Shown: positions 1-64,000 of the stretch, one piece after another | Layout of the letters: every line of letters starts with the position of its first letter | Position numbering within the stretch: the stretch's first letter is position 1 | Assembly: GCA_036517155.1 (NCBI GenBank) | Contig: DATDXY010000019.1 | Coordinates: forward strand, 9,913 to 73,912 | DNA: 64,000 nt | Origin: Minisyncoccota bacterium | GTDB lineage: Bacteria; Patescibacteriota; Minisyncoccia; UBA6257; 02-FULL-45-10c | Direction: 5' to 3' | Notes under the pieces: generated by a model | The model's input: only the letters and a program-made list of their open reading frames with translations | What the model was told of the DNA's origin: nothing | The model's database searches: none | Made by a program: the position numbers and the translations under genes

Positions 1-1960
1 TTTGATCGCTTTGAATTGGTACATTGACGTACGTTGTCATACTCTCTAGATTTTCCCCGGCGTACGATTTAACTTTGAAATCAAAATTACCGCTTGCGTA
101 TGCATTAATTACAAAACGATAATTTTCGTCTGCTGGCAAGAAAGCAAAATTATTTTCGCCAATCGTTGTGTAATTGCTTCCAGAAATCCCTAATTCAATA
201 TCACCATTCTCCACTGGACCAGTATGGTGATTTTGGGAATCGTATATATGCAAAGTAACTGGGCTATGAGTGCTTACTATTATTAGGTCAGTGCCAGAAA
301 ATGGAAAACAATCTTGTTCATTACTAGAAATTCCATAAGGGAGTTGATCTACATTACCGTCAATAATCTTTTTAATCAGATCTAATGGTGCTTCTTCCTG
401 TACTAATCCCAAGTGATCAATGTTTTCTTTAGTATTCGGCGGTAATACAAAATAATTCTGGTAATTATCCGAACCATAAAGGGCGCTCGCAAGTGGCACC
501 GTTCCATCACCACTACCAGTGTTAATATCAAATTTTCCATTATCATATGCACGAATGCTCCTTATGGTTGGATTAAGACAACCAGCAATATTATATATGT
601 TAGGTAAATTTAATGTCTGGGTATCTAAATTCTGGTGAAAAGCATCTACTTGATTTAATAAAGAGACGTTGCGTTGATCAAGAGGATCTTCGGCCATCAA
701 TGCATTAGTTTGGTCATAGCTAAGCGGATTCTCGTCCGCTGCTCCGTTTCGATAATCCTGCACATATCCCCCTTCTAATTCCACGTATTTTCTACTTGGC
801 AACAACTGATACGCTCCGGGCATATTTTGAGAAATAATTTTCATTCTTTCTGAATTCAAAATATAAAAACCAAATAGGTTGAAATTAAAATTATCACCAT
901 AATTCAAAATCTTAAATGCTTTGGGTGCCCCAATCTGGGGCACACCGACAAAAACTAATTTGTCTACAAAATTAATTGTGGAAGTTGAAAGTAGATAATC
1001 TTTAACTAGCAAGCCACCAGTACTATGAGTGATAATATTGACTTTCCCATTCGGTGATCTATTGATTGCTTCTTGTAATACTGTTCCCAGCCGATTTCTC
1101 TGGTCAGAAACTAATTTGCGCCAATCAAATGGAACAGTGAAAAGATTAGTGCCCGTAACATATCCATTGTTAATAAATAAATCAAGCAGAGGCTGATAAT
1201 TTGGCGCCACGAATTCTTGACCAACAATGCTCCCCACATCGATTGGGACTGTGTCCTGAACATCTGAAGTTAGCTGAAGAGCATTGAGATATTCGTCTGA
1301 TCCCGATAAAACCATTCGTCCACCATTCGGCCAAACCTCTTCTCCATCCGAAACCAGATTTAACCTCGTCCCCATAATCCCCGGCACGATGATGATAGGA
1401 ATTTTTTGTTCACCAATAAAATGATATTGGGCTGGGTCAGAAAATTTAATTGGAATTGGATTATTGGAATCAAAAGCAATGGTAATGTAATCTCCTTCAT
1501 TGAAAGGACGTCCTATCACTTCTTCAACTAGCGGCCTTGTAACCGGACAAGGATGAAGCCAATTACACACTCGGATAAAGTTTTGTGGAGTCCATTTTTT
1601 TATTGAAAGAACCGGGATTGAATAAGACTGGCCCTGGATGAAATCACTGTGGCCAAACCAATCTGGAATAAATGCGTTCGGATTAATTCCTTCTTCAAAT
1701 ATAGCTGTTACGTCTTTACTTAAATTGGGGAAAAAACTAAGACCGCTTTCATAGAAAATTCTTCCATTAAAACCAACCGCCATAGAAACATTCAAGCGAG
1801 TCATGCCTATCCAATCAAAACTCACTACCAATTCATCTTGGCTGTTAAATCCAAATCTTACGTTTTGATAAGGTGGATCGTCGGCTTTCACGCTTTGAAT
1901 TGAAGCCGTAAAAGCTAGAGAGGATATAAGGAAAATTAATATGTATTTCTTGGTATTCAT
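1..1960 (-). CDS. Secreted alpha/beta-hydrolase, LCAT/PGAP1-like lipase family; partial, the 3' end runs off the window
   Basis: Continuous minus-strand reading frame from the ATG at 1958-1960 to the window edge. It is absent from the ORF track only because no stop lies inside the window. Translation starts MNTKKYILIFLISSLAFTASIQSVKA (signal peptide), has IIVPGIMGTRL and the nucleophile-elbow motif ITHSTGG (GHSxG type), then a long C-terminal extension. Confidence 0.6.
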   Translation of the reverse strand, partial: MNTKKYILIFLISSLAFTASIQSVKADDPPYQNVRFGFNSQDELVVSFDWIGMTRLNVSMAVGFNGRIFYESGLSFFPNLSKDVTAIFEEGINPNAFIPDWFGHSDFIQGQSYSIPVLSIKKWTPQNFIRVCNWLHPCPVTRPLVEEVIGRPFNEGDYITIAFDSNNPIPIKFSDPAQYHFIGEQKIPIIIVPGIMGTRLNLVSDGEEVWPNGGRMVLSGSDEYLNALQLTSDVQDTVPIDVGSIVGQEFVAPNYQPLLDLFINNGYVTGTNLFTVPFDWRKLVSDQRNRLGTVLQEAINRSPNGKVNIITHSTGGLLVKDYLLSTSTINFVDKLVFVGVPQIGAPKAFKILNYGDNFNFNLFGFYILNSERMKIISQNMPGAYQLLPSRKYVELEGGYVQDYRNGAADENPLSYDQTNALMAEDPLDQRNVSLLNQVDAFHQNLDTQTLNLPNIYNIAGCLNPTIRSIRAYDNGKFDINTGSGDGTVPLASALYGSDNYQNYFVLPPNTKENIDHLGLVQEEAPLDLIKKIIDGNVDQLPYGISSNEQDCFPFSGTDLIIVSTHSPVTLHIYDSQNHHTGPVENGDIELGISGSNYTTIGENNFAFLPADENYRFVINAYASGNFDFKVKSYAGENLESMTTYVNVPIQSDQ

Positions 1961-1999
1961 ATAAAAATAATTACCCATACCCTATCACCTCTACCCACA

Positions 2000-2024
2000 A
2001 AAGAAAAGCCCCGATTAAGGGGCA
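2000..2024 (-). terminator. Rho-independent terminator downstream of clpP
   Basis: GCCCC(2008-2012)/GGGGC(2019-2023) hairpin; on the minus strand it is followed by TTTTCTTTT. Confidence 0.4.
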
Positions 2025-2030
2025 GTTTCT

Positions 2031-2633
2031 TTACTTTCCGTTCTTCAAAACCGTATCGATTACTCCGTATTCTTTCGCTTCAGAGGCGCTTAAATGGAAA
2101 TCGCGATCTGTGTCTCTTTCAATCTTTGCCATCGGCTGGCCAGTGTGTTTGGCGATAATTTGATTCAAACGTTCTTTGATTTTCAGAATATGTCGCGCCG
2201 TAATTTCAATTTCAATCGCCTGTCCCTCTACGCCGCCCATAATTTGGTGCAAAAGAATTTCCGAGTTCGGCAAAGCGATTCGCTTGCCCTTCTGCCCCGC
2301 TGCCAGCAAAACTGCGCCCATAGATGCCGCCATACCGACGCAAACTGTGGACACATCCGGTTTCACCAGTTGCATCGTGTCGTAAATCGCCAGTCCGGCT
2401 GTTACCGATCCGCCCGGAGAGTTGATGTACAATTTAATATCTTTCTTTGGATCTTCGTGTTCCAAAAAAAGCAGTTGCGCGATTATCGTGTTCGCTACGC
2501 CATCACTAATCGGCCCGCCCAAAAAGATAATGCGTTCCTTTAATAGACGGGAATAAATATCGTACGCCCGCTCACCCATTTGGGTTTTTTCTATAACCGT
2601 TGGAATTAAATACTGGTTGGATTCATCTCCCAT
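2031..2633 (-). CDS. clpP: ATP-dependent Clp protease proteolytic subunit
   Basis: 200 aa; ClpP serine protease fold with Ser in GMAASMGA and His in ILLHQ. Confidence 0.95.
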
Positions 2634-2639
2634 AGTGTT

Positions 2640-3881
2640 TTATTTGGCTAATGACTCTAAATGCTCAAAGACCTTTTTATTCCGAACTATGCCATAAATA
2701 TAATCATAAAGCCGTTGGGGGTCAATTTTCGGATTTTTTTCAAACTGACTGCGGGCCAAAAAATCATTGGCTTCTTTTTCCACTTCTGCTTGGTTCGGCT
2801 CCAGATTTTCCGTTTTGGCGATTTGGAACAGCACCAAATTATTGATGACATTTTTTCTTGCCGCTTCCTGAAGGGATTTTTGCAATTCTTCTTCGTTCTG
2901 GCGAGCGCCTTTGTGCAAACGATATTCTTCTTCCATACCTTTGACCGTGCGATCAATCATAATTTGTGGAATATCAATGGTGGAATCTTTTCCGACTTCT
3001 TCCAAAATTTTCAGTTGCGCCCGATCGCGTTCTTTTTCTTCTTTTTCTTTTTGGATTCCTTCGCGAACGCTGGTTTCAAACGCCGCCACGGTTTCAAATT
3101 TCCCCAAGGATTTTACCAATTCATCATTCAGCTCCGGCAGTTCACGGCTAAACACGCCCCGGACATCCGTTTGGAAATCCACTTTTTTATTTCGTAAATC
3201 TTCTTTCCAATAATCCGCCGGAAAAGTGATGGCAAAGGCAATGTGATCCCCTTCCTTATGCCCAATAATATGTTCTTCAAAACCCGGAATGAATTTTCCT
3301 TCGCCCAGCACAAACCGGTCGGCTTTGCCGCTGGCGCCATCCAAACTTTTGCCGTCAATAGAACCGGCAAAATCCAAATCAATCACATCCCCTTTCTCTG
3401 CTGTCCGATTGACTCGGGTAACTTTCGCGCGGGTATTTAATAGCCAATTAATGGATTTTTGGATTTCTTTTTCCTCTATCGTGACCGGTTTTCTTTCTTG
3501 GAAAATTTTCTTGCTGATTTTCTGGTAATTGCCAAGCTTTATTTCTGGAAACAGCGTCAGGACGGTTTTGAATTTCAAACCGGTTTCACTTTCCTGGATA
3601 TCAATTTTCGGCTGATCTACCAATTCCCATTCTTTTTCTTCGGCAATGGCTTTGAGGGTATGACGAATCGCTTCCGTCGCCGCTTCTTCAAAAACTTTTT
3701 CTTTATCCACCGCTTTATCCGCCAAATCTTTTGGCGCCGTACCCGGGCGAAAACCTTTCAAATGCACCGAGGTCAGTATCCGATCATAAATCGGCTGGTA
3801 ATATTCCAAAAATTCCTTATGCTCCAAAGTGACTTGGAGTTCCGCCTGCGAGTGAGGCAGTTTTTTCGCATCATATTTCAT
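2640..3881 (-). CDS. tig: Trigger factor (ribosome-associated chaperone / PPIase)
   Basis: 413 aa, three-domain trigger factor-like architecture; sits directly upstream of clpP, the conserved tig-clpP arrangement. Confidence 0.85.
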   Translation of the reverse strand: MKYDAKKLPHSQAELQVTLEHKEFLEYYQPIYDRILTSVHLKGFRPGTAPKDLADKAVDKEKVFEEAATEAIRHTLKAIAEEKEWELVDQPKIDIQESETGLKFKTVLTLFPEIKLGNYQKISKKIFQERKPVTIEEKEIQKSINWLLNTRAKVTRVNRTAEKGDVIDLDFAGSIDGKSLDGASGKADRFVLGEGKFIPGFEEHIIGHKEGDHIAFAITFPADYWKEDLRNKKVDFQTDVRGVFSRELPELNDELVKSLGKFETVAAFETSVREGIQKEKEEKERDRAQLKILEEVGKDSTIDIPQIMIDRTVKGMEEEYRLHKGARQNEEELQKSLQEAARKNVINNLVLFQIAKTENLEPNQAEVEKEANDFLARSQFEKNPKIDPQRLYDYIYGIVRNKKVFEHLESLAK

Positions 3882-3887
3882 AGCTGT

Positions 3888-5861
3888 TTAGAGAAATGGC
3901 ACTAACAAAAGCGCCACAATGTTAATGACTTTGATAAGCGGATTAATTGCTGGTCCGGCCGTGTCTTTGTACGGATCGCCAACCGTGTCACCAGTAACAG
4001 CGGCTTTATGCGCGTCCGAGCCTTTGCCGCCAAAATTGCCGGATTCGATATATTTTTTCGCGTTATCCCACGCGGCGCCGCCCGAAGTCATGGAAAGCGC
4101 CAAGAAAATTCCGCCAATGATAGAACCCATCAAGAATCCGCCCAACGCGAGCGGCCCAAGCAAGAATCCGACCGCGATCACTGACACAATCGGCAACAGC
4201 GCCGGAAAAATCATTTGTTTCAATGCGGCTTTAGTGACAATATCCACGGCGCGAGCATAATCCGGCTTTGCTTTTCGTTCCATAATTCCCGGGATTTCCC
4301 GGAATTGGCGGCGCACTTCTTCTACCACCGCACCAGCAGTTTTACCTACCGAACGCATTGCGATGGAAGCAAACCAATAGGTAATTGCCACGCCCAGCAA
4401 TAAACCAATCAATACGGATGGATCTTGAATATCAAAAGGAATAAATTTCCCGGCTTTTTTCATAAATTCAAATCCATAACCGGCAAACAACACTAAGGCT
4501 GCTAGCCCAGCTGAGGCAATAGCATATCCCTTGGTCACCGCTTTCGTGGTATTCCCCACCGCATCTAGGGCATCCGTAATTTTTCGCACTTCTTCCGGAG
4601 CATTACTCATCTCCGCAATGCCGCCGGCATTATCAGTAATCGGACCAAAGGCATCAATCGCTACTACCATGCCAGAAACTGACAACATAGAAACTGCGGC
4701 AATCGCAATCCCGTACAAATCGGCAACTAAGTAGCTGCCGAAAATTGCCGCGACAATAATGATCGCCGGGATTACCGTCGCTTCCATGCCGACAGACAAA
4801 CCCATAATAATATTTGTGCCATGTCCGGACACAGACGCATTCGCAATAGATTTTACTGGGCGGAAACTTTTAGAAGTATAGTAATCCGTTACCACCACCA
4901 TCAGCGCCGTAACGGCAAGGCCAATCAACGCGCTGATATAAATTCTCCACGCATCTCCGGCAAAATAATATTTGGTTAACGGATAAAAAGCCGCTGCGGA
5001 AATTACGATAGTCGCAATTAAGCCCTTATAGAGCGCGCCCATAATTGTCCCTTCGGAACTCATTCGCACAAATAAACTTCCGATTAAAGAAGCCACGATG
5101 GCAAACCCGCACAACACTAGCGGGAAAATGACAAATTTCACATCTGGTAAAAATGAACCGAGCAGCATCACTGCCGAAAGCGTAACGGCATAGGTTTCGA
5201 AAAGATCCGCTGCCATACCGGCGCAATCGCCCACGTTGTCACCGACATTATCCGCAATTACGCCTGGATTGCGAGGATCATCTTCCGGAATGCCGGCTTC
5301 CACCTTACCAACTAAATCCGTACCCACGTCCGCCGCTTTGGTAAAAATACCGCCGCCCAAACGGGCAAAGATAGAAATTAAACTGGCGCCAAAACCCAGA
5401 CCAATCAAGGCTGGAACATTTTTCGTAGCAAAATAAAATCCGGCCACCGCCAGCAAACCTAGCGCCACTACCAGAAATCCAGTTACCGCTCCGGATCGGA
5501 ATGCCAGCAATAACGCCGCATTCAAACCGTTCTTGGCCGCTTCCGCGGTTTTGGCATTAGAACGAACAGCGATATTCATACCGATATAACCAGCTAATGC
5601 CGATGCTGCTGCGCCAATCAAGAAACCAACCGTAACCGCGCCGCCAAGCCAATAATACAAAGCCAGCGCCAAGATAAGCGCTACTACGGCAATCGCTTTA
5701 TATTGCCGATTCAAATAAGCTTTGGAGCCAATTTGAATTGCTCGAGAAATTTCTTGCATCGTTTCATTACCGGATGATTTCCCCCGAAGCCAAAAAATCA
5801 CGTACGCGCTATATACTACGGAAAGGACAATCGGTACAAAAATAGATAAATAGAGATTCAT
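3888..5861 (-). CDS. hppA: Membrane-bound H+/Na+-translocating pyrophosphatase
   Basis: 657 aa polytopic protein with the signature [12 protein letters not shown] motif and many transmembrane helices. Confidence 0.95.
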
Positions 5862-5879
5862 AAATTATTGGAAAATTAA

Positions 5880-7106
5880 TTATTCTTCAGCGCTTTTTTC
5901 TTCTGCCGGAGGCACCGTGTCCGGAGAAACCGCGACACCGCCTTCTTGCACTTCTTCTGGACGTGCTTGCGATCGGACATCAATTTTCCAACCAGTTAAT
6001 TTGGCGGCTAAACGGACATTCTGTCCACCTTTGCCGATCGCCAAACTCAACTGATCTTCTGCGACAAACGCTTTTGCTTCCCGACGTTCGGAGACGGTGA
6101 CTTCTAATACCTTTGCCGGAGAAAGCGCGTTAGAAATAAATTTCTCCGGACTTTCCGACCATTCAATAATATCAATTTTCTCCTGGCCCAGTTCATTACT
6201 GACCGACATTACGCGAGTGCCGCGCTGGCCCACACAAGAACCCACCGGATCCACACCTTCCATTTTGGAAGCAACGGCAATTTTCGTGCGGCTGCCCGGT
6301 TCGCGGGCAATTCCCTTAATTTCTACCACGCCTTCCGCAATTTCCGGAACTTCTAATTGAAATAATTTACTCACAAATCTCGGGTGGGAACGGGATAAAA
6401 TAATGCCCGGAACTTTTGCGTCCTCTTGGACGGCCAGCACAAAAAACCGAAGCCGTTCGCCGGAACGATAGTGCTCGCCCGGAATAGATTCGTTATAAAA
6501 CATCAAACCGGTGGCGCGGCCAAGATCAATATACACATTGCCCCGGTCAAATCGCTGCACTACGCCACTAACAATCTCGCCGGATTTATTTTGAAATTCT
6601 TTCAATACGGAATTCCGTTCCGCTTCCCGAAGCCGCTGCAAAATCACCTGCTTCGCGGTTTGGGCGGCGATCCGTCCGAACTCTTCATAAGTTTCCAACG
6701 GGAATTCCAGTTCTTCGCCCAGCTGGACATCCTTTTTAATAGTTCGCGCTTCTTCCAAAAGAATATGCCGATCGGAATTATAGCGTGGCAATACTGACGC
6801 TTCAGTCGGTGTCCCGACTTCCGAGCTATCAAAACGTCGAGGTTTTTCATCTATTATTACCTCTTCCTCCCCCTCCACCGGCATCCGAACCGTAGTTTCA
6901 TCAACGATAGTTTTCACTTGGCTAAACTTGAGATCGCCGCTTTTCAAATCAAAACGACAGCGGATAATTTCCTCTTTTTTTCGATATTCTTTTTTGTACG
7001 CTGCGGCAATGGAAGATTCAATCGCTTCTAATACGTGCGTCGCGTCAATGCCTTTTTCATCGGCAATTTGTTCTACCGCTTTTTTAAGACTTTTAAGGTC
7101 CATCAT
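5880..7106 (-). CDS. nusA: Transcription termination/antitermination factor NusA
   Basis: 408 aa; NusA N-terminal domain (MMDLKSLKKAVEQIADEKGID), then S1 and tandem KH domains. Confidence 0.95.
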   Translation of the reverse strand: MMDLKSLKKAVEQIADEKGIDATHVLEAIESSIAAAYKKEYRKKEEIIRCRFDLKSGDLKFSQVKTIVDETTVRMPVEGEEEVIIDEKPRRFDSSEVGTPTEASVLPRYNSDRHILLEEARTIKKDVQLGEELEFPLETYEEFGRIAAQTAKQVILQRLREAERNSVLKEFQNKSGEIVSGVVQRFDRGNVYIDLGRATGLMFYNESIPGEHYRSGERLRFFVLAVQEDAKVPGIILSRSHPRFVSKLFQLEVPEIAEGVVEIKGIAREPGSRTKIAVASKMEGVDPVGSCVGQRGTRVMSVSNELGQEKIDIIEWSESPEKFISNALSPAKVLEVTVSERREAKAFVAEDQLSLAIGKGGQNVRLAAKLTGWKIDVRSQARPEEVQEGGVAVSPDTVPPAEEKSAEE

Positions 7107-7273
7107 ATATAATAGTAGTTAGTGATTAGTCACTAGTGGTTAATTTTAATAATTTTTTTAAAAAAGCCCGCTGGGAGCGGACTTCAATCAATAAAAGCAG
7201 TATATCTGAAATTCCGGAAAAAGTCAAAGGGGCTCTACGTACACGCAGAACCCCTTTATTTTGACCAAAAGAT

Positions 7274-7750
7274 CTAATTATTGAATATCACCGGAGACAC
7301 ATATGGCCCCAGAATTATCCTGGTCTTGGATTTTCCCTTCTTCAGGATCAAGTATTCAGCCGGTCCACGCACCCGTACATTAAAATGAATAGAGGAAGAT
7401 CCTCGTAATTGGACCTCTCCTCCGCTAAGTTCGGCAATGCGATTTTTCAGTTCCTTCAACCAGACTTTATCCACTGCATAACCGTCAAACACTGCCCAGA
7501 ATGCATCATAAACCGCTTCTTCGGAAAAAGCAGAAAAGTCCGGTGTCTCTAGCTTACTCAAAGCGACTGCGGTATATTCGTAGATTTTCCTCCGATCATT
7601 CAGCAGTTTCGTTTCAGTCATAGTAGCGGTGTCTGATTCATAAGAGTTATAGGATTCTCTCTGAAACTTCAGAATGGGCGTCCAATTCTCCGCGTAAGCA
7701 ATTTGCATTGCTCCGCACATCACGGCAACGGCCAACATTTGTCTCAACAT
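7274..7750 (-). CDS. Hypothetical secreted protein
   Basis: 158 aa with a signal peptide (MLRQMLAVAVMCGAMQIAYA); no recognisable domain. Confidence 0.5.
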   Translation of the reverse strand: MLRQMLAVAVMCGAMQIAYAENWTPILKFQRESYNSYESDTATMTETKLLNDRRKIYEYTAVALSKLETPDFSAFSEEAVYDAFWAVFDGYAVDKVWLKELKNRIAELSGGEVQLRGSSSIHFNVRVRGPAEYLILKKGKSKTRIILGPYVSPVIFNN

Positions 7751-7834
7751 TTCGCGCGACCTCCTTATAATTTATTAATGCTGCTATATACTACTCTGCT
7801 TTTCGTTATACTATATAATTAGTATTTTGTCAAT

Positions 7835-10186
7835 TTATTGTACTTTCACCGTTGCGTCAAAAGATTGTTCCCCTTCCGCATTGCCACAAATCAGATTGTA
7901 CGTTGTAGAAATTATTGGCGACACTCGAACCGAACCAAAAGTTTTTATACTCGCGCCAAGGGCCGGAACTATCCGGCAAGTATCGGCAAAACGGCAACTC
8001 CATGCCAGTTCGGATTCTCGGACAAAAACGGAACGTGTATCCAAAACCGAAGGCAGGGCGGTAAAGGCGCAGATTGGCACTTCGGCTAATTTCACAATAA
8101 CCGATCGGGTGGTTGTCCCTAATGGCCCCTTACAAGTCAGACCGTAGGTTAATTCTTTTTTTGCCGAACCGACAAATGTTTGGTTGCCGTTGGTTGGTTG
8201 GTTGCCGCTCCAAGCGCCTAATGCCACGCAGGTATCCGCATCTTGAGTAGTCCAGCTAATTGCATATTCTGATGGGACTCCGAGCGTCACTTTTTCCGCC
8301 TTGCCATTGGCACTGATATCAATGACCGGCGGCCCTTTTGGTGGAGGTGGATTCACTACCGCTACATTTATATAAGCGATGCTGGATATTTTACCATCGC
8401 CTTGCACTAGTCGTAGTACACCATACCGATATACGCCAGGAGGATCATTAAAAATCTTTTCACCAAAAGGCACATTGCACATTTCGGATTCCACCGGCTC
8501 ATTTACCACCCCTTCAAAAGTTGGTGTGCCAGAATTCAAATCAATATTAAATTGGCATTGACCGCCGTCTTGGATTTCCGACCAACCGCCAGAGGCATCA
8601 CGACTGGCCTTATTGTCACCATTTAAATCTCTGCTTGCCGAAACCCATAAAGAAACCGGTTTGCCACGAACCACTCGAATGCTCCGGCCATACATTACAC
8701 CATCCAAACTCACGCCCGCTTCCGCGATTGGCAGAGGAATTATTCTCGGAGTAATTGGGCTGCTAGAAATAATTTCTTCTGACGAACCAACGATGTTTAT
8801 TGTCACCGAATCCGATGCGGAAGAAAAACCAGGACAATACATTTTATACGTGTGAGTGCCTACTGTGGAATTATTCACCGTTTGTGTTTCCGCTTTGCTT
8901 TTCACGCCCAACCAGCCGGGGCCATAGGCAATACAATAACGATCCAGATTCCAAGAAATTTCAAACGAAGCTGGCGCATTTAATGTTATTGGGCCATCTT
9001 GGCCATTTACTTTCAAATCCAATTTTGGTTCCGCTACCGGTGTTGGCGCCGCTTGAAAAATCGGTGGTTCCGGTTCCGCTGGCGTTATAACTTCTGGTGG
9101 TTTTGACAATGGCGGCGCTGGCAAAGTTGGCGTTTGTACGCGAATGGTAACCGATGATCGCAACTTTCCTCCCAACTCCGGATATTTTCCTAACGCCTCC
9201 AAAGAATAGCGGGTGGTAAATTTCGGAAATACCGTTATGGAACCAGTATTGGAAACTCTGCCAATCCCCTGATCGATGGTTATTGATTCCGCATTACTGA
9301 CATTCCAATTTAATGTTACTGCTTCTCCTTTTTTTATTTCGGTTACGTTCCCCGTTAATTGCCCGGCGGGTGGCGGAGGAATGTCGCCCACTTTAACAGT
9401 GACCGTTTTGGTAATGCTGCCCGTTTGAGCAGATTTACTACCATCCACCACTCCCATACAGGTGAACTTATGAGTATAGACACCGGTAGGAACATTAAAA
9501 AAAGTATTACGTCCGGACGTCGTATTAGCGGAAAAATTATCCGGCATTTTGCCACTTAATTGGCATTGGGTGCCAGGATTGGTTGCTTGCCAGACTACAG
9601 TATAGCTGCCACCCTCTGGAACTGCGTTATCCGATGCGGTCACAGACATCCTCTGGGTTAACGGCGCGCAAGCCGGCACAGTTTTGCTCGGCCAAATAAA
9701 ATCCAATCCAACCCAACATGCGCTGTCTCTCTGGCACGATGGCCATCGTTGGCATATCCGTTCCGAAAAATTACAATCCCAATGATCAAAAATTTCTACT
9801 TTATCAGCAAGAGGTGGCTTCATAACTTCTACCGTAATATTGCCGCCAACACAGCTTTCCGCCAGCAAACGCTCCCCCTCCGAATAAATAATAGCGGTAT
9901 CAAAACGATTTAAGGATCGATCTTCCGGAAAAAAATTATCTGCAGTCGGATTAAATGAGTCGGCAATTTCTCGAGGAATCGTAAAAATAACATTCAACTT
10001 AGATAACACGACATTATCGCGGGTGGGGGTTGGACTATTATATCGCTTTTGACACAATACTTTTCCTGAGGTCTGATCACAAGGCAAACCACTGTCAACA
10101 TATCCCTCAACCGCATGAGTGGTAATTGCGCTAATTAAAAAACTGAATAATGCGCCAATAATTAAAATAAATCCTGTCTTTCGCAT
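7835..10186 (-). CDS. Large Cys-rich secreted/surface protein with three poly-Pro-linked beta-sandwich-like repeats
   Basis: 783 aa with a signal peptide (MRKTGFILIIGALFSFLISAITTHA) and many Cys. Three repeated modules are each preceded by a PPPP/PPLSKPP linker (…VTLNWNVSNAESITI…, …ITLNAPASFEISWN…, …VTLGVPSEYAISWTT…). Confidence 0.6.
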   Translation of the reverse strand: MRKTGFILIIGALFSFLISAITTHAVEGYVDSGLPCDQTSGKVLCQKRYNSPTPTRDNVVLSKLNVIFTIPREIADSFNPTADNFFPEDRSLNRFDTAIIYSEGERLLAESCVGGNITVEVMKPPLADKVEIFDHWDCNFSERICQRWPSCQRDSACWVGLDFIWPSKTVPACAPLTQRMSVTASDNAVPEGGSYTVVWQATNPGTQCQLSGKMPDNFSANTTSGRNTFFNVPTGVYTHKFTCMGVVDGSKSAQTGSITKTVTVKVGDIPPPPAGQLTGNVTEIKKGEAVTLNWNVSNAESITIDQGIGRVSNTGSITVFPKFTTRYSLEALGKYPELGGKLRSSVTIRVQTPTLPAPPLSKPPEVITPAEPEPPIFQAAPTPVAEPKLDLKVNGQDGPITLNAPASFEISWNLDRYCIAYGPGWLGVKSKAETQTVNNSTVGTHTYKMYCPGFSSASDSVTINIVGSSEEIISSSPITPRIIPLPIAEAGVSLDGVMYGRSIRVVRGKPVSLWVSASRDLNGDNKASRDASGGWSEIQDGGQCQFNIDLNSGTPTFEGVVNEPVESEMCNVPFGEKIFNDPPGVYRYGVLRLVQGDGKISSIAYINVAVVNPPPPKGPPVIDISANGKAEKVTLGVPSEYAISWTTQDADTCVALGAWSGNQPTNGNQTFVGSAKKELTYGLTCKGPLGTTTRSVIVKLAEVPICAFTALPSVLDTRSVFVRESELAWSCRFADTCRIVPALGASIKTFGSVRVSPIISTTYNLICGNAEGEQSFDATVKVQ

Positions 10187-10271
10187 ATTACTAATTGTAC
10201 TATATTTTTAGAACCTATCTAAATAAAAGAAGCCATCTTGGGGAAAGATGGCTTCTTAACTTAAAAAGATA

Positions 10272-10694
10272 CTAGGACTGGGGACGGGGGCGCTGCCGTT
10301 GTAAAAATCGGCATTGAGCATTTCGGATAGTATTGTCAATCTCTCTTTTCCAGATTTCCTGTTCGCGAAAATGATTCTCAATCACCGTTGCAACGTGCCG
10401 CTTGTAATTTTGAGCAATAAATTTTTTCCCAAAATAAATAAAAACTCTATAACGGTACACGATAATTCTCTCTACTCCCTGCACGTTCCAAATACAGCGA
10501 GCCAGTAGGTGTGATTGATTTTTTTTGCCATTGGAAGCAACCGGACAAAATTTCGAAGGACCATCATAGTCCTCGGAGTCATTAGTGGTCAATTGCTTAT
10601 TAAAATGACACTTGAGAATCGATGTGCCATCTTCTTCAATCAACATTGAGTGATTTCTTTCATTCATATAGTATCCCTCCGTTTCAATGTGCAA
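10272..10694 (-). CDS. Hypothetical protein
   Basis: 140 aa ORF with no recognisable motifs; the start may be the internal Met (MNERNHSML). Confidence 0.35.
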   Translation of the reverse strand: MHIETEGYYMNERNHSMLIEEDGTSILKCHFNKQLTTNDSEDYDGPSKFCPVASNGKKNQSHLLARCIWNVQGVERIIVYRYRVFIYFGKKFIAQNYKRHVATVIENHFREQEIWKREIDNTIRNAQCRFLQRQRPRPQS

Positions 10695-10737
10695 ACAAAT
10701 TCCTATATTCAGTATACCATTTCATACATTTTAAAAT

Positions 10738-11118
10738 TTATATATTTTCAAAATATTTTATATCACAATCTTTTAACTCATTTGTCAATGTGATAGCAAT
10801 CAAATCAATCCGCCATCCTTTTTTATCCCCTACTAAATTTTCATTTGCGCCAACGTATAAAGATGCGGTGCGTTGGAGTTTTTTTAATTTTGAAGGCGTT
10901 AAATTATCTTCCGGCTGAATATTCAGCGGTTGATTATTATATTGTCGGATTGTTTTCACTTCCACAAAAACTAATACTCCATTTTTATCTTTGGCAATAA
11001 TATCTATCTCGCCCCACGGTTTCCGAAAGTTCCGATCAATAATCCGGCAACCGTGTTTTTGTAAATACTGAAAGGCGAGATCTTCGCCAAGCTTGCCAAT
11101 GGATTGTTTGTTATTCAT
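10738..11118 (-). CDS. yraN: YraN family (UPF0102) endonuclease
   Basis: 126 aa; LGEDLAFQYLQKHGCRIIDRNFR…GEIDIIAKDKNGVLVFVEVK is the characteristic YraN/UPF0102 signature. Confidence 0.85.
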   Translation of the reverse strand: MNNKQSIGKLGEDLAFQYLQKHGCRIIDRNFRKPWGEIDIIAKDKNGVLVFVEVKTIRQYNNQPLNIQPEDNLTPSKLKKLQRTASLYVGANENLVGDKKGWRIDLIAITLTNELKDCDIKYFENI

Positions 11119-11590
11119 AAAATTGTTTTACGTTTTACACTACAATGTATTTTCCTATAAAACTGGGTAAATTGTAAAACGTAAAACAATTTTACTAAAT
11201 TACGCTTATACACAAAATATTGTTTAACGTTAAACAATTTGTTTAGCCGGTGTTAAACAAAAACAGGTTGTTTAACATTGAAATTGTTTCACGTTTTACA
11301 TTTTCCTACAAATAGACGTAAATACAAAATAATGTTTTACACTTAATGTAAAACATATTTTATAAAATAGGCGTAAAACATTTTAAATGTTTTACATTAT
11401 TTTGCGACAGATAGATTTTAAGCTTAAATAAGGTAAATTGCCGGATTGCCGAATTACTTTGCCGTATTTCACCTCACCACCGTTAAACAAATTTGTTTAA
11501 CGTGGTGTTAAACACTTTTGTTTAACACTCGTAAGGGGGAGCGGCTGGGGAATTGTTTCACGTTTTGTTTAACACTTAAGTAAATAACAA
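11119..11590. promoter_or_regulatory. Dense array of palindromic operator-like sites (TGTTTAAC/GTTAAACA family and TGTTTTAC/GTAAAACA family) in the divergent intergenic region
   Basis: Perfect palindromes at 11221-11236 (TGTTTAACGTTAAACA), 11481-11502 (CGTTAAACAAATTTGTTTAACG) and 11373-11395 (GTAAAACATTTTAAATGTTTTAC). Inverted repeats at 11251-11277, 11505-11528 and 11332-11356. The AATTGTTT(T/C)ACGTTTTACA unit occurs at 11121, 11170 (inverted), 11281 and 11551. Confidence 0.5.
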
Positions 11591-11591
11591 A

Positions 11592-11620
11592 TTGACGCCC
11601 ATGAGTTTAGGGGATAGTAT
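11592..11620 (+). promoter_or_regulatory. Sigma70-like promoter (TTGACG-17 bp-TAGTAT) for the 11666 gene
   Basis: -35 at 11592-11597, 17 bp spacer, -10 at 11615-11620; strong RBS AAGGAGG before the ATG at 11666. Confidence 0.45.
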
Positions 11621-11665
11621 AGAGCTGTTATTTAAAAATTTACAAAACTAAAAAAGGAGGAGAAT

Positions 11666-12292
11666 ATGCTCTTATCCAATTACTTGGGTAATTTGGTCAA
11701 GTTGATTGCCTTACTATTCATAGCGCAGCTTATGAATTGCCAACACCAACCTGTGTTAGCAGAAACATACACTCTTGTTAATGAAATTGGCGAGGAAACT
11801 AGGGGGCAATTCAAAATCAAAATTGATGAAGTAAAAGTCCTTGGAATACCGTTCTTAGAATTGGATATCAGAAAAATTATCTTGGGTAATGCAACTTTGT
11901 ATCTGCACTATCATTACCAGCAAGAAAATGGAATAATCAATTTTTCCAATCCAATCGACGACAGAAATGGTTATACCAATTACTTTTCTCAAAAAGTATC
12001 TGCTGGATTAATTGAGTCCGGTCAATTGGAAACTGTTTTTGATTACAAGCCTTCTTACCAACAGGATTTTGGCGTTCTAACTCACCATCTTGTTCTGACT
12101 AAAACTGGCAATGAAAAACAAAAATGTTTTACACTGCTATCCGCGTCTATTATTTCTCGAGGAGGAATTTATCTCACTACGATCATTATTCATGCGCGCA
12201 TCTACGTCAGTGACCCCAATATGATGTTGCCACTGATTAATGAAGTGGCGGAACGCGTAGTGCAAGAATTCACTCACAGTAAAAAGTCATAA
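11666..12292 (+). CDS. Hypothetical secreted protein
   Basis: 208 aa with an N-terminal hydrophobic signal/anchor (LVKLIALLFIAQLMNCQ) and a strong RBS; no known domain. Confidence 0.55.
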   Translation: MLLSNYLGNLVKLIALLFIAQLMNCQHQPVLAETYTLVNEIGEETRGQFKIKIDEVKVLGIPFLELDIRKIILGNATLYLHYHYQQENGIINFSNPIDDRNGYTNYFSQKVSAGLIESGQLETVFDYKPSYQQDFGVLTHHLVLTKTGNEKQKCFTLLSASIISRGGIYLTTIIIHARIYVSDPNMMLPLINEVAERVVQEFTHSKKS

Positions 12293-12298
12293 AAAAAT

Positions 12299-12331
12299 AA
12301 TCCCTCGAAGTATTCGGGGGATTACTTTTTT
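12299..12331 (+). terminator. Rho-independent terminator
   Basis: AATCCCTCGAA…TTCGGGGGATT hairpin followed by a T6 run. Confidence 0.5.
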
Positions 12332-12335
12332 ATTG

Positions 12336-12407
12336 TGGGCGTTCAAGGGATCGAACCTTGGACCCTCTCGATGTAAACGAGATGCTCTACCACTGAGCTA
12401 AACGCCC
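12336..12407 (-). tRNA. tRNA-Val (anticodon UAC)
   Basis: The reverse complement folds as a cloverleaf: acceptor GGGCGTT/AACGCCC, D-arm GCTC-AGTGGTA-GAGC, anticodon stem TCTCG/CGAGA with loop TTTACAT, T-arm CAAGG-TTCGATC-CCTTG, discriminator A. Confidence 0.9.
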
Positions 12408-12458
12408 AAATCAAACTTATTTAAGTTAGCTTAACCGAACATTCTGTCCACAGCAAGT

Positions 12459-12493
12459 TTGACATAAACAATATTTTATTATATAGTAATATT
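12459..12493 (+). promoter_or_regulatory. Sigma70-like promoter (TTGACA-17-TATAGT) upstream of the 12533 gene
   Basis: TTGACATAAACAATATTTTATTATATAGT; RBS GGAGG before the ATG at 12533. Confidence 0.4.
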
Positions 12494-12532
12494 CTTAAGT
12501 AACTTGTCAATAAAAAAGATTGGAGGAATACA

Positions 12533-13222
12533 ATGAGCATTACTCACGCATTGCCGATTACCGAATCTAAACCTCATTTTAAGCACAGTGCCTGGGGATT
12601 ACCAGGCGGCCGAGTAGATTTTACGGATCATCCGGAAATTACTGTCCGAGTAGCAATCTTTAACGGGCAGAATCAATTATTACTGTGTTTGGAAAAACCA
12701 AAACTGATTATTCCCAACCGGCCATTTCAGCAAACTTATCGAGAATATCTGGATTCCTTAAAGTCCACCGTTACTCAGCTTCGCAAACGCGGTAATCCGC
12801 TTACGTGGGCAGAGGCAAAAAAAGTTGTGGAAATTTACGCGCCAGAAATCGATGCTCCGTTTTTTGATGACTGTTGGAATAAAAAGTACACCAAGAAAAA
12901 AATCTTGCTCACCGCAATTAAAGAGGTGCTCGAGGAAACCGGGTATCTCATTAAACCAAAACTGCGGGAACGCATTCAGTTACAGAACAATCATCGAATG
13001 ACTGCGATTTTAACCGGCATCATTGTCGGTGGCGCATTGTTACTCCAAGAAACTCAAGAAATTAAATTGTGCCGTTGGTTTTCTCAAAAAAACCTTCCGG
13101 ATATCCGAGGCGGATCACTGGATAGGGGAGATGGACACTTTATGTACACTACTCATCACAATCGGTACCTCCAGATTGTACTGGATAGTCTCAAAAAAAA
13201 ACAAAATCGCCCTGCTGTATAA
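12533..13222 (+). CDS. Nudix-like hydrolase (divergent)
   Basis: 229 aa; N-terminal W-GLPGG-RVD and later LTAIKEVLEETGYLI, which resembles a Nudix box REUxEExGU with Lys in place of Arg. The spacing between the two motifs is unusually long. Confidence 0.4.
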   Translation: MSITHALPITESKPHFKHSAWGLPGGRVDFTDHPEITVRVAIFNGQNQLLLCLEKPKLIIPNRPFQQTYREYLDSLKSTVTQLRKRGNPLTWAEAKKVVEIYAPEIDAPFFDDCWNKKYTKKKILLTAIKEVLEETGYLIKPKLRERIQLQNNHRMTAILTGIIVGGALLLQETQEIKLCRWFSQKNLPDIRGGSLDRGDGHFMYTTHHNRYLQIVLDSLKKKQNRPAV

Positions 13223-13237
13223 GCGGGGCGTTTTTTT
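13206..13237 (+). terminator. Rho-independent terminator overlapping the stop of the 12533 gene
   Basis: CGCCC…GGGCG hairpin followed by T7. Confidence 0.45.
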
Positions 13238-13241
13238 ATTG

Positions 13242-13314
13242 TGCGTCTGCTTGGACTCGAACCAAGAACCGCCAAGGTATAAGCTTGGTGCTCTAACCAT
13301 TGAGCTACAGACGC
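13242..13314 (-). tRNA. tRNA-Ile (anticodon UAU, reads AUA)
   Basis: The reverse complement folds as a cloverleaf: acceptor GCGTCTG/CAGACGC, D-arm GCTC-AATGGTTA-GAGC, anticodon stem CCAAG/CTTGG with loop CTTATAC (anticodon TAT), T-arm CTTGG-TTCGAGT-CCAAG, discriminator A. Confidence 0.85.
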
Positions 13315-13368
13315 ATAGCGATATTCTAAATAAAAAACCGCCCTTATGTCCAATAAGAGCGGCTTTTA

Positions 13369-15198
13369 TTATACGATTAATGGCTTCAGTTTGAACGGTT
13401 CAATTAGTTTGTAGAATTCTTCCTGTTCCAGCGTTTCTTTTTCAATCAATACTTTCGCGATAGCTTCTAACGCTTGTTTTCTAGTGCTGACGATTTTTCT
13501 CGCGGATTCATAGGCGCGATTAATAAAACTTTTTACTTCCACATCAATTTGCGAAGCTACTTGTTCAGAATAATTGCGATCGTGGCTCAATTCTTTTCCT
13601 AAAAAAATCAATTCATGGGACTCGCCGAAAGTTTGCGGACCCAGCACATCGCTCATGCCGAATTGCGTTACTAGCGCCCGCGCCAGTTTGGAAGCCTCTT
13701 TCAAATCGTTAGAAGCGCCAGTAGTCATTTCTCCGAAGGTTTCTTTTTCCGATACGTAACCGCCCATCATCACCGCCAAATCCGCCATAAATTGCGAACG
13801 GGTTTTCAAATGTACGTCTTCCGACGGTAATTTCAGCGTGTAACCGCCCGCGCGGCCGCGACTGATAATAGAAACTTTATGCACCGGATCGGAGTGCTTC
13901 AAACTAGCCGCCACTAACGCATGGCCAGCTTCGTGATAGGCAGTAATTTCTTTTTCTTTTTCGGAAATCACCCGATTTTTCCGTTCCGGACCCAGTAATA
14001 CTTTTTCAATGGAAGAATATAAATCTTCCTGTCTGACGGTTTTCCGATTTTCTCGCGCCGCCATAATGGCCGCTTCATTCATCAAATTAGCCAAATCCGC
14101 GCCGGAGAAACCCGGAGTACGAACCGCTATTTTGCGAAGATCTACGGCTTTTTCCAGCGGTTTTTCTTTGGAATGAATCTTCAAAATTGCTTCCCGATCA
14201 TTTAAATCCGGAAGGTCCAAGATTACTCGCCGATCAAACCGGCCCGGGCGGAGCAAAGCCCGGTCCAAAATATCCGGACGATTGGTCGCCGCTACTACAA
14301 TTACATTGGTTTCCCGATCAAAACCATCCATTTCCACTAAAATTTGATTCAAAGTTTGTTCCCGTTCATCGTGGCCGCCGCCCAAGCCCGCGCCACGTTC
14401 CCGGCCAATGGCGTCAATTTCATCAATAAATAAAATTGCTGGTGATGCTTTTTTTGCCGTCGCAAAGGCATCGCGAGTCCGCGAAGCGCCGACACCAACA
14501 AACATTTCCACGAATTCCGAAGCGGAAATATAAAAGAAGGGAACGCCGCTTTCACCGGCGGTAGCACGGGCGAGCAGGGTTTTGCCGGTACCCGGCGAAC
14601 CCATCAACAACACGCCGCGGGGAATCCGCGCACCCATTTCTAAAAATTTTTTTGGATTTTTCAAAAAGTCTACTACTTCGTGCAATTCCTGTTTTGCTTC
14701 TCGCAAGCCGGCAACATCCTTGAAAGTAATCTTATCTTTAAACGCGCCGAAAAGGCGGAGGTTGGAACGGCCGAAAGAAAACGCCTGATTAGCGCCGCCT
14801 TTCGCTTGCCGGAAAATAAACCAAAAGATGGCAATCATTGCGATAATCGGCAGCAACGTCGGGACCAATATGCCCATCCAGAATTTTAGGCCGGATTCAT
14901 CTTCCACTTTCAAATCCACGCTTTGCAACGCTTCGGGAGTGACGCCGTAATTGGCCAAAGTTTGGCTTAAGCCCAATTCGGTTTCTTTCTTGGAGGTTGC
15001 CAAGTCGCCATTCTTTAATTCAATCTTCAAATCATTGCCTTGAACCGAAATAGTTTTAACTTCGCTCTGATTGACCTTGGCGGTGAGTTCGCTGATGGTC
15101 AAACTAATCGGCGCCTTTCCAGTTTGAAAAAGCAAAGAAAACGTAAACGACACCAACAAAAGTGTAATCGTTGCCCATAAAATATTTTTATATAACAT
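13369..15198 (-). CDS. ftsH: ATP-dependent zinc metalloprotease FtsH
   Basis: 609 aa; N-terminal TM, AAA Walker A GSPGTGKT, Zn-binding HEAGHA. Confidence 0.95.
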
Positions 15199-15273
15199 AG
15201 TCTCCTTATTTTACTATTTTTTAAAATTAAAAACCAACAAACCAGAACGTCCGCCTCAAAACCGAAGAGAAGA

Positions 15274-16365
15274 TTAAGATTTTAACTTCAAGATAATCCG
15301 TTTTTCCTGAGCCTTCACTGATTCCACAATAAAGTTATATGATTTCCCAACTACGAGATGCTTTTCCATTTCCTCTACGCTGCCGAAGGCCGATACGTGA
15401 ATTAATCCTTGTAAATCATAATCTAAACCGATAAACGCGCCGAAGGGATTAAATTTCAAAACCATTCCTTTCACTTCCTGTCCAGCTTTATAATATTCTT
15501 CCGCTTTCTGCCACGGATCTTCTTTCAGCGCTTTCAAAGAAAGGGTAACGCGGCCATCTTTAATATCCAAAACTTTTGCCCGCACCGCGTCATCCACTTT
15601 CACTACTTCTTTTGGATTGCCGATTAATTTATGGTCCAATTCCGATATATGAATCAAGCCTTCAATTTTTGGGTTATCGGTAAACCGCATAAAAGCCCCG
15701 AAATCCGCAACACCGGAAATAATTCCGTCTACCACATCGCCGGCTTTATATTGGTTCAAAAGCTCTTTCACGCTTTGATCCGTAATTTCCCGTTCGGAAA
15801 TAATTAATTTTTCTGTCCGGGGATTCACATCTAGAATTTTCACAGTCAGTTCCTGGCCGACAAATTTTTTCAGCTCTTCCAAAATTCGCGTGCGGTTACC
15901 GTCATCCACTCGGGGATAATGTTCGTTCGCCAGTTGGGATACCGGCAAAAATGCTTTCAATCCTTCCACTTCGCCCATTAAACCGCCGGAATTGGCTCCA
16001 GTAATTTTTACTTTCAATTCTTCGCCTTTTTCCCGTAATTCTCTCAAAAATTGCCAAGACTTTTGCTTGCCAACTTCCGCCATCGATAATTCCACATAAC
16101 CATTTTCATTTTCCACCTCTACGACTTTAGCAGATAAAGCATCGCCCTCTTTCAAGGCCTTTAATACTTCTCGCGCATGATGGAGTTCCACACCATAGAC
16201 TACGCCAGTGCCAAATTTTCCTAAATCCACATAAACTGTCCGCGGCAGACGCCGTAAAAGTTTACCCGTTACGACATCACCTTCTTTTAAGAAGCCAAAT
16301 GCCTCCGGAACGCTTTTGGTCAGATAGGCGATAATGGAATCGGTTTTTTTGAATGTGTTTACCAT
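15274..16365 (-). CDS. rpsA: 30S ribosomal protein S1 (four S1 domains, short form)
   Basis: 363 aa made of repeated S1 OB-fold modules (…GDVVTGKLLRR…, …GANSGGLMGEVEGLKAFLP…, …GDVVDGIISGVADFGAFMRF…, …GQEVKGMVLKFNPFGAFIGL…). Confidence 0.8.
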   Translation of the reverse strand: MVNTFKKTDSIIAYLTKSVPEAFGFLKEGDVVTGKLLRRLPRTVYVDLGKFGTGVVYGVELHHAREVLKALKEGDALSAKVVEVENENGYVELSMAEVGKQKSWQFLRELREKGEELKVKITGANSGGLMGEVEGLKAFLPVSQLANEHYPRVDDGNRTRILEELKKFVGQELTVKILDVNPRTEKLIISEREITDQSVKELLNQYKAGDVVDGIISGVADFGAFMRFTDNPKIEGLIHISELDHKLIGNPKEVVKVDDAVRAKVLDIKDGRVTLSLKALKEDPWQKAEEYYKAGQEVKGMVLKFNPFGAFIGLDYDLQGLIHVSAFGSVEEMEKHLVVGKSYNFIVESVKAQEKRIILKLKS

Positions 16366-16468
16366 ATAAATAAGATATACAGAATATACTGATAAAAAAA
16401 GAACTGGTCAAGCCGGCCAATAAAAAAATTCGCCCACAATACTTTACATTGTAGGCGAATCCTATTTA

Positions 16469-17143
16469 TTAATCCCGAAACCATCTCTCGCTTAAAAGGT
16501 GCATTTTTAACATCTCTCCCGGAATTTCCTCGATAATCCGGGTAAAAAAGATGTTTTCGATGTTGTGAAGCCAGAATTCTTCGCTTTCATGACGAACATT
16601 TTTTGATCCTTTAAAAAAACCATAGCTGTATCCAAAATCGCTTTTCATACCGCAGATATATCCAATACCCTCCTCATAACCTACGGTTTTTCCAGGATTA
16701 TTCGGCGCCAGCAGAAGGATTGTTTTTCTTCTCCGGCTCCATTCGTGGAGTAAAATTTTTCCATACGGCGCGTAGGGAAAATTTTCTGAATCCACTACAT
16801 TGCGCATAAATCGCAAGTATTGTTGGATTACCGGATCCTTAATGTCCTCGCATAGGTTTGTTTCTTTACGATAAAGACAATCCACATATGCGCCAGAATT
16901 TACTTTCGGCAGATAAAATTCCGTCAATAATGCATCACATCCAAACGCCTGCATATGGTCAAGCGTGGATTCTGCGGATGTGTATACAACAGCTTGGACC
17001 TCATCCTGCGTCTTATGCATTTCATGCGCGCCGCATTTGCACTCATCGTCCTCAAGTTTCTCTTTTATCTTAATGAGAAACCGGTCTCGCGCCGACTCCA
17101 CTATGCTTTGATGCTCCCGTTTTACTGCGATTAATAATTTCAT
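16469..17143 (-). CDS. Hypothetical protein
   Basis: Start chosen at MKLLIAVKREH, which follows a GGAGGAG RBS. The longer track ORF up to 17362 would overlap the divergent plus-strand gene; no known domain recognised. Confidence 0.5.
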   Translation of the reverse strand: MKLLIAVKREHQSIVESARDRFLIKIKEKLEDDECKCGAHEMHKTQDEVQAVVYTSAESTLDHMQAFGCDALLTEFYLPKVNSGAYVDCLYRKETNLCEDIKDPVIQQYLRFMRNVVDSENFPYAPYGKILLHEWSRRRKTILLLAPNNPGKTVGYEEGIGYICGMKSDFGYSYGFFKGSKNVRHESEEFWLHNIENIFFTRIIEEIPGEMLKMHLLSERWFRD

Positions 17144-17267
17144 CTCTCCTCCCTTATAACAAAAATAAAAAGAACTACTTAAATAAATTTTATAACAAAA
17201 TGCTGTTTTTGTCAAATTTACACGTTGAATTTCCAGACCGCTTCTGGTAGTATATATATTGTATATT

Positions 17268-17888
17268 ATGGTAATTAACTGGTACGGCGAAGGATGTTTT
17301 AAGGTCCAAACGGGGGGCCTTGCTTTATTGACCGACCCATTTGAATCCTCCACCGGGCTCACGCCTTCTCGGGGAAAAGTGGATGTAATTTTAAAAACGC
17401 TTACGCCTTATCCGGTCCCACCGGCAGAAACCAGCGATGAACATATTGTGTGGGGAGGCGGAGAATACGCGATTAAGGGAATAGAAATTAAGGGTATTGG
17501 ATTAAATAAAGAGTCAGAGGAAAAATATTTTAAAACCGCGTACACCGTTAAGGCGGAAGATATTACCTTGGGCTTTCTTGGCCACATTTCCGAATCACCA
17601 GATCCTTCGGTATTAGATACGCTAAAAGAAATTGACATTCTTTTTATTCCGGCTGGCGGCAAACCATTTATAGAAATCGATGCGGCTACTAAACTCATTA
17701 AACAAATTGAACCGAAAATTATTGTGGCTGCCTTTTTCAAAATTCCGGGCCTGAAACGATCCGGTGAAGATTATAAGGATCTCGCTAAGGAATTAGGCCA
17801 AAAAAGCGAACCAGAAGAAAAGTTAACGATTCGCAAAAAAGAAATTACCGAACAAAAAGGCATCCGTTTAGTAATTTTGAAAGTGTAA
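17268..17888 (+). CDS. MBL-fold metal-dependent hydrolase (COG2220-like)
   Basis: MVINWYGEGCFKVQTGGLALLTDPF… resembles the N-terminus of UlaG/MBL-fold hydrolases. The track ORF uses TTG at 17259; the ATG at 17268 is preferred. Confidence 0.55.
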   Translation: MVINWYGEGCFKVQTGGLALLTDPFESSTGLTPSRGKVDVILKTLTPYPVPPAETSDEHIVWGGGEYAIKGIEIKGIGLNKESEEKYFKTAYTVKAEDITLGFLGHISESPDPSVLDTLKEIDILFIPAGGKPFIEIDAATKLIKQIEPKIIVAAFFKIPGLKRSGEDYKDLAKELGQKSEPEEKLTIRKKEITEQKGIRLVILKV

Positions 17889-17903
17889 ATAAGCGTCATT
17901 ACT

Positions 17904-18281
17904 ATGTGGCAATTTATCCAAAAATATATTAACGCAGTTCAACAATCGGATAACAACACTAAAAAAAGTTGGGTGGCCGGTTGCACTATTGTCACTATGA
18001 TATTTGTAATCTCTTTGTGGTCGCTTTATTTTCAAGATTCAGTGCAAACCCTAAATCTTCCGGAAACACCAACTCCCATAACGCAAGAAGCGTCTATCCT
18101 TTCTACATTTACTATTGGCGGTAAAATTGTTGCCAAAAAAATAGGCAGCGCCATCAGCAACGGCATTGCCGAAATTAAATCTTTAACCAAAGAAACCCGT
18201 TCCGTCACACTGCAGACCGCTAACATCAATTTCGTTCTGGAGGAATTGCCGGTTATTTCGCCAAAATCTTTACCGCATTAG
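17904..18281 (+). CDS. Hypothetical membrane protein
   Basis: 125 aa with one TM (WVAGCTIVTMIFVISLWSLYF). Confidence 0.4.
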   Translation: MWQFIQKYINAVQQSDNNTKKSWVAGCTIVTMIFVISLWSLYFQDSVQTLNLPETPTPITQEASILSTFTIGGKIVAKKIGSAISNGIAEIKSLTKETRSVTLQTANINFVLEELPVISPKSLPH

Positions 18282-18296
18282 AAATAAATACCATTT

Positions 18297-20735
18297 ATGG
18301 AAAAAGAACATCAAGCCAATAAAGTCCAACAACAAGAAATTACGGCGGAACTGAAAGAATCTTATTTAGATTACGCGATGTCCGTGATTGTTTCGCGCGC
18401 CTTGCCAGATGTGCGAGATGGATTAAAACCAGTGCACCGCCGCGTGCTTTGGTCTATGTGGGAAAGCGGCATTACCGCCTCCGCCAAACTCCGGAAATCC
18501 GCCAACACCGTCGGTTATGTAATGGCGCATTATCATCCGCACGGCGATACGGCGATTTATGATTCCTTGGTTCGAATGGCCCAAGATTTTTCGTTGCGTT
18601 ATCCATTAATCCAAGGACAAGGAAACTTCGGCAGCATTGACGGCGATAATGCCGCTGCCATGCGTTATACCGAAGCTCGCCTTTCCAAAATCGCGGAAGA
18701 ATTACTCACGGATATTGATAGGGAAACAGTGGATTGGCAACCGAACTACGATAGCAGCCGAGAAGAGCCAAAAGTATTACCGTCCAAAATCCCAAATCTT
18801 TTATTGAATGGCACTGTAGGCATTGCTGTGGGGATGGCAACCAATATCCCGCCGCACAATCTTAACGAAATTGTGGACGCAACCACGTGCCTGATTGAAA
18901 ATCCCAAAGCCACCACGGAGGATTTAATGGAATTCGTTCAGGGGCCGGATTTCCCAACTGGTGGCATCATCTACGACAAAAAAGCCATTGTGCAAGCTTA
19001 TATTTCCGGAAAAGGAGCAATTACCACTCGCGCCGTAGCGGAAATCAAAGAATCTGGTAAATACAACATCATTGAAATCACTGAAATCCCTTACCAAGTC
19101 AATAAATCGGAGTTAATCATTAAGATTGCCGAATTAGTTACGGATAAAAAAGTCCAAGGCATTCGGGATGTCCGTGATGAATCCGATCGCGAAGGATTGC
19201 GGATTATCATTGAATTAAAATCCGACGCCGCCGGACAAAAAGTTTTAAATCAATTATACGAATATACTGATCTTCAAAAAGATTTTTATATGAACGTTGT
19301 AGCGCTGGTGAACGGTATCCAACCGCAAGTCCTATCGCTCAAAGAATGCCTGGGATATTATATTGATCACCGGAAAGAGGTGGTCCGCCGCCGCGCCGAA
19401 TTTGATTTAAAGAAAGCCCGGGAACGCGCTCATATCCTCGAAGGACTGCATAAAGCTCTCGGCAATATTGATGCGATTATCAATACGATTAAAAAATCGG
19501 AAAATAAAGAAGCCGCTCATAAAAATTTAGTTGCTAAGTTTAAGTTCTCGGATATTCAGGCCACGGCGATTTTGGAAATGCGGTTGCAAACGCTCGCCTC
19601 GCTGGAACGGCAAAAAATTGAAGACGAGCTCAAAGAAAAATTGAAACTAATTGAAGAACTTTTATTGCTTTTAAAAAGCCCGGCAAAAATTCTTGGCGTA
19701 ATCAAATCCGAATTAAAAGAAGTGCAAGAAAAATATGGCGATAAACGGCGCACTCGCGTAGTTGCCGGCGGATTAAAAGAATTTAAAGAGGAGGATTTGG
19801 TGCCAAAAGAAGAAACCATTATCACAATGTCTCAAGGCGGCTATATCAAGCGGGTCCAGCCATCCAGTTTTAAATCGCAGAAACGCGGCGGCAAGGGATT
19901 GATTGGTTCGGATGTGGCGGAAGAAGATTTTCTTACACATTTTATGTCCGCCAATACGCATGACAATATTCTGTTCTTCACCGAACGGGGGAGAGTGTTC
20001 CAAACGAAAGTCTATGAAATACCGGAAGCGAGCCGGATCGCTAAAGGAAAATCTCTGCAAAACTTTTTGGAAATTCCGGCGGAAGAAAAGATCAGCGCGC
20101 TAATTACTTATTCGGCGGAAAAGAAAGCCGCGCCCGGTTATTTGGTGATGGTGACGCAGAACGGTCTTATTAAAAAAACTCCATTAGCGGATTTCGCCAA
20201 TGTGCGCCGCAGCGGCATTATTGCCATCAAATTAAAGAAAGGGGATTTACTGGAATGGGTAAAATTATCTTCCGGAAATGATCAAGTAATTTTAACTACC
20301 ACCCAGGGCCAAGCGATTCGCTTTAAAGAATCCCAAATTCGTTCCATGGGCCGCGCTTCTTCCGGCGTTCGGGGCATTCGCCTGAAAAAAGAGGATCATG
20401 TGGTTTCTTTGGATATTTTAGACAAAGAAAGCCAAAACTTCCGATTATTAACCGTCATGGCCAATGGCTTTGGAAAACAAACCAAGCTTTCCCAATATAA
20501 AATTCAGGGCCGCGGCGGATCAGGAATCAAAACTGCAAAAGTCACCGCCAAAACTGGAAAAGTAGTTGCCTCTCATATTGTTAATGAAGAACAAGAATTA
20601 TTAGCTTTATCGGCCAAAGGACAAATTATCCGCACCCAACTGGCGAGCGTCCGGATGGCTGGCCGCGCCACCCAAGGCGTTCGAGTCATGAATCTTAATT
20701 CCGGCGATAAAGTCGCGGGAATTGTTTGCCTCTAA
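18297..20735 (+). CDS. gyrA: DNA gyrase subunit A
   Basis: 812 aa; catalytic Tyr region [14 protein letters not shown]-like motif [11 protein letters not shown]-terminal beta-pinwheel repeats. Confidence 0.95.
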
Positions 20736-20768
20736 CGCTTCGGTAAAAAGATATAGTATAATTCAGAT

Positions 20769-22079
20769 ATGCGTTTTACGCGATCGCAACTTGTGATTCT
20801 TGGCGTTATTAGTTTTTTTGTCGTGGTTGCGATTGGCATGCTGACCGGAATAATTCCCGGCCTTCGCACATCAGAAGATTTTGCTCCAGAACTAGAACTG
20901 AATGTCTGGGGCGTTTTTGATGATAATTATTTTTACGAAAATTTTGCCGCCTATAACGGAACCCGCCGAAATGTCACCATCAATTACAAACAAATCGACG
21001 CAAAGAATTACGAAAACATTCTCATTAATGCCATCGCTGCCGGCGCGGGACCAGACGTATTTATGTTTCACAGCAGTTGGTTGCCAAAACATTCAGACAA
21101 AATTACTCCCGCGCCAAATACTCTGACTCTGGAACAATTTCGCGGCCTTTTCCCGACTGTGGCAGAGCAAGATTTCGCTCCGGATAAGGTAGTCTATGCG
21201 CTTCCTTTATATATAGATACGCTCGCGCTGTATTATAATGAAGAAATTTTTGACAGCGCGGCAATTGCGATACCGCCTCGGAATTGGCTGGAGTTCCAAA
21301 ATATTATTCCAAAACTGCGCCAAATCAATCCAGATGGACAATTGGCGCGTTCCGCGGCAGCCATCGGCGGCACGAATACCACCACGCTTTATGCCAGCGA
21401 TGTATTGAGTCTTTTAATGCTTCAATCGGGAACGCAAATGACCGATCCAACATTTTCCCGAGCTACCTTCGCGGAATCGGTCAATGGATTTTATACTGGT
21501 CTGGATGCGTTGCAATTTTATACCAAATTCACCAATGCCAAAGATATTTACTACGCGTGGGATGAATCACTAGGCAATGCGATAGATGCGTTTGCCCAAG
21601 GAAAAACGGCAATGATCTTCGGCTATCGGGACACGCAGAAACTGATTCAAGAAAAAAGTCCATTACTGCGATTCAAAGCAACCGCGATGCCGCAACCGAA
21701 TCTTACTGACCCAGCGGTCAATTACGCTGATTATTGGGGCTTAGCGGTGTCCGCGAAAAGCCAATGGCCAACGTGGGGATGGGATTTAATCCAAGAATTA
21801 ACAACCAATGAAACTGCCGTGGAAACTTTTTTGCAAACATCCGGTTTACCGCCAGCACTCCGAACGCTTATCCAAAAATACAGTTCGGATCCGGATTTGG
21901 GCATTTTTGCTCGCCAAGCGCTTACCGCCCGATCTTGGCCGCAAATTAATAAACAATTAATAGCGCAAATATTTTCTCAAATGATTGCTGCGGTCGTCAA
22001 TCAACAGTTAGATCCCCGGGAGGCAATTACACAAGCAGAAAATGAAGTGACCGGTTTAATGCAAGTGAAAGGTCCGTAA
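20769..22079 (+). CDS. ABC transporter extracellular solute-binding protein (family 1-like), membrane-anchored
   Basis: 436 aa; N-terminal TM anchor, then AGAGPDVFMF and other motifs typical of sugar-type SBPs. Confidence 0.55.
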   Translation: MRFTRSQLVILGVISFFVVVAIGMLTGIIPGLRTSEDFAPELELNVWGVFDDNYFYENFAAYNGTRRNVTINYKQIDAKNYENILINAIAAGAGPDVFMFHSSWLPKHSDKITPAPNTLTLEQFRGLFPTVAEQDFAPDKVVYALPLYIDTLALYYNEEIFDSAAIAIPPRNWLEFQNIIPKLRQINPDGQLARSAAAIGGTNTTTLYASDVLSLLMLQSGTQMTDPTFSRATFAESVNGFYTGLDALQFYTKFTNAKDIYYAWDESLGNAIDAFAQGKTAMIFGYRDTQKLIQEKSPLLRFKATAMPQPNLTDPAVNYADYWGLAVSAKSQWPTWGWDLIQELTTNETAVETFLQTSGLPPALRTLIQKYSSDPDLGIFARQALTARSWPQINKQLIAQIFSQMIAAVVNQQLDPREAITQAENEVTGLMQVKGP

Positions 22080-22097
22080 TCCGGTATACTAATATTT

Positions 22098-22478
22098 ATG
22101 AAAATTAAATTTTTCGCAATTTTACTTCTACTAACCCTTGCGCTTCCAGCGACATCGGGTGCGGCTGGTTTAGTGCCCTGCAATGGCAACGACTGTGATT
22201 TTTGTGATCTTTTGACGCTTGGAAAAAATCTGATTAATTGGTTTGTGGAAATCTCTTTTGTATTCGCGGTTCTCTTTTTTGCCTGGGGCGCAATTGTTAT
22301 AATGACCGCCGGGGGATCACCGGGGCAATTCAGCAAGGGAACAACTATTATCTACACGGTCCTCACGGGAATTGGTATACTACTATTAGCTTGGGTATTT
22401 ATCGGCACCCTGCTGCAAGTATTAACCGGGTCGCCGTCCAAATTACCCTGGAGCGAAATCCAATGTTCAGTAAAATAA
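22098..22478 (+). CDS. TrbC/VirB2-like pilin family protein (paralog 1)
   Basis: 126 aa; signal peptide (MKIKFFAILLLLTLALPATSGAA) plus two closely spaced TM helices, the VirB2/TrbC topology. Confidence 0.5.
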   Translation: MKIKFFAILLLLTLALPATSGAAGLVPCNGNDCDFCDLLTLGKNLINWFVEISFVFAVLFFAWGAIVIMTAGGSPGQFSKGTTIIYTVLTGIGILLLAWVFIGTLLQVLTGSPSKLPWSEIQCSVK

Positions 22479-22843
22479 ATAAAACTGTATTCCAAAAATT
22501 GGTTTTTCTTAATGGAATCCTCTTTGCCCAAGGAAGCCGTTTTGGCGGGGAAACACCCTCCGCCGGCGGCAGCGTCACTAAAATTTCTCTTCCGGCCGTC
22601 CTTGGCATCCGCACTATCCAGGAACTGATTGATAGAATTATAAATTTTCTCTTGATTATAGGCACTTCCATTTTCACCGGTATGGTTTTATGGGCGGCCT
22701 ATCAGATTCTCACCGCTGGCGATAATCCGGAAAACGCCGCCGCTGGCCGAAGAACTATTTGGCACGCAACGATCGGCTATACCATTCTGTTACTTTCCAA
22801 GGGTATTGTGCTGGTCATCCAAAAAGTCTTAGGCGGCCAATAA
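22463..22843 (+). CDS. TrbC/VirB2-like pilin family protein (paralog 2)
   Basis: Start re-assigned to the ATG at 22463 (MFSKINKTVFQKLVFL…). Two TM helices (IINFLLIIGTSIFTGMVLWAAYQIL and TIGYTILLLSKGIVLVIQ). The track ORF 22238-22843 has an implausible N-terminal extension. Confidence 0.45.
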   Translation: MFSKINKTVFQKLVFLNGILFAQGSRFGGETPSAGGSVTKISLPAVLGIRTIQELIDRIINFLLIIGTSIFTGMVLWAAYQILTAGDNPENAAAGRRTIWHATIGYTILLLSKGIVLVIQKVLGGQ

Positions 22844-22915
22844 ACTGACAAATTTTTCTACGAATGATATACTCTAGACATATCCTGAAAGGTCGAGATT
22901 CAGAATCACACATCA

Positions 22916-23245
22916 ATGAAACAACTTATTAAAAAAATCGCTGCCGGCGCCGCTTTATTGGCTCCGACCGCATTCGCGCAAAATAGAGCGGTACCGCAAG
23001 TTCCGATTTCCTCTACCAATGATATTTTCAATATTATTGACCGGGTGTTGAATTTAGCGGCGACTCTCTTTTTCACTGTCGCGGTCTTCTTTATTTTCTG
23101 GGCAGGTTGGCTCTATCTCAATGGCGCCAGTAATGAAGAAAATTTAGGGAAAGCGAAAAATCAGCTGATTTATGCCGCGGTGGCAATTTTCGTCGGACTG
23201 ATTGCTTTCAGTTTCCCGCGATTAATTGAAAACTTCGTTCGATAA
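22916..23245 (+). CDS. TrbC/VirB2-like pilin family protein (paralog 3)
   Basis: 109 aa; signal peptide (…AALLAPTAFA) plus two TM helices. Confidence 0.5.
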   Translation: MKQLIKKIAAGAALLAPTAFAQNRAVPQVPISSTNDIFNIIDRVLNLAATLFFTVAVFFIFWAGWLYLNGASNEENLGKAKNQLIYAAVAIFVGLIAFSFPRLIENFVR

Positions 23246-23262
23246 GCTTATCTAACAAAAAC

Positions 23263-23302
23263 AAAAAACCCCATCTTAAATTTAATAAGATGGGGTTTTT
23301 GT
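23263..23302. terminator. Bidirectional rho-independent terminator between convergent genes
   Basis: AAAAAACCCCATCTTA…TAAGATGGGGTTTTTGTTTT. Confidence 0.6.
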
Positions 23303-23303
23303 T

Positions 23304-23843
23304 TTAAAGAACAATCATTTCTTTTCGTTGCTGCTCCGCTTTCTTCTTTTTTACCGGCGTCGGTAATTCGTTCTTTCCGGAGGAGTGGGTCTCAATCTGG
23401 ATTTTTGCCAGACCGGATTTTCCCCGCATCCGAAAAGTGCAGCTCGGCAGTTTGGTTTTCGGGAAGTTTACTTGCTGATCCTCAACTCGATACATCTGGT
23501 AACCCTGGGGGGTGATGAAACAATACTCTGCCCAACCCGGAGCATCCACGATGAATTTCGTATTGAGGGGCAAACGAATAATCCCAGACCATGCCTGCTC
23601 GGAAATACGTATTTCCTGTTCCGGCTTTTCCAGGGTGACATTGATGTCAGAAGACCCAAGGTCAATAACGATTTCGACTGGCGTGTTATTGAATAATGAG
23701 TTAATCCATCCAGCAATTTCGCTGCAGAGATACTTTACACCTAAGCCAAAGAGCCAGAACGCCGCGCACACGATAAGTGTGATCCATATTGGTCTTTGCC
23801 ATTCTCGAGGATTAATTGTCTGACTGTTTTTTACCGAAGACAT
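23304..23843 (-). CDS. Hypothetical membrane-anchored protein
   Basis: 179 aa; N-terminal TM (WITLIVCAAFWLFGLGV); overlaps the upstream SPFH gene by 32 nt (co-operonic). Confidence 0.4.
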   Translation of the reverse strand: MSSVKNSQTINPREWQRPIWITLIVCAAFWLFGLGVKYLCSEIAGWINSLFNNTPVEIVIDLGSSDINVTLEKPEQEIRISEQAWSGIIRLPLNTKFIVDAPGWAEYCFITPQGYQMYRVEDQQVNFPKTKLPSCTFRMRGKSGLAKIQIETHSSGKNELPTPVKKKKAEQQRKEMIVL

Positions 23844-24711
23844 GGGTCAATACCTCCTTGATTGCGTTCACAATCGGATCCCTGCTTCCTTTATCAAGAC
23901 CGAAGATCTTGCGATCTTCTTTAATCTTGCCATCCTGAATTTGAACGATCTTGGTGGCATCTTCCATATTTGTCCCGCCATTAGAAGCTTTCACCAATGA
24001 TTTGGCGCGCTCAACAACATTCTTCATTTCGGACAGCCGAGCAAGATTTTCTTGATTGACCGTTTCTTTTTTAACGGTCGCATCATAAAGCTCCTTTGGG
24101 AGTTCAACATCGCCAATAATAAACACTGGCAATTGAACTCCGTAATACTCGCGCATATTCATGCCGCCGTCTTCTCTGGTCGGATCAATTTCAACGTATC
24201 TCTTTTTCAGATCCTTGGCTTTGTCCTCCCATGAGAATGGCTTTCCTTCCACGGCGATTAATGCGTGCTCAATGAAGTCTTTGACCCTGCCAGTAATTTC
24301 AATGCTTTTATCCATCATCGTCTTTCGATTTCCGTATTCTTTTTGAATACTAGTCAGAAAAGATTTCAAGTTTTCTGTAATTGCCTTGAGTCGTTCTTCT
24401 TTTTTGAAGCGACGGAATTGCACAAGATCCTCGACGGAAGGTATAGTGGTGAAATCACAGTCAATTGTGACTGGTTCGCCGTTTTCCGTTTCTAAGACAA
24501 TCATAAAATGATGACTTAGAGTAACGAGATCGGTTTTTGAATTCTCTACTACATTTTCCCAAGGAAACATAAGATGCAAACCCGGTCCAAGCCCCCGTTC
24601 TTTGGTGGTGATGACATTCAATACCACCAAACCCTCGTAACCGCCAACAATTACCCAACACCGTGTAAATAAAATCACTGCGATGAATATGCTGCAGATT
24701 ATCCAGATCAT
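23812..24711 (-). CDS. SPFH/Band-7 (stomatin/prohibitin-like) domain protein
   Basis: 299 aa; N-terminal TM, then V…GYEGLVVLNVITTKERGLGPGLHLMFPWENV resembling the SPFH domain N-terminus, and a long coiled-coil-like C-terminus. Confidence 0.55.
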   Translation of the reverse strand: MIWIICSIFIAVILFTRCWVIVGGYEGLVVLNVITTKERGLGPGLHLMFPWENVVENSKTDLVTLSHHFMIVLETENGEPVTIDCDFTTIPSVEDLVQFRRFKKEERLKAITENLKSFLTSIQKEYGNRKTMMDKSIEITGRVKDFIEHALIAVEGKPFSWEDKAKDLKKRYVEIDPTREDGGMNMREYYGVQLPVFIIGDVELPKELYDATVKKETVNQENLARLSEMKNVVERAKSLVKASNGGTNMEDATKIVQIQDGKIKEDRKIFGLDKGSRDPIVNAIKEVLTHVFGKKQSDN

Positions 24712-24844
24712 TGGTTTAATCCTCCTTATAATTTTTCAACTGATCCGCAAAGCAGACCATAACTATTCTTACCCTATATTATATAACAAATATTGTAAAA
24801 AGTCAATATATCGGTTATATTGAATTACCCTATAATAAAAAGAC

Positions 24845-24926
24845 GCTCCCGTGGCGGAATTGGTATACGCGCATGGCTTAGGACCATGTTCCGAAAGGAT
24901 TAGAGGTTCGAGTCCTCTCGGGAGCA
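24845..24926 (+). tRNA. tRNA-Leu (anticodon UAG)
   Basis: Acceptor GCTCCCG/CGGGAGC, anticodon stem CATGG/CCATG with loop CTTAGGA, long variable arm, T-arm AGAGG-TTCGAGT-CCTCT, discriminator A. Confidence 0.85.
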
Positions 24927-24934
24927 CTTATATT

Positions 24935-26038
24935 ATGAAAACTTTTTTTAGTATTATCATTTTTATAATTATTGGTATCTCCGGATTTTTATTTTTTTAT
25001 CATACGCCAATAACACCGCAAATTCCGGTTTCGCAAATTACCAGCCTACCCAAGGAATCGTCTGCTCAAAAAATCACTCCTCTTCCAACGACTGCGCCAA
25101 AAACCACGGATACGTTTTCCATAACAAACGTTAATGGAAATTTAAAAAGAGGCGAGATAGTTACTATTAGTGGAAATTATTTTGGGAAGCATCCTGATTA
25201 TTCTCCAACACTTCCGGATACTCTTGGTTCCGCTCTGCTTAATTTCGAAAATAACCAATTGACCGGCAATGGGTGGGTTATTGATCAAGCTCCAGAAAAT
25301 TGGCGCCTTTCAAACAATGGAGAAAGATCCAATAGCGCCTACCATGCAGAAAAATTCTATAATCCGATTATCAAAAATCGCCTAGGCAGCATAGAAATCA
25401 CTCAAACTGGCACACCTCATGAATGGTACTCTGTGTTTTGGTTCAAGCTTTTGCCCAATACTCAGGCAGGGAAATTCTTTCGTATTTATGGAGCAAGGGG
25501 CAGTTCGGAAAATATCTATCTTTCTACCGGAGGAGAGAATACAATGATTCGGGGTTTTTCCGAGTGTGTCACCTGCGGGGAAATAAAAACAGTCTGGAAT
25601 TCTCCTAATTCTTTCGGCTATGACCAGTGGCATCTCGTAGAAATTAATATGAAAGAAACTTCTCACACATTCCGGGTATTTATGGACGGCCAATTGCAGT
25701 GGGAAAGAAATAATTGGGTGAATGATCCATTTAATGGGACCGGCCATACCTGGGAAATCGGCCAAATGATTGATGCTCCGGCCAATGGCACTATAGGCGG
25801 CGCCTATGCGTTTGATGATGTATATTTTGACTACACTCAAGCTCGAGTTATGATTGGCAACGATCCAATTTTTGAACAGTCTACGATTCGCGAAATTCAG
25901 GTTCCGACTGAGTGGTCGGATACAACAATTACGATACATTTTAATCCCGGATCATTCTCCTCGGGACAAAAAGTGTATCTCTTCGTTATCAATTCCGATG
26001 GCACCGCAACGGCTGGTTTTCCGATTACTATCCAATAG
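24935..26038 (+). CDS. Hypothetical secreted protein (N-terminal TM anchor)
   Basis: Start re-assigned to the ATG at 24935 (MKTFFSIIIFIIIGISGFLFF…) because the track ORF start overlaps the tRNA-Leu. 367 aa, possibly a beta-sandwich/lectin-like fold; not recognised. Confidence 0.45.
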   Translation: MKTFFSIIIFIIIGISGFLFFYHTPITPQIPVSQITSLPKESSAQKITPLPTTAPKTTDTFSITNVNGNLKRGEIVTISGNYFGKHPDYSPTLPDTLGSALLNFENNQLTGNGWVIDQAPENWRLSNNGERSNSAYHAEKFYNPIIKNRLGSIEITQTGTPHEWYSVFWFKLLPNTQAGKFFRIYGARGSSENIYLSTGGENTMIRGFSECVTCGEIKTVWNSPNSFGYDQWHLVEINMKETSHTFRVFMDGQLQWERNNWVNDPFNGTGHTWEIGQMIDAPANGTIGGAYAFDDVYFDYTQARVMIGNDPIFEQSTIREIQVPTEWSDTTITIHFNPGSFSSGQKVYLFVINSDGTATAGFPITIQ

Positions 26039-26042
26039 TTAT

Positions 26043-26951
26043 TTATTTTCTCCGCCGTCCGTGAAAGCTTTCGTGGACTTCTTTGAGTTCTTTGTTGGTT
26101 AAATGCGTATACACTTGGGTCGTGGAGATATTGCTGTGGCCAAGCATTTCTTGGACCGCGCGCAAATCCGCGCCGTTCATTAATAAATCCGTCGCGAACT
26201 GATGGCGAAGTTGATGCGGTGTGATATTTTTCGTGATGCCGGCTTTGCGGCGATAAAATTCCACTAACCGTTGCACCGCTCGGGGGATAATCCGGCCGAG
26301 CATTTTAGGCGAATCGCCTTTACTTAAACTAACAAACAACGCCTCATCCGCATCACCGCGTTTTTCCAAATAATTCTTAATCGCTTTTTTCGCCCGATCG
26401 GATATGAACACCACCCGGATTTTTTCTCCTTTGCCGCGGACGGCAATTTCTCCGCGTTCCAAATTCACATACCGATCCAGCGCGCATAATTCAGAAATCC
26501 GGAGACCGGTAGAAAAAAAAGTTTCCAGAATCGCCCGGTCGCGCAAACCCCGAAGCGAATCGGTCGGAGGAGCGTTCAAAAATCGTTCCAAATCAGCGTA
26601 TTCAATAATATCAATCTGCCGCCGCGCGATTTTCGGCAGTTCGATTTTATCCGGAGACAACACATCCATGTCCCGTTTGATTAAATATTTCAAAAAATTC
26701 CGGATTGCAATTACGTAATATCCCTGGGTAATTCGTTTCAATGGTTCGCCGTTTTCGGTTTTCGTCCTCGCCAAATGCACTCGGAAATCGGTCACCGTAT
26801 CTTCAGTAATGTCCCGCGGGTCTTTCACTTTTATATACGCAAAAAATGTCTTGAGATAATGCTCATAATTCCGCCGAGTCTTCAAAGACCGGTTTTTCTC
26901 TACTTCCAAGTAATCCAAGTATTCATTAAGGGTTTTGGTAATATCCGCCAT
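26043..26951 (-). CDS. xerD: Tyrosine site-specific recombinase, XerC/XerD family
   Basis: 302 aa; catalytic box R…HxxR…Y with HQLRHQFATDLLMNGADLRAVQEMLGHSNISTTQVYTHL. Confidence 0.85.
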   Translation of the reverse strand: MADITKTLNEYLDYLEVEKNRSLKTRRNYEHYLKTFFAYIKVKDPRDITEDTVTDFRVHLARTKTENGEPLKRITQGYYVIAIRNFLKYLIKRDMDVLSPDKIELPKIARRQIDIIEYADLERFLNAPPTDSLRGLRDRAILETFFSTGLRISELCALDRYVNLERGEIAVRGKGEKIRVVFISDRAKKAIKNYLEKRGDADEALFVSLSKGDSPKMLGRIIPRAVQRLVEFYRRKAGITKNITPHQLRHQFATDLLMNGADLRAVQEMLGHSNISTTQVYTHLTNKELKEVHESFHGRRRK

Positions 26952-27026
26952 ATAGATAGTATATATCTTTTGCGACAGAAAATTGAGCTCTTGCTTTTTC
27001 CGCCAAAACCTGATACCCTATATATA

Positions 27027-27293
27027 ATGCTTACAACTCGACAGAAAATGGGTTTAATGAAAGAATATCGCCAACACGACACCGATACCGGCTCTCCGGA
27101 AGTGCAAGTGGCGCTTTTAACCAAACAAATTGAGGAACTGACCGGACATCTAAAAAAGCATCGCAAAGACAACCATTCCCGTCGGGGACTTTTAAAGATG
27201 GTCGGCAAGCGGAAAAAGCTTTTGGATTATTTGTCTAAAAACAATCCAAAAACGTATTCCAGCACAATTAAAAAATTAGGTTTAAAAAAGTAA
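27027..27293 (+). CDS. rpsO: 30S ribosomal protein S15
   Basis: 89 aa from the ATG at 27027; LTGHLKKHRKDNHSRRGLLKMVGKRKKLLDYL matches the S15 signature. Confidence 0.85.
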   Translation: MLTTRQKMGLMKEYRQHDTDTGSPEVQVALLTKQIEELTGHLKKHRKDNHSRRGLLKMVGKRKKLLDYLSKNNPKTYSSTIKKLGLKK

Positions 27294-27390
27294 TCCCGGG
27301 TTTGCCAAGCACGAATGTATGCAAATGCTGCGAACAAAGAGTGGTTCGCACTATTCGGATATATTCGCGATACGCGAACTCGTATAACAA

Positions 27391-27891
27391 ATGAAAAGAA
27401 AAGATCAGCGGGTCGGCATCTTCGTAGATGTCCAAAATCTGTACCACTCGGCGAAAAATTTATATCACGCTCGGGTCAATTATAAAGAATTAATGAAAGA
27501 ACTTGTGGCGGGACGGTCGCTTATTTCCGCCCATGCCTACGTAGTCAAAAGCGATACCGCCGCCGGGGAAACGTCCTTTTTTGACGCGCTCACGAAGAGT
27601 GGTTTGGAATTGCGAAGTAAAGATTTGCAAATTTACCCGGGTGGCATGAAAAAAGCCGACTGGGACGTCGGTATGGCGGTGGACGCCATCCGAAAATCAG
27701 ATTTAGTGGATGTCGTTGTGCTCGTTACTGGCGACGGCGACTTTATTCCGTTAGTGGAATATCTCAAGTGGGGGAAGGGACGCACGGTGGAAGTAGCGGC
27801 GTTCGGCCGCAGCGCCTCTGGAAAATTGAAAGAGGTGGCAGATGAATTTATTGATATAGAAAAGCTACCCAAAGTAATTTTAAGAAAATAA
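27391..27891 (+). CDS. NYN domain (LabA-like, PIN-related) protein
   Basis: 166 aa; VGIFVDVQNLYHSAKNL…DVVVLVTGDGDFIPLVEYL is typical of NYN/DUF88. Confidence 0.7.
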   Translation: MKRKDQRVGIFVDVQNLYHSAKNLYHARVNYKELMKELVAGRSLISAHAYVVKSDTAAGETSFFDALTKSGLELRSKDLQIYPGGMKKADWDVGMAVDAIRKSDLVDVVVLVTGDGDFIPLVEYLKWGKGRTVEVAAFGRSASGKLKEVADEFIDIEKLPKVILRK

Positions 27892-27902
27892 ACCAATAAA
27901 CT

Positions 27903-29969
27903 ATGGATCTGAATCGAAAACAATTTCAAATGGAATTTGCGGGTAAACCGCTGACTTTGGAGGTGTCCAAACTCGCTGATCAAGCCAACGGTGCCGTCCT
28001 CGGCACTTTTGGCGAAACCACCGTGCTCGCGACTGTGGTTATGAGTGGTCATAACAAAGAGGGTGATTTTTTCCCGCTGACCGTAAATTATGAAGAGAAA
28101 AACTACGCAATCGGAAGAATTCTAGGCGGCCGCTTTATGAAACGGGAAGGGAAATCTTCCGACGAAGCAGTCCTGACTGGCCGGTTGATTGACCGCGCGG
28201 TCCGGCCTTTGTTTGATGCCCGTATCCGCCGGGAAATCCAGTTAATCATCACTGTGCTTTCTTTTGACGGAGAAAATGATCCAGATTTTATCGGCTTATT
28301 GAGCGCTTCCACGGCATTGGGGATTTCCGACATTCCCTGGAACGGACCAGTAGCCGGAGTGCAGATTAAAAAAGATAAAGTTTTTAACGCCTTTGTGTCC
28401 GGCACGAAAGAACGAATCAACATGATTGAAATGGAAGGCGACGAAGCAAACGAAGCGGACGTAGTGAAAGCTTTTGCCGAAGCGCAAAAAGAAATTACCA
28501 AGCTGGTGGAATTCCAAGAAGGAATTATCAAAAAAATCGGCAAAACCAAATCCGCCGTGGAACTGGCCGAACCGGAGGCAAAATTAGTCAAAGACGTACA
28601 GCACTTTTTGAAAGATAAATTGGAAGCTGCGATTTATGTTTCCGATAAGATGAAGATGAAACATAATCTGATTGATTTAAAAACCAAGTTTTTGGCATTT
28701 CTTCAAGAAAAATCCTACACCGAAGCCCAGCTGGTCACCGCCGACAGTTTATTTGAGGAGGAAATTAATAATCTAATTCACGAAAAAATTCTGAAAGAAG
28801 AAAAACGCCCAGACGGACGCAAACTCAATGAACTCCGTGAACTTCACGCCGAAGTAGGTTTATTAAAACGACTCCATGGCTCCGCATTATTTGTCCGCGG
28901 CAATACCCAAGCGCTGGCCATCACCACTCTGGGCGGACCGGGCGATCAGCAATTAATGGAAACGATGAAATTTTCCGGCAAGAAACGGTTTTTACTCCAT
29001 TATAATTTTCCTCCGTTTTCTGTAGGAGAAATCAAACCAATTCGCGGTCCGGGCCGGCGAGAAATCGGCCATGGCGCCCTGGCGGAAAAAGCGCTCCGCG
29101 CTGTTTTGCCGACTTCGGAACAATTCCCGTATACAATTCGTTTGGTTTCGGAAATTTTATCCTCCAACGGATCTTCTTCCATGGCGACAGTTTGCGCCGG
29201 AAGCTTGTCGTTGATGGATGCTGGCGTGCCAATTCGCAAACCCGCCGCTGGAATCGCGATGGGTTTAATGCTGGACGAAAAAGGAAATGATTTCAAAGTA
29301 CTGACCGATATTCAAGGACCGGAAGATCATCATGGCGATATGGATTTCAAAGTGGCGGGCACGGACAGCGGTGTAACCGCTATCCAATTGGATGTAAAAA
29401 TCAACGGCATCACTTCGGAAATGATTGAAAAAACTTTGCTGCAAGCGAAAGAAGCGCGATTGCAAATTTTGAATGTACTCACCAAAGCTTTAGCCGCTCC
29501 GCGTCCGGAACTTTCTCCGCTCGCGCCGAGCATTCTCACTTTGCAAATTGATCCGCTGCAAATTGGCGAAGTTATCGGTCCCGGCGGAAAAATGATTAAT
29601 GAAATTATTGATACGACCGGCGTCACTTCCATTGATATTGAAGAAGACGGAAAAGTATTTATCACCGCGCCTAGCCAAGCCACCGGGAAATTGGCGCTGG
29701 AACGAATCCAGTCCATGACCAAAATGTATTCTATCGGCGACATCGTGGAAGGGGAAGTGGTAAAACTACTGGAATTCGGCGCTATCGTGGAATTCGCTCC
29801 GGGCCGCGACGGCATGGTGCACATTTCCGAAATCAAAGACGGATTCGTAAAAAAAATTGATGACGTGATTAAAGTGGGGGACTTTGTCCGCGCCAAAATC
29901 ATCAAAGCCGAAAACGGCAAAATCGGGCTTTCTATAAAAGCTCTCTCGCAACAGGATTTAGTAAAATAA
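27903..29969 (+). CDS. pnp: Polyribonucleotide nucleotidyltransferase (PNPase)
   Basis: 688 aa; two RNase PH domains plus C-terminal KH and S1 (GDIVEGEVVKLLEFGAIVEF). Confidence 0.95.
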   Translation: MDLNRKQFQMEFAGKPLTLEVSKLADQANGAVLGTFGETTVLATVVMSGHNKEGDFFPLTVNYEEKNYAIGRILGGRFMKREGKSSDEAVLTGRLIDRAVRPLFDARIRREIQLIITVLSFDGENDPDFIGLLSASTALGISDIPWNGPVAGVQIKKDKVFNAFVSGTKERINMIEMEGDEANEADVVKAFAEAQKEITKLVEFQEGIIKKIGKTKSAVELAEPEAKLVKDVQHFLKDKLEAAIYVSDKMKMKHNLIDLKTKFLAFLQEKSYTEAQLVTADSLFEEEINNLIHEKILKEEKRPDGRKLNELRELHAEVGLLKRLHGSALFVRGNTQALAITTLGGPGDQQLMETMKFSGKKRFLLHYNFPPFSVGEIKPIRGPGRREIGHGALAEKALRAVLPTSEQFPYTIRLVSEILSSNGSSSMATVCAGSLSLMDAGVPIRKPAAGIAMGLMLDEKGNDFKVLTDIQGPEDHHGDMDFKVAGTDSGVTAIQLDVKINGITSEMIEKTLLQAKEARLQILNVLTKALAAPRPELSPLAPSILTLQIDPLQIGEVIGPGGKMINEIIDTTGVTSIDIEEDGKVFITAPSQATGKLALERIQSMTKMYSIGDIVEGEVVKLLEFGAIVEFAPGRDGMVHISEIKDGFVKKIDDVIKVGDFVRAKIIKAENGKIGLSIKALSQQDLVK

Positions 29970-30040
29970 TAAGTTAGTCGCTCTGTCTGTGCGCCTACCG
30001 GCAATGGTGGTTAATTAAAATATTTTAATTAAAGCGAGTT

Positions 30041-30170
30041 AATCTTTTGTCCGAAACCCAATGAGCCGGAGCGGGCATGGTGTCCCGAGCTTGCCGAGGG
30101 ACGAGCGAGGCGAAGATAAGCAAGCTCACTCGCTGGGTGAGCGCAGCGGGTTGAGGGAAAAAGATTAGCG
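30041..30170. ncRNA. Candidate structured RNA or cis element (GC-rich, multi-hairpin) downstream of pnp
   Basis: A long-range closing helix (TTAATCTTTTGTCC…AACCC at 30041-30061 pairs with GGGTT…GGGAAAAAGATTAG at 30150-30170) encloses internal hairpins GTCCC…GGGAC and GCTCAC-TCGCTGG-GTGAGC. It is much more GC-rich than the flanking intergenic DNA. Strand unknown. Confidence 0.3.
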
Positions 30171-30223
30171 AGCGAAAATGTTATCCACAACTTATTCAGC
30201 ATCATTGTGCTAGAATAAAAGGC

Positions 30224-31348
30224 ATGGATACTACACCAAACCAAGGGAATTGGCCGAATTTATCCAATCAGGATAATCGTCCAAAACCGCCTCCGCCTCC
30301 GCCACCGGAAATCACGCTTAGGACTTTGAAATCTGACGTGGAATCAGTAAAACAAACCGGTGGTTCCAGTCCAACGCCGCGGCCGTTTACTCCGCCAGAA
30401 ATAAAAAATACTCCAATCAGTGGATCTATCCCGCCAATTAATCTTCCAGTTCAAGGAGGATCATCAGTTCCACTGCCGCCACAACGACCACCCGTTGGCA
30501 CTGCCCAATCCTTTCCGTCCAGAACCGTTTCTCCAGAACAATTTTCTAAAAATGACGGTCTGCAAAAACCAGCTAGTCTTGCTACTCCGCTTTTATCCGG
30601 TAAAAAAGCCAGTAAAACTAAAATAATATTATTAGTGATCGGCTTGGTAATCATCGGCGTAGGCGCTGCTTTGCTTGGTTATTTTATTATTTTCCCAGCG
30701 CTGTTTCCGCCAAAAACAGATGAACCTATTACTACTAATGAAATGCCGCAAACCGAATTACCGGTTTTCACCGAACAACCCATTACATCGGAACCAACTC
30801 GGTCTGTGTTTACCCATCAATCTTTACTCACTACCAGCGATGGTACAATCGACGCAACGCTAAGTTCCGTTAATGCCGGAAGTATTGCCCAAACTCTTTC
30901 TCAAGAAGCGCAACGTATTGCTTCTCCGGGAGCGTTTTTGGAAATTCTTATTAAAGATCCGATTGGTTCGGTGCCAGCGCCGTCTTTCCTGTCTGCGCTT
31001 TTTCCAGACATTACAACATTCGCCAGCGATATAGAAAACGACTTCACGCTAGCAATGTATTATGACGAAAATGGCGCGTGGCCGGTGTATGTATTTAAAA
31101 TAAAATCTTCCGGAAATACTGCTAATCTTTCTCAGTCACTGGAAGCTTCACCAAATCTTACAAAATTATTTGCAAACGCTCCAGGAACTCCGACAACTTT
31201 CCAATCGGGACAAATTGGAACAGTCAGTACGCGCTACTTAAGCTATTCCCAAAAAGGCGCGTCACTGAACATCGGAACTAAAGGAAATACTTTTATAGTC
31301 AGCACTAGTTTCAACGCTCTCAAAAATAATATTAGTAAGATAAAATAA
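30224..31348 (+). CDS. Hypothetical Pro-rich membrane-anchored protein
   Basis: 374 aa; Pro-rich low-complexity N-terminus, central TM (IILLVIGLVIIGVGAALLGYFIIF), extracellular C-terminus. Confidence 0.45.
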   Translation: MDTTPNQGNWPNLSNQDNRPKPPPPPPPEITLRTLKSDVESVKQTGGSSPTPRPFTPPEIKNTPISGSIPPINLPVQGGSSVPLPPQRPPVGTAQSFPSRTVSPEQFSKNDGLQKPASLATPLLSGKKASKTKIILLVIGLVIIGVGAALLGYFIIFPALFPPKTDEPITTNEMPQTELPVFTEQPITSEPTRSVFTHQSLLTTSDGTIDATLSSVNAGSIAQTLSQEAQRIASPGAFLEILIKDPIGSVPAPSFLSALFPDITTFASDIENDFTLAMYYDENGAWPVYVFKIKSSGNTANLSQSLEASPNLTKLFANAPGTPTTFQSGQIGTVSTRYLSYSQKGASLNIGTKGNTFIVSTSFNALKNNISKIK

Positions 31349-31388
31349 GAAAATAAAAAATTCTCGATAATTTATCGGGGATTTTTTA

Positions 31389-32930
31389 TTATTGCGCTTC
31401 TTTCAACCGATATTGAAAGGCCTCGGCTAAATGATCAATAGTTACTCGCGGGGTAACCGATAAATCGGCAATGGTTCGAGCGGTTTTCATGATTCGATAA
31501 TAACTGCGAGCGGATAATAACGCTTTTTCACTCATTTGTTTCAAAAATTGTTTCGCTGGCGTATCCAAATCGATAATGACTTCGCATTGTTTGGAGCTCA
31601 TTTCCGAATTGGTCAATACAGAAATACCCGCTCGTTTGAATCGTTCTTTTTGTAGTTCCCGCGCGGCGATTATTCTGTTCCGCAACGCATCCGATTCCAA
31701 ATACTTGCTGGAGGTGGCTTGCAATTGCTCAATTTTTACCCGAGGCACGGTTACCTGAAGATCAATTCGATCTAGTAAGGGACCGGATACTTTCTTTTGA
31801 TATCGCAATACTTCAAAAGCATTGCAACGGCATTCTTTTTCTTCATCGCCATAATAGCCGCACGGACAGGGATTCATTGCCGCCGCAAGCATAAAGCGCG
31901 CCGGGAAAACCACATTATCTTTTACTCGGGACACCACTACTCGCCCGCTTTCCATTGGCTGGCGTAGCGCTTCCAATAAATCTCGGCGGAATTCCGGAAG
32001 TTCGTCCAGAAACAATACTCCCCGATGCGCTAGGCTCACTTCTCCCGGACGCGGATGCTGTCCGCCACCGATAATCGCTGCCGAGGAAGCAGTTTGGTGC
32101 GGGGAGCGAAACGGTCGCCAAGCGATAAATGGATGTAAATTCAATAATCCGGCGGCGCTATAGATTTTTGTGATCTCAATAATTTCTTCGCTTTGCGGCG
32201 GCGGCAACAGCGAAGCCAGCGCTTGCGCTAGCATGGTTTTACCCGATCCTGGACTACCCTGCATTAATAAATTGTGGCCGCCCGCGGCAGCAATCATCAA
32301 CGACCGCTTGGCATGTTCTTGCCCTTTGATTTCCGCAATATCCACAAAAGATTCTTGCATACGAGTATGCTGGGAAAGATCCGTGGCAGATTGAGGAATG
32401 ATGATTTGGCGTCCCTCTAGATGATCAATTAATTCTCTCAGAGTACGAACAGGGAAAACGGTAACGCCGGAAATAATCGCCGCTTCCGCGGCATTGTCTG
32501 CCGGAACAAATAATTCCTTTATCCGAGAACGTTTGGCCATCTCTGCCATATTCAGCGTTCCGCTGACGCCTCGGACATTGCCGTTTAATGCTAGCTCGCC
32601 GATAAAAAGCGCTCGATCGGAATCAAAATCTTTAATCTGCTGGCTGGCAAGCAAATAACCGAGCGCAATCGCTAAATCATAATGCGAGCCGGATTTTTTC
32701 ACATCCGCCGGGGCAAGATTTACCACGATTTTCCGATTTTCTTTCGTCGGCGGTTTCACGCCGATATTTTTGAGCGCCGAACTTACCCGCTCTTTCGCTT
32801 CCGACACTGCTTTATCCGCCAAACCCACAATCGTAAAACTATGAAGACCGACGTTGATGTCGGTCTCAATTTCAATTCGCTTTGCCTCAATGCCGTCAAT
32901 CGCTGCGGAAAATACTTTTGCGACGCTCAT
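31389..32930 (-). CDS. comM: YifB/ComM family Mg-chelatase-like AAA+ ATPase
   Basis: 513 aa; Lon-like N-domain, Walker A GSPGSGKT, ChlI-type AAA+ module. Confidence 0.9.
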   Translation of the reverse strand: MSVAKVFSAAIDGIEAKRIEIETDINVGLHSFTIVGLADKAVSEAKERVSSALKNIGVKPPTKENRKIVVNLAPADVKKSGSHYDLAIALGYLLASQQIKDFDSDRALFIGELALNGNVRGVSGTLNMAEMAKRSRIKELFVPADNAAEAAIISGVTVFPVRTLRELIDHLEGRQIIIPQSATDLSQHTRMQESFVDIAEIKGQEHAKRSLMIAAAGGHNLLMQGSPGSGKTMLAQALASLLPPPQSEEIIEITKIYSAAGLLNLHPFIAWRPFRSPHQTASSAAIIGGGQHPRPGEVSLAHRGVLFLDELPEFRRDLLEALRQPMESGRVVVSRVKDNVVFPARFMLAAAMNPCPCGYYGDEEKECRCNAFEVLRYQKKVSGPLLDRIDLQVTVPRVKIEQLQATSSKYLESDALRNRIIAARELQKERFKRAGISVLTNSEMSSKQCEVIIDLDTPAKQFLKQMSEKALLSARSYYRIMKTARTIADLSVTPRVTIDHLAEAFQYRLKEAQ

Positions 32931-32934
32931 TGAT

Positions 32935-33279
32935 TTACTTTTGTTTTTGCTTGCACGCCTGACAGAGACGCGATTCCGGATTGATTTTCAATACTCTAGC
33001 GTCAATTATATCGCTGCATTCTTCGCATACGCCGTAAGTGCCTTTAGTAATTTTATCTAACGCGTGTTCAATGGCTTCTAAACGCTCTTTCAGCACTTCT
33101 TGGACGCTTAAATTAGTTGCTGTCTCTTCCGCCTCGTCCGCTTCTTCGGAAAAATCGCTTTCCACGTCATCACCAAAGTTTTTGGTCTTTTTTTCATTCT
33201 TTAACTGCGCTTCAATATCGCCAGCTTCCCGTTCCAGTTGTTCTTTATATAAAGACAAATCTTTATCGGAAATTTTCAT
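32935..33279 (-). CDS. DksA/TraR family C4-type zinc-finger protein
   Basis: 114 aa; coiled-coil N-terminus and C-terminal CEEC…(17)…CQAC zinc finger. Confidence 0.7.
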   Translation of the reverse strand: MKISDKDLSLYKEQLEREAGDIEAQLKNEKKTKNFGDDVESDFSEEADEAEETATNLSVQEVLKERLEAIEHALDKITKGTYGVCEECSDIIDARVLKINPESRLCQACKQKQK

Positions 33280-33302
33280 ATCTTTACTTTACCATTCCAA
33301 TA

Positions 33303-34316
33303 TTATTTCGCAAATGGGTTCCTAGCTCCCACAATTTCAAAATGTAAGTGGCAGCCGGTTGGACCGTGCGTGTTGCCGGTATTGCCAATAATTGCAATTT
33401 GATCGCCTTTCACCACATAATCGCCAATAGAAACGATATTTTTTTGATTGTGCGCGTATTTCGTTTTCGTGCCATTAGGATGTTCTAGTACGACATATCG
33501 GCCATAGCCGCCATTCCAGCTATCGTCCGAGGATTCAATCACTAATCCTTCCGCGGCGGCATATACTGGCGTGCCACAGGCATTAGCAATATCTACCGCA
33601 TTGTAATTGTGCAATCGTCCCCAATTCCAACCGGTGGTGGGAATTGCAAAATAGCCTATTAAGTTAGGCAAATCAGAAATGAGCGAGGTTTTCGCGTTTC
33701 GCAATGGTTTGCCATCAGGAATGATAATGGTCGCTCCCGTAACCCATTGAGTAGTTAATCCTTTATTAAATTGGGAGATTTTTTCCGCCGATATGCCATA
33801 TACTTGCGCAACCGATTCCGGAGTTTCGTCCGATTGCACCTGATGCAAAACGCCATTCACCGGCAAAATCACCACCTCTTGGCCCGGCGTGAGAATGGTA
33901 TTTTTCAGATTCGGATTGGCCCAAAAAAGCGTGTTGACGGAAATACCGAAATTCGCCGCGATTTTAGATAAGTTATCGCCGGATTGAATTTTATACACTA
34001 ACAAACCATTGCGGGAGGGGATGACGTTGCTTAATGGATTATTAGCGTTTAGCAAAGCCGTACTATCAATGATGATGAAATTAATTTGATCATTATAAGA
34101 TTCACTCACCGTGTCTTCGGAAATAAAGGCATTGCCGCCAGCATCATTTTGGGCGGATACTTCTTGAATTAATTCCCGAAAAGGAAAAGAATTCTGACCG
34201 GACGGTTGCTCAAGGGAGGCTAAAAAGAGTACATTAAACACAGACGCGGATAAAATGAAAACAACCGTAAGGACGGTTGTAAATTCTTCTTTAACCCACT
34301 GCCAAATTATTCTCAA
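33303..34316 (-). CDS. LysM domain-containing M23 family metallopeptidase
   Basis: 337 aa; N-terminal TM, LysM (GDNLSKIAANFGISVNTLFWANP), M23 motifs HxxxD and HLHFEI. Confidence 0.85.
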   Translation of the reverse strand: MRIIWQWVKEEFTTVLTVVFILSASVFNVLFLASLEQPSGQNSFPFRELIQEVSAQNDAGGNAFISEDTVSESYNDQINFIIIDSTALLNANNPLSNVIPSRNGLLVYKIQSGDNLSKIAANFGISVNTLFWANPNLKNTILTPGQEVVILPVNGVLHQVQSDETPESVAQVYGISAEKISQFNKGLTTQWVTGATIIIPDGKPLRNAKTSLISDLPNLIGYFAIPTTGWNWGRLHNYNAVDIANACGTPVYAAAEGLVIESSDDSWNGGYGRYVVLEHPNGTKTKYAHNQKNIVSIGDYVVKGDQIAIIGNTGNTHGPTGCHLHFEIVGARNPFAK

Positions 34317-34349
34317 TTTCGTACTGATAATTTACTAATAATACCACAT

Positions 34350-36155
34350 ATGAACCACTGGAGCAAACTGTCTCCCATTCAACGCCAAGCCGCTCAACAC
34401 GCTAACGGCCCGCTTTTGATTGCCGCCGGCGCCGGATCTGGAAAAACCCTCACCTTAACTAGCCGGTTATTCCACTTGTTGGAATCGGGAGTTGATTCGC
34501 AAAAAATTATCGCGATTACTTTCACTAATAAAGCCGCCAAAGAAATGGCGCATCGAATTCATGCTTTTGCTGTTGATGCAAAAATAAATTTTTCCGAACT
34601 GCCGTTTATCGGCACCTTTCATTCTCTTGGCGCCCGTATTTTGAAAGAAGAGGGGCATTTTTTCCAGCGAACCAATGGATTTACGATTTTTGACGAAGAA
34701 GACAGCGCCAACCTCGTCAAACAAATTATAAAAATAATGGATCTTCCGAAAGATCGGTACAGTCCGGCGATGTTGATTGGAAAAATTTCCGAAATAAAAA
34801 ATGAGCTTTATAATATTGAAACATTTGCGGCAACCAATAAACAAAATCAAGTGGCGACAGCAGTATTTCGCGCTTACGAAGCGATGTTAGAAAGAAATAA
34901 TGCGTTTGATTTCGATGATTTAATCACCAAAGTAGTTTTGGTATTGGAACAAAAACCAGAGGCGCTGGCGCTTTATCAAGAACGCTGGCAACATATTCTT
35001 GTGGACGAATTTCAAGACGTAAATACCAGCCAATACCAGATGATTTCTCTGCTCGCCCGCGCCCATCAAAATCTTTTTGTCATCGGTGATGACGCGCAAA
35101 GCATTTACTCTTTCCGCGGTTCGGACTTCCGTAATTTTCTCAATTTTTCCAAAGATTGGGAACGAGCAAAAATCATCAAACTGGAAGAAAATTACCGATC
35201 TACAAAAAATATCATCCGCGCTGCTTCGGAATTGATCAAAAAGAATACCCTGCAAACGCCGAAAGATTTATGGACTAACAATCCGGAGGGTTCGCTCATC
35301 CGCGTCACCGCTTTTCGTAATGGCGAAGAGGAAGCGTGGGGGATCGGGGAAAAAATCCAGGAATTGATCCGGACCGGCGAAGCGCTTAAAGACATTGCCA
35401 TACTGTACCGAACCAACGCGCAATCACGCGCCATGGAACAGGCCTGCATCCAGCAGGGCGTTGCTTACGAAATTTTTGGCGGACTCAAATTCTACGCCCG
35501 AAAAGAAATCAAAGACATCGTTGCCGGCTTGCGTTTTTCTCTGAATCCCAACGATTCCGTCAGCAAAGAACGGATTCTCAAAACTTTCAATAAGAAAGGT
35601 GGAGAAACCATACTCCGGGATTTGCCCAGACTCGGCGAAGAACTGCCAATCCACGAATTAATCCAATATTTTATTGAAAATACCAAATATGTGGAATATC
35701 TGGAACGCCATTTCAAAAACGTTCCGGAACGATTGGAAAACATCAAAGAATTAATCAATTTCGCCAGTTCGTTCAAAAATGGCCATGATTTTTTGGAAAA
35801 AGTCGCGCTGCTTTCCAGCGGCGATGGCCGACCAAAACTCCAGGAAAATGCGGTTAAATTAATGACAATGCACATGGCGAAGGGATTGGAATTCAAACAC
35901 GTATTTCTTATCGGTATTAACGAAAACCTAATCCCGCACGAACGATCGTTAATGAATAACGACGACCTGGAAGAAGAGCGGCGGCTGATGTATGTCGGCA
36001 TGACCCGAGCGAAAGAAAATCTGCACTTGAGTTTTTATGATTTGCCATCGCGATTTCTGGGGGAATTACCGCCGGAATTAATTGAATTCAAAACCGTGTC
36101 ACCATACCGGGAAGAAAATCGGGATTGGGATGAAGATTCAATTTATTTAGACTAA
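34350..36155 (+). CDS. UvrD/PcrA/Rep family ATP-dependent DNA helicase
   Basis: 601 aa; Walker A AAGAGSGKTLTLTSR; helicase motifs II (VDEFQD) to VI present. Confidence 0.9.
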   Translation: MNHWSKLSPIQRQAAQHANGPLLIAAGAGSGKTLTLTSRLFHLLESGVDSQKIIAITFTNKAAKEMAHRIHAFAVDAKINFSELPFIGTFHSLGARILKEEGHFFQRTNGFTIFDEEDSANLVKQIIKIMDLPKDRYSPAMLIGKISEIKNELYNIETFAATNKQNQVATAVFRAYEAMLERNNAFDFDDLITKVVLVLEQKPEALALYQERWQHILVDEFQDVNTSQYQMISLLARAHQNLFVIGDDAQSIYSFRGSDFRNFLNFSKDWERAKIIKLEENYRSTKNIIRAASELIKKNTLQTPKDLWTNNPEGSLIRVTAFRNGEEEAWGIGEKIQELIRTGEALKDIAILYRTNAQSRAMEQACIQQGVAYEIFGGLKFYARKEIKDIVAGLRFSLNPNDSVSKERILKTFNKKGGETILRDLPRLGEELPIHELIQYFIENTKYVEYLERHFKNVPERLENIKELINFASSFKNGHDFLEKVALLSSGDGRPKLQENAVKLMTMHMAKGLEFKHVFLIGINENLIPHERSLMNNDDLEEERRLMYVGMTRAKENLHLSFYDLPSRFLGELPPELIEFKTVSPYREENRDWDEDSIYLD

Positions 36156-36166
36156 TCATTCACAGT

Positions 36167-36946
36167 ATGCGCGCTAAACTAGGACAACATTTTTTAATCA
36201 ACCGTTCAATCATCCAGAGAATTATCCAATCTCTGGTAACGCAAGCCGGAGAAACGATTATAGAAATCGGTCCGGGCAATGGCGCGCTGACGATTCCGCT
36301 GGCAAAAAATTGCGTAGCTAACAATTGCAATGTCATTGCCATTGAAAAAGATAAAGATTTGTATGCTCAACTTATCGGGCGGTCTTTGCCTAATTCGCAA
36401 TTGGTGCGCGGCGATGCAATAGAAGAATTAGCGAAAATAACCGAGCAGATTACCACGCCCTACAAAATCGTCGGCAATATTCCGTATTACATTACCGGAA
36501 AACTACTGCGAGCGATTAGCGAATTAAAAGTTAAACCCACGCTCTCGGTTTTGATGATTCAACAAGAAGTCGGGGAACGATTAAGCGCGCAACCACCGGA
36601 GATGAATCTCCTCGCCGCCGCCACGCAAATTTGGGCAAAGCCCCGGGTAGTTGCTCGACTGGAACCGAAGGATTTTAGCCCACCGCCCAAAGTCCATTCT
36701 GTAGTTATCGCCTTAGAGACCAAAACCAATCTCCCGACTTCGGCAGAACTCAAAAAATACTATGAGTGCGTCCGTATTCTTTTCAAACAACCGCGAAAAA
36801 CTATACTCAATAACCTGCGATCCGCATTAGAAATACCCAAAAACGAGCTGGAATCCATACTAGAGAAGCTCAATATTGATCCACTCGCTCGACCGCAAAC
36901 TCTCTCCGTGCCCACAATCAAACAACTTTCCGAGCTATTAACATAG
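36167..36946 (+). CDS. rsmA: 16S rRNA (adenine1518/1519-N6)-dimethyltransferase
   Basis: 259 aa; LGQHFLINRSIIQRI and the SAM-binding EIGPGNGALT motif. Confidence 0.9.
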   Translation: MRAKLGQHFLINRSIIQRIIQSLVTQAGETIIEIGPGNGALTIPLAKNCVANNCNVIAIEKDKDLYAQLIGRSLPNSQLVRGDAIEELAKITEQITTPYKIVGNIPYYITGKLLRAISELKVKPTLSVLMIQQEVGERLSAQPPEMNLLAAATQIWAKPRVVARLEPKDFSPPPKVHSVVIALETKTNLPTSAELKKYYECVRILFKQPRKTILNNLRSALEIPKNELESILEKLNIDPLARPQTLSVPTIKQLSELLT

Positions 36947-36979
36947 CCCCCTCCACACAAAGGATATATAATAAAGTAA

Positions 36980-37783
36980 ATGCTAATTAAGTTGTTAACC
37001 GCAACTGCGATTCTTGGCGTAGCTATAGCTAGCGCTTATTTGCTTATTCCAACCAGCGTCCCCGGGACACCAGCTTCGGCTAATTCAAATGAGATTCAAC
37101 AGAAAATCATTGGGGGGATGCCTAGAATAGAATCTTTACAAAATAATTCCAATCTTTCCGCAACGGCTCAACAAATAATTACTTCAACTCCAATAGGGGA
37201 ACAAAACCTTACAAATTCTCTAATCCAAAAAATACAAGAGAGTATTCGGGAGAAAAATCAAAGCGGACCGCAAATAGTAGGAGGACAGTCCACTTTTACC
37301 GCCACCGCTCCGGACAATCTCGCCCAACAAGCATTACAAGAAGCTACAACCAATCTTCCCGAAAATTCATTCCGACCGATTATTAATACCAATTTATTCA
37401 ATATTATTTTTGACAATAACCCAATCGCAATCCGAAATTATTTTGATCAATTTCAATCTATTATCAGTGCCGCGGGAGCGAAAATTCCAGGAATTGTATT
37501 GACTGATATACAGCAAATTACTAATCCGGAAATTCTAGTTCAGCTGATTAACGCGTATCGATCTGCGGCTGAGCAGTTGGCGCCAATTGATGTTCCATCT
37601 TCATTAATTTCTATTCACAAAAAAGAATTGGAACTTCTTGGCACCCAAGCCAATTTATTTGAACGAATCAGTAATTTTGAAATCGATCCCGCGGCGGCAA
37701 TTCTGGCAATCAATGAATTAGAAAACGTGAATGAAGAATTTATTGATCTGGGCGTAGAAATTAATGCTTTGTTTAAAAAATAG
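36980..37783 (+). CDS. Hypothetical secreted/anchored protein (first gene of the T4SS-like operon)
   Basis: 267 aa; N-terminal TM/signal (LLTATAILGVAIASAYLLI). Confidence 0.4.
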   Translation: MLIKLLTATAILGVAIASAYLLIPTSVPGTPASANSNEIQQKIIGGMPRIESLQNNSNLSATAQQIITSTPIGEQNLTNSLIQKIQESIREKNQSGPQIVGGQSTFTATAPDNLAQQALQEATTNLPENSFRPIINTNLFNIIFDNNPIAIRNYFDQFQSIISAAGAKIPGIVLTDIQQITNPEILVQLINAYRSAAEQLAPIDVPSSLISIHKKELELLGTQANLFERISNFEIDPAAAILAINELENVNEEFIDLGVEINALFKK

Positions 37784-37802
37784 TAAAAACTAGTTAATTT
37801 TT

Positions 37803-39404
37803 ATGAAGAAATTTCTTTTAATACTTATTTCTACAACTTTTTTGGCTAATATTTTCCTATCTTTGCCAGCTACAACTCACGCAGTTCCAGTTGAGGTTAT
37901 TAATCCAGTCTTCATTGCTAATCCAATTCTTTTTACCTCAGATGTGCCGAACAAAGTAGTGGCAGCGGCTCATACAAAATTAACAGCAGCTGGGTGGATT
38001 GCCGAAGCAACTCGCTGGGGGAAAGATCTTGCCAGAGAAATTGCTTTAACCATCAAAAAAAGCGCGTTTGCTTTGTTCAAAAAACGAGTGTTGGATCGAA
38101 TGGTAGATGATTTGGTGCAATGGATTACATATGGTGATGATAAAAAACCAAAGTGGGCGGAAGGTGATTTTGAGGAACTGACTCAAAACGCCGCGCAAGC
38201 GGCCATAGGGGATTTAGTGCTTAAAACCAGCTTAGCTCAAATTTGTAGCCCGTTTAAAGCGAAACTTCTTCTTACCTTAACCCCACCGGGACCGGTCAGC
38301 GATCAAGTAAAATGCACCTTAGATCAAATTACTGGTAATATCAATTCTTTTCTCGCAGATTTCAAAAATGGCGGCTGGCTTGCCTATAACGAACTTTGGC
38401 AGCCAAGAAATAATTATTATGCAACCGTGTTGATGACGCTGGATTCCGCTGGGCTCGCAGGCGCAAGAGCGGCGGCCGCCCAACAAAGCGAAGTAATCGC
38501 GGGCCAGGGTTTTCTTGCCACCACAAGATGTGACTATTATCCGGATCCCGATGGCATCTACAAAGACAAATTTGGCCACGCTCTTACCGACCAGGATCTC
38601 ACCGCAATGAACAATGGCGAATGGGTAAACACTTATAGCCGAAAGTGTTACAAAACTACGCCCGGATCAACGATTGCTGGTCTTGCGCTGAAAGCCAATA
38701 CAACATACATTGATTGGCTGATTAACGCAGAAGATATTGACGCATATGTTACGGCCGTTGCTGATGCTCTCATTAATCGAGTGATTAAAGATGGTGTGAA
38801 TGGACTTAAAGGACTTTCTAATAAGAAACCAGATGCGCCGCAACAAAGCCCCGGCAGACCATGCGATGGTCTAACCGGGGCAGCGCTCGCATCGTGCCTT
38901 GGTTACGACAATATTTCCCAGATTAATTACATCAACAATCGTTCTGCCTTAGCATCGCAATCTAATGATTCTATCGAACCCCGCCAAAAAGCTTCTACAT
39001 TGCTCACTCAGGTTATTAGCAAACAAAGCACTCTGGTAACTGCTTTAGAAAATTTGTACACCTGCCAACAATCTACGGGTTTCACTCAAGAAGCAAAAGA
39101 TACTCAATTAGAACTTGATGTGGAAAAAGATAAATTGGAAAGCTTACAAACTCAGTTGGAAGATAATCAATCCGTGATTGATAATTTAGAACAATCAAAA
39201 ATAAATCTGGAAAATACCTCGCAAGAAGATGGCAATTCGCTTATTGTACAAACTGATTATCTTCAATCGGTTGGCGATCCACTGACCGCCAATCAAGTTT
39301 TGGATGACGCGCAAGCAGAATTTGACGGCCTGATCGATTTAGAAACAAAAATTACTTCTGTGCAGGCGCAAAATACCTGCCAACCGACAAAGCCAACTCT
39401 ATAA
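37803..39404 (+). CDS. Hypothetical secreted protein with C-terminal coiled coil
   Basis: 533 aa with a signal peptide; the C-terminal ~100 aa are Q/E/L-rich heptad-like. Confidence 0.45.
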   Translation: MKKFLLILISTTFLANIFLSLPATTHAVPVEVINPVFIANPILFTSDVPNKVVAAAHTKLTAAGWIAEATRWGKDLAREIALTIKKSAFALFKKRVLDRMVDDLVQWITYGDDKKPKWAEGDFEELTQNAAQAAIGDLVLKTSLAQICSPFKAKLLLTLTPPGPVSDQVKCTLDQITGNINSFLADFKNGGWLAYNELWQPRNNYYATVLMTLDSAGLAGARAAAAQQSEVIAGQGFLATTRCDYYPDPDGIYKDKFGHALTDQDLTAMNNGEWVNTYSRKCYKTTPGSTIAGLALKANTTYIDWLINAEDIDAYVTAVADALINRVIKDGVNGLKGLSNKKPDAPQQSPGRPCDGLTGAALASCLGYDNISQINYINNRSALASQSNDSIEPRQKASTLLTQVISKQSTLVTALENLYTCQQSTGFTQEAKDTQLELDVEKDKLESLQTQLEDNQSVIDNLEQSKINLENTSQEDGNSLIVQTDYLQSVGDPLTANQVLDDAQAEFDGLIDLETKITSVQAQNTCQPTKPTL

Positions 39405-39407
39405 ACC

Positions 39408-41330
39408 ATGAAACGTTTTCTCAAAATAATCGGCATCCTGGCAATCACACTTTTGATTATTTTGCCTTTAGCGCCCGCTGCTCGCGCGGAAGTAACTTGG
39501 GTTGAGGGTATTGGCATTTCTGTTTTCGCCAAAGGATTAACCACTCTTACTTACTTAATCGGTTATGCTGGTGGCTTACTTGTCCAACTTGCTGCGCAAA
39601 TGGTTAATTGGTCTTTGAATTTAAACAGCACCATTCTTTCCAGCCGACTGGTGCAGGTTGGGTGGCTTATCACCCGCGATCTTGCCAATCTTGGCTTTGT
39701 GCTGGCAATTATTTTAATCTCCTTTTTTACTATTTTCCGGTTCAATAATTACGACACAAAGAATATGTTGGTAAAATTGGTTATTTCTGCCTTACTAATC
39801 AATTTCAGTTTGGTTATTGCCGGTTTATTCATTGATTTCTCTGGAATTCTGACTAACTTTTTTGTCTCTAAAGCTACCGGCGGCGATCCCGCAAAAATGG
39901 CAGAAAATTTAGCCGGCGCATTTCAAGTGCAAAAATTACTCCAATCAACCGATAACTTGGACGTACTGACAAAAACCGCCGGTCAATTAAGCGATAGTTT
40001 CGCTGGTTGGCCAATTTTTTTCGCTTCGCTATTTTTCTCGGTTATTTTTTCTCTCATTGCCGCGATATCTATCGGCGCGGTTGGAGTAATGCTTTTTATT
40101 CGCTATATCTGGCTGGTGATGTTGGTTATTCTTATGCCAATCGCTTGGTTGCTTCGCGTTCTCCCAGAAACCGAGGGGAGGTGGAAAGAGTGGTGGAATG
40201 ATTTTTTACATTGGGTATTTTTTGCTCCAGCCGTCACTTTTTTTATCTATCTTGCTTTTGCGTTATTGGAAAATAAAGCAGAGGCGACAAAAACCTTGTC
40301 TTTGGAAGCGGCGAGCGGATTATTTAGCGTAGGCACCTTACAACAGGGCGCCGGGGAAATTATCGGTCAGATGATCGCCTTAACTGGAATTCTGATTGGG
40401 GGATTGAAAGTTGCCAGTAAAATGGGCGTTACCTTTGCCAATACCGCAATGGGGTTTGCGAATAAAGCAACCAGCGCAATTCTTGGGGGGACCATCCGAG
40501 GCACTGGGAAAATGGCTGGCGGAGCAGCTGGCGGAGCAGCGGGTTGGATCAAAGAAAAAGCGCTTACCGCCGGAGCTGGCGGCGGCAAAGAAAGTTATTT
40601 GCAAAGAGCTTCCGCGTGGCTTGCGAATAAACCAATCCCTGGAGCGCGCGCGTTAAGCACCGGCATCGCCAAAACCACCAAAGCAACACTTCAAGATGTG
40701 GAAAAATATCAAAAAGATAATATTGCCGATTTAACAAATGACGCTTTAATAGCAATGGCAAAAAATCCTTTAAATACCAGTACAGCGAATGCGGCAATTG
40801 CCCGGGAACTGGCTACGCGTCGAGACGCAACTGGCGTACCGATCGTTAATAAAGAAAAAGGCGCTTTCAAAGATGACGATCGCTTGTTAAGTCTTATGCG
40901 GGATGCGGATAGATTTGGATCCGCTGACGCGTTAATCAGCTCGCGTCCAGACCTTGGATTGCAATTGGGTAAAACAAAAGTAGAAATCTATGCCAAAGTT
41001 AAATCTGAAGATCGAGATAAACTTGGAGCGAAATTCTTTTCTGACGAAGACGGTCAAAAACTCTTATTAAAAATTAAGGGTGAGGATTTGGGTAACTTCG
41101 CCAAGAAATGGAGCGGTTCTGATCAAGAAGAGTTTATAGAATCTCTGCACCAAGCAATTACTAAAATCACTGACATCAATAGCAATGACGCAAAACAATT
41201 CCGAGCCATTGCCAGCCAAATTCGCCGCAGTCCAGCCTGGCCGGTAAAAATAGATCTTCAGAAAATTACTAATCTCTATACACCAGAACAATTAAAGAAA
41301 GTTCAGGGTGAAGAAGAAAGAAAATCATAA
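39408..41330 (+). CDS. VirB6/TrbL-like polytopic membrane protein with long hydrophilic C-terminal tail
   Basis: 640 aa; signal peptide plus about six TM helices in the first ~330 aa, Gly-rich linker, hydrophilic C-terminus. Topology and operon position match VirB6/TrbL/PrgH-type channel proteins. Confidence 0.45.
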   Translation: MKRFLKIIGILAITLLIILPLAPAARAEVTWVEGIGISVFAKGLTTLTYLIGYAGGLLVQLAAQMVNWSLNLNSTILSSRLVQVGWLITRDLANLGFVLAIILISFFTIFRFNNYDTKNMLVKLVISALLINFSLVIAGLFIDFSGILTNFFVSKATGGDPAKMAENLAGAFQVQKLLQSTDNLDVLTKTAGQLSDSFAGWPIFFASLFFSVIFSLIAAISIGAVGVMLFIRYIWLVMLVILMPIAWLLRVLPETEGRWKEWWNDFLHWVFFAPAVTFFIYLAFALLENKAEATKTLSLEAASGLFSVGTLQQGAGEIIGQMIALTGILIGGLKVASKMGVTFANTAMGFANKATSAILGGTIRGTGKMAGGAAGGAAGWIKEKALTAGAGGGKESYLQRASAWLANKPIPGARALSTGIAKTTKATLQDVEKYQKDNIADLTNDALIAMAKNPLNTSTANAAIARELATRRDATGVPIVNKEKGAFKDDDRLLSLMRDADRFGSADALISSRPDLGLQLGKTKVEIYAKVKSEDRDKLGAKFFSDEDGQKLLLKIKGEDLGNFAKKWSGSDQEEFIESLHQAITKITDINSNDAKQFRAIASQIRRSPAWPVKIDLQKITNLYTPEQLKKVQGEEERKS

Positions 41331-41338
41331 AATATTTT

Positions 41339-42214
41339 ATGGAAATTTCTAACTTACAATCTATCAGCGCCGCATTTCAGTCATTGCCAGAAAAAATTAA
41401 AGATTGGCTTGCGTCGGTTGATATTATTTTGCGCATCGAGCAAATATCAATTCGTTTCAATTTCAATAATTTGGAACAAGAAACTATTATTCCAAATTTA
41501 ATTTTACGGCTTTGTATTCAAAATTTAGACCCGCGAGATTTTATTAATACCCTAAGCATTCAACTTGGAGTTGATTTTGAAACCGCAAAAAAAATAACCC
41601 TAGATATTGAACGAGATATTCTTCGGGTTATTGAAATAGAACTCCGTCGCGATGTTGGAGTAGATATTAAGAATCTTTATTTTGGCAAACCCGGAGATCA
41701 AGCGCTGCGACCAATTAATGCGCCAACCCCATCTAGGACTCAAGAAACTCAGCCCCAATCAATACCAATAAAACCAATGGAAATCCCATCGGGGCCAAAC
41801 GTATCCTCTTGGTTAAAACCAAAAGATCAACCCGTTATCCAGACTCCTCCGGTAGAAAAACCCCAAACCGTTCAAGCGTCACTAACCAAGCAAAAGCCTT
41901 TAATTCCCAATGGCGGTCCAAAAATTGACTTGGAACACTTTGAAATTAAAGGGGAACCGTTTATTTTACACCAAGAACCGGGTACGACGCCGGCGACTGA
42001 AGCACCAAGGGTTTCTCCGGGATTTTCATTTAAAATCCCAACTTCATCTTTAACTTCTGAAAAACCCACTCCACAGAAATCAGTTTCGGTAAAATTAGAA
42101 ACTCCTCGGACGGTTAATTACAGCGATTTTCGAACCCCGTTGCCACCGCCTTCGCCCAACTCAGATACAAATCGTAAAAATACTGTTGATTTACGCAATA
42201 GCAATAATAAATAA
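41339..42214 (+). CDS. Hypothetical Pro-rich protein
   Basis: 291 aa; Pro-rich C-terminal half. Confidence 0.4.
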   Translation: MEISNLQSISAAFQSLPEKIKDWLASVDIILRIEQISIRFNFNNLEQETIIPNLILRLCIQNLDPRDFINTLSIQLGVDFETAKKITLDIERDILRVIEIELRRDVGVDIKNLYFGKPGDQALRPINAPTPSRTQETQPQSIPIKPMEIPSGPNVSSWLKPKDQPVIQTPPVEKPQTVQASLTKQKPLIPNGGPKIDLEHFEIKGEPFILHQEPGTTPATEAPRVSPGFSFKIPTSSLTSEKPTPQKSVSVKLETPRTVNYSDFRTPLPPPSPNSDTNRKNTVDLRNSNNK

Positions 42215-42222
42215 ATTATCAA

Positions 42223-42720
42223 ATGCAATTTCAAGTTCCGCAATTTATTGAAACCGAAGATAAAATTATCGGCCCACTCACACTAAAACAATTTCTCTAT
42301 CTCGCTCTGGCTGGAGGAGCGTGTTTTGGATTATATTTTATTTTAGACACCTGGCTGTGGCTTCTAGTTTCTATTTTTGTAGGAGCCATCGCCGCCGCCT
42401 TGGCATTCATCAAAGTCAATGGCCGCCCATTGCCGGTAATTGCTTTTGCCGCTTTTCAATATTATTGGAAGCCAAGATTTTATTTGTGGAAACACCAGGC
42501 AGAAACCGGACCAACAACTCATTTTCCGGAAGTGAAAAAACCGATTTTGGAACGATTGCGGGAACAATTACTGACTTCCAAAGCACCCATCCCAAAAAGA
42601 GAAAAAATCCTGAAACAACCGATTTTGGAAACCGCTGGCAAGCAAAGTAAAGAGCGATTTGAAATCCTTCGACGCATCACGGGAGAACGCGAGGTCTCTC
42701 GCCGCGTGGATTATCGTTAA
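42223..42720 (+). CDS. PrgI/VirB3-like small membrane protein
   Basis: 165 aa; MQFQVPQFIETEDKIIGPLTLKQFLYLALAGGACFGLYFIL followed by a second TM. It sits immediately upstream of VirB4, as in Gram-positive T4SS (PrgI-PrgJ). Confidence 0.45.
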   Translation: MQFQVPQFIETEDKIIGPLTLKQFLYLALAGGACFGLYFILDTWLWLLVSIFVGAIAAALAFIKVNGRPLPVIAFAAFQYYWKPRFYLWKHQAETGPTTHFPEVKKPILERLREQLLTSKAPIPKREKILKQPILETAGKQSKERFEILRRITGEREVSRRVDYR

Positions 42721-42743
42721 CCGAACTAGTATAATAAGGTAAC

Positions 42744-43397
42744 ATGCCAAACACACAAGAAGCATCGCCAATCCAACAATTTATTGAATTGGAGTCAATT
42801 GAAAATGGCGTTATCCATTTGAAAAATGGTGGATTAAGGAAAATTTTGCTGGTGTCCGGAATTAATTTTGACCTAAAATCGGAAGAGGAGCAGGGGATGA
42901 TTACTTACGCCTTTCAAAGTTTTCTCAATACCCTGGATTTTTCTCTCCAATTCTTTATCCATTCTCGAAAGCTCAATATTGACGATTATTTGGTGAAATT
43001 GGAAGATCGAGAAAAACAAGAACCCAGTGAATTGCTCAAAAATCAAATTTCCGAATATCGGGAATTTATCCGCGCGTTTGTCAGTCAGAACGCGATTATG
43101 GCAAAAACATTTTTCGTGATTGTTCCTTATAATCCATTGCGAATTCCCAAAGCCGGTACCGCCTTCACGGAAAAATTGACTCGATTATTCAGCAAAAGCA
43201 CCCCCAGCGAACAACCCCAAACTAGCGAACAAGAACAAATGGAACAACTGAATCTTCGCATAGATCAGGCAATCGCGGGCTTGAACCAAATTGGGCTTCG
43301 GGCCGTGCCATTAGATGATGATGAACTTTCGGAGCTGTTTTATAACCTCTATAATCCCGCGTCAGTCGAGCAAAAGAAAATTGACACGTCTGAATAA
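42744..43397 (+). CDS. VirB4/TrsE-family N-terminal domain, separated from the ATPase domain by an in-frame TAA
   Basis: 217 aa; IHLKNGGLRKILLVSGINFDLKSEEEQGMITYAFQSFLNTLDF matches the conserved N-terminal region of Gram-positive VirB4/TrsE proteins. It is in the same frame as 43401-45110. Confidence 0.55.
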   Translation: MPNTQEASPIQQFIELESIENGVIHLKNGGLRKILLVSGINFDLKSEEEQGMITYAFQSFLNTLDFSLQFFIHSRKLNIDDYLVKLEDREKQEPSELLKNQISEYREFIRAFVSQNAIMAKTFFVIVPYNPLRIPKAGTAFTEKLTRLFSKSTPSEQPQTSEQEQMEQLNLRIDQAIAGLNQIGLRAVPLDDDELSELFYNLYNPASVEQKKIDTSE

Positions 43398-43400
43398 TTT

Positions 43401-45110
43401 ATGGAATCAGAAAAAAAACTTATCAATATCATTGCCCCATCCGGCCTGCAAGTAGAGCCACAGTACTTGAAATTGGGGAATAAACTCGCAAAGACTTTGT
43501 TCGTATTTTCCTACCCCCGTTATCTGGCCACGGGTTGGTTTTCCGGAATTATTAATATGCCGGAATTATTGGATATCTCCATTTTCATCCACCCAGTAGA
43601 TACGGTACTCGCGCTTCGCACCCTCCGCCGAAAAGCTACTCAAGTGGAATCCCAACTGATTGAACGCCAACAAAAGGGGTTGGTTCGGGATCCGATTCTA
43701 GAAACCGCTTTTCAAGACGTGGAATCTCTGCGCGATTCCCTGCAGCAATCCCGCGAACAATTATTCAATGTTGGTGTATACATCACTTTTTACGCCGACA
43801 CGGTGGAACAATTAAATAAATTGGAAAATAAAATTTCCGCGTTTTTAGAAAGTCGTTTGATTTACGCTAAACCGGCGTTATTTCAACAATTAGAAGGGTT
43901 CGCATCCACTCTTCCGCTTAATCAAGACAAATTAGAAGTCCATTCGCCGCTTAATTCCAGTCCACTTTCCTCAATTTTCCCATTCACCTCAGCAAACCTT
44001 ACTTCGGATGAGGGTATTCTTTATGGCATTAATCGGCACAATAATACTTTGGTTATTTTTGATCGATTTTCACTGGAAAATGCTAATTTAGTTATTTTCG
44101 CCAAGTCTGGCAGTGGCAAATCTTATGCGACCAAACTGGAAGCGCTGCGATTATTGATGATGGGCGTGGATGTAATTATTATTGACCCGGAAAATGAATA
44201 TGAAAACATGGCAAAGGCAGTTGGTGGTAGTTATTTCCGCATCTCTCTCGCCTCCGACCACCATATCAATCCCTTTGAACTTCCTATTGTCGCGTCCGGC
44301 GACGATCCGAGTGATTCGTTGAAATCCCACATCGTGAACTTATCCGGATTATTGAAAATAATGCTCGGCAAGCTTACTCCGGAAGAAGATGCGATCTTGG
44401 ATCGCGCTTTGGCGGAAACTTACGCTTCCCACGATATTGTCGCGGGAAAAGATTTTTCCCAAGCGGTGCCGCCACTGTTGGAAGATTTAGAAAAAATTCT
44501 CCTGAATATGGAGGGTGGTCGGGGATTAAGCCAACGTTTATATAAATTCACTCAGGGCAGTTATGCCGGTTTTACCAATCAACCAACTAATGTCGATATT
44601 AAAAATCGGCTGATTGTCTTTTCTATCCGTGACCTCGAAGAGGAATTACGGCCAATCGCAATGTATATTGTGTTGAATTTTATTTGGAATCTTATCCGCG
44701 CCAATCTTAAAAAACGGGTGCTGATTGTGGATGAGGCGTGGGTGTTGATGAAATATGAAGACGGGGCTTCGTTTATGTTTGGTTTGGTAAAACGTTGCCG
44801 AAAATATTTCTTAGGAGTCACCACAATTACCCAAGACGTGGAAGATTTCTTGAAATCTCCGTATGGCCGGCCGATTATTACCAATTCTTCGTTACAACTC
44901 CTTCTTAAACAATCACCAGCGATGATTGATGTAGTAATTAAGTCCTTCAATCTTACCGACGGAGAAAAAAGCCTTTTATTGGAAGCGGGGGTTGGCGAAG
45001 GATTATTTTTTGCCGGTTTAAATCATGTCGCGATTCAGGTGGTCGCTTCGTATATTGAAGATAAAATTGTGACTACCAAACCAGAACAAATTCTGGAACA
45101 ACATTCATGA
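43401..45110 (+). CDS. VirB4/TrsE-family type IV secretion ATPase (C-terminal ATPase domain)
   Basis: 569 aa; Walker A FAKSGSGKSYAT, Walker B LIVDEAW, VirB4-type C-terminal motifs. Confidence 0.85.
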   Translation: MESEKKLINIIAPSGLQVEPQYLKLGNKLAKTLFVFSYPRYLATGWFSGIINMPELLDISIFIHPVDTVLALRTLRRKATQVESQLIERQQKGLVRDPILETAFQDVESLRDSLQQSREQLFNVGVYITFYADTVEQLNKLENKISAFLESRLIYAKPALFQQLEGFASTLPLNQDKLEVHSPLNSSPLSSIFPFTSANLTSDEGILYGINRHNNTLVIFDRFSLENANLVIFAKSGSGKSYATKLEALRLLMMGVDVIIIDPENEYENMAKAVGGSYFRISLASDHHINPFELPIVASGDDPSDSLKSHIVNLSGLLKIMLGKLTPEEDAILDRALAETYASHDIVAGKDFSQAVPPLLEDLEKILLNMEGGRGLSQRLYKFTQGSYAGFTNQPTNVDIKNRLIVFSIRDLEEELRPIAMYIVLNFIWNLIRANLKKRVLIVDEAWVLMKYEDGASFMFGLVKRCRKYFLGVTTITQDVEDFLKSPYGRPIITNSSLQLLLKQSPAMIDVVIKSFNLTDGEKSLLLEAGVGEGLFFAGLNHVAIQVVASYIEDKIVTTKPEQILEQHS

Positions 45111-45493
45111 ACCAGAGATCAAAAATAGATATGGTGGACGGATTTATTATGCTCGCTATGGCCGGTATTGCTGACGGGACCGAATTTCTAATGAATTATG
45201 TTGCCGCTATTCCAGTAATAGGATTGGGTGGACCATTAATCGCATCGCTGATTAGTTTTTTGGTATCGGCGATTTTACTAGCTTGGTTTATAATAAAAGG
45301 AATACCGTTGGGTTATCTTTTATCCGGCAGCGCGGTAGATATGATGCCGTTGGTCAATATGCTTCCAGCAAAAACCGCCGCGGTGATTGCGACAATTTTA
45401 AAAGACCGGGGAGCTGCCAATATAAAAACAACATCCCCAGAAACCAAAGAAGAAAAACCAAAACAAGAAGAAGAATTAAAAGAAGCAGTATAA
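45107..45493 (+). CDS. Hypothetical two-TM membrane protein
   Basis: 128 aa; overlaps the VirB4 stop by 4 nt; two TM helices then a K/E-rich tail. Confidence 0.4.
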   Translation: MNQRSKIDMVDGFIMLAMAGIADGTEFLMNYVAAIPVIGLGGPLIASLISFLVSAILLAWFIIKGIPLGYLLSGSAVDMMPLVNMLPAKTAAVIATILKDRGAANIKTTSPETKEEKPKQEEELKEAV

Positions 45494-45494
45494 T

Positions 45495-46169
45495 ATGCAC
45501 CGTTTAATATTTTCTATCATCTTTGTCGCCAGCATTTTAATTGCCGTTACTTCTTCCGCCCAAACCGCTCCGGAATTTATCACTTCTTGGAGAGCGATTA
45601 ATTATGTCCCAGCCACATACCTAGGCAAGATTTTCCCGACTAAGGGAAGTATTATCATTGTTGGTTTTGATCTCTTGGATAAAAATCAATTTGTGAACCT
45701 CTCTAAAGCAGAAATCCAATGGGATATTGATAACACGGTTCTCCAAACGGGGATTGGGATTCAACAAGTTCAATTTCAAAGTAATACGAATACCAATCAG
45801 CACGTCGTTCGCATAACAATTCGTAATTTTGGAACTTCCGAACTCAACTACACCTTTACTATCCCAATCAAAAAACCGCTTTTAATCATTGATGCTCCGG
45901 TGCCAAATCGACAATTGAGCCTTGGTCCCACCTTGTTCCGGGCTTTGCCATATTTTTTCAACACAAATAATCTTAGTACTGTGCGGTTTCAATGGTCCCG
46001 TAATGGACAAATCGTCACCGGCGATGCCAACACCCCAAACGCTTTAACACTTGAGATTTCTTCCGAAGGAAATCCGGTGGATAGCGATATCACTCTTTCC
46101 GCGTCCGCGCAAAATATTTTAAACCCGCTGGAAAATGCAACACAATTACTTAATTTAAAAATACGCTAA
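45495..46169 (+). CDS. Hypothetical secreted protein
   Basis: 224 aa with a signal peptide (IIFVASILIAVTSSAQT). Confidence 0.4.
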   Translation: MHRLIFSIIFVASILIAVTSSAQTAPEFITSWRAINYVPATYLGKIFPTKGSIIIVGFDLLDKNQFVNLSKAEIQWDIDNTVLQTGIGIQQVQFQSNTNTNQHVVRITIRNFGTSELNYTFTIPIKKPLLIIDAPVPNRQLSLGPTLFRALPYFFNTNNLSTVRFQWSRNGQIVTGDANTPNALTLEISSEGNPVDSDITLSASAQNILNPLENATQLLNLKIR

Positions 46170-46172
46170 TTT

Positions 46173-47255
46173 ATGAAATATTTTATCACAAACTTTATTC
46201 TGATAATTTGCATACTTAGCTTTATACCCAAGACATTTGCCGAAGAAGCAGATGCACGTGGTCTTATTTGTCCATCAGGCAGCACGGGTTATTACAAACT
46301 TGTTATGAAAAATATTTCCGGAGTTACTGAAGAGGTTGCGAAAAAATCATTAAAAAACATCACTCTAGGAATATTGACTCTCGGTGGATATAATTTATAT
46401 TCTGCATTTAATTTTACATCAGAAACTGGGCAGTTTTATGATAGGTATCTTGAACGTTGCGCTTCTAATATTCTTAAAGATTGTCCCGCGGATAGAATTA
46501 CAGCCGATCCCAATAATACTAATCAAAAAATTTGTTTAGTGAATCCGATAAAACTTACTAATCCAAATCTATTAAAAAATAAGGAACCGATTCAGGCCTA
46601 TACTTCCCAAGTCGCTATTCCTTGCAAGGAAATTGCTGGGGGGAAGTGCCCCAATCAAGATACTGGTCCAGCGGCCTATATTGCCCGTCTTTATACTTTT
46701 GGATTAATGATTGCCGGCGCAGCCGCGTTTGGAATGATTATTTTTGGAGGATTTAAATATGTTTTAGCCGCCGGGAATCTCGCGTCTACCCAAGAAGCCA
46801 AGGAAACCATTACTGGGGCAATTTGGGGATTGTTACTGCTTTTAATGGCTTATGTGATTCTCTACACGATTAATCCTCGATTAGTTAATGTTCAAGATCC
46901 AAACGCGCCGACTCTTTTTAGAGACTTTTCTCAAGAAGCTAGCATTGACCAACCCAACCAATTACTTCCAGCTATTGAGCCGGGCATCAAAGATCCGAAT
47001 TGCCGCATTTCTATTCAAGTGGATTTAACCACGCCAACCATTGGCGACCCCAACAATCCTAATGGTAAACCAATTTTGGAAAGTGGTAGAAAATCAGTGT
47101 GCGCGCCCTGGGGTTGTAATACGAATTCGTTCCGTACTATCGAAGGAATTTGTGAGTGTAATTTAGGATTTGCTCCTGACGCCGATGGAATTTGCGCAAA
47201 AACACTTGGCCCAGAACAAAATAGGGGATTTTTTCCTCAACCAAATACACAATAA
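46173..47255 (+). CDS. Cys-rich secreted protein with embedded pilin-like two-TM module
   Basis: 360 aa; signal peptide, Cys-rich ectodomain, internal hairpin of two TM helices (YTFGLMIAGAAAFGMIIFGGFKYVLAAGN…ITGAIWGLLLLLMAYVILYTI) resembling the VirB2/TrbC core. Confidence 0.4.
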   Translation: MKYFITNFILIICILSFIPKTFAEEADARGLICPSGSTGYYKLVMKNISGVTEEVAKKSLKNITLGILTLGGYNLYSAFNFTSETGQFYDRYLERCASNILKDCPADRITADPNNTNQKICLVNPIKLTNPNLLKNKEPIQAYTSQVAIPCKEIAGGKCPNQDTGPAAYIARLYTFGLMIAGAAAFGMIIFGGFKYVLAAGNLASTQEAKETITGAIWGLLLLLMAYVILYTINPRLVNVQDPNAPTLFRDFSQEASIDQPNQLLPAIEPGIKDPNCRISIQVDLTTPTIGDPNNPNGKPILESGRKSVCAPWGCNTNSFRTIEGICECNLGFAPDADGICAKTLGPEQNRGFFPQPNTQ

Positions 47256-47258
47256 AAT

Positions 47259-48332
47259 ATGAATAAAACAATTAAAATAGTTCTCATTTTAGCCGTAATT
47301 CTTCTTACTTTTGTGGGCGGATATTTTATTCTAAAAAATCTCGTGGAAAATAACGTTACTGATTTAGGACAAATTAAAACCGACAATGAAACGGGTCAAC
47401 CCATACTCTCTTCTTCAGCTCTTCAACAATTAATCTTTACCCCGATAGTTGATTATTGGATCCAATCGGATAATGACATTTACGCGTTAACCGAAACTGG
47501 GCAAGTAATTACGGTCAAAAATGGAGAAGTGGAACTGATAAATTCCCAAACTTTTTCTAAAATTCACTCTCTCGCGCCATCGTTTGACGGTGAAAAAATC
47601 ATTTTGGAATTCAATTTCCCCGATGCTCCTCGTTTCAATATTTTTAACACCACAGACGGAACCTGGCAGGGACTTCCCAGCGCGACTCGCGCTGCCGCCT
47701 GGTCACCAAATTCTTTGGAAATCGCATACTTGGAAGGCAATGCTTTAAAAATTCTGGAACCGAAAAAACAAACCACTCGAACGATAATTTCTATTTTTCA
47801 GCCGGACGCGCAGCTGAAATGGGTTGAGCCAAATCAAATCCTGATTAATTCTTACCCAAGCGCCTTACTCACCACTCGTATTTGGTCATTAAATCTCAAA
47901 ACAAAGTCTATCACTCCGTTTTTGAATGAAACCGGTGCGGTGTTGACTTGGTCTAATGATAAAGAACTTGCCTTAAAACTTCGCAGTTCTGCGCAGGGTT
48001 CGGTTTTAAGCCTTTTCCACAAGACTGGCACTCAAATTGATTTGAATATTCTGACTCTTCCGGAAAAATGCGAATTAACTAACAACCAAATTTATTGCGG
48101 CGTTCCAAAAATTATCCGAGAAGGCCTTACTTTATTAGATGACTATTACCAGCGCAATGTGTATTTTGACGACAATCTTTATTTAATTGATTTAACTAAT
48201 GGAACTAATTCTTTACTTTTGGAAAATCCTGGATTTCCAATTGATGTAAGCCATCCCAAACTTACGTCAGACAATCAACTGCTTTTTATCAACCGCTACG
48301 ATAATAAATTGTATACTTTAAAGTTAAAATAA
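47259..48332 (+). CDS. Hypothetical membrane-anchored protein (possible beta-propeller)
   Basis: 357 aa; N-terminal TM; last gene of the operon. Confidence 0.4.
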   Translation: MNKTIKIVLILAVILLTFVGGYFILKNLVENNVTDLGQIKTDNETGQPILSSSALQQLIFTPIVDYWIQSDNDIYALTETGQVITVKNGEVELINSQTFSKIHSLAPSFDGEKIILEFNFPDAPRFNIFNTTDGTWQGLPSATRAAAWSPNSLEIAYLEGNALKILEPKKQTTRTIISIFQPDAQLKWVEPNQILINSYPSALLTTRIWSLNLKTKSITPFLNETGAVLTWSNDKELALKLRSSAQGSVLSLFHKTGTQIDLNILTLPEKCELTNNQIYCGVPKIIREGLTLLDDYYQRNVYFDDNLYLIDLTNGTNSLLLENPGFPIDVSHPKLTSDNQLLFINRYDNKLYTLKLK

Positions 48333-48335
48333 AAA

Positions 48336-48362
48336 CATCCGCCAGTTGGCGGATGTTTTTAT
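48336..48362. terminator. Bidirectional rho-independent terminator
   Basis: CATCCGCCAGTTGGCGGATG hairpin flanked by A5 and T5; lies between the convergent operon end and jag. Confidence 0.7.
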
Positions 48363-48781
48363 AATGGCTTGATAATTACGCATCGCTCTTTTCCTTCTCC
48401 GACGCTTTCCGTTTTCACGTCTGGCCGGGAAGCGAGTTCCATATGCACCAGACGCCGTTCATAGCCGTTCATCGCCGGCAAAGCTACTTCCTTTTTTTGG
48501 ACCAATACTTTCCGGGCGGCGGCCTTGGCCAGTTCCGTAATTAAATGTTCCCGCTCTCGGCGATAATTATTGATATCCACAATAAAAGTATTCAAACTGT
48601 GACGTTTGGCCACCAAATTCAAAACAATTTCCAGTTCCGAAATTAATTTCGGCAAGGCCTCTTTGGATTCCATATGGGAATCAAAAATAGTAATCCGGCG
48701 GCCCTCAATATCCACATCCACCGAAACATCTTTCAGGCCGGTAGTAACTATTTGTTGAATTGTTTCTTTAAAATCCGCCAT
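48359..48781 (-). CDS. jag: Jag/KhpB-like R3H domain RNA-binding protein
   Basis: 140 aa; C-terminal R3H motif (GYERRLVHMELA); position downstream of yidC is conserved. Confidence 0.8.
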   Translation of the reverse strand: MADFKETIQQIVTTGLKDVSVDVDIEGRRITIFDSHMESKEALPKLISELEIVLNLVAKRHSLNTFIVDINNYRREREHLITELAKAAARKVLVQKKEVALPAMNGYERRLVHMELASRPDVKTESVGEGKERCVIIKPL

Positions 48782-48785
48782 AGAA

Positions 48786-49430
48786 TCAAATTTTTACGGT
48801 TTTATTGATATAGATTTGTTGAATGATCGCGAATACAGAGGTTGCCAACCAGTACAATCCGACCGCGGATGGTAAATTGGTTAATATTACCAACGTCAGC
48901 ACCGGACCGATAAAAACCATCTGCCGTCCCATTCGTTCTGGCGCGGACAATTCTTTTCCCTCTTGAATTTTTGGCAAGGACAATTTCCCCTGAAAATACT
49001 GGGCAATTGCTGCTAAACCAACCATTACTATACTCTTATCTTGGAGGTTTATCAAATTCAAAAAAACCGGGTGAATACTAGAAAAATCACCCATAAACAC
49101 CTTATACAAGGCGATTAAAATCGGCAACTGAATGAACAAAATAAGAAAATTGGAAAACGGATTTACTTTATGGGTTTTGTACAACTCCATCATTGCCTGC
49201 GCTTGTTTTTCTTTGTTGTCTTTGTGATCGTGCTGAATCTGTTGAAGGAGTGGTTGAATTTTTTGCAGCAATAATTGGTTCTTGGCGCTCTTATAAAATA
49301 ACGGCAACAACACCAATCGAACTAAGAAAGTTAGGATAATAATTGCTATCCCCAGATCGTGAAATGCGGCATTTTCATATAAAAACATCAGGGTCTTCAA
49401 AAGCGGATTATAAAGAAAGGTGTTAAACAT
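48786..49430 (-). CDS. yidC: Membrane protein insertase YidC (short form)
   Basis: 214 aa; LGIAIIILTFLVRLVLLPL…QLPILIALYKV is typical of YidC/Oxa1 TM segments. Confidence 0.85.
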   Translation of the reverse strand: MFNTFLYNPLLKTLMFLYENAAFHDLGIAIIILTFLVRLVLLPLFYKSAKNQLLLQKIQPLLQQIQHDHKDNKEKQAQAMMELYKTHKVNPFSNFLILFIQLPILIALYKVFMGDFSSIHPVFLNLINLQDKSIVMVGLAAIAQYFQGKLSLPKIQEGKELSAPERMGRQMVFIGPVLTLVILTNLPSAVGLYWLATSVFAIIQQIYINKTVKI

Positions 49431-49755
49431 TTTTAAAACATTGTTCTAATTGTAGGATAATTTCTGCCTTTGGTACACGCTTAATGGCAGAACTAACAAT
49501 AATCAACACATCCATTGACGGAATCATCGTAATATAAGTTTGTAAGGCTTGAAATATACTTCGTTTAATCTGATTTCTTTCTACGGCTTTAGCGGCTACT
49601 TGCTTGCTGACAATTATACCAAAACGGCAGTGGGGGAGGGTAGAATTAAAAAATTTTAATAAAAAAATGTCGCTTTTTTTAGTAAAACGACTTTTTCTAC
49701 CAACTACCCCTTGAATGGGCAGGCGATATTTTTTTGGCAGCATACTACGCCGCAA
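49423..49755 (-). CDS. rnpA: Ribonuclease P protein component
   Basis: 110 aa; LPKKYRL…[24 protein letters not shown] is the RnpA signature; the start may be the Met at MLPKK. Confidence 0.85.
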
Positions 49756-49879
49756 GACGATTTCGCCCCTTTTGCCGGCGGCGCGACAAAACTCTTCGGC
49801 CGCTGGAAGTCCGGCTTCGCTTTAAAAAGCCATGAGTACGTGCCCGTTTTCTCTTTTTGGGCTGATAAGTTCTGGACAT
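49745..49879 (-). CDS. rpmH: 50S ribosomal protein L34
   Basis: 44 aa from the ATG at 49877-49879: [44 protein letters not shown]. Confidence 0.85.
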
Positions 49880-49949
49880 AGCCTTGAGCTTATCATACGC
49901 CTTTACAAACATCAACCATCTCATCACAATTAGGAGATATACTCCGGTC

Positions 49950-49980
49950 AAAATGAGTTTTCCACAGATTTTCCACACCT
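49950..49980. promoter_or_regulatory. Two direct DnaA-box-like 9-mers (TTTTCCACA) upstream of dnaA
   Basis: Boxes at 49958-49966 and 49969-49977 (consensus TTWTNCACA), spaced 11 bp apart. Confidence 0.5.
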
Positions 49981-50035
49981 TATTAAGTTTTTCGGCTTTT
50001 GACGCTGGCGTTAGTAAAAACTAGAATTACCTTAC

Positions 50036-51412
50036 ATGGAAGAACTACAACAACTTTGGCAAACCGCGCTTGGAGAAATTGAATTACAAATTTCTCGGCC
50101 AAATTTTGTGACGTGGTTAAAAAATAGCCGGCTTTTAGACAAACAAGAAGGAGTTGCGGTTGTAAGCCTGCCCAATAATTTCGCTAAAGAGTGGGTGGAG
50201 AATAAATATCATAAAATTATTCTGGCCGCGCTTCGAAATATTGATGAGACCACGAAAAAGGTGGAATACACCATCGAGAGTAAATCTGAACAATTATTAA
50301 AATCCCGGCAACGGAAACTGCATCGCGCCGAAGAACCAGTATATGTGGAGCAATCGCCGCTTTTGGAATTGAAGATTGATTCTGAAACCAATCTCAACCC
50401 CCGTTATTCATTAAGTTCTTTTATTGTTGGTTCTTCGAATGAGTTGGCGTACGCCGCCGCTCAAGGAGTCATAAACGAAGTGGGGAAAAAATATAACCCG
50501 TTATTTTTTTACGGTGGGGTAGGATTGGGAAAAACCCACCTTATTCAAGGAATTGGCAATGAAATTAAAAAAGTGTATGAAAATAAAATTAAAGTTAGAT
50601 ATGTTCCTTCAGAAATGTTTTTAAATGAAGTGGTAGCTGGGATTCGTAATAAACGGATGGAGGATATTAAAGAAAAATATCGTTTTGTGGATGTTTTAAT
50701 TATAGATGATATCCAATTTATTGGTGGAAAAGAAAAAACAGAAGAAGAATTTTTCCATACTTTTAATGCGCTGTATGAAAATAATAAGCAAATTATCATC
50801 TCCTCAGATCGTTCCCCTCGATTCTTACCCACCCTACAAGAACGCTTAAGCTCTCGATTTGAGGGGGGGATGGTCTGTGAATTAAACCAACCCGATTTTG
50901 AATTGCGGGTAGCGGTATTAAAAACTAAACTCCAAGATAAAAACAACTCTCTGCCGGACGCGATTATTAACTTAATTGCCGCTAAAGCCCAAAGGAATTT
51001 TCGGGAATTAGATGGGATATTAAATCGAATTCTTTTTTATCAAAACACTAAACACTCTGCCATTTCTGAAAAAGCCGCGGAAGAACTCATTAACGAAACC
51101 ATCCAACAACCAATCAAAAACATAAACCCTAATAACGTTATTAAGGCAGTAGCGGATTATTTTAACGCCCCCATCACCGATCTCACGGGTAGGTCTCGCA
51201 AGAAAACCATGGTAGAACCGCGCCAAATTGCTATGTTTCTTCTGCGTGATATGTTAAATATGTCCTACCCATCTATTGGGGAAAAATTGGGGAAAAGAGA
51301 TCATACCACCGCCATTTATTCTTACGTCAAACTTTCCAAAGATATCGCGAAAAACCAAAATTTGAGTCAAAAAATTATTACCATTAAAGAAATGGTGGAT
51401 AAAATCGTATGA
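50036..51412 (+). CDS. dnaA: Chromosomal replication initiator protein DnaA
   Basis: 458 aa; AAA+ Walker A GGVGLGKTHL, box VII, C-terminal DNA-binding domain. Confidence 0.95.
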   Translation: MEELQQLWQTALGEIELQISRPNFVTWLKNSRLLDKQEGVAVVSLPNNFAKEWVENKYHKIILAALRNIDETTKKVEYTIESKSEQLLKSRQRKLHRAEEPVYVEQSPLLELKIDSETNLNPRYSLSSFIVGSSNELAYAAAQGVINEVGKKYNPLFFYGGVGLGKTHLIQGIGNEIKKVYENKIKVRYVPSEMFLNEVVAGIRNKRMEDIKEKYRFVDVLIIDDIQFIGGKEKTEEEFFHTFNALYENNKQIIISSDRSPRFLPTLQERLSSRFEGGMVCELNQPDFELRVAVLKTKLQDKNNSLPDAIINLIAAKAQRNFRELDGILNRILFYQNTKHSAISEKAAEELINETIQQPIKNINPNNVIKAVADYFNAPITDLTGRSRKKTMVEPRQIAMFLLRDMLNMSYPSIGEKLGKRDHTTAIYSYVKLSKDIAKNQNLSQKIITIKEMVDKIV

Positions 51413-51614
51413 GAACTTATTTGAATAATAACCTGTGGATATATTCTTATTACTTTGTTGGTAAATTAACTAATAAACAACTAATCAAAAATCTTTTAAC
51501 ACCTAACCACAACTTTATTCAGTATGCTTGTGGAGAAAAATACTTGAATTTTATTAGAGATTTCCGATTTATCAACAGATTCTTAATTACCAATAACTAC
51601 TAGATATAAATATT
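51413..51614. other. oriC-like AT-rich dnaA-dnaN spacer with DnaA boxes
   Basis: TGTGGATAT (51435-51443), TGTGGAGAA (51529-51537), TTATCAACA (51569-51577); very AT-rich, consistent with a DNA-unwinding element. Confidence 0.5.
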
Positions 51615-52721
51615 ATGAAATTAATAGTATTACATACTAATTTAAAAAATGGGTTGGGGATTGTGTCTAGGGCTTTAGGGGAGGGTTCAAATCTTCCGAT
51701 TTTAAAAAACGTTTCTATTAAAACATTGAATAATAAGATTCGATTAGTAACTACTAACCTAGAATTAGCCGCTACTCATTATGTATCTGGAAAAATTATA
51801 GAAGAAGGTTCGATTACTGTGCCGTTTTCAATACTATACGGGATTGTTAGTAACTGCGACAGTGAACGAATCACTTTGGAGGTAAAAAATAATACGCTTT
51901 ATTTTCAAACCGATAATTATAATGCCCAAATTCAAGGCCTACCTGAAGAAGAGTTTCCAATTATTCCTAAAATTACCAACGATAAGAATTATATAATTAT
52001 TAATGCCGAATTATTAAAATCCTCACTCTTAAAAGTTGTTTCCGCAGTTCAAATTTCCGAAATTCGACCAGAAATTAGCGGAGTATTATTTAATTTCCAA
52101 TTAACTCATTTCAAGGTGGTTGGAACGGACAGTTTTCGGCTCGCGGAAAAAACTATTTCCGAAAAAGATTTTAAAAGTAATTTCCAAAGAGGATTTCAAG
52201 TAATTATTCCAATTAAAACCATTCAAGAAGTTATTCGGGTAATGAATAATGGTGATGTGGGAGTGTATATTGATCCAAACCAGATTTTATTTAAAACCGA
52301 AGAAGTAGAAATTATTTCCCGGCTTATTGACGGCGCGTATCCGGAATACGAAGCGATTATCCCAAAGGAATTCAGCATAGAATGCGATGTTTCTCAAGAA
52401 TCTTTTATGAATGCGGTTAAATTAGTGAGTAACGTCACTGGAAAAACCAATGATATTATCTTGAAAACTAAAGAAGGAAAAAAAGTATTGGAAGTGTATT
52501 CTGTAAATCAATTTGTCGGCGAAAATCGTTATTTGGTTCCAGCAAAGATTAAAGGCAAGGAATTTGAAGTAGCGTTTAATTGGCGCTATTTAATAGATGG
52601 ATTAAAAAACTTTGAAAGCGAAGAAATATATATAGGCGTAAATCAAGAAAACCGCCCAGTTTTACTCAGAACACCCAACGATTTTAGTTATTTCTATCTT
52701 TTAATGCCGATTAAGAACTAG
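51615..52721 (+). CDS. dnaN: DNA polymerase III beta sliding clamp
   Basis: 368 aa; three-domain clamp architecture immediately after dnaA. Confidence 0.9.
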   Translation: MKLIVLHTNLKNGLGIVSRALGEGSNLPILKNVSIKTLNNKIRLVTTNLELAATHYVSGKIIEEGSITVPFSILYGIVSNCDSERITLEVKNNTLYFQTDNYNAQIQGLPEEEFPIIPKITNDKNYIIINAELLKSSLLKVVSAVQISEIRPEISGVLFNFQLTHFKVVGTDSFRLAEKTISEKDFKSNFQRGFQVIIPIKTIQEVIRVMNNGDVGVYIDPNQILFKTEEVEIISRLIDGAYPEYEAIIPKEFSIECDVSQESFMNAVKLVSNVTGKTNDIILKTKEGKKVLEVYSVNQFVGENRYLVPAKIKGKEFEVAFNWRYLIDGLKNFESEEIYIGVNQENRPVLLRTPNDFSYFYLLMPIKN

Positions 52722-55216
52722 CGAAAGAGGATGATTCGCTTTTCCACACTTTCCCCACCTTCTTTGATGAGACGCAGAGTAAGGTAATTTTGAGTATTCC
52801 ATTGGGATACGAAATTTGAGAATTGATAAGAGAAGTTTTTGGGGAATATTCCTTGCCGTTCATCGATAATCTGATTATTAAGTAGAAGTTGTATTTTTTT
52901 ATAAATATCAGCCGAACCAATTATCGCGTTAACAACCAAAGTGTTTGAGGAAATAAAATCTCCATTTTTCGGCGATTTAATTTCAATAACCGCCTCTTGA
53001 TTAGTGGTGAATATTTCTTCGAGAGCATCAGCGGGAAGAATCTGGTTATAAGATTGGTAAAAATTAGGAATATTTTGCTCTGCCCAACGAATTACCGGCT
53101 CCTCCCAATTTTTAAATTGGGAATCTTTTTCTGGATTTTGCGGGCGTTCTTCTAATGGCGTTTCTTTATTCACGTAAAAAAGGATGTCATGAATATGCGG
53201 ATAGACGATATTGCCAATTTTATATTTTACTACATAATCTCCGCGAAGCATGGCTTTATCCGGCGTGATTGGATCGGGTTTAGAAAAAGTGCTTAGCGGT
53301 TTATCTTTTAAAGCTTCTTTCATAAAATTACTCCACATTGGCAAGGCAGCAAGTAAGCTGCTGCCCTGTTGTTGCATGGCGATATTATCGTTATTGCCGG
53401 CCCATACTCCAACTACAAATTGCGGAGTGTAACCAATCGTCCACGCATCATGGTAATCGTTGGTTGTGCCGGTTTTTAATGCTACTTCTTGGTTCGGGAA
53501 AAGGGTGAGTGGCAAACTATTCACAAAGAGCGACGATCGCGCTTTTATATCCATGAGAACGTCATTAACTAGACGAACCGATTGTTTATCTGCTACTTCT
53601 TGTGAATTATCCCGATACGATTCCAAAGTTTCTCCTCGGCTGTTCGTAATAGAAATAATAAACGTTTGTTGACGACGGACGCCGTCTTGGGCGAATACCG
53701 AATACGCGCCCACAAGCTCTAAGAGCTTAATTTCTCCGCCCCCCAACACCAAAGAAAGGCCGTAACGACTTCGTTCGGTTAGTGTGGTGATGCCAAAATC
53801 TTTTGCTGTTTCCAAAGTATCATCAATACCCGCAAGATATAGTGTTTTTACCGCTGGAATGTTGATAGATTGCGCCAGAGCGTTACGAAGATTTACTGGC
53901 CCGCGAAAATAACCATCAAAATTGTGTGGGTGAAAACACTCATCATTCTCATTGGTAAAATCTACTTGCAGCGGACAACTAGGATTATTTGCGGCAAATT
54001 CTGTAGGAAGATCAAATACCATACTGTCTGGGGAATAACCCTTATAAAATGCCGTGTAATAAGCAAATGGCTTCATAGCCGAACCCGGTTGGCGCAATCC
54101 TTGGATGGCCACATTAAAATTTCCTTCAAAGTGGCAATTTTTTCCAGGGGCGCAGTCTTTTGGTTCTACTGGAGCAAAGTAATCTTTGGAACCAACCAGC
54201 GCTACTATCTGGCCATTAGTGGCGTCCTGAGCGACAAGGGCAGCGTTATGACCCTTATAAAGGTCGGTATTTCGGGCCGCTCCTTCTAGTACGGCTTTTT
54301 CCGCGATTTGTTGCAAATTCCAATCTAGGGTAGTAATCACATTGAGCCCAGAGGATTCAACAAAGTCCTCCCCATATTTACTATTAAGATATTCCTGCAC
54401 TGCAAGAACAAAATGCGGCGCCTTAATACCCGTTGCTTTAGGGGCGAATTCTAATTTCGCTCGTTGCGCGCGTTCCAACTCTTCTTTATCAATATAACCA
54501 GCCGTAAACATTTGTTGTAAAACAGAATCTTTTCTAGCGAGTAGTTCATCTAAATGGTTGCCCCACGGCGAATAATAACTTGGCGCGTTAGGCAAGCTGA
54601 CGAGCGTTGCGGCTTCGGCTAAAGTCAGATCTCCGGATTTTTTTCGAAAAAAAGTTTGACTGGCCGCTTCAATGCCGTACGCATTGCCGCCATAAGGAAT
54701 TTGGTTAAGGTAGAGATTCAAAATTTGATCTTTGGTATAGCGTTTTTCCAATTCAATCGCCACAAATAATTCTTTGATTTTTCTAGTTGCTGTTTTTTCA
54801 TCGGAAAGAAAAGCTTTTTTTGCTAATTGCTGGGTGATTGTGGAACCACCTTGGGAATATTGGCCGCTGATAAAATCTTTAAATAAAGCCCGGAGAATTG
54901 ATCGCCAGTCAAAGGCCGGATGATTGTAAAAATTGCCATCCTCAATCGCAATCGTCGCTTGTTTGACATAATCAGGTATTTCTTCAAATGGGATTATAGT
55001 TCGTTTCTCTTCGCCATGAATTTCGTATAATAAAACCTTGCCGGTTCGGTCGTAAATTTTTGTGGATTGATTTACTTTGCGTTGTTCAAATTGTTCTGGT
55101 TTTGGGAGGTCGTTGATAAGCAGCGCAAGATAAAACAAACCAGATACTCCAACCACCAAACTTCCCCAACCCGCGTAAGCAAGCCAGCGGGGGATTTTAG
55201 AATTACGGCGAGACAT
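52718..55216 (-). CDS. Penicillin-binding protein 1A family (bifunctional glycosyltransferase/transpeptidase)
   Basis: 832 aa; N-terminal TM, GT51 motifs (AIEDGNFYNHPAFD, GGSTITQQ), transpeptidase SAMKP (SxxK) and KTGT. Confidence 0.9.
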   Translation of the reverse strand: MSRRNSKIPRWLAYAGWGSLVVGVSGLFYLALLINDLPKPEQFEQRKVNQSTKIYDRTGKVLLYEIHGEEKRTIIPFEEIPDYVKQATIAIEDGNFYNHPAFDWRSILRALFKDFISGQYSQGGSTITQQLAKKAFLSDEKTATRKIKELFVAIELEKRYTKDQILNLYLNQIPYGGNAYGIEAASQTFFRKKSGDLTLAEAATLVSLPNAPSYYSPWGNHLDELLARKDSVLQQMFTAGYIDKEELERAQRAKLEFAPKATGIKAPHFVLAVQEYLNSKYGEDFVESSGLNVITTLDWNLQQIAEKAVLEGAARNTDLYKGHNAALVAQDATNGQIVALVGSKDYFAPVEPKDCAPGKNCHFEGNFNVAIQGLRQPGSAMKPFAYYTAFYKGYSPDSMVFDLPTEFAANNPSCPLQVDFTNENDECFHPHNFDGYFRGPVNLRNALAQSINIPAVKTLYLAGIDDTLETAKDFGITTLTERSRYGLSLVLGGGEIKLLELVGAYSVFAQDGVRRQQTFIISITNSRGETLESYRDNSQEVADKQSVRLVNDVLMDIKARSSLFVNSLPLTLFPNQEVALKTGTTNDYHDAWTIGYTPQFVVGVWAGNNDNIAMQQQGSSLLAALPMWSNFMKEALKDKPLSTFSKPDPITPDKAMLRGDYVVKYKIGNIVYPHIHDILFYVNKETPLEERPQNPEKDSQFKNWEEPVIRWAEQNIPNFYQSYNQILPADALEEIFTTNQEAVIEIKSPKNGDFISSNTLVVNAIIGSADIYKKIQLLLNNQIIDERQGIFPKNFSYQFSNFVSQWNTQNYLTLRLIKEGGESVEKRIILFR

Positions 55217-55303
55217 ATTGTTTTTATTGTATCATTTTCCTCCAAAATAAATCCCGCCCCATCAATATTGTATTGAAAGGGCGGGTACGATTACGGACTA
55301 GAA

Positions 55304-55507
55304 TTAATAACTATCGGTTTCATCTCCCCAGTCTTTGTCCAGTTTTTTTTCACCAAACTCATCATCTTCCTCATTGTCGTTGTCTGGTGATTCTAATTCC
55401 TCGGTTTCTATTGGTTTTTCATCCTCCTTGAAGTCAAAATCCCCATCGCTGTTTGGCTTTCTCTTCTTAAAAGCAATGGTTGGATTAAGAGTGATAACCG
55501 CGTGCAT
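55304..55507 (-). CDS. Small highly acidic protein (hypothetical)
   Basis: 67 aa, C-terminal half extremely D/E-rich. Own sigma70-like promoter on the minus strand (TTGACA-17-TATACT at about 55563-55595). Confidence 0.35.
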   Translation of the reverse strand: MHAVITLNPTIAFKKRKPNSDGDFDFKEDEKPIETEELESPDNDNEEDDEFGEKKLDKDWGDETDSY

Positions 55508-55626
55508 TTCTGTACAATATCGTTATCGTTTTATAATGTTCTTTTTCTCGACTCCGGAAAAAGAAGGTATGATTTACCAAGAGTATAGGACACTTATTTT
55601 AGTTGTCAACCCCGTTCATATCCCCC

Positions 55627-56106
55627 TTAATTAAGGTCGTCGGTGACGTGATGATAAGCAGCGGTTAAGGCAACGGCTAGAGCGTCGCTGGCATCATCGT
55701 GGCCGCTGAGCGATGGGATTTTCAGGCTGATACAGACCATTTTAGCGATGGCTTTTTTATCCGCATGTCCGTAACCCGCTACGGTTTTTTTTATTGTTGT
55801 GGGATCGTATTCTCGGAAACGTAAGCCATGTTTTTGGATTTCCGCAATTAAGGCGCCACGAGTTTGGGCAACCGCAATGCCAGTTTTTCGATTTTTGGCA
55901 AAATAGATTTTTTCCACCGCCACCAGCGCCGGTTGCAATTCTTTCAACAACGCGGAAAAGCCTTGAACCGCTTCCTGGATTTGGATCGCCGGATCCCGGG
56001 AAATAATTTCTAAAGTCCCATAGCGCAGCAGCGACGGTTCCCGGTCATATTCAATGGCGCCGTAACCGATACGTGAACTTCCCGGATCAACACCAAGAAT
56101 AATCAT
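55627..56106 (-). CDS. ruvC: Crossover junction endodeoxyribonuclease RuvC
   Basis: 159 aa; MIILGVDPGSSRIGYG…, catalytic acidic residues conserved. Confidence 0.9.
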   Translation of the reverse strand: MIILGVDPGSSRIGYGAIEYDREPSLLRYGTLEIISRDPAIQIQEAVQGFSALLKELQPALVAVEKIYFAKNRKTGIAVAQTRGALIAEIQKHGLRFREYDPTTIKKTVAGYGHADKKAIAKMVCISLKIPSLSGHDDASDALAVALTAAYHHVTDDLN

Positions 56107-56627
56107 GCGGAGGTAGTTACTCGCTGAATGTCATCGTGTTCTTGTAGAGCATCCACCAGCGCGGCGAGTTGGGTTTTGGCCGTTTCGGAAATTGATTGGG
56201 GAAACTTTGCTTCCCATTCCTTATTTTGGTTTTGAGCAAAAGACCACAAGACGCTTCCCGGGGTGGCGATTTTTGCATTGTGTTCAGAGAGTAGATGTTT
56301 GATTTCCGCAATCGTTCGGTTTTTATTATCCGTAATCGCTTCAATAATCAGCGCCGCCCCCTCCGGACCATAAGCTTCAATCACCAATTCCTCCAAATTT
56401 TTATTTTCAGAAGATTTATCAATCGCCCGCTCAATATTTTCTTGAGGCACATTGTTTTCCTTGGCTTTTTCCATCGCGGAACGAAGACGGGGATTGAACT
56501 GAGGGTTGGGCTCAGTCTTGGCGGCAATGGCAATGGCCTTAAGAAGCTTAGAAAATAGTTGACCGCGTTTTTTGTCCGCGGCGCCTTTATAGTTTTTTAT
56601 TTGTGACCATTTATTGTGTCCGGACAT
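56103..56627 (-). CDS. yebC: YebC/PmpR family transcriptional regulator (shortened)
   Basis: 174 aa; N-terminal MSGHNKWSQIKNYKGAADKKRGQLFSKL matches YebC; about 70 aa shorter than canonical. Confidence 0.75.
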   Translation of the reverse strand: MSGHNKWSQIKNYKGAADKKRGQLFSKLLKAIAIAAKTEPNPQFNPRLRSAMEKAKENNVPQENIERAIDKSSENKNLEELVIEAYGPEGAALIIEAITDNKNRTIAEIKHLLSEHNAKIATPGSVLWSFAQNQNKEWEAKFPQSISETAKTQLAALVDALQEHDDIQRVTTSA

Positions 56628-56696
56628 AATAGAATTTCAGCCTCGTTATAAGATAAAGATAGGATAAAGACACATAAAGTTCAATTAGACAATAAT

Positions 56697-58406
56697 TTGC
56701 TTGAAGTTTTTAAAAAAAAGATTTACAGTCTAAGTATTATTATGGCTCAGGAACTTGGTGGTATTCTATCCAAAGCGCGTCGAGAAGGAGAAGAGCGAGA
56801 TGCTCAGCGTCGCGCTACCAAGTCAGGTTTAAAGTATATTGAACTCGCAACGATGCCGGTGGAAGTGGACGCACTGGATTTAATTCCGGAAACTCAAGCA
56901 AAAACTGCCCGGGTTGCGGTGATTGAGTATAAAAATAAAAATGCGGTATTAGCAGTATCGAATCCAGACGAGTCCGCTGTTAAAACAATTACAAAAGAAT
57001 TAGAAACCAAAGGATTAAAAGTAAAAATTGTTGTAGTATCGCTGACTGGCCTGCAACACGCTTGGGAATTCTATAAATTTGTTGTGCCAAAAACCGCCCC
57101 GATTACTGGCAGAATTGATATTGATAAAGATAGGATCGAAGCATTAGAGAAAAAATTAACTACTCCAGAATTTGTTCGAACCGAAATTCAATCTTTTGAT
57201 TTTAGAAAACTGCCTACCGCTCAAGTGTTGGAAATCGTACTGGCCGGCGCTTTAGCTAACCGCGTATCGGATATTCACTTTGAGCCAGCCAAAGAGGAAG
57301 TAAAATTACGTTATCGAATTGACGGCGATTTGCATGATGTGATGGCGGATTTAGGCAAGCCGATTTATAGCCACCTTTCTTCGCGTATTAAACTGCTCGC
57401 CAACCTGAAACTAAACGTTCTAGATGAAGCCCAAGACGGACGAATTAGTATTGGCTTAGGCGGAAAGGATATTGAATTACGGGTGGCGGTAGCGCCATCG
57501 GAATTCGGCGAAGTAATCGTCATGCGTGTGTTGGATCCGGACGCGATCAGTTTGGGATTGACCGAACTGGGTTTGCGGAAAGATGATTTGGAAATTATTA
57601 AAAAAGAATTGAATCGGCCGAATGGGATGATACTCAATACCGGCCCGACCGGCTCCGGCAAAACCACGACGCTCTATGCCTTTTTAAAAGATAAATATTC
57701 TCCGGAAATAAAAATAATTACTATTGAAGACCCGATTGAATATCATTTGCCCGGCATTGAACAGACCCAAGTGGATCCGAAGGCAAATTATACTTTTGCC
57801 AACGGCCTGCGTTCGCTGATGCGCCAGGATCCGGACGTGATTTTAATCGGCGAGGTCCGGGATAAAGAAACCGCGACCATTGCGATTCAGGCGGCTTTAA
57901 CCGGCCATTTGGTTTTCTCTACTGTGCATGCCAATCAAGCCGCCGGGGCGATTCCGCGGTTAGTGGATTTAGGAGTGAAACCGACCAGTATCGGTCCGGC
58001 GCTTAATTTAATTATCGCCCAGCGTTTAGTGAAGCGCTTGTGCCCGAAGTGCAAAGTATCGGAAAAAATTGATGCAACCAAAAAAACCAAGTTAGAAAAA
58101 TTGGTGAAATCCTTACCAAAACGTGTAGATATCAAAGGATATTTGAAATTTGAACTTTACCAGCCGAAGGGCTGTAAAGCTTGCGGTGATAGCGGTTATC
58201 GCGGTCGAGTCGCTATTTATGAACTGCTGCAAATTACCAAAGAAGTAGAAAAATTAATGAGCCAAGAAGGCGGTGAAATTGAAATCCAAGAATTCGCTCT
58301 GCGGCAGGGGATGGTAACGATGCAACAGGATGGGGTGTTAAAAGCCCTGGAAGGCGTGACAACGCTCGAGGAGGTGGAGAAGATTACTGGTCCTTTAGAA
58401 ATTTAA
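56697..58406 (+). CDS. pilB: GspE/PilB-family type II/IV secretion (type IV pilus assembly) ATPase
   Basis: 569 aa; N-terminal T2SSE_N-like domain, Walker A GPTGSGKTTTLY, Asp/His boxes, tetracysteine CPKC…CKAC. Confidence 0.85.
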   Translation: MLEVFKKKIYSLSIIMAQELGGILSKARREGEERDAQRRATKSGLKYIELATMPVEVDALDLIPETQAKTARVAVIEYKNKNAVLAVSNPDESAVKTITKELETKGLKVKIVVVSLTGLQHAWEFYKFVVPKTAPITGRIDIDKDRIEALEKKLTTPEFVRTEIQSFDFRKLPTAQVLEIVLAGALANRVSDIHFEPAKEEVKLRYRIDGDLHDVMADLGKPIYSHLSSRIKLLANLKLNVLDEAQDGRISIGLGGKDIELRVAVAPSEFGEVIVMRVLDPDAISLGLTELGLRKDDLEIIKKELNRPNGMILNTGPTGSGKTTTLYAFLKDKYSPEIKIITIEDPIEYHLPGIEQTQVDPKANYTFANGLRSLMRQDPDVILIGEVRDKETATIAIQAALTGHLVFSTVHANQAAGAIPRLVDLGVKPTSIGPALNLIIAQRLVKRLCPKCKVSEKIDATKKTKLEKLVKSLPKRVDIKGYLKFELYQPKGCKACGDSGYRGRVAIYELLQITKEVEKLMSQEGGEIEIQEFALRQGMVTMQQDGVLKALEGVTTLEEVEKITGPLEI

Positions 58407-58407
58407 G

Positions 58408-58574
58408 GTTAAGAGTGCATTGATCTGTGGGCAAAGATTCGCTTGGCGCGAAAAGTGTAGGACTCTTTCAAAAAAGATTTAAAAGAGGTTAGAATTGCTC
58501 TGAGGAGTGGTCTCGCCGAAGCCAAACCATCCTTCAAAAATCAATTCCCGCCCACAGATCAATATACTCTTAAC
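58408..58574. repeat. 167 bp element bounded by 25 bp near-perfect inverted repeats (MITE-like or long-hairpin RNA)
   Basis: Left arm GTTAAGAGTGCATTGATCTGTGGGC (58408-58432); right arm GCCCACAGATCAATATACTCTTAAC (58550-58574); 23 of 25 positions are complementary. Confidence 0.5.
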
Positions 58575-58611
58575 TACGGGATAGTATATCATAAAGTAAT
58601 TATTTTGTCAA

Positions 58612-59619
58612 ATGGAAATCAAAAAGGTGCTTCTGCCTAAAAAGGAAGACGAAACATTCGATCTTGCTCTCCGCCCGACCAGCTGGTCGGACTACGTGGG
58701 TCAGGATAAGGTTAAGAAAAACCTTCGGGTAATCCTGGATGCCGCTAAAAAGCGGAACGAACCCTGCGACCATCTATTATTATACGGACAAGCCGGTCTT
58801 GGCAAGACCACCCTGGCCCACCTGGTAGCTAGGGAGATGGGAGCCCGGTTTCGGATTGCCTCGGGACCGACCCTGGAAAAAACCGGCGATCTGGTCGCGA
58901 TTTTGAGTAATTTGGAAAAAGGAGAGATTCTTTTCATCGATGAAGCGCACCGATTGAATCGGCAGATTGAAGAAGTGATGTATCCGGCGCTGGAAAACCG
59001 GAAGTTGCACCTGATTGTCGGCAAGGGGCCGGCCGCTCGGACCCTAGCATTGGATTTGCCGCCGTTTACTTTGATTGCCGCCACGACCCGCGCCAATCTT
59101 TTATCCGGGCCGTTGCGCTCCCGTTTCGGCGCTTCTTTTAAATTGGATTATTACAATCAAGCGGATATTGAATTGATTTTGCGGCGTTCCGCGAATCTGC
59201 TGCAACTGAATATTCAAGACGTGGCGTTGAATCTGCTGGCGCATGCGTCGCGCTTTACGCCGAGAGTAGCGAACCGCCTGCTTCGGCGGCTGCGGGATTA
59301 TTCCGAAGTCAACGACATAAAAGTAATTGACGAAACTACGACCCGCCACACCCTAGAAATGTTGGAAATTGACCAATTAGGACTAGAACCGACTGACCGG
59401 CAGTTATTAAGCACAATTATTGAAAAATTCCATGGCGGTCCAGTGGGAATTCAAACCTTAGCCGCGGCGTTGAATGATGACCGTGGGATTATTGAGGATG
59501 TTTACGAACCATATTTAATGAGTATTGGTCTTTTAAACCGAACACCGGCCGGCCGCCTGGTCACGCCGGCGGCATATAAGCATTTAGGCTATTCCAAAAG
59601 TGAAGAGGGTTTTCTTTAG
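58612..59619 (+). CDS. ruvB: Holliday junction branch migration helicase RuvB
   Basis: 335 aa; Walker A GQAGLGKTTLA, RuvB-specific motifs. Confidence 0.95.
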   Translation: MEIKKVLLPKKEDETFDLALRPTSWSDYVGQDKVKKNLRVILDAAKKRNEPCDHLLLYGQAGLGKTTLAHLVAREMGARFRIASGPTLEKTGDLVAILSNLEKGEILFIDEAHRLNRQIEEVMYPALENRKLHLIVGKGPAARTLALDLPPFTLIAATTRANLLSGPLRSRFGASFKLDYYNQADIELILRRSANLLQLNIQDVALNLLAHASRFTPRVANRLLRRLRDYSEVNDIKVIDETTTRHTLEMLEIDQLGLEPTDRQLLSTIIEKFHGGPVGIQTLAAALNDDRGIIEDVYEPYLMSIGLLNRTPAGRLVTPAAYKHLGYSKSEEGFL

Positions 59620-60811
59620 AGGTTGGCGATGGGGCATTGCCGCTGTTTTTGCGGCGTTATTAATTTTTCTGAATAAAGAAATTCCGGCAGTAGAAAAAAG
59701 CCAGGATTTTTTAGCGGCGCTGTTTTTCCCGTCCAGTATTTCCTTGGAGGAATTGCGGTCGGATTACCGCGATAATAATTTGCACGTATTAATTATTCCT
59801 GGGCACGATAATGAATCCTGGGGAACGGAATATAAAAATATCTATGAGGCGGATCTGACGCTTGCGGTCGCTAAATATTTAACCACTCTGTTGCGCGCCG
59901 ACCCGGCGTTTCGGGTTACCACTACCCGGGAAAACGGAACGTACACGGCAACTTTTAAAGATTATTTTGAAAATCAGGAAGCCGCTATCAAGCAATTTAA
60001 AAAAGAAAAAGCGGTTTTAATGCAGGCGGCCACCCAAGTCGGTTTTGAGGAACGAACCGCGGTAATCCATAACAATGTTAATCGGGACGTGGCATTCAAG
60101 TTGTACGGCATCAATAAATGGGCGAACGATCACGATGTGGATTTGGCGCTGCATTTGCACTTTAACGATTATAGCGGCCGGCGGCAGAATCAAGTAGGCC
60201 GGTACAGCGGTTTTGTGATTTACGTTCCGGAGCGGCAGCTGCCCAACGCCAAAACCAGCCGAGCGATTGCCCAGCCGATTTTTAATCAATTAAATAGAAT
60301 TTTAACCGTCAGCGATTTGCCGCAAGAATCCGCCGGAATTGTTGAGGACCAAGAATTGATCGCGCTGGGCGTGAATACTTCCCTGGATGCCGCCTCTTTG
60401 CTTATAGAATACGGTTATGTCTATGAATTGCCTTTTCGGGATGAAGTAATCCGGGACGTGTTTTTTCAAGAATTGGCGTATCAAACTTACCTTGGCCTGA
60501 AAAAAGCGCTGGATCCGAATTTTCACGTAGCGTCGGAACAAGAAAGTTTATTGTTGCCGCATCAATGGAATAAAAATTTGGGCGTGGGAGCGAGAGGAAG
60601 CAAAGACGTATTGGCTTTGCAAATAGCCTTAATTCGGGAGGGAGTTTATCCGCCGGCGGGGAAAGATTGCCCGGTGTCCAGCAATTTTTTTGAGTGCACC
60701 GAAACCGCGGTCAAAGCATTTCAAAACAAATATAACTTGCGCAGCCACGGCATCGTGGACGCGATGACGCTGAAAAAGCTGAACGAATTATACGGAACTT
60801 TGGCATTATGA
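59600..60811 (+). CDS. N-acetylmuramoyl-L-alanine amidase (Amidase_3-like) with C-terminal peptidoglycan-binding domain
   Basis: 403 aa from a GTG start; N-terminal TM; LIIPGHDNESWG…DLTLAVAKYLTTLL resembles Amidase_3; the C-terminal region (ALQIALIREGVYP…VDAMTLKKL) resembles PG_binding_1. Confidence 0.55.
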   Translation: MKRVFFRGWRWGIAAVFAALLIFLNKEIPAVEKSQDFLAALFFPSSISLEELRSDYRDNNLHVLIIPGHDNESWGTEYKNIYEADLTLAVAKYLTTLLRADPAFRVTTTRENGTYTATFKDYFENQEAAIKQFKKEKAVLMQAATQVGFEERTAVIHNNVNRDVAFKLYGINKWANDHDVDLALHLHFNDYSGRRQNQVGRYSGFVIYVPERQLPNAKTSRAIAQPIFNQLNRILTVSDLPQESAGIVEDQELIALGVNTSLDAASLLIEYGYVYELPFRDEVIRDVFFQELAYQTYLGLKKALDPNFHVASEQESLLLPHQWNKNLGVGARGSKDVLALQIALIREGVYPPAGKDCPVSSNFFECTETAVKAFQNKYNLRSHGIVDAMTLKKLNELYGTLAL

Positions 60812-61245
60812 TTAGCCGCTCTAAATTACAAACTCAACAGATTGCCAAAAAACTGGCGAGGAAATTATTGAACGCGCCGCATCGGACACAAGCTTCCGTT
60901 ATCGCTCTTCAAGGCGATTTGGGCGCTGGGAAAACCACTTTTACCCAAGGATTCGCCAGGGGATTGGAAATCCATCGGCACATTACTAGCCCGACATTTT
61001 TGATTATTCGGCGCTACGGCATTCCGAAAACCGATTGGAATTTTTATCATTTGGATTTATATCAAATTAAAAAAGCGAAAGAAATTTTGGATTTAGGCTT
61101 TAAAGAAATTATCCGCAATCCAAAAAATATCGTCATTATTGAATGGGCGGAGAAAATAAAAAGTTTCTTAATGAAGAAAAAGATTATTCATGTTGATTTT
61201 AAGCATACGAAGAACGAAAACAAACGCGTTATCCGGCTCCATTAA
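60808..61245 (+). CDS. tsaE: tRNA threonylcarbamoyladenosine biosynthesis protein TsaE
   Basis: 145 aa; P-loop LQGDLGAGKTTFTQGFARGL. Confidence 0.8.
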   Translation: MISRSKLQTQQIAKKLARKLLNAPHRTQASVIALQGDLGAGKTTFTQGFARGLEIHRHITSPTFLIIRRYGIPKTDWNFYHLDLYQIKKAKEILDLGFKEIIRNPKNIVIIEWAEKIKSFLMKKKIIHVDFKHTKNENKRVIRLH

Positions 61246-61265
61246 TCTGGTGTATTATAGTAATA

Positions 61266-62126
61266 ATGAAAAAATTATTGCTTATTGACGCTAATTCCCT
61301 TATCCATCGCTCCTTTCATGCTTTGCCGCCGTTGACTACGCCGCAAGGGGAGTCGATTAACGCGATTTACGGACTTTCTGGGATTTTACTGAAGATTTTG
61401 AAAGAACATCAGCCGGATTACGCGGCGGCGGCCTTTGATCGGCCGGAACCGACTTTTCGGGATTCTATGTATAAGGAATACAAGGCCCAGCGGCCGCCAA
61501 CCGCAAATGAATTGGTGTCGCAACTGATTAGGGCTCGAGAAGTGTTCAAACAGTTCGGTATTTTGACTGTGGAAAAAGCGGGATTTGAAGCGGATGATAT
61601 TGTTGGCACGCTGGCGGAACATGCGAAAAACCATCCGGATCTTCAAGTGGTGATTTTTTCCGGTGACAAAGATAATTTACAACTTGTTAACGGCCAAGTA
61701 GTAGTGGAATTTTTGAAAGTCGGCGTCAGCAAGACCATCACCTACGATAAATCTCTTTTTCTGCAAGAATATGGATTTTTGCCGGAGCGGCTGGTGGATT
61801 ACAAAGCGTTAATCGGCGATGCTTCGGATAATATTCCGGGCGTGAAAGGTATCGGGCCAAAAACCGCGATGGATCTTTTAAAAGAATACGGCACGCTGGA
61901 AAAAATTTATGAAGATATAGAATTGATTCCGAAAAAAGCCGTTCAGGAAAAATTAAAAGAGCACCAAGCGGATGCTTTTTTGTCCAAACAACTGGCGACG
62001 ATTAAACGGGACGTGCCGCTGGAACTGACCTTCGGGGATTTGAAATATATTCCTTTTGAAAAAGAAAAAATAAAAGAATTTTTTGGGTCATTAGGCTTCA
62101 AGTCGTTGGTGGAACGGCTGGGTTAA
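61266..62126 (+). CDS. 5'-3' exonuclease (stand-alone Pol I N-terminal domain)
   Basis: 286 aa; LLLIDANSLIHRSFHA and GDKDNLQL are FEN/5'-3' exonuclease motifs. Confidence 0.9.
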   Translation: MKKLLLIDANSLIHRSFHALPPLTTPQGESINAIYGLSGILLKILKEHQPDYAAAAFDRPEPTFRDSMYKEYKAQRPPTANELVSQLIRAREVFKQFGILTVEKAGFEADDIVGTLAEHAKNHPDLQVVIFSGDKDNLQLVNGQVVVEFLKVGVSKTITYDKSLFLQEYGFLPERLVDYKALIGDASDNIPGVKGIGPKTAMDLLKEYGTLEKIYEDIELIPKKAVQEKLKEHQADAFLSKQLATIKRDVPLELTFGDLKYIPFEKEKIKEFFGSLGFKSLVERLG

Positions 62127-62133
62127 AACGCAT

Positions 62134-63615
62134 ATGCTAGCGGATTTTAATTTAAAGGAACAATTTAAGGTTTGGAAACGAGCCGGCAAGCCGATCCCGA
62201 AAGAATATTTTGACCTCGGCATCGCTTATTGGCTGATCAGTCCGGACGAAAAAGAATATACGCCGGAATATATCAGCCGTACGTTTCTTAAGAAGGAATG
62301 GAAAAATTCGGAAAAAGAAATAAAAGCTCTGCAGGTGTTTGCGGAAAAAAAACTGAAAGAATACAAATTGGAAAAACTATTTTGGGATTTGGAAATGCCG
62401 CTAGTGGATATTTTGGCGAATATAGAATCCACGGGCATCCAATTGGATAAAAATTATTTGCGTTCTTACGATAAAGAATTAGAAAAGAAACTTGGTCAGC
62501 TGACCAAGTCAATTTATAAAATTGCCGGTGAAACGTTCAATATCAATTCTCCGAAACAACTAGGCATGGTGCTGTTTCAGAAATTGAAAATTGACGAAAA
62601 AGGCGTTAAAAAGACCCGGGCGGGAAGCATTTCCACCGATATTAATACTTTGGAAACGATTCGGGAGCGGCATCCGATTGTGAAGCACGTATTGGAATAT
62701 CGGGAATTATTCAAATTGCAATCCACTTACGTTCGTCCGCTGCAAGAAGCCGCGGATCCCAAAAACCGCGTCCATACCCACTACATTCAAACCGGCGCCG
62801 CCACTGGCCGATTGAGTTCCCAAGATCCCAATTTACAAAACATTCCGATTGGCACGGAGTGGGCGACCAAATTGCGCAATGCTTTTGTCGCCGAAAAAGG
62901 ATATCAATTGGCGGCGTTTGATTACTCGCAAATTGAATTGCGGGTATTGGCGTCGCTGTCGGAAGACCCGAAAATGGTTGCGGCTTTCAAAAAAGGATTA
63001 GATATTCACAAATTAACCGCGGCCAATGTTAATAATGTTCCCTTGGAAAAAGTGACGCCGGAAATGCGCCGGCTCGCCAAAACTTTGAATTTTGGCGTGG
63101 TATACGGTATGGGAGCGTTTGCTTTTGCGAAAACCAGCGGTTTGAAAGTGGCGGAAGCGCGGAAATTTATTGAAGAATATTTCAATGATTTCCAAAAGAT
63201 TAAAATCTGGCAGGAAATGGTAAAAGCGCAGGCGCGAACTTACGGGTATGTAACGAATGCGAATGGCCGCCGGCGTTTTATGCTGGCCGCGGTTTCTCGG
63301 AATAGCTGGGAAGCGGCGGAAGCCGAGCGCGCGGCGATTAATATGCCGGTGCAGGGTTTGGCGGCGGATATTATTAAAATGGCCATGATTGCTATCGCTA
63401 AAGAATTAAAGCAGTGTGGCTGGTGGCAAAAAGAAGTCCGGATGCTGTTAACTATCCATGACGAATTGTTGTTTGAGATTAAGGAATCTATAATAAAGGA
63501 AGCGGCGCCGATTATCCGGCGATTGATGGAATCGGCATATCGGCTCAAGGTACCGGTCCGGGTGAGCGAAAAAATCGGTTCCGATTGGGGATCGTTAAAA
63601 GAAATCCATGTCTAA
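62134..63615 (+). CDS. polA: DNA polymerase I, polymerase domain (family A), separate ORF
   Basis: 493 aa; family A motifs DYSQIELR, RRLAKTLNFGVVYGMGAFAFAK, HDELLFE. Confidence 0.9.
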   Translation: MLADFNLKEQFKVWKRAGKPIPKEYFDLGIAYWLISPDEKEYTPEYISRTFLKKEWKNSEKEIKALQVFAEKKLKEYKLEKLFWDLEMPLVDILANIESTGIQLDKNYLRSYDKELEKKLGQLTKSIYKIAGETFNINSPKQLGMVLFQKLKIDEKGVKKTRAGSISTDINTLETIRERHPIVKHVLEYRELFKLQSTYVRPLQEAADPKNRVHTHYIQTGAATGRLSSQDPNLQNIPIGTEWATKLRNAFVAEKGYQLAAFDYSQIELRVLASLSEDPKMVAAFKKGLDIHKLTAANVNNVPLEKVTPEMRRLAKTLNFGVVYGMGAFAFAKTSGLKVAEARKFIEEYFNDFQKIKIWQEMVKAQARTYGYVTNANGRRRFMLAAVSRNSWEAAEAERAAINMPVQGLAADIIKMAMIAIAKELKQCGWWQKEVRMLLTIHDELLFEIKESIIKEAAPIIRRLMESAYRLKVPVRVSEKIGSDWGSLKEIHV

Positions 63616-63628
63616 TCTCAAATATTAT

Positions 63629-64000
63629 ATGAAGAGTCCGGAAATGCGGCTGACGTGGCTGCTGTTGTTTTTGGTGTTTACCGGAATCGTGATGTTCGGT
63701 TATTTTTTAAGCGGCGCGTGGATGTTTATCGGCATTGGCTTGCTGGTGACTATCGGCACGCTGGTATTTTTTATTAATCTTCGTTCCGCCCAAACCAATG
63801 TCGCTTTGCGGGTGGAAAAGGGCCGGGCGGAAAATATTATCGCGAGCATTGGCGATGGCATCGTAATCTACGATACGGAGTTTAAAATTGTGGTTTTTAA
63901 TTCCATTGCTGAACAGATTTTGAATGTGCCGGCCGGATCAGCCATCGGACAATCTTTTTCTTTGGAAAGTATCAAAAAGCCGGAATTTCAATTGGTCACT
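63629..64000 (+). CDS. PAS domain sensor protein (probable histidine kinase), partial
   Basis: From the ATG at 63629: two TM helices, then a PAS-like segment (NIIASIGDGIVIYDTEFKIVVFNSIAEQIL); continues beyond the window. Confidence 0.5.
   Translation, partial: MKSPEMRLTWLLLFLVFTGIVMFGYFLSGAWMFIGIGLLVTIGTLVFFINLRSAQTNVALRVEKGRAENIIASIGDGIVIYDTEFKIVVFNSIAEQILNVPAGSAIGQSFSLESIKKPEFQLVT

Follow-up and report, generated by a model that had tools for sequence, protein, structure and literature searches.

The spacer between the divergent genes yraN and o208 of this Minisyncoccota bacterium raises the question of what reads the many symmetric sites packed into about 450 bp of AT-rich sequence. The earlier note had offered a multi-operator hub, a nucleoid-organising or partition-like site and a structured non-coding RNA. 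In the present analysis of the window, i.e. the entire stretch of 64 kb of DNA, the partition-like (parS) option was favoured, with respect to a half-site of the parS-arm type, a palindrome orthologous to canonical parS, an origin-proximal position and a location that is conserved class-wide. The spacer is probably a ParB-bound chromosomal centromere (parS locus) of this groundwater member of the Parcubacteria/Paceibacterota, present as an expanded and sequence-shifted array.

Half-site content of the yraN upstream region

The array occupies 11119..11590 of the yraN / o208 spacer and comprises ten pairs of a half-site of the parS-arm type, (T)GTTT[A/T/C]AC, along with two other conserved motifs. 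The flanking genes agree with their earlier description: the gene on the minus strand matches the YraN profile, and a promoter-like element precedes the gene of a product with a hydrophobic N-terminus. The following features were annotated, with L168 denoting the closest relative:

10738..11118, minus strand: yraN, UPF0102 nuclease (Pfam E = 8.7e-24)
11124..11139, plus strand: two contiguous heptamers in direct orientation, TGTTTTACGTTTTACA, abutting the yraN start codon; the aligned L168 site is TGTAATACGTGAAACA on the yraN strand
11173..11188, minus strand: inverted copy of the tandem 16-mer of 11124..11139, reading TGTAAAACGTAAAACA on the plus strand and including TTTACA, a -35-like hexamer for yraN; identical in L168
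11221..11236, no strand assigned: TGTTTAACGTTAAACA, a 16-bp palindrome of the parS type and the single full one in the array
11252..11276, no strand assigned: divergent half-site pair GTTAAACA-N9-TGTTTAAC; core heptamers kept in L168
11285..11300, plus strand: TGTTTCACGTTTTACA, made up of a canonical parS arm and an adjoining arm of the TGTAAAAC type; three mismatches to parS
11333..11355, no strand assigned: convergent pair TGTTTTAC-N7-GTAAAACA; identical in L168
11373..11395, no strand assigned: divergent pair GTAAAACA-N7-TGTTTTAC, a 23-nt odd palindrome; identical in L168
11398..11412, minus strand: conserved 15-mer ATCTGTCGCAAAATA (yraN strand reading), present in the window, L023 and L034; fully conserved in L168
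11438..11464, plus strand: three TTGCCG[G/A/T]AT repeats, a reduced version of the second conserved motif; two of the three kept in L168
11482..11501, no strand assigned: divergent pair GTTAAACA-AATT-TGTTTAAC with offset 13, a geometry recurrent in relatives
11507..11526, no strand assigned: divergent pair GTTAAACA-CTTT-TGTTTAAC; not kept in L168
11554..11573, plus strand: direct pair TGTTTCAC-N4-TGTTTAAC; identical in L168
11592..11620, plus strand: promoter-like TTGACG-17-TAGTAT for the 208-aa orphan gene, outside the site array; conserved in L168 (alignment columns 50-95)
11666..12292, plus strand: ORF of a 208-aa orphan (o208) with a hydrophobic N-terminus

The TGTTTNAC octamer has 26 matches in the 64 kb as compared with 8.4 expected and 16 in the largest shuffle, and 17 of the 26 fall within 11124-11573, the 450 bp that also contain 20 GTTT[A/C/T]AC heptamers. 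A first-order Markov simulation based on the region's own composition (29% GC) yielded 0.46 octamers (maximum 6) versus the 17 observed. Motif scans detected no second cluster of this kind elsewhere in the 64-kb window. The density of dyad-symmetric sites and their uniqueness within the 64 kb, both claimed in the earlier note, are borne out, and every site listed there is present in the sequence. Two independent assemblies from other samples, L001 and L002, match the array region with 100% identity, so that it is not an assembly artefact.

At the level of single sites, the perfect 16-mer palindrome at 11221-11236 was recovered as TGTTTAACGTTAAACA, the perfect 22-mer at 11481-11502 as CGTTAAACAAATTTGTTTAACG and the site at 11332-11356 as ATGTTTTACA-N5-TGTAAAACAT. 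The inverted pair placed at 11251-11277 consists of 11252-11259 and 11269-11276, and the perfect 23-mer at 11373-11395 has perfect 11-nt arms around one central T. The arms at 11505-11528 are inverted as described, but they measure 10 bp instead of 11 bp (GTGTTAAACA / TGTTTAACAC, around CTTT). Three of four proposed copies of a unit of about 19 bp were found (11120-11139, 11171-11190 in inverted orientation and 11281-11300), whereas the fourth, from 11550, is only partial. The distinction between two related motifs A and B had to be abandoned, since both represent a single half-site whose sixth base is free to be A, T or C. That description had also overlooked the relationship to canonical parS, the presence of oriC elsewhere in the same window and the TTGCCG repeats at 11438-11464.

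Relationship to canonical parS and conservation in relatives

Chromosomal parS is the textbook case of a DNA site that is nearly invariant across bacterial phyla. The universal site is TGTTTCAC|GTGAAACA, and the array half-site TGTTT[C/A/T]AC corresponds to one arm, TGTTTCAC. The palindrome at 11221-11236 matches TGTTTCACGTGAAACA at 14 of 16 positions, with the two mismatches at the symmetric positions 6 and 11, and the scan of the 64 kb revealed no site with at most one mismatch to the parS consensus TGTTNCACGTGAAACA. In L168, which has the same gene order and a YraN protein with 83% identity, the aligned site is the perfect canonical parS TGTTTCACGTGAAACA (16/16). The palindrome at 11221-11236 thus has a canonical parS as its ortholog in L168, from which it differs by the symmetric double change C6A/G11T.

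A comparative alignment of the yraN upstream region, which had been suggested as a check, revealed clusters of the array type in relatives and an identity between the window and L168 of 86% at half-site positions versus 65% in the rest of the spacer (Fisher p = 5.5e-7). This comparison indicates that the half-sites are under purifying selection. The pair at 11507..11526 is not conserved in L168, where it falls partly into an alignment gap and is otherwise aligned to unrelated sequence.

The location is retained class-wide. In 1.31 Mb of Paceibacterota loci all 40 parS matches with at most two mismatches are confined to the interval from -2.8 kb to +0.46 kb relative to the yraN start, compared with about 0.3 such matches expected by chance according to our own estimate, and throughout Paceibacterota no gene other than yraN stays beside the parS locus. 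The placement upstream of yraN is shared by 80 loci, in which the most enriched 8-mers upstream of this gene are TTTCACGTGAAA words. Most relatives carry the site 17-125 bp upstream of the yraN start, and extra parS copies are found further upstream (1-2.8 kb) as well as within the yraN coding sequence. Closer relatives show TGTTT-N6-AAACA clusters at the same place, the central hexamers of which vary by lineage (AACGTT, AGCGCT, GTCGAC and GCCGGC). Several contigs break exactly at the array.

Recurrent arrangements were deduced from 30 cluster-bearing loci. Divergent pairs with an offset of 13 were counted 13 times, and contiguous heptads are found 19 times in direct and 32 times in head-to-head orientation, with no back-to-back case at offset 7. 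The asymmetric 16-mer TGTTTCACGTTTTACA recurs about eight times in L021 and four times in L034. With respect to the two additional motifs, CTGTCGCA, the core of ATCTGTCGCAAAATA, is also located upstream of yraN in L014, L016, L017 and L046, and AAT[T/C]CGGCAAT arrays, the full form of the TTGCCG repeats, reach at least four copies per 90 bp upstream of yraN in 12 loci versus two loci in all other sequence compared.

In viral contigs TGTTTCACGTTTTACA and TGTTTAACGTTAAACA gave isolated single matches and no clusters, and an origin from a mobile element was rejected. The consensus sequences of Rex, CRP and other regulators were likewise dropped, since the motif is better accounted for by the orthologous canonical parS of L168. 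The literature search retrieved no paper on parS in Patescibacteria, and for the Candidate Phyla Radiation the papers listed were unrelated ones that matched at word starts.

Position relative to the replication origin

The GC3 skew of the plus strand is mostly negative from 2 to 49 kb and mostly positive from 52.7 kb, apart from some short or weak exceptions on either side, and the cumulative skew reaches its minimum at 48-50 kb. The dnaA and dnaN genes, flanked by perfect DnaA boxes, are located near this switch at about 49.5-52.7 kb. The interval 11119-11660 is devoid of perfect DnaA boxes, the best match within the array being TTATACACA at 11206. Skew and DnaA boxes therefore place oriC at dnaA, and the array, at a distance of 38.5 kb from dnaA and from the skew switch, is origin-proximal, as is typical of parS, without being oriC itself. 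Additionally, yraN and its cluster are found 5-10 kb from dnaA in six relatives.

Candidate DNA-binding proteins

Neither a ParA nor a ParB gene is present in the 64-kb window, and Pfam scans of 40 window ORFs revealed no DNA-binding candidate beside the array. When the ORFs of 30 loci located between -3.5 and +2.5 kb relative to the yraN start were clustered all against all, the result was limited to YraN, antisense artefacts and an ORF resembling LAGLIDADG homing endonucleases, the latter near yraN in 9 of the 30 loci. A conserved linked DNA-binding gene was absent from these cluster-bearing loci, in keeping with a factor that acts in trans, such as ParB.

In L014 a parA-parB pair of canonical architecture is located 7 kb from yraN, and in the L018 genome (L018/L090) one contig carries both parAB and yraN, 60 kb apart. 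The protein database contains many close ParB homologues, and those few whose source is named belong to MAGs of Patescibacteria, Paceibacterota or Wolfebacteria. None of the parB genes examined has a parS-like site beside it. The ParB of the clade reads GKSRETIAN[T/A/S/N]LRLL[N/D/S/K/H]LP...NESQAR; it contains Ser at the residue matching Caulobacter Gly201, and positions 179 and 184 are variable. R173 is kept, S201 and Q202 are present and the Noc signature Q173/R201 is lacking. R173 and G201 have been reported as invariant. The parS base that is variable here is the one read by residue 201, and G201 was reported to be conserved in all ParB orthologues surveyed (PMC7383237). A deep mutational scan found Ser201 compatible with ordinary parS binding (PMC7383237), and the differences in the clade ParB are therefore no proof of an altered specificity.

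For the covariation between ParB and site type, two pairs were obtained (n=2), namely D184 with TGTTTGCC in L014 and N184 with TGTTT[C/A]AC in L018. The ParB contigs P0010, P0042, P0003, P0006 and P0075 provided no further pair of ParB and yraN cluster, and a metagenome scan with the L014 ParB recovered only the known L014 locus.

Comparison with known systems

The chromosomal ParB(Spo0J)-parS systems of B. subtilis, C. crescentus and P. aeruginosa (TGTTNCACGTGAAACA) share with the array the 8-bp arm TGTTTCAC/TGTTTAAC, the 16-bp dyad, represented here by the ortholog of a perfect parS at 11221-11236, and the origin-proximal position. In P. aeruginosa, hundreds of individual parS arms, GTTTCAC among them, are bound by ParB, and the oriC partition complex contains 39 of these heptamers, with single arms surrounding a full site as in the array; these half-sites do not trigger long-distance spreading (PMC5961200). 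The differences concern density and layout, since chromosomal parS consists of few full sites spread over kilobases, whereas about 20 arms are found here in 450 bp. A single full palindrome with the symmetric C6A/G11T change is accompanied by arms in tandem, convergent or divergent orientation, and parAB is not adjacent. Moreover, the central hexamer differs between related lineages, in contrast to the normally near-invariant chromosomal parS.

The Noc binding site NBS (TATTTCCCGGGAAATA) and the operator OB of KorB from plasmid RK2 (TTTAGCSGCTAAA) are specificity variants within the ParB family that keep the outer arm with changed inner or outer bases, as does the array. The L041 variant TGTTTAGCGCTAAACA contains TTTAGC-GCTAAA, which is similar to the KorB operator. 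The variable base pair of the array (arm positions 6-7) includes the base read by residue 201 in both ParB and Noc (PMC7383237). The clade ParB has R173, S201 and Q202 in place of the Noc residues, and the present data give no evidence for a paralogue with a separate function.

Among plasmid centromeres, parS of P1 and P7 contains a heptameric BoxA (ATTTCAC) in mixed orientations that is read by a ParB-family helix-turn-helix protein. The heptamer is nearly identical to that of the array, and direct and inverted copies likewise occur within one centromere. The P1 site additionally requires BoxB hexamers and an IHF bend and adjoins parAB on the plasmid, none of which was seen at the array. In plasmid pSM19035 the ribbon-helix-helix protein omega (ParB-pSM) reads contiguous 7-bp units in direct or head-to-head orientation that overlap promoters, an organisation similar to that of the array. 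The word WATCACW differs from the array word, however, and no omega-like gene is located nearby; at least four contiguous heptads are needed in pSM19035 (PMC9499535), whereas the runs of the array are only two units long.

Alternative explanations

An operator array for a transcription factor of yraN, perhaps also of the orphan gene, with a parS arm that was inherited or mimicked, is unlikely. Such a regulator, for instance of competence or recombination, would be in line with sites that overlap promoter-like hexamers and the leader of yraN, with their placement close to the yraN start in most relatives and with the mixed direct and inverted geometries that are common for some regulators. YraN furthermore works together with ComM in natural transformation (bioRxiv 10.1101/2024.02.06.579203), and genes of this kind are often tightly regulated. 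Ten pairs over 450 bp far exceed the needs of a promoter, however, and the exact universal 16-mer of relatives, with its extra copies 1-2.8 kb upstream and inside yraN, is characteristic of parS and not of an operator. A regulator gene is linked neither in the window nor in the 30 cluster-bearing loci, whereas ParB, the known binder of the parS sequence, exists in the clade. Quite improbable is a centromere-like or nucleoid-organising array that is read heptad-wise by a protein other than ParB, either of the ribbon-helix-helix type (ParR or omega) or another nucleoid-associated protein. The bias of contiguous 7-bp units towards direct and head-to-head pairs recalls the iterons of pSM19035 (PMC9499535), and the tight clustering resembles plasmids. 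Set against this, the heptamers are only found in twos instead of runs of at least four contiguous iterons, a small partner gene and a parA/parM operon (i.e. adjacent genes for a binder and an NTPase) are absent beside the array in the window and in relatives, and the heptad exactly equals the ParB half-site and is orthologous to canonical parS.

A part or relic of the replication origin, in which the repeats would act as sites of the initiator or of an origin regulator, appears very doubtful, although the spacer is long and AT-rich, repeats short words in both orientations and in six relatives lies close to dnaA. About 25 of 80 relatives even contain DnaA boxes in the same spacer, including two TGTGGATAA boxes each in L057, L087 and L062. 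The location of oriC at the array was nevertheless rejected for this genome, as both the DnaA-box cluster and the sign change of the GC3 skew are found at dnaA/dnaN and not at 11 kb; moreover, the repeat word differs from a DnaA box and has inner bases that shift between lineages, whereas DnaA boxes are constant. The least probable candidate is a structured non-coding RNA or a serial-hairpin leader, for which the many perfect inverted repeats might be cited, such as the 22-nt arms at 11118-11139 and 11173-11194 with 100% complementarity, as might the C6A/G11T double change, which would also keep a stem. No family of Rfam 15 was detected at gathering score, and at E <= 1 only sub-threshold matches appeared, mostly to miRNA-hairpin models and far below gathering scores. 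The only terminator-like site in the spacer is itself a half-site pair (11248-11280), and no such site ends a candidate transcript. Relatives keep the word and not the stems, with direct repeats and variable spacings being frequent. The RNA option of the earlier note is therefore unsupported, since direct, convergent and divergent arrangements of the conserved half-site cannot all be stems.

A proposed ParB centromere beside yraN

According to the favoured centromere reading, a ParB dimer would nucleate at TGTTTAACGTTAAACA (11221-11236), the putative loading site, and close as a CTP-dependent clamp, whereas about 18 further paired GTTT[A/T/C]AC heptamers in tandem, convergent or divergent arrangement would provide dense ParB contacts of lower affinity. 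The nucleation palindrome and the dense heptamers together are proposed to give rise to a compact partition complex 38.5 kb from oriC, which would serve ParA-driven segregation of the origin and probably SMC loading. It may also dampen the transcription of yraN, because the sites overlap the promoter and leader of this gene. From the sequence data we infer that ParB is the binder in the genome under study; its binding to the variant palindrome and to the non-palindromic pairs, as well as each of these downstream functions, is predicted on the same basis.

Several observations weigh against a centromere. The window contains neither parA nor parB, and the half-sites of P. aeruginosa do not bring about spreading over long distances. 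Of the ten pairs, just one is a palindrome of the parS type, and the tandem (offset 7) and divergent (offset 13) geometries are recurrent and conserved; we know of no canonical ParB dimer that loads via pairs of either kind. The sites sit directly on the promoter and leader of yraN, which is operator-like, and the CGGCAA arrays and ATCTGTCGCAAAATA within the spacer are not explained by ParB.

A more tentative proposal is that the parS of Paceibacterota repeatedly changed its central bases by lineage, from CACGTG to AACGTT, AGCGCT, GTCGAC and GCCGGC, and was converted beside yraN into a plasmid-like array whose half-sites adopt tandem and divergent geometries. If true, this would point either to serial shifts in ParB-parS specificity, with Ser at Gly201 and non-canonical binding, or to a second half-site-binding protein that was recruited to the centromere.

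The array offers a practical means of locating the origin region and the centromere in fragmented Patescibacteria assemblies. If the centromere reading holds, a large uncultured radiation keeps parS at one locus, next to yraN, whereas the inner bases of the site drift from lineage to lineage, the number of copies increases from one to about 20 and the arrangement of the arms departs from the simple dyad. Such lineages would represent a natural series for the co-evolution of a protein-DNA recognition pair and would show how much of the palindrome ParB needs for loading.

Half-site array in the yraN spacer

The spacer between yraN and the gene of a 208-aa orphan protein contains a dense array of repeats (11119-11590), in which every palindrome named in the earlier note was found on inspection of the sequence, with minor corrections only. 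The inverted arms at 11505-11528 exist but measure 10 bp instead of 11 bp, and the unit of about 19 bp is repeated, although its fourth copy is only partial.

Features of the yraN spacer
10738-11118, minus strand: yraN (Pfam UPF0102, E = 8.7e-24)
11178-11149, minus strand: promoter-like hexamers of yraN (TTTACA-18-GAAAAT)
11666-12292, plus strand: 208-aa orphan gene

The single word (T)GTTT[A/T/C]AC accounts for all listed sites. Within 450 bp (11124-11573) 20 heptamers GTTT[A/C/T]AC were counted, and the same interval includes 17 of the 26 TGTTTNAC octamers of the 64-kb window, for which whole-window shuffles yielded 8.4. A simulation with the spacer's own dinucleotide composition (29% GC, 5000 trials) gave 0.46 expected octamers in the spacer and a maximum of six. 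The heptamers form ten pairs. Four of these are tandem, three with contiguous heptamers and one with a 5-bp gap; the single head-to-head pair is likewise contiguous, and the remainder comprise one convergent and four divergent pairs.

The array region is 100% identical in two independent assemblies from other samples, and identical copies of window genes were found on Rifle aquifer metagenome contigs. Four metagenome contigs terminate at the array edge, either on the yraN start codon or slightly within it (L004 and L007 start at window position 11085, L008 and L009 at 11106), which suggests assembly breaks at the array repeats. The L003 assembly (about 9060-9290) carries an 11-base insertion somewhere in window 10701-11700, and its yraN is called as 75 aa only. 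The nearest named relatives of YraN belong to Candidatus Wolfebacteria and Harrisonbacteria MAGs, with at most 60% identity, which places the source organism among the Parcubacteria/Paceibacterota of the candidate phyla radiation.

Relationship of the array to parS

The universal chromosomal parS consists of TGTTTCAC followed by GTGAAACA; judged by sequence, the word TGTTTCAC corresponds to one arm of this site. The palindrome TGTTTAACGTTAAACA at 11221-11236 differs from parS solely at the symmetric positions 6 and 11. In L168, the closest relative found (YraN 83% identical), the gene order NUDIX, orphan, spacer, yraN, NusA, H+-PPase, trigger factor and ClpP is shared with the window. Alignment of the two spacers revealed a perfect canonical parS, TGTTTCACGTGAAACA, at the site orthologous to 11221-11236, and the window palindrome would therefore be a parS changed in both arms in step. 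The comparison of the yraN upstream region across relatives, proposed in the earlier note, showed that the half-sites are conserved in L168, with 86% identity at half-site positions versus 65% in the remainder of the spacer (Fisher p = 5.5e-7). The divergent pair at 11507-11526 coincides with an indel in L168 and is not kept there.

Conservation and geometry in Paceibacterota

A set of 80 loci around YraN homologues was fetched from species-representative genomes. Among 8-mers of the 600 bp preceding yraN, fragments of TTTCACGTGAAA showed the strongest over-representation; they were present in 16-25 loci versus about 1-3 total occurrences expected. Throughout 1.31 Mb of Paceibacterota sequence, all 40 canonical parS matches with at most two mismatches were confined to the interval from -2.8 kb to +0.46 kb relative to the yraN start, and several fall within yraN itself; our own estimate of the number expected by chance is about 0.3. 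None was detected elsewhere in the flanks or beside parB genes. Distant relatives usually contain one to few parS sites. In the locus L049, two perfect parS copies lie at -52 and about 1 kb upstream, and a further copy with one mismatch is found about 1.8 kb upstream. Relatives resembling Wolfebacteria, Harrisonbacteria and Liptonbacteria carry clusters of 4-24 arms whose inner bases are specific to the lineage: arm positions 6-7 alone vary, and TGTTT, the last C and the CG at the centre are fixed.

Central hexamers or arms of the clusters
AGCGCT: L035, L041, L048
GTCGAC / GTCGCT: L040, L042
GCCGGC: L033
ACCGGC: L034
CCCGTG: L062, L064
AACGTT: window and L023, the latter with TGTTTAAC arms only

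The coding sequence of yraN itself holds a parS-type palindrome, at comparable positions, in L041 (10281-10296), L042 (4216-4231) and L029 (10120), and at +155 to +185 in L054, L062, L065, L071 and L084; the window's own yraN contains none. This location in relatives recalls the parS within spo0J of B. subtilis. Nine loci (L010, L013, L015, L020, L025, L030 and three others) possess a free-standing LAGLIDADG homing-endonuclease-like ORF (YIRGLxDGEGCF, 140-170 aa) on the opposite strand between the parS-arm cluster and yraN, at -550 to -35 relative to yraN.

Offsets of neighbouring heptamers were counted over 30 cluster-bearing loci, and a few offsets are preferred.

Offsets of neighbouring heptamers
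Head-to-head (parS dyad), offset 7: 32
Tandem direct, offset 7: 19
Divergent, offset 13: 13
Direct, offset 12: 9
Back-to-back (divergent), offset 7: 0

Additionally, the asymmetric 16-mer TGTTTCACGTTTTACA (window 11285-11300) is present in about eight copies in L021 and four in L034. The non-dyad arrangements are selected features that the simple picture of a ParB dimer on a palindrome does not explain.

Position relative to the replication origin

Features of the origin region
48.8-49.8 kb: rnpA and yidC
50036-51412: dnaA
51615-52721: dnaN

The rpmH gene was read by eye between rnpA and dnaA. TTTTCCACA DnaA boxes are located at 49958 and 49969, and the 203-bp spacer between dnaA and dnaN holds four more boxes close to the consensus. 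The cumulative GC skew has its minimum at 48-50 kb, and the plus-strand skew at third codon positions is mostly negative between 2 and 49 kb and mostly positive from 52.7 kb onwards. This pattern depends little on gene orientation and has a few short or weak exceptions on either side. The origin is therefore placed at dnaA, and 49700-51650 represents the chromosomal origin region. The array sits 38.5 kb into the left replichore and contains no perfect DnaA box. In six of the loci, dnaA and dnaN lie 5-10 kb from the yraN cluster, and other cluster loci are flanked by genes found in the window's origin region; wherever their position can be assessed, the clusters lie close to the origin.

In more distant Paceibacterota, canonical DnaA box pairs (TGTGGATAA) occur beside a parS-like site upstream of yraN, with no dnaA within 10 kb (L057 and L087 9800-9830, L062 9690-9730, L021 9785-9880), and TGTGGATA is found in the spacer of 25 of the 80 loci versus about three occurrences expected. 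The oriC of such lineages, or a cluster of DnaA boxes, may be situated at yraN instead of dnaA. A block CCGATAA-N-TTGAAAAACCTAC(A/G)TTTT, absent from the window, recurs upstream of yraN in L014 (about 9655), L018 (about 9860 and 9935), L040 (about 8068), L041 (about 9795), L022, L025 and L052, the L052 copy being palindromic (AAAACCTACATATGTAGGTTTT). The block resembles the Thermotoga DnaA box, AAACCTACCACC.

Other conserved elements and neighbouring genes

AAT[T/C]CGGCAAT arrays, usually convergent and often around a TTCGGCAATTGCCGAA dyad, are found 300-750 bp upstream of yraN (L041 9660-9770, L040 7870-7990, L014 9385-9440, L017 9625-9700). In 12 loci the region upstream of yraN contains at least four copies within 90 bp, as opposed to two loci in all remaining sequence; three copies are present in the window (11438-11464), two of which are conserved in L168. 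The 15-mer ATCTGTCGCAAAATA (window 11398-11412), with the CGGCAA repeats on one side and the parS-arm cluster on the other, is fully matched in L168, L023 and L034, and its core CTGTCGCA is also present upstream of yraN in L014, L016, L017 and L046. The conservation of both elements indicates that the spacer serves several factors rather than being a ParB pad alone.

YraN is reported to be a D-loop nuclease acting with ComM in natural transformation (bioRxiv 10.1101/2024.02.06.579203). A ComM-like Mg-chelatase/MCM-type ATPase is encoded 20 kb from yraN (31389-32930, minus strand), and L014 contains DprA (7548-8441) 1.6 kb from yraN, so that the neighbourhood is rich in transformation-recombination genes. 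Type IV secretion-like genes at 22098-23245 and 42223-45110 comprise three T4SS-pilin-domain ORFs, a PrgI-family protein and a TraG/VirB4-like P-loop ATPase.

ParB as candidate binder

Searches by tblastn with B. subtilis Spo0J and Soj sequences detected no ParA or ParB in the 64-kb window and found both in only one of the 80 yraN loci, L014, with parA-parB at a distance of 7 kb from yraN. In the L018 genome a single 160-kb contig carries both parAB and the yraN cluster, 60 kb apart. The ParB, with standard ParB_N, HTH and ParB_C domains, has thousands of close database homologues; source-named ones, from Patescibacteria, Paceibacterota or Wolfebacteria MAGs, are few. No parS-like site was detected near any parB gene examined, so that the sole parS candidate observed is the yraN locus.

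The recognition region of the 120 closest ParBs reads GKSRETIAN-x-LRLL-x-LP...NESQAR versus the canonical GKSRSHVANTMRLLALP...TAGHAR. With residue numbers mapped via the conserved KSR, AN and HAR motifs, Arg173 is kept, positions 179 (T/A/S/N/G/C/V) and 184 (N/D/S/K/H) vary, and Ser-Gln replaces Gly201-His202. All ParB orthologues surveyed by Jalal et al. share R173 and G201, and in the numbering of that study residue 201 reads base 6 of the half-site (arm position 7 here); Ser201 still permits parS binding, and positions 179 and 184 are permissive (PMC7383237). The departures in this clade are suggestive, not decisive, of an altered site reading. Two ParB-to-site pairs are available: L014 (D184) with TGTTTGCC arms and L018 (N184) with TGTTT[C/A]AC arms. 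The chromosomal ParB of P. aeruginosa was shown to occupy hundreds of single parS arms, GTTTCAC among them, with 39 in the oriC partition complex, and half-sites do not trigger long-range spreading (Kawalek et al., PMC5961200).

Interpretation of the array

The partnership of YraN with ComM in transformation and the ComM-like gene in the window would suit an operator array for some regulator of yraN. Such a function is unlikely in view of the ten site pairs, the exact universal parS 16-mers of relatives, their parS copies inside yraN and kilobases upstream, and the failure to find a linked regulator in the window and 30 related cluster loci. A ribbon-helix-helix heptad-iteron system has similar orientation statistics, but it requires at least four contiguous heptads (PMC9499535) and a linked operon, both absent here, and is quite unlikely. 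DnaA boxes are present in the corresponding spacer of about 25 relatives, whereas the skew and the lack of such boxes in the array contradict a replication origin or origin relic at this position, which is very improbable. The serial-hairpin RNA offered in the earlier note found no support, and a structured RNA appears extremely improbable. Among the readings in that note, the partition-like site fared best, owing to the parS arm word, the orthologous canonical parS in L168 and the origin-proximal, yraN-anchored place.

ParB is the probable binder, and the best supported interpretation of these sequence comparisons is a yraN-anchored, origin-proximal parS locus that would have expanded to an array of variant arms. 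ParB would nucleate and load at the sole full dyad (11221-11236), and further dimers would be held by the surrounding 18 arms through single-arm or bridged contacts. The resulting compact, high-occupancy partition complex near the origin would serve ParA-driven segregation and probably also SMC loading. Since ParB occupancy would cover the promoter-like hexamers and leader of yraN, some repression of this gene is plausible. The locus belongs to a clade whose central parS bases differ by lineage and whose ParB departs from the canonical recognition residues.

Follow-up and report, generated by a model that had tools for sequence, protein, structure and literature searches.

The locus examined here raises the question of what three adjacent genes for pilin-like proteins contribute to a host-dependent bacterium when they lie outside its T4SS operon and directly behind a gene for a solute-binding protein (SBP). 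Tandem pilin arrays are, as a kind, already known from Patescibacteria: 441 arrays of VirB2-like pilins have been published (Quinonero-Coronel et al. 2025, PMC12102498), and the array in the T4SS cluster SEML1_0006-0019 of Southlakia epibionticum ML1 is essential (Wang et al. 2023, PMC10633639). Pilin genes were found near virB4 in 1135 of 1948 assemblies and the published arrays have a mean mutual identity of 25%; antigenic variation or host-strain matching has been speculated for arrays in general (PMC12102498). The patescibacterial T4SS is essential in the one species tested, and published accounts call its function entirely unknown (PMC11665869, PMC10633639). A T4SS pilus or surface filament has been observed in no patescibacterium (PMC12857230, PMC10633639), and the monoderm MPF_FATA T4SSs of Firmicutes are without a pilus (PMC12857230, PMC12102498).

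The window, i.e., the whole 64-kb stretch of DNA that was analysed, is part of a chromosome of Candidatus Paceibacterota (CPR), and the three genes (pil1, pil2 and pil3, together the trio) are chromosomal and origin-proximal.

Gene layout and family membership

The features of the locus are as follows.

20769-22079, plus strand: solute-binding protein gene (SBP_bac_1/8, Pfam), adjoining pil1 on its upstream side
22085-22090, plus strand: putative TATACT -10-like box, 7 nt before the pil1 ATG, in leaderless-mRNA geometry
22098-22478, plus strand: pil1, 126 aa, type-1 PF18895 pilin (NCBI VJH70_02905, 'hypothetical protein'); signal peptide, Cys loop C28-C33, hairpin, C-terminal tail ..TGSPSKLPWSEIQC123SVK
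22463-22843, plus strand: pil2, 126 aa, type-2 PF18895 pilin; weak leader, Gly/Pro-rich N-terminal stretch, I-S-L-P-x-x-L motif, hairpin, end ..KVLGGQ
22845-22873, plus strand: promoter-like site CTGACA-17-TATACT in the pil2-pil3 spacer, 10/12 consensus match plus TG extension
22888-22895, plus strand: 8-mer AAAGGTCG in the pil3 5' UTR, invariant in 7/7 aligned spacers
22916-23245, plus strand: pil3, 109 aa, type-3 PF18895 pilin (NCBI VJH70_02915); signal peptide ..AFA↓Q, hairpin, end ..ENFVR; candidate major subunit
23264-23300, bidirectional: intrinsic terminator with a 15-bp stem, A-run upstream and T-run downstream

A preliminary description of this DNA had placed three plus-strand ORFs of 126, 126 and 109 aa between a solute-binding protein gene and a bidirectional terminator, about 14 kb outside the VirB4/VirB6 operon. 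This layout was borne out: the ORFs are present, their upstream neighbour has a Pfam match, a 15-bp hairpin lies downstream, and the T4SS operon starts 13.7 kb downstream of pil3, with virB4 ~20 kb or ~20 CDS from the trio. The pil2 ATG overlaps the end of pil1 by 16 nt, the terminator serves both pil3 and the convergent gene at 23304-23843, and a XerC/D-type recombinase gene alone represents mobility genes near the trio.

Hydropathy indicates, for all three ORFs, an N-terminal leader and then two hydrophobic helices with a short loop, polar and basic, between them (hairpins of pil1, pil2 and pil3 in turn: TAGGSPGQFSKG, TAGDNPENAAAGRR, NGASNEENLGKAKN), and the AlphaFold2 model of pil1 agrees, with helices at residues 35-69 and 75-110 and a mean pLDDT of 73.8. 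The two-helix topology proposed earlier was thus upheld; a signal peptide in each protein was only partly so. The leaders of pil1 (..ATSGA↓AG) and pil3 (..AFA↓QN) are textbook signal peptides, with cleavage predicted behind A22/A23 in pil1 and A21 in pil3, whereas that of pil2 is weak, its h-region LVFLNGILFA being broken by K and N, although pil2 orthologues from other genomes have normal leaders.

The trio belongs to PF18895 (T4SS_pilin), with scores of 33.8 (pil1), 40.0 (pil2) and 35.9 bits (pil3) against a Pfam gathering cut-off of 26.6 bits. The same profile was matched by 18 of 18 aligned relatives (best E 2e-12), which reached no other family's cut-off. Since all three proteins exceed the PF18895 cut-off and each has conserved orthologues in many genomes, the trio is not a chance resemblance. 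The other profile suggested for it, PF04956 (TrbC/VirB2), gave no match to pil1, pil2 or pil3 at E<=1, and weak matches to 2 of the 18 relatives (best 3.3e-4). Holins had been named as an unrelated family that the proteins might fall into instead, and no holin match was returned for the trio or the 18 relatives, even at E<=10. DctQ (PF04290, TRAP small subunit) scored pil3 at 21.8 bits, below its 28.3-bit cut-off, and weakly matched 3 of the 18 family members; no DctM-type gene occurred among the window ORFs scanned against Pfam, and the adjoining SBP is MalE-like, not DctP-like.

Among conjugation proteins of other monoderms, NF045849 (Mbov_0395 pilin-like conjugal transfer protein) scored pil3 at 26.2 bits (E 4.8e-6) under a cut-off of 40 bits, did not match pil1 or pil2, and weakly matched 7 of the 18 family members including pil3, all below cut-off (best E 1.2e-6). 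The trio is thus not part of NF045849, yet the similarity is in line with the FATA ancestry reported for the T4SS of Patescibacteria. The Mbov_0395 / MMCAP2_0565 proteins of Mycoplasma ICEs, too, are small hairpins and belong to the MPF_FATA-type conjugation system of a monoderm. The Mycoplasma ICEs are mobile, in contrast to the chromosomal, origin-proximal trio.

A remote relationship to VirB2/TrbC is suggested by profile-profile comparison. With hhalign, a 169-sequence family profile aligned to six annotated VirB2/TrbC proteins over 100 collinear columns, the AxA↓Q site included, at Prob 87.8% and E 3.4e-6 (overall, this deep profile gave Prob 80-88% and E 2-3e-6). The score of 37.5 compares with at most 24.6 in 61 reversed or shuffled controls, though the VirB2 side consists of six alphaproteobacterial sequences only and membrane-protein profiles can inflate scores. 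Smaller profiles (18 vs 6 sequences) gave a Prob of only 5%, and sequence searches with 3- and 18-sequence profiles returned no VirB2-like PDB chain; LRR kinases and a designed repeat protein among the PDB sequence matches look like chance. Foldseek comparison of the pil1 model with the PDB gave no significant match (all E-values >1). The best relevant one was the Aeropyrum pernix conjugation pilus 8dfu (prob 0.84, TMt 0.65, rmsd 3.1 A over 73 columns), suggestive only at E 1.8; ATP synthase subunit c also appeared, not significantly, at TMt 0.58. We take 8dfu (archaeal Ced/Ted) to be a VirB2-like hairpin pilus used for import by a host without an outer membrane; no sequence similarity to it was detected for the trio, and lineage and machinery differ.

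Taken with the PF18895 membership and the topology, this collinear match supports the earlier identification of the trio as VirB2/TrbC-like pilins. Like the VirB2/TrbC proteins of diderm MPF_T systems (Agrobacterium T-pilin, RP4 TrbC), the three have two hydrophobic helices with a short loop and, by prediction, a long leader cut at an AxA↓Q-type site. The trio differs in not being beside virB3/virB4, in its monoderm host and in comprising three distinct subunits rather than one major pilin, and no TraF-like cyclase was identified.

Three orthogroups in fixed order

Pairwise identity among pil1, pil2 and pil3 is 21-26%, and their genes are ancient orthogroups in the order type 1, type 2, type 3. 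The order x-GyrA-SBP-pil1-pil2-pil3 recurs in seven species-level genomes, one of which ends at a contig edge after pil2, and across these genomes each pilin is closest to its positional counterpart. Type-specific HMMs separate the three types by >100 bits, and the order 1-2-3(n) dominates in metagenome arrays. Identity between genomes is 44-57% for type 1 and 38-50% for type 2, with type 3 the most divergent (36-40%). The types differ in architecture: a Cys clamp and tail are confined to type 1, a low-complexity extension (variable among orthologues, at the N-terminus) and an LPNPL motif to type 2, and a separate promoter-like site and UTR to type 3. Clean assignment of types 2 and 3 with these HMMs failed for Dojkabacteria-like trios (L009, L010).

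By published definition, an array comprises at least two highly divergent pilin genes, arranged in tandem or with one gene between them, and the genome carries a virB4 of the Patescibacteria clade (PMC12102498). With three adjacent genes of this divergence, and a VirB4 in the window whatever its clade, the trio is such an array, and at ~20 CDS it is borderline 'near' virB4 by the 20-CDS criterion of the same study. It shares with the published arrays PF18895 membership, tandem genes and a mutual identity of ~25%, as well as the CPR genome and an MPF_FATA-like T4SS beside oriC and ksgA. It is unlike the S. epibionticum array in lying outside the T4SS cluster, in being tied to an SBP gene and in consisting of three old orthogroups; their fixed order appears to be a new feature relative to published arrays. 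Neither PMC12102498 nor PMC10633639 mentions an SBP link, Cys patterns or fused modules.

Type 1 is distinguished by its cysteines. Four are invariant in pil1, and 34 of 42 small type-1 proteins have the same 3+1 pattern; in five of the 42 the third and the tail Cys are missing together, and one has these two alone. This covariation implies a disulfide joining the N-terminal segment to the C-terminal tail (..TGSPSKLPWSEIQC), which, as a prediction from sequence, appears to be a further new feature. No disulfide-forming enzyme was found among the window ORFs scanned. The ends of VirB2/TrbC pilins are joined by head-to-tail peptide cyclisation, and the predicted type-1 bond may be regarded as an analogous closure.

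Type 3 has distinctive putative expression signals, read here as consensus matches only, as is the leaderless assignment of type 1. In 7/7 genomes compared, type 1 has a TATA(A/C)T-like box whose last base lies 6-8 nt upstream of its ATG. In the pil2-pil3 spacer, a -10-like box precedes the conserved 8-mer in 7/7 genomes; the 8-mer is exact in 20 of 37 complete metagenome arrays, and the window has a single exact copy of the 10-mer AAAGGTCGAG. Transcription would be expected to begin at 22098 for a leaderless pil1 and near 22880 for pil3. Rfam returned nothing in this spacer, only a weak match to the terminator hairpin and a tRNA. Across genomes, the 8-mer made no consistent sense as the Shine-Dalgarno sequence of a leader peptide or of an upstream start: the codon after it shares the pil3 frame in the window (ATT) and L002 (TTG), and elsewhere it opens ORFs of 2-12 codons or is followed by an immediate stop. 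A comparable GC-rich hairpin follows type 3 in 7/7 genomes. Type 3 is also the gene that multiplies: at the same locus L019 carries eight pilin genes, including four type-3 copies ~80% identical by eye, and other loci have 4-7 pilin genes with mostly type-3 extras. A type-3 gene with its own putative promoter and conserved 5' UTR, amplified elsewhere, also appears to be new. Large or low-complexity ectodomains are frequent on types 1 and 2 elsewhere.

Relatives also include single polypeptides with 2-17 fused hairpin modules and no internal cleavage-like sites, e.g., the 7-module protein P0019 from the same type of locus. An apparent type 1-type 2 fusion (P0035) was set aside as Rosetta-stone evidence, since its N-terminus is missing and a frameshift at the overlapping junction is possible.

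The solute-binding protein and the T4SS operon

In the preliminary description the SBP gene served only to delimit the trio, but it proved to be the trio's most tightly linked partner. Its product (Pfam PF13416 7e-22, PF01547 3e-20) has one N-terminal TM anchor and, among PDB entries, most closely resembles the binding proteins of sugar and maltodextrin ABC systems. A pilin-module ORF directly follows the SBP stop in 65 of 65 evaluable metagenome loci (61 clusters at 90% SBP identity, 44 at 70%), with a median gap of 6 nt. The GyrA-to-SBP spacing varies from 0 to 3466 nt while this adjacency stays, and the link is kept in L019 at 28% SBP identity and in L102 despite an inverted GyrA block. A protein search with the SBP profile returned close orthologues only. 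The distant Dojkabacteria-like trios are without an SBP, so the link is clade-specific, not universal. That the array always lies directly behind a membrane-anchored MalE-like SBP gene appears to be a new feature. Orthologues of the trio, suggested for checking as possible residents of T4SS operons, were instead in this same locus behind the SBP gene. No ABC permease was found among the part of the window's ORFs that was scanned against Pfam. An SPFH/Band_7 membrane-scaffold gene lies convergent downstream in 14 of 26 loci after iterated search (2 of 28 with the first HMM), which makes it a frequent, not an obligatory, neighbour.

The T4SS genes of the window form a separate, origin-proximal operon, with dnaA at 50036.

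36980-48332, plus strand: T4SS operon, MPF_FATA-like, 11 genes, origin-proximal, between ksgA and jag-yidC-rnpA-dnaA
39408-41330, plus strand: VirB6-like protein, 6-7 TM (TM prediction)
42223-42720, plus strand: PrgI/VirB3 (profile match)
42744-43397, plus strand: TraC/TrsD-like (profile match)
43401-45110, plus strand: VirB4 P-loop (profile match)
46173-47255, plus strand: 360-aa protein (NCBI 'pilin') with a PF18895 hairpin (residues ~162-233) between Cys-rich ectodomains

No relaxase or coupling protein is in view in the window, a trait in common with the published array systems. The same operon, likewise with a PF18895 module inside, is present in Harrisonbacteria. The pilin-like hairpin previously noticed in the 360-aa protein is real: PF18895 scores residues 167-234 at 24.6 bits, just below the 26.6 cut-off, and a local family HMM at E 3e-11, the latter finding no further family match in the window beyond this protein and the trio. 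The protein has a conserved core, IPCxxxxGGxCP...LYTINPxLVxLxNP, and variable ectodomains. The AF2 model is poor (pLDDT 59), at ~80 in the hairpin region and with uninterpretable ectodomains. The operon is presumed to be the assembly machine for the trio; as the trio lies outside it, the dependence is argued solely by homology.

A proposed fibre or conduit and its alternatives

We propose, with a probability of about 0.5, that the trio encodes three non-redundant subunits of a surface fibre or conduit, whose assembly by the T4SS we infer. The three proteins would be exported and their leaders cut at AxA↓Q-type sites; the mature hairpins would then reside in the membrane, both termini facing outwards and the short basic loop inwards. 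Type 1 would be closed by two disulfides, an N-terminal loop (C28-C33) and a clamp (C36-C123) that would link the N-terminal segment to the C-terminal tail and stand in for the cyclisation of VirB2/TrbC. Type 3 is likely the abundant (major) subunit, given its own promoter-like site, conserved 5' UTR, terminator and multiplication in other genomes, and types 1 and 2 are likely minor or adaptor subunits, in view of their often large or low-complexity ectodomains elsewhere. The VirB4/TrsD/VirB3/VirB6-like machine near oriC would pull the hairpins from the membrane and polymerise a heteromeric fibre or conduit, used at host-cell contact. The 360-aa module protein may join it, and the SBP would act at the same surface, plausibly binding host-derived carbohydrate.

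Two observations sit uneasily with a simple filament. The strict SBP coupling is not predicted by a plain pilus model, and the 2-17-module fusions are awkward for a filament of extracted monomers, a membrane-embedded oligomer fitting them equally well. The hairpins might instead form a ring, pore or platform in the membrane with the SBP docked on it, i.e., an uptake or signalling device, T4SS-coupled or independent. The invariant SBP-pilin adjacency (65/65), the lack of an ABC permease among the window ORFs scanned, the convergent SPFH/Band_7 gene in 14/26 loci, the weak DctQ matches in 3/18 members and subunit c among the fold matches would all suit such a device, and polypilins of 7-17 hairpins without internal cleavage sites look like polytopic membrane proteins, recalling the fused c-subunit hairpins of rotary ATPases. 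We nevertheless consider this unlikely, albeit of some weight. MalE-type SBPs dock, to our knowledge, on ABC permeases and not on TRAP-like or hairpin proteins, and a permease may exist outside the 64-kb window. The DctQ and other transporter matches fall below cut-off, as is typical of hydrophobic composition, and it is VirB2/TrbC, not transporter subunits, that the family resembles at profile level. Moreover, family members elsewhere occur within T4SS clusters (PMC12102498, PMC10633639), as in Harrisonbacteria.

That the three genes are instead interchangeable variants of one pilin, serving antigenic variation or host-strain matching, is in keeping with their low identity, which is as in published arrays (mean 25%; PMC12102498), with the enlarged arrays of L019 and other loci, and with the greater divergence of type 3 than of type 1 between genomes. 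It is distinctly improbable for this trio, as each type has its own orthologues in many lineages with position kept, the types differ in architecture, and amplification seems to concern type 3 in other genomes. On reading the sequence, nothing resembling a recombination, inverted-repeat or switching element stood out. The 'antigenic or functional diversification' put forward at first therefore stands in its functional half, which fits better, while old orthogroups in a fixed order argue against simple antigenic variation. Extremely improbable is a mimicry of pilin topology by unrelated small membrane proteins, e.g., holins, toxin-like peptides or transporter small subunits. Two-helix hairpins are common, Foldseek gave no E-value below 1, and several sub-threshold Pfam matches to unrelated membrane families were seen in the trio or its relatives, but the PF18895-type family numbers ~86,780 representatives, all 18 relatives match it and no other family at cut-off, the VirB2/TrbC profile match is far above shuffled controls, and a module lies inside the T4SS operon.

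A bolder possibility, which we regard as very doubtful, is an SBP-dependent importer in which a heteromeric VirB2-derived hairpin tube or pore and the MalE-like SBP replace an ABC permease. Type 3 would be the bulk subunit, type 1 the disulfide-clamped one and type 2 an adaptor, and host carbohydrate, bound by the SBP where the two cells meet, would pass into the T4SS-derived conduit. If true, the T4SS of ultra-small episymbiotic bacteria, essential but so far unexplained, would gain a definite role.

Patescibacteria account for much of bacterial diversity, are unable to synthesise most building blocks and rely on host cells. For their pilin systems, the trio represents three conserved subunits that are not equivalent to one another, as opposed to a loose set of variants. 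The predicted type-1 disulfide would close its subunit as cyclisation closes classical conjugative pilins, and natural fusions of up to 17 modules constrain the possible arrangement of the hairpins. The strictly co-inherited carbohydrate-type SBP points to a link of the pilin system with nutrient capture or host-surface recognition. If that link is only operon hitch-hiking, the trio is an ordinary member of the published class; if it is functional, it would be a first clue to what the patescibacterial pilin system handles.

Gene trio and its family

The window is part of a metagenome-assembled genome assigned to Candidatus Paceibacterota (CPR/Patescibacteria). The three plus-strand ORFs of the trio match the preliminary description exactly in coordinates and length, and they are flanked, as it described, by a solute-binding protein (SBP) gene and a bidirectional terminator:

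20769-22079, upstream of the trio: SBP gene (MalE-like, SBP_bac_1/8)
22085-22090 (+): -10-like box before pil1, without an SD-like sequence
22098-22478 (+): pil1, 126 aa
22463-22843 (+): pil2, 126 aa, its ATG inside the end of pil1 (16-nt overlap)
22845-22873 (+): promoter-like CTGACA-17-TATACT in the pil2-pil3 spacer, a consensus match
22888-22895 (+): invariant 8-mer AAAGGTCG, also in the spacers of loci L001, L002 and L004-L007 from other genomes
22916-23245 (+): pil3, 109 aa
23264-23300, downstream of the trio: 15-bp bidirectional terminator hairpin
23304-23843 (-): single-TM 179-aa protein, converging on the array terminator
23812-24711 (-): SPFH/Band_7 protein, converging on the array terminator
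36980-48332: type IV secretion system (T4SS) operon, between ksgA and jag-yidC-rnpA-dnaA

The identical NCBI entries for pil1 (VJH70_02905) and pil3 (VJH70_02915) are both named 'hypothetical protein'. By hydropathy, each of the three proteins has an N-terminal leader followed by two hydrophobic helices with a short polar basic loop, and an AlphaFold2 model of pil1 (18-sequence alignment) gave a two-helix hairpin (35-69 and 75-110, mean pLDDT 73.8). The topology of signal peptide plus two TM helices therefore held for the hairpin of all three, but the pil2 leader is weak in this genome; pil2 orthologues have normal signal peptides. In this atypically weak leader region (22463-22560), the homologous protein P0004 appears identical in its mature part and wholly unlike in its first ~30 residues. 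This suggests quick indel turnover at the pil1/pil2 overlap.

All three proteins exceeded the curated Pfam cut-off of PF18895 (T4SS_pilin; 26.6 bits), scoring 33.8 (pil1), 40.0 (pil2) and 35.9 (pil3). An unrelated small-membrane-protein family, such as the holins, is essentially excluded, as no holin or other family reached threshold, even with 18 relatives scanned at E ≤ 10. Among the window ORFs, the family HMM built here made exactly four matches, namely the trio and residues 167-234 of a 360-aa protein of the T4SS operon (46173-47255), in which an embedded pilin-like hairpin had been proposed. The PF18895-type pilin family is very large, with 86,780 50%-identity representatives found by exhaustive profile search at E ≤ 1e-3 and 18,263 at E ≤ 1e-10.

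The trio had also been called TrbC/VirB2-like. None of the three proteins matched PF04956, so they are not members of that family itself; 2 of the 18 relatives matched it weakly. PDB sequence searches found no VirB2 chain, and a small profile-profile test against VirB2/TrbC gave Prob 5%. A deeper profile (169-sequence alignment of single-module members) was compared by hhalign with six annotated VirB2/TrbC genes from plasmids of Agrobacterium, Rhizobium, Sinorhizobium, Sphingobium and Bradyrhizobium, giving Prob 80-88%, E 2-3e-6 and a score of 37.5 over ~100 collinear columns that run in order through leader, AxA|Q cleavage region, helix 1, loop and helix 2. Controls scored much lower (reversed alignment 13.2; 30 column shuffles ≤ 14.1; 30 block shuffles ≤ 24.6). 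The best relevant PDB fold match of the pil1 model, the Aeropyrum pernix conjugation pilus 8dfu, was not significant (prob 0.84, TMt 0.65, E 1.8), and generic hairpins, ATP synthase subunit c among them, gave similar scores. Weak matches of 7 of the 18 members to NCBIfam NF045849 ('pilin-like conjugal transfer protein', Mycoplasma ICEs) fit the reported MPF_FATA ancestry of the patescibacterial T4SS. Since the direct tests were negative or weak and the deep profile match lay above its controls, we use 'VirB2-like' for a resemblance and a probable remote homology.

Three orthogroups linked to a solute-binding protein

Homologues sort into three groups, more than 100 bits apart under type-specific HMMs, each with its own hallmarks. 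Type 1 is marked by GLVPCxGxxCxxC past the leader and by the tail ..TGSPSKLPWxxIQCxx at its C-terminus. In type 2, the N-terminal extension varies and is Gly/Pro-rich or larger, an I-x-LPNPL motif is present and the protein ends in ..LLG; type 3 is short and ends in ..ENFVR or ..ILR. Ectodomains of type 1 and type 2 proteins can be very large, reaching 1208 and 594 aa, respectively. The order x-GyrA-SBP-type1-type2-type3 is retained in seven species-level genomes (one ends at a contig edge after type 2). Compared with the window, type 1 is 44-57% identical, type 2 38-50%, type 3 36-40%, SBP 49-54% and GyrA ~75%. The 1-2-3 order also predominates in metagenome loci, where additional genes are mostly further type-3 copies; the expanded locus L019 has eight pilin genes, including a seven-module fusion and four type-3 copies ~80% identical by eye. 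Distinct hallmarks and a maintained order mark these three old orthogroups as subunits that are not equivalent, rather than as antigenic variants that could replace one another, and thus the suggestion of antigenic or functional diversification survives in its functional half.

An SBP-profile search of metagenome contigs returned 80 loci (38-54% identity), 65 of them evaluable, with at least 400 nt of sequence downstream of SBP; when clustered by SBP identity, these fall into 61 groups at 90% and 44 at 70%. A pilin-module ORF directly follows the SBP stop on the same strand in all 65 (gap median 6 nt, maximum 235 nt), whereas the GyrA-to-SBP distance is variable (0-3466 nt). Where at least 3 kb was available, arrays comprised three genes in 19/34 loci and four to seven in 14/34. 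The link also holds in L019, where SBP identity is down to 28% and a methyltransferase gene separates gyrA from the SBP gene. In L102 (GCA_007376445.1, VMGF01000001.1; 912-9136) an inversion has changed the orientation of the gyrA/lactamase_B_3 block to the SBP gene and left the unit SBP-pilin-pilin-(118 aa)-x-Band_7 intact, which shows that the SBP-pilin cassette is inherited as a unit. The SBP has one N-terminal membrane anchor, and its nearest relatives are sugar and maltodextrin ABC binding proteins. The link is clade-specific, because distant Dojkabacteria-like loci (L009, 6770-8635; L010, 6770-8472) carry a run of three pilin-module genes flanked by pnp and NUDIX/yebC, without an SBP gene. 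Cys patterns in these trios deviate (2+0, 2+2, 0+2), and pilin trios may be a recurrent solution outside the SBP-linked clade too.

Downstream of the array, a small TM protein gene and an SPFH/Band_7 gene are convergent in 14/26 metagenome loci, and the SPFH gene has the same position in L001, L005, L019, L101 and L102; it may encode a functional partner (membrane scaffold) or reflect just conserved synteny. The mechanically listed ORF 24851-26038 shares its 5' end with a tRNA-Leu(UAG) gene (24845-24927, +), so the true protein must start later, near MKTFFSIII, and tblastn matches elsewhere to its first 40 residues are the tRNA gene. The window also holds a tRNA-Ile gene with anticodon UAU (13241-13314, -), an uncommon bacterial means of reading AUA instead of lysidine-modified CAU.

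A comparison of 42 distinct small type-1 proteins showed, in 34, three Cys ahead of helix 1 (C-x3-12-C-x2-C) and a single one past helix 2. Five have the first two Cys only, with neither the third Cys nor the C-terminal tail, and one (L045) has only the third and tail Cys. The simplest reading is that type 1 has two predicted disulfides, a small loop C28-C33 and, given the covariation of third and tail Cys, a clamp C36-C123 from N-segment to C-tail. The hairpin topology places both segments outside the cytoplasm, and the predicted bonds presuppose oxidising conditions at the cell surface. T-pilin and RP4 TrbC are closed by peptide cyclisation, whereas type 1 would reach a comparable closure through its predicted clamp.

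Expression signals, read as consensus matches and inferences, differ along the array. In 7/7 genomes compared, 6-8 nt separate the type-1 ATG from the end of a TATA(A/C)T-like box, which, with no SD-like sequence, suggests a leaderless pil1 mRNA starting within the 18-nt SBP-pil1 gap. Type 1 and type 2 genes overlap or lie 4-10 nt apart; a spacer of 69-130 nt, otherwise unconserved and containing a -10-like box, always precedes type 3. The 8-mer AAAGGTCG, exact in 20/37 complete metagenome arrays, is SD-like, yet at 20-70 nt from the type-3 ATG it is too distant from the start codon; ATT or TTG follows 4-5 nt past it in most genomes, in an inconsistent reading frame. The 10-mer AAAGGTCGAG has a single exact occurrence in the window, and no Rfam family matches the pil2-pil3 spacer. 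A terminator hairpin follows type 3 in 7/7 genomes. The promoter-like box, 8-mer and terminator, with amplification elsewhere, suggest that type 3 is an abundantly made subunit. Four type-3 5' UTRs (L004 3469-3611, L005 4669-4792, L006 6724-6839, L007 7941-8038) contain an 8-bp RNA-type hairpin, UCGAGUAA-ccuacguaa-UUACUUGA, with one G-U pair and compensatory changes (U-A to C-G in L005, C-G to U-A in L007), which is not present in the type-3 UTRs of the window, L001 and L002.

The origin-proximal T4SS operon

The operon starts 13.7 kb past pil3, in keeping with the ~14 kb first estimated, and encodes a VirB6-like 6-7-TM protein, PrgI/VirB3, a TrsD-like N-terminal VirB4 homologue and VirB4. The order across 36980-52721 is ksgA - T4SS - jag/yidC/rnpA - dnaA - dnaN, beside the replication origin region, and Harrisonbacteria (L017) share this origin-side order; the window agrees with the origin-proximal T4SS reported for Patescibacteria in 2025 (PMC12102498). 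By count, the trio lies ~20 CDS from virB4, borderline 'near' under the 20-CDS criterion of that study.

The 360-aa protein, named 'pilin' at NCBI, belongs to a family in which variable, Cys-rich ectodomains flank a core that is strongly conserved (IPCxxxxGGxCP...LYTINPxLVxLxNP). As to whether homologues in related genomes sit inside T4SS operons, its counterpart does, at the equivalent position in Harrisonbacteria, whereas trio orthologues keep the SBP-linked locus. Directly after virB4, a 128-aa protein with two adjacent TM helices (45107-45493, +) matched neither the PF18895 family HMM nor any Pfam family and is a further, unassigned hairpin protein of the operon. A LysM + Peptidase_M23 protein (33303-34316, -), 2.7 kb upstream of the operon, is a candidate cell-wall hydrolase replacing VirB1, a substitution discussed for Paceibacteria (PMC12102498).

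Possible subunits of a fibre or of a membrane oligomer

In our preferred reading, pil1, pil2 and pil3 would be exported and processed into membrane hairpins with both ends outside, which the origin-proximal VirB4/TrsD/VirB3/VirB6-like machine would pull into a surface fibre or conduit of mixed composition. Its bulk would be made of type 3, with types 1 and 2 in minor or adaptor roles; the 360-aa module protein would perhaps be added, and the SBP would act at the same surface. We give this whole chain a probability of about 0.5. Its observed elements are the family membership, the topology, the ordered orthogroups, the SBP linkage and the module protein within the T4SS operon, while the cleavage sites, the disulfides, the division into major and minor subunits, the reliance on the T4SS and any part played by the SBP are inferred. 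The interpretation first offered is thus supported, apart from its antigenic-variation gloss and its filament, which is unproven.

The main rival, a hairpin oligomer embedded in the membrane on which the SBP docks, we consider unlikely, although the coupling of SBP to pilin genes favours it, as does the finding of no ABC permease among the subset of window ORFs scanned against Pfam. It also draws on natural fusions, here termed 'polypilins', which are single ORFs of 2-17 consecutive PF18895 hairpin modules with no signal-peptidase-like sites between modules. Examples are P0019 (606 aa, 7 modules), P0023 (1775 aa, 17 matched stretches), P0020 and P0029. P0019, assembled independently in several datasets, is a continuous ORF in two independent assemblies (L019 10001-11821, ENA k141_1518664, 120 kb; Logan L020 4068-5888), in the SBP-pilin locus type. 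Most of the best 150 matches of the exhaustive search had at least two matched stretches, a ranking in which summed scores favour multi-module proteins. Simple antigenic variation among the trio genes is quite improbable, being disfavoured for the trio itself, but may fit the type-3 expansions of other loci.

The novelty of the trio is modest: as first described it belongs to a known class, since tandem VirB2-like arrays have been published, with 441 patescibacterial arrays of 2-11 genes in 383 assemblies (mean identity 25%) and a pilin gene near virB4 in 1135/1948 assemblies (PMC12102498). In Southlakia epibionticum an array within the T4SS cluster is essential (PMC10633639), and reviews describe the patescibacterial pilus as yet to be observed and the T4SS role as without explanation (PMC12857230, PMC11665869). 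The SBP-pilin link is absent from PMC12102498 and was not found in our literature search, nor was any description of polypilins. In the literature searched, we found no earlier description of the fixed order of the three types, of the SBP as invariant partner, of the disulfide clamp predicted for type 1 or of the polypilins. These features open the essential T4SS of Patescibacteria, as yet unexplained, to experimental tests.

Follow-up and report, generated by a model that had tools for sequence, protein, structure and literature searches.

Background

Type IV secretion systems (T4SSs) of Patescibacteria have already been described in papers published between 2023 and 2025. Quinonero-Coronel et al. 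(2025) found the Patescibacteria VirB4 proteins to form a clade nested within MPF-FATA, with TrsD as their most frequent partner; PrgI, VirB6, PF18895 pilins, pilin arrays and few relaxases are features of these systems, VirD4-like genes occur elsewhere in most Patescibacteria genomes, and the T4SSs of Paceibacteria lie near dnaA, dnaN, rnpA, ksgA and rpmH (PMC12102498). Wang et al. (2023) showed by Tn-seq that the T4SS of Southlakia epibionticum (SEML1_0006-0019), which has neither a coupling protein nor a relaxase, is essential for growth on the host (PMC10633639). The Patescibacteria systems have since been reviewed (PMC12857230), and tubular structures, possibly T4SS pili, have been described that extend into the host, along with the acquisition of host RNA (bioRxiv 10.64898/2026.06.21.733656).

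The locus analysed here lies in a 64-kb stretch of DNA (the window) and is an ordinary example of the T4SS carried near the origin by most ultrasmall Patescibacteria (CPR bacteria). Very probably it is the form that the chromosomal 'Patescibacteria-clade' T4SS takes in Paceibacteria (Parcubacteria), derived from the monoderm MPF-FATA type and uncoupled from conjugation. The original prediction, made from the sequence alone, had proposed a host-interaction role other than conjugation, an interpretation that was already known and is the same as that put forward in the literature (PMC12102498, PMC10633639, PMC12857230). The additions of the present study are small: a position-conserved cassette of 11 slots, a TolB-like propeller, a secreted family with 5,878 representatives and a C-terminal peptide motif in slot 4.

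Locus organization and genomic context

Eleven tightly packed plus-strand ORFs, all intact, fill positions 36980-48332 between rsmA and the jag/yidC/rnpA/rpmH/dnaA/dnaN block, confirming the co-directional gene block predicted there. From slot 1 to slot 11 the successive gaps are 19, 3, 8, 8, 23, 3, -4, 1, 3 and 3 bp, and 33 bp separate the end of rsmA from the start of slot 1. The cassette and its flanks are as follows.

34350-36155, plus strand: uvrD/pcrA helicase gene (Pfam)
36167-36946, plus strand: rsmA/ksgA (Pfam)
36980-37783, plus strand: slot 1, bitopic protein of 267 aa with one N-terminal transmembrane (TM) helix
37803-39404, plus strand: slot 2, secreted protein of 533 aa with a signal peptide and a C-terminal coiled coil
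39408-41330, plus strand: slot 3, putative VirB6/TrbL-like polytopic membrane protein of 640 aa
41339-42214, plus strand: slot 4, cytoplasmic protein of 291 aa with no TM segment
42223-42720, plus strand: slot 5, VirB3 equivalent of the PrgI family (PF12666), containing a two-TM hairpin
42744-43397, plus strand: slot 6, TrsD-like protein of 217 aa (partial NCBIfam matches)
43401-45110, plus strand: slot 7, VirB4 ATPase of 569 aa, middle and C-terminal P-loop domains (NF045971)
45107-45493, plus strand: slot 8, small polytopic membrane protein of 128 aa with 2-3 TM segments and a charged tail
45495-46169, plus strand: slot 9, secreted protein of 224 aa with a signal/TM segment at residues 4-22
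46173-47255, plus strand: slot 10, putative long VirB2-like pilin-domain protein of 360 aa with 13 Cys (PF18895)
47259-48332, plus strand: slot 11, membrane-anchored TolB-like beta-propeller protein of 357 aa, TM at residues 7-25
48329-48362: hairpin with a 15-bp stem, where the convergent slot 11 and jag genes end
48359-52721: origin-proximal block of jag, yidC, rnpA and rpmH (minus strand) and dnaA and dnaN (plus strand)

The predicted chromosomal, origin-adjacent setting among housekeeping genes is borne out by the flanks, where rsmA, R3H/jag, yidC, rnpA, dnaA and dnaN were identified by Pfam and rpmH was confirmed separately, by DnaA-box-like sites at 49958/49969 and 51394-51577, and by a cumulative GC-skew minimum at 48-50 kb. 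Co-transcription of uvrD and rsmA with the cassette is possible, since they run in its direction and the intervening gaps are 11 and 33 bp. The hairpin at 48329-48362 is the sole strong stem-loop in 34000-50200 and a probable bidirectional terminator closing the operon; this hairpin apart, promoter and terminator scans were at chance level, and the total count of terminator-like sites was not above that of shuffled sequences. The G+C of the operon, 0.411 against 0.430 for the remaining window, gives no hint of a foreign origin. The window also carries an M23/LysM peptidase gene in the opposite orientation to uvrD and just upstream of it, a tyrosine recombinase gene (26043-26951) 10 kb upstream of the operon, and a PilB-like ATPase gene (56697-58406).

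Motor and membrane anchor

The profile searches, on the window proteins and their orthologues, returned VirB4, VirB3, VirB6 and pilin families and identify the locus as a T4SS, not a Tad, T2SS or other system. The ATPase had been predicted as a single VirB4/TrsE gene at 42744-45110; its VirB4 identity stands, but a TAA stop at 43395-43397 ends slot 6 and parts a TrsD-like ORF from the ATPase ORF, making two genes. Judged by its alignments, slot 6 corresponds to the VirB4 N-terminal domain made from its own gene: it aligns to positions 2-121 of the CD1110 VirB4 model, to 14-142 of TrsD (NF041427, E 4.5e-7) and to 9-179 of TIGR00929 VirB4_CagE. The same split is seen in 69/75 related loci, the two genes being fused in the other six. 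In the split pairs each of the three relative frames occurs, and the distance between the genes ranges from -8 to 486 nt.

Slot 7 is confirmed at the profile level as a VirB4 of the monoderm CD1110 (MPF-FATA) type, matching NF045971 with E 1.1e-111 and 374 bits (NCBIfam cut-off 325), and its best hits suggest that it belongs to the Patescibacteria VirB4 clade. It also matches PF19044, PF12846 and PF01935, as well as the VirB4 C-domain structure 4AG5 (2e-41) and TrwK (7e-8) in the PDB, and carries the Walker A and B motifs AKSGSGKS and VLIVDE. The PrgI/VirB3-like assignment of slot 5 was likewise upheld (PF12666, E 9.1e-12, 45.8 bits, cut-off 27), and a PrgI gene lies immediately upstream of trsD-virB4 in 73/80 related loci.

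The scan for Pfam T4CP and relaxase families covered all window ORFs of at least 200 aa but four short or overlapping ones and gave no match, in keeping with the predicted absence of VirD4 and a relaxase from the window. As most Patescibacteria genomes have VirD4-like genes elsewhere (PMC12102498), a coupling protein may be encoded outside these 64 kb.

VirB6-like protein and pilins

Slot 3 has about six TM segments in residues 1-340 followed by a hydrophilic C-terminal extension of 300 aa ('extended VirB6'). The window protein itself has a single weak profile match, below threshold (NF046089 CD3337/EF1877, E 5.7e-5), and it is the orthologues that point to a VirB6-like protein, as had been predicted: 4/44 match PF04610 TrbL/VirB6 (best 1.9e-7) and 3/44 match PF19597 TrbL_4.

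Slot 10, foreseen as a Cys-rich protein with an embedded pilin-like two-TM hairpin, has a signal peptide, and its hairpin (residues 172-232) lies between two outside domains, an N-domain of about 150 aa and a Cys-rich C-domain of about 125 aa. Its own PF18895 match (E 2.6e-5, 24.6 bits) falls just below the cut-off of 26.6, and its assignment as a pilin-domain protein draws on the orthologues, 35/35 of which match PF18895 (best 2.3e-11), with one matching TrbC/VirB2. T4SS-related genes are not confined to the predicted interval; a local HMM made from the slot-10 pilin core detected three more pilin genes of canonical size 14 kb upstream (22098-23245), which the original prediction had missed, the first with E 7e-9.

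22098-22478, plus strand: VirB2-like pilin, 126 aa (PF18895, 33.8 bits, cut-off 26.6)
22466-22843, plus strand: VirB2-like pilin, about 125 aa (PF18895, 40.1 bits), its start codon chosen inside the longer ORF 22238-22843
22916-23245, plus strand: VirB2-like pilin, 109 aa (PF18895, 35.9 bits)

By this HMM, slot 8 is not a pilin.

Accessory proteins

The statement in the original prediction that most partner proteins have no recognisable homologs needs correcting: thousands of homologs exist, but none is characterised, and the slot-2 family alone, very large and uncharacterised, has 5,878 cluster representatives. For 5/11 cassette proteins, no characterised relative was detectable.

Slot 1, whose outside domain is mostly helical, gave no match in Pfam or the PDB; in 24 loci the post-rsmA position is taken by a protein of 180-350 aa with one TM segment. 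Slot 2 has a Cys-containing conserved domain at about residues 85-345, and its residues ~390-510 match only coiled-coil chains, consistent with the coiled coil noted earlier. Slot 4 likewise has no match in Pfam or the PDB; its N-terminal domain of about 100 aa is conserved and is followed by a disordered, Pro-rich linker and a short C-terminal peptide that is conserved as well. This peptide reads VDLR here; more distant relatives have DPYRE, mostly after a V or I. Slot 8 has no Pfam match, and a protein of 80-280 aa with 2-4 TM segments follows virB4 in about 60 loci. Slot 9 probably comprises two Ig-like beta-sandwich domains, to judge from its orthologues (6/30 match BiPBP_C, which is Ig-like, and others PKD) and a weak similarity to Hoc, an Ig-like protein. 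The orthologue profile of slot 11, a protein found in 45/80 related loci, matches the TolB propeller domain in the PDB (E 5.8e-12), its Pfam propeller matches being weak. The profile searches suggested in the original prediction identified neither a VirB8-like (NTF2) nor a VirB1-like lytic component inside the operon.

Conservation and inheritance

Related loci were compared through VirB4: of at least 595 relatives the best 80 were used, which are 60-82% identical and come nearly all from MAGs labelled Patescibacteria (Parcubacteria/Paceibacteria lineages). The order uvrD-rsmA-[11 slots]-jag-yidC-rnpA-dnaA-dnaN is common to dozens of these loci from species-level genomes, with uvrD-rsmA-slot 1 kept in 25-38/80, and the slots keep their positions even where sequence similarity is gone. 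Because this gene order is kept across dozens of Patescibacteria-labelled genomes, the locus is vertically inherited and, as predicted, not a mobile element; with the housekeeping genes on either side also unchanged, a recent integration is ruled out. Compared with the closest locus, VirB4 is 82% identical, DnaA 67%, UvrD 66% and DnaN 63%, and the surface components just 29-42%, a pattern that fits a motor under strong constraint with host-facing parts evolving fast. The nearest plasmid-borne VirB4s, from Firmicutes and Actinobacteria and annotated as CD1110 family, share 30-36% identity.

Proposed mechanism and alternative explanations

By analogy with the R388 and pKM101 structures and the Gram-positive Prg/Trs systems, TrsD and VirB4 would form a hexameric motor at the membrane's inner face. 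Following established T4SS architecture, this motor would dock via PrgI/VirB3 on the VirB6-like platform, pull pilins out of the membrane and polymerise them into a tube, which the secreted or anchored proteins of slots 1, 2, 9 and 11 may help to pass through the wall and reach the host cell. The literature, including that on the orthologous system of S. epibionticum, which belongs to another class (Saccharimonadia), suggests that such a machine would serve an epibiotic lifestyle and move macromolecules between host and epibiont without DNA conjugation. As to the direction, the reading tentatively preferred is that of a 'feeding tube', the pilus serving to take up host material.

A close second, though itself doubtful, is that the same machine exports effectors or toxins into the host cell or milieu independently of a T4CP, as do Bordetella Ptl and Brucella VirB. 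The lack of T4CP and relaxase matches in the scanned window ORFs would suit such an exporter, T4CP-less precedents are cited in PMC12102498 and PMC12857230, Wang et al. suggest that the S. epibionticum T4SS 'may instead export proteins' (PMC10633639), and several operon proteins with Sec signals could be Ptl-like substrates. However, Pfam and NCBIfam profile searches recognised none of the operon genes as coding for an effector, toxin or immunity protein, and the secreted operon proteins hold fixed positions, as structural parts would.

It is unlikely that the locus makes an adhesive pilus only, for host attachment without transport. Four pilin-domain genes and surface proteins of Ig-like and propeller type would be in place for this, and conjugative pili are mainly attachment organelles (PMC12857230), but type IV pili for adhesion are already present, as the PilB-like ATPase gene indicates and the literature agrees, and a VirB6-type channel protein is kept in the slot 3 position in at least 46/80 loci.

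Still less probable is a DNA-uptake (competence) machine like the T4SS-derived importers H. pylori ComB and archaeal Ced. Patescibacteria lack nucleotide synthesis according to the literature, relaxase and T4CP were again not found in the scanned ORFs, and slot 7 has weak, partial matches to CedB (E 8e-12, 44 bits) and CedD (27 bits), but these are far under the cut-offs of 700 and 600, and a CedA-like partner is absent. Moreover, competence in S. epibionticum depends on type IV pili and ComEC, and deletion of comEC abolishes transformation without being lethal (PMC12857230); since the T4SS is essential, its essential role is not ComEC-linked DNA uptake.

A decayed ICE that has lost its relaxase and coupling protein is in effect refuted: VirB4 belongs to a family of Firmicutes ICE and plasmid ATPases and there is a tyrosine recombinase gene 10 kb upstream, but the gene order and neighbours are shared by dozens of species-level genomes, VirB4 shows higher conservation than DnaA, none of the 11 ORFs is disrupted, the composition is like that of the rest of the window, and the borders are rsmA and jag, with no integrase, att repeat or tRNA there.

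Comparison with known systems

Like archaeal Ced and H. pylori ComB, the locus has a VirB4-family ATPase (working in reverse in the importers) and no relaxase; unlike Ced, it shows weak and partial CedB/CedD similarity and no CedA, and cultivated Patescibacteria, unlike ComB/Ced users, achieve competence via type IV pili and ComEC. Bordetella pertussis Ptl and Brucella VirB resemble it in being chromosomal and without coupling protein or relaxase, and are dedicated to host interaction, but they belong to the diderm MPF-T type, have VirB7-VirB11 and move known substrates, whereas the envelope here is monoderm.

With the MPF-FATA systems of Firmicutes the locus shares a VirB4 that passes the NCBIfam CD1110 cut-off (as in CTn2), a PrgI family protein and the absence of the outer-membrane core VirB7, VirB9 and VirB10. 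CTn2 combines a CD1110 VirB4 with a CD3337/EF1877-type membrane protein, pCF10 Prg has PrgH, PrgI and PrgJ, and, among the pGO1/pSK41 Trs systems (TrsC-TrsD-TrsE), the split TrsD and TrsE-like arrangement of pGO1 is the one found here. Unlike the conjugative members, the window shows no relaxase, T4CP, oriT context or PrgB-type surface adhesin, and it has VirB2-like pilins, which Gram-positive conjugation systems lack (PMC12102498, PMC12857230). It is also chromosomal and vertically inherited, not carried on a plasmid or ICE, and its VirB4 is only 30-36% identical to plasmid VirB4s.

The S. epibionticum cluster differs in having two VirB6-like genes (one here), six pilins, and NTF2-like (VirB8-like) and lysozyme (VirB1-like) genes, neither of which was detected in the present operon. 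In turn, the present operon encodes a single long pilin-domain protein, the TolB-like propeller, the Ig-like protein and a member of the slot-2 family; the canonical pilins, of which there are three, lie 14 kb from it. The likeness to the Patescibacteria-clade T4SSs, including that of S. epibionticum ML1, is nevertheless the closest: a monoderm-type VirB4 with a separate TrsD-like protein directly upstream, PrgI/VirB3, a VirB6-like protein, PF18895 pilins including a tandem array, and neither a relaxase nor a T4CP close by. S. epibionticum (SEML1_0006-0019) shares the core order VirB6-(x)-PrgI-TrsD-VirB4, and the chromosomal position beside dnaA, dnaN, rnpA, ksgA and rpmH is that of the Paceibacteria T4SSs (PMC12102498).

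Gene layout and position near the replication origin

Eleven ORFs of 128-640 aa, numbered here slot 1 to slot 11, lie on the + strand at 36980-48332 with a spacing of -4 to 23 bp. They are listed below with their borders, and the form that each slot takes in related loci (from genomes with VirB4 relatives) is given in brackets.

34350-36155, + strand: uvrD/pcrA, upstream of the operon; gap to rsmA 11 bp
36167-36946, + strand: rsmA, bordering the operon upstream; gap to slot 1 33 bp
36980-37783, + strand: slot 1, bitopic protein, no characterised relative detected (one TM segment, ~250 aa)
Between slots 1 and 3, + strand: slot 2, secreted protein of 533 aa (secreted, ~500-1200 aa)
39408-41330, + strand: slot 3, VirB6-like protein, ~6 TM segments, then a hydrophilic tail of ~300 aa (VirB6-like, 6-10 TM segments)
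41339-42214, + strand: slot 4, cytoplasmic protein, no characterised relative detected (cytoplasmic, 200-400 aa)
42223-42720, + strand: slot 5, PrgI family (VirB3 equivalent), PF12666 45.8 bits, cut-off 27 (PrgI)
42744-43397, + strand: slot 6, TrsD-like protein, with matches to TrsD and to N-terminal positions in three VirB4 models (TrsD)
43401-45110, + strand: slot 7, VirB4 ATPase, NCBIfam CD1110 family (MPF-FATA prototype) 374 bits, cut-off 325 (VirB4)
45107-45493, + strand: slot 8, small polytopic protein, no characterised relative detected (small, 2-4 TM segments)
45495-46169, + strand: slot 9, secreted protein with Ig-like domains (secreted, Ig-like)
46173-47255, + strand: slot 10, long pilin-domain protein, 360 aa, 13 Cys, PF18895 hairpin at residues 172-232 just below threshold (pilin-domain protein)
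47259-48332, + strand: slot 11, membrane-anchored TolB-like beta-propeller, orthologue profile against TolB structures E 5.8e-12 (one-TM propeller)
48329-48362: hairpin with a 15-bp stem, precisely between the converging ends of slot 11 and jag

Downstream, jag (R3H), yidC, rnpA and rpmH converge on the operon and are followed by dnaA and dnaN. The cumulative GC skew has its minimum at 48-50 kb, and DnaA-box-like sites are clustered ahead of dnaA and between dnaA and dnaN, which together leave about 1.6 kb between the end of the operon and the origin region. The operon is on the + strand and to the left of the origin, so that its transcription runs towards the origin and head-on to replication. 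In syntenic loci, uvrD, rsmA and the whole type IV secretion system (T4SS) operon (34350-48332) have the same head-on orientation relative to dnaA, and this fits poorly with the proposal in the literature that a site near the origin serves to raise expression. Scans for promoters and terminators gave counts at the level of chance (40 vs 36 expected and 24 vs 20 expected), and the terminal hairpin alone stands out.

The split motor

The original prediction of a single virB4 gene at 42744-45110 has to be revised, as this stretch consists of two ORFs in the same frame, a TrsD-like ORF and the VirB4 ORF, parted by a single TAA stop (43395-43397). Of 75 related loci, 69 likewise have two separate genes, and the other six a fused one. 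The 69 split loci have gaps of -8 to 486 nt between the two genes, which occur in all three relative frames; this rules out programmed read-through or a pseudogene at the junction and identifies the split as an ancient two-gene arrangement. VirB4 carries the Walker A motif AKSGSGKS and the Walker B motif VLIVDE, its closest solved structure is the C-domain of Thermoanaerobacter VirB4 (4AG5, 2e-41), and PrgI is present in 73/80 related loci.

Two of the related loci, L007 (~9.6-10.0 kb) and L037, have an insert of 427-486 nt between trsD and virB4. It contains a small ORF (~120 aa) that resembles the four-helix-bundle '23S rRNA intervening-sequence protein' and has short repeats on its flanks; it may be a small mobile insertion.

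VirB6-like protein and pilins

By itself, slot 3 matches only the CD3337/EF1877 mobilome membrane family, and below threshold. Of its 44 orthologues, four match PF04610 (TrbL/VirB6) and three PF19597 (TrbL_4), so that the VirB6 assignment holds through the orthologues and not through a direct match. Likewise, PF18895 is matched in 35/35 orthologues of slot 10, and TrbC/VirB2 in one. Some of the slot 10 orthologue ORFs also carry hydrolase domains (Peptidase_M23, 2e-33; VanY, 4e-11; Peptidase_M15_4), and these may be fusions of a pilin with a peptidoglycan hydrolase or artefacts of ORF calling.

An HMM made from the pilin core of slot 10 and run on all window ORFs retrieved three tandem pilin genes of canonical size at 22098-23245, each above the PF18895 cut-off. 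The original prediction had overlooked this distant pilin array. The same HMM gave no support for slot 8 as a divergent pilin.

Accessory slots

VirB8 (NTF2) and VirB1 were sought within the operon, and neither slots 1, 4 and 8 nor their positional orthologues have a Pfam or NCBIfam match; a PDB search with the profiles of slots 1 and 4 also gave no match. A LysM and Peptidase_M23 protein is encoded 2.6 kb upstream of the operon (33303-34316, - strand), divergently from uvrD, and is kept at the same place in L001 (the closest related locus), L013, L014 and L017, the closest loci with a long enough flank. This protein is a candidate stand-in for a VirB1-type wall hydrolase, and could equally be a cell-division enzyme.

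The secreted slot 2 belongs to a family of thousands of members with no known fold. AlphaFold gave a pLDDT of 48 with 18 sequences, and a pLDDT of 66 and pTM of 0.52 with 133 sequences. A PDB profile search returned only coiled-coil matches, apart from a non-significant GH108-like match (E 0.14), and DUF4141 was matched by one orthologue (1.9e-7), the place of the match in the alignment not being located. These results led to no fold assignment for slot 2. For slot 11, Pfam propeller matches are weak.

Slot 4, like its positional orthologues in 40 loci (e.g., L034:7566-8345 and L071:7607-8800), has a long Pro-rich linker followed by a conserved short C-terminal peptide. This is DPYRE-like in 18/41 sequences, mostly preceded by V or I and often followed by P; in the clade nearest the window it takes the form VDL[RK], N(I/V)xxL(K/R) or VVHYSD. 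The peptide looks like a docking motif.

Other secretion systems and other genes of the window

The 11 operon proteins include none of the Tad, type II secretion or type IV pilus families (PilB/GspE ATPase, PilC/GspF, prepilin-type pilins), and the profile searches gave no match to the tight-adherence or type II secretion locus that had been named as a finding that would overturn the original prediction. A PilB/GspE-type ATPase (T2SSE, E 1e-117) is specified by a gene of its own outside the operon (56697-58406, + strand) and belongs to the type IV pilus machinery, a system distinct from this one; three related loci (L019, L032 and L056) have PilB-like genes downstream as well. Of the canonical VirB/D4 (MPF-T) parts, VirB7/VirB9/VirB10, VirB8, VirB11 and VirB5 have no match in the operon (VirB7/VirB9/VirB10 being the outer-membrane core), as would be expected of a monoderm system.

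A Pfam scan covered nearly all window ORFs of at least 200 aa (less four short or overlapping ones). Among these ORFs of the 64-kb window there was no match to a relaxase family and no coupling protein (T4CP; VirD4/TcpA), as had been predicted, and since there is no relaxase, an oriT is not definable. The matches are to housekeeping or unrelated proteins: trigger factor, H+-PPase, NusA, FtsH, S1, GyrA, a solute-binding protein, PNPase, a ComM-like protein, the M23/LysM peptidase, PBP1, the PilB-like ATPase, RuvB, an amidase and a split PolA. A few scanned ORFs lack a match; large ones without any at E<=0.01 are 7835-10186 (- strand, 783 aa), 30224-31348 (+ strand, 374 aa) and 16469-17362 (- strand, 297 aa).

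DNA polymerase I is encoded by two adjacent + strand genes, for the 5'-3' exonuclease (61266-62126, 286 aa) and the family-A polymerase domain (62134-63615, 493 aa). The PNPase gene (27903-29969, + strand) is 7 kb from the operon, on its upstream side. A preprint of 2026 connects PNPase with VirB4, as ancestral traits for host-RNA feeding in Patescibacteria. A tyrosine recombinase (XerC/D-like, Phage_integrase 1.6e-40) is encoded at 26043-26951 (- strand), about 1.1 kb from a tRNA gene (24845-24926, + strand) and 10 kb from the T4SS operon, with housekeeping genes between.

Relatives and inheritance

When one genome per species was scanned, at least 595 relatives of VirB4 were recovered. The best 80 of these, which were examined, share 60-82% identity and come nearly all from MAGs labelled Patescibacteria, of Parcubacteria/Paceibacteria lineages (Harrisonbacteria, Kaiserbacteria, Vogelbacteria, Jorgensenbacteria and others); the closest plasmid-borne VirB4s, from Firmicutes and Actinobacteria, share 30-36%. 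By best hits only, the VirB4 of the window is placed in a Patescibacteria clade nested in MPF-FATA.

When all window genes were compared with the related loci by tblastn, the order uvrD-rsmA-[cassette]-jag-yidC-rnpA-dnaA-dnaN was seen to recur in dozens of loci, and where BLAST no longer detects similarity, the slots can still be recognised by their conserved position, size and TM pattern. Between the window and L001, VirB4 (43401-45110) is 82% identical and so more conserved than DnaA (50036-51412; 67%), UvrD (66%) or DnaN (63%), and the extracellular or surface proteins of the operon share 29-42%. The G+C content of the operon (0.411) is in line with that of the rest of the window (0.430). 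No mobile-element borders (an integrase, att repeats or variable presence among relatives) were found, the operon being bordered by rsmA and jag at a site that is occupied in dozens of relatives. The conserved order, the identities, the G+C content and the distance of plasmid VirB4s exclude a recently integrated element, and synteny and conservation likewise rule out the remnant of an integrated conjugative element. The comparisons point to a machine of monoderm (MPF-FATA) ancestry that is inherited vertically and under strong selection.

Proposed mechanism and direction of transport

The analysis shows the parts list, the split motor, the lack of conjugation genes in the scanned 64 kb and the vertical inheritance beside oriC; the working of the machine is modelled on solved T4SS architectures. 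On these models, TrsD and VirB4 would form a hexameric, membrane-associated motor, and PrgI/VirB3 and the VirB6-like protein a membrane platform; the motor would dislocate pilins from the membrane and polymerise them into a tube, and the secreted or anchored proteins of slots 1, 2, 9 and 11 would cross the wall and touch the host. Pilin termini are expected to face outwards, in which case the Cys-rich extensions of slot 10 (150 aa and 125 aa) would decorate the exterior of the tube. This suggests that slot 10 is a minor or tip pilin and the three small pilins are the major subunits. The machine would, as the literature indicates, support growth on the host, and uptake is slightly favoured over T4CP-independent export as the direction of transport.

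A more specific reading, which we think rather unlikely, is that a coupling-protein-independent pilus serves as an import conduit, a 'feeding tube' for host RNA or cytoplasmic macromolecules, and that the uncharacterised conserved slots are new, lineage-specific T4SS parts. The slot 2 family and the TolB-like propeller would then be modules that span the wall or make contact with the host, and the long Cys-rich pilin would be a tip pilin or a decorated one. Slot 4, which bears the C-terminal VDLR/DPYRE peptide, would take the place of the T4CP as an adaptor docking on the VirB4 motor.

Comparison with the known Patescibacteria-clade system

Patescibacteria account for a large part of bacterial diversity, and a life on other cells is assumed for nearly all of them; the origin-proximal T4SS is one of a small number of machines known from experiment to be essential for this lifestyle. 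In Southlakia epibionticum, a homologous cluster (SEML1_0006-0019) without coupling protein and relaxase is essential for epibiotic growth by Tn-seq (PMC10633639), this being the one species for which such a requirement is known, and a 2025 review describes these systems as unique among monoderms in their essentiality and pilus-making potential (PMC12857230). For a cultivated relative, tubular structures, possibly T4SS pili, have been reported in a 2026 preprint to enter the host, and host RNA acquisition has been proposed (bioRxiv 10.64898/2026.06.21.733656).

Quinonero-Coronel et al. 2025 (PMC12102498) described a Patescibacteria VirB4 clade within MPF-FATA in 2,417/3,035 genomes, with TrsD as the commonest partner, along with PrgI/VirB3, VirB6 and PF18895 pilins, some of them in arrays of 2-11 genes; relaxases were present in 103 genomes only, and T4CP genes were seldom near virB4. 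The window locus shares PrgI/VirB3, a separate TrsD, a VirB6-like protein, PF18895 pilins and the lack of a relaxase or T4CP within the window. In Paceibacteria and Microgenomatia the published locus adjoins dnaA, dnaN, rnpA, ksgA and rpmH, and the chromosomal site of the window operon is of this pattern. The original interpretation was thus right, but the system is not new: the locus is a real, intact and well-delimited instance of one already published. It introduces no new principle. As an example from Paceibacteria it is clean and complete: its genes are intact, VirB4 is split, the pilin array lies at a distance and the cassette has 11 slots. What the present study adds to the known system is minor: a cassette of 11 slots defined by position, the TolB-like propeller, the extent of the slot 2 family, the conserved slot 4 peptide and the conservation of VirB4 above that of DnaA. 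The example could guide the annotation of the many 'hypothetical' genes that surround virB4 in Paceibacteria, and the choice of targets for structural or genetic work (slots 2, 4 and 11).
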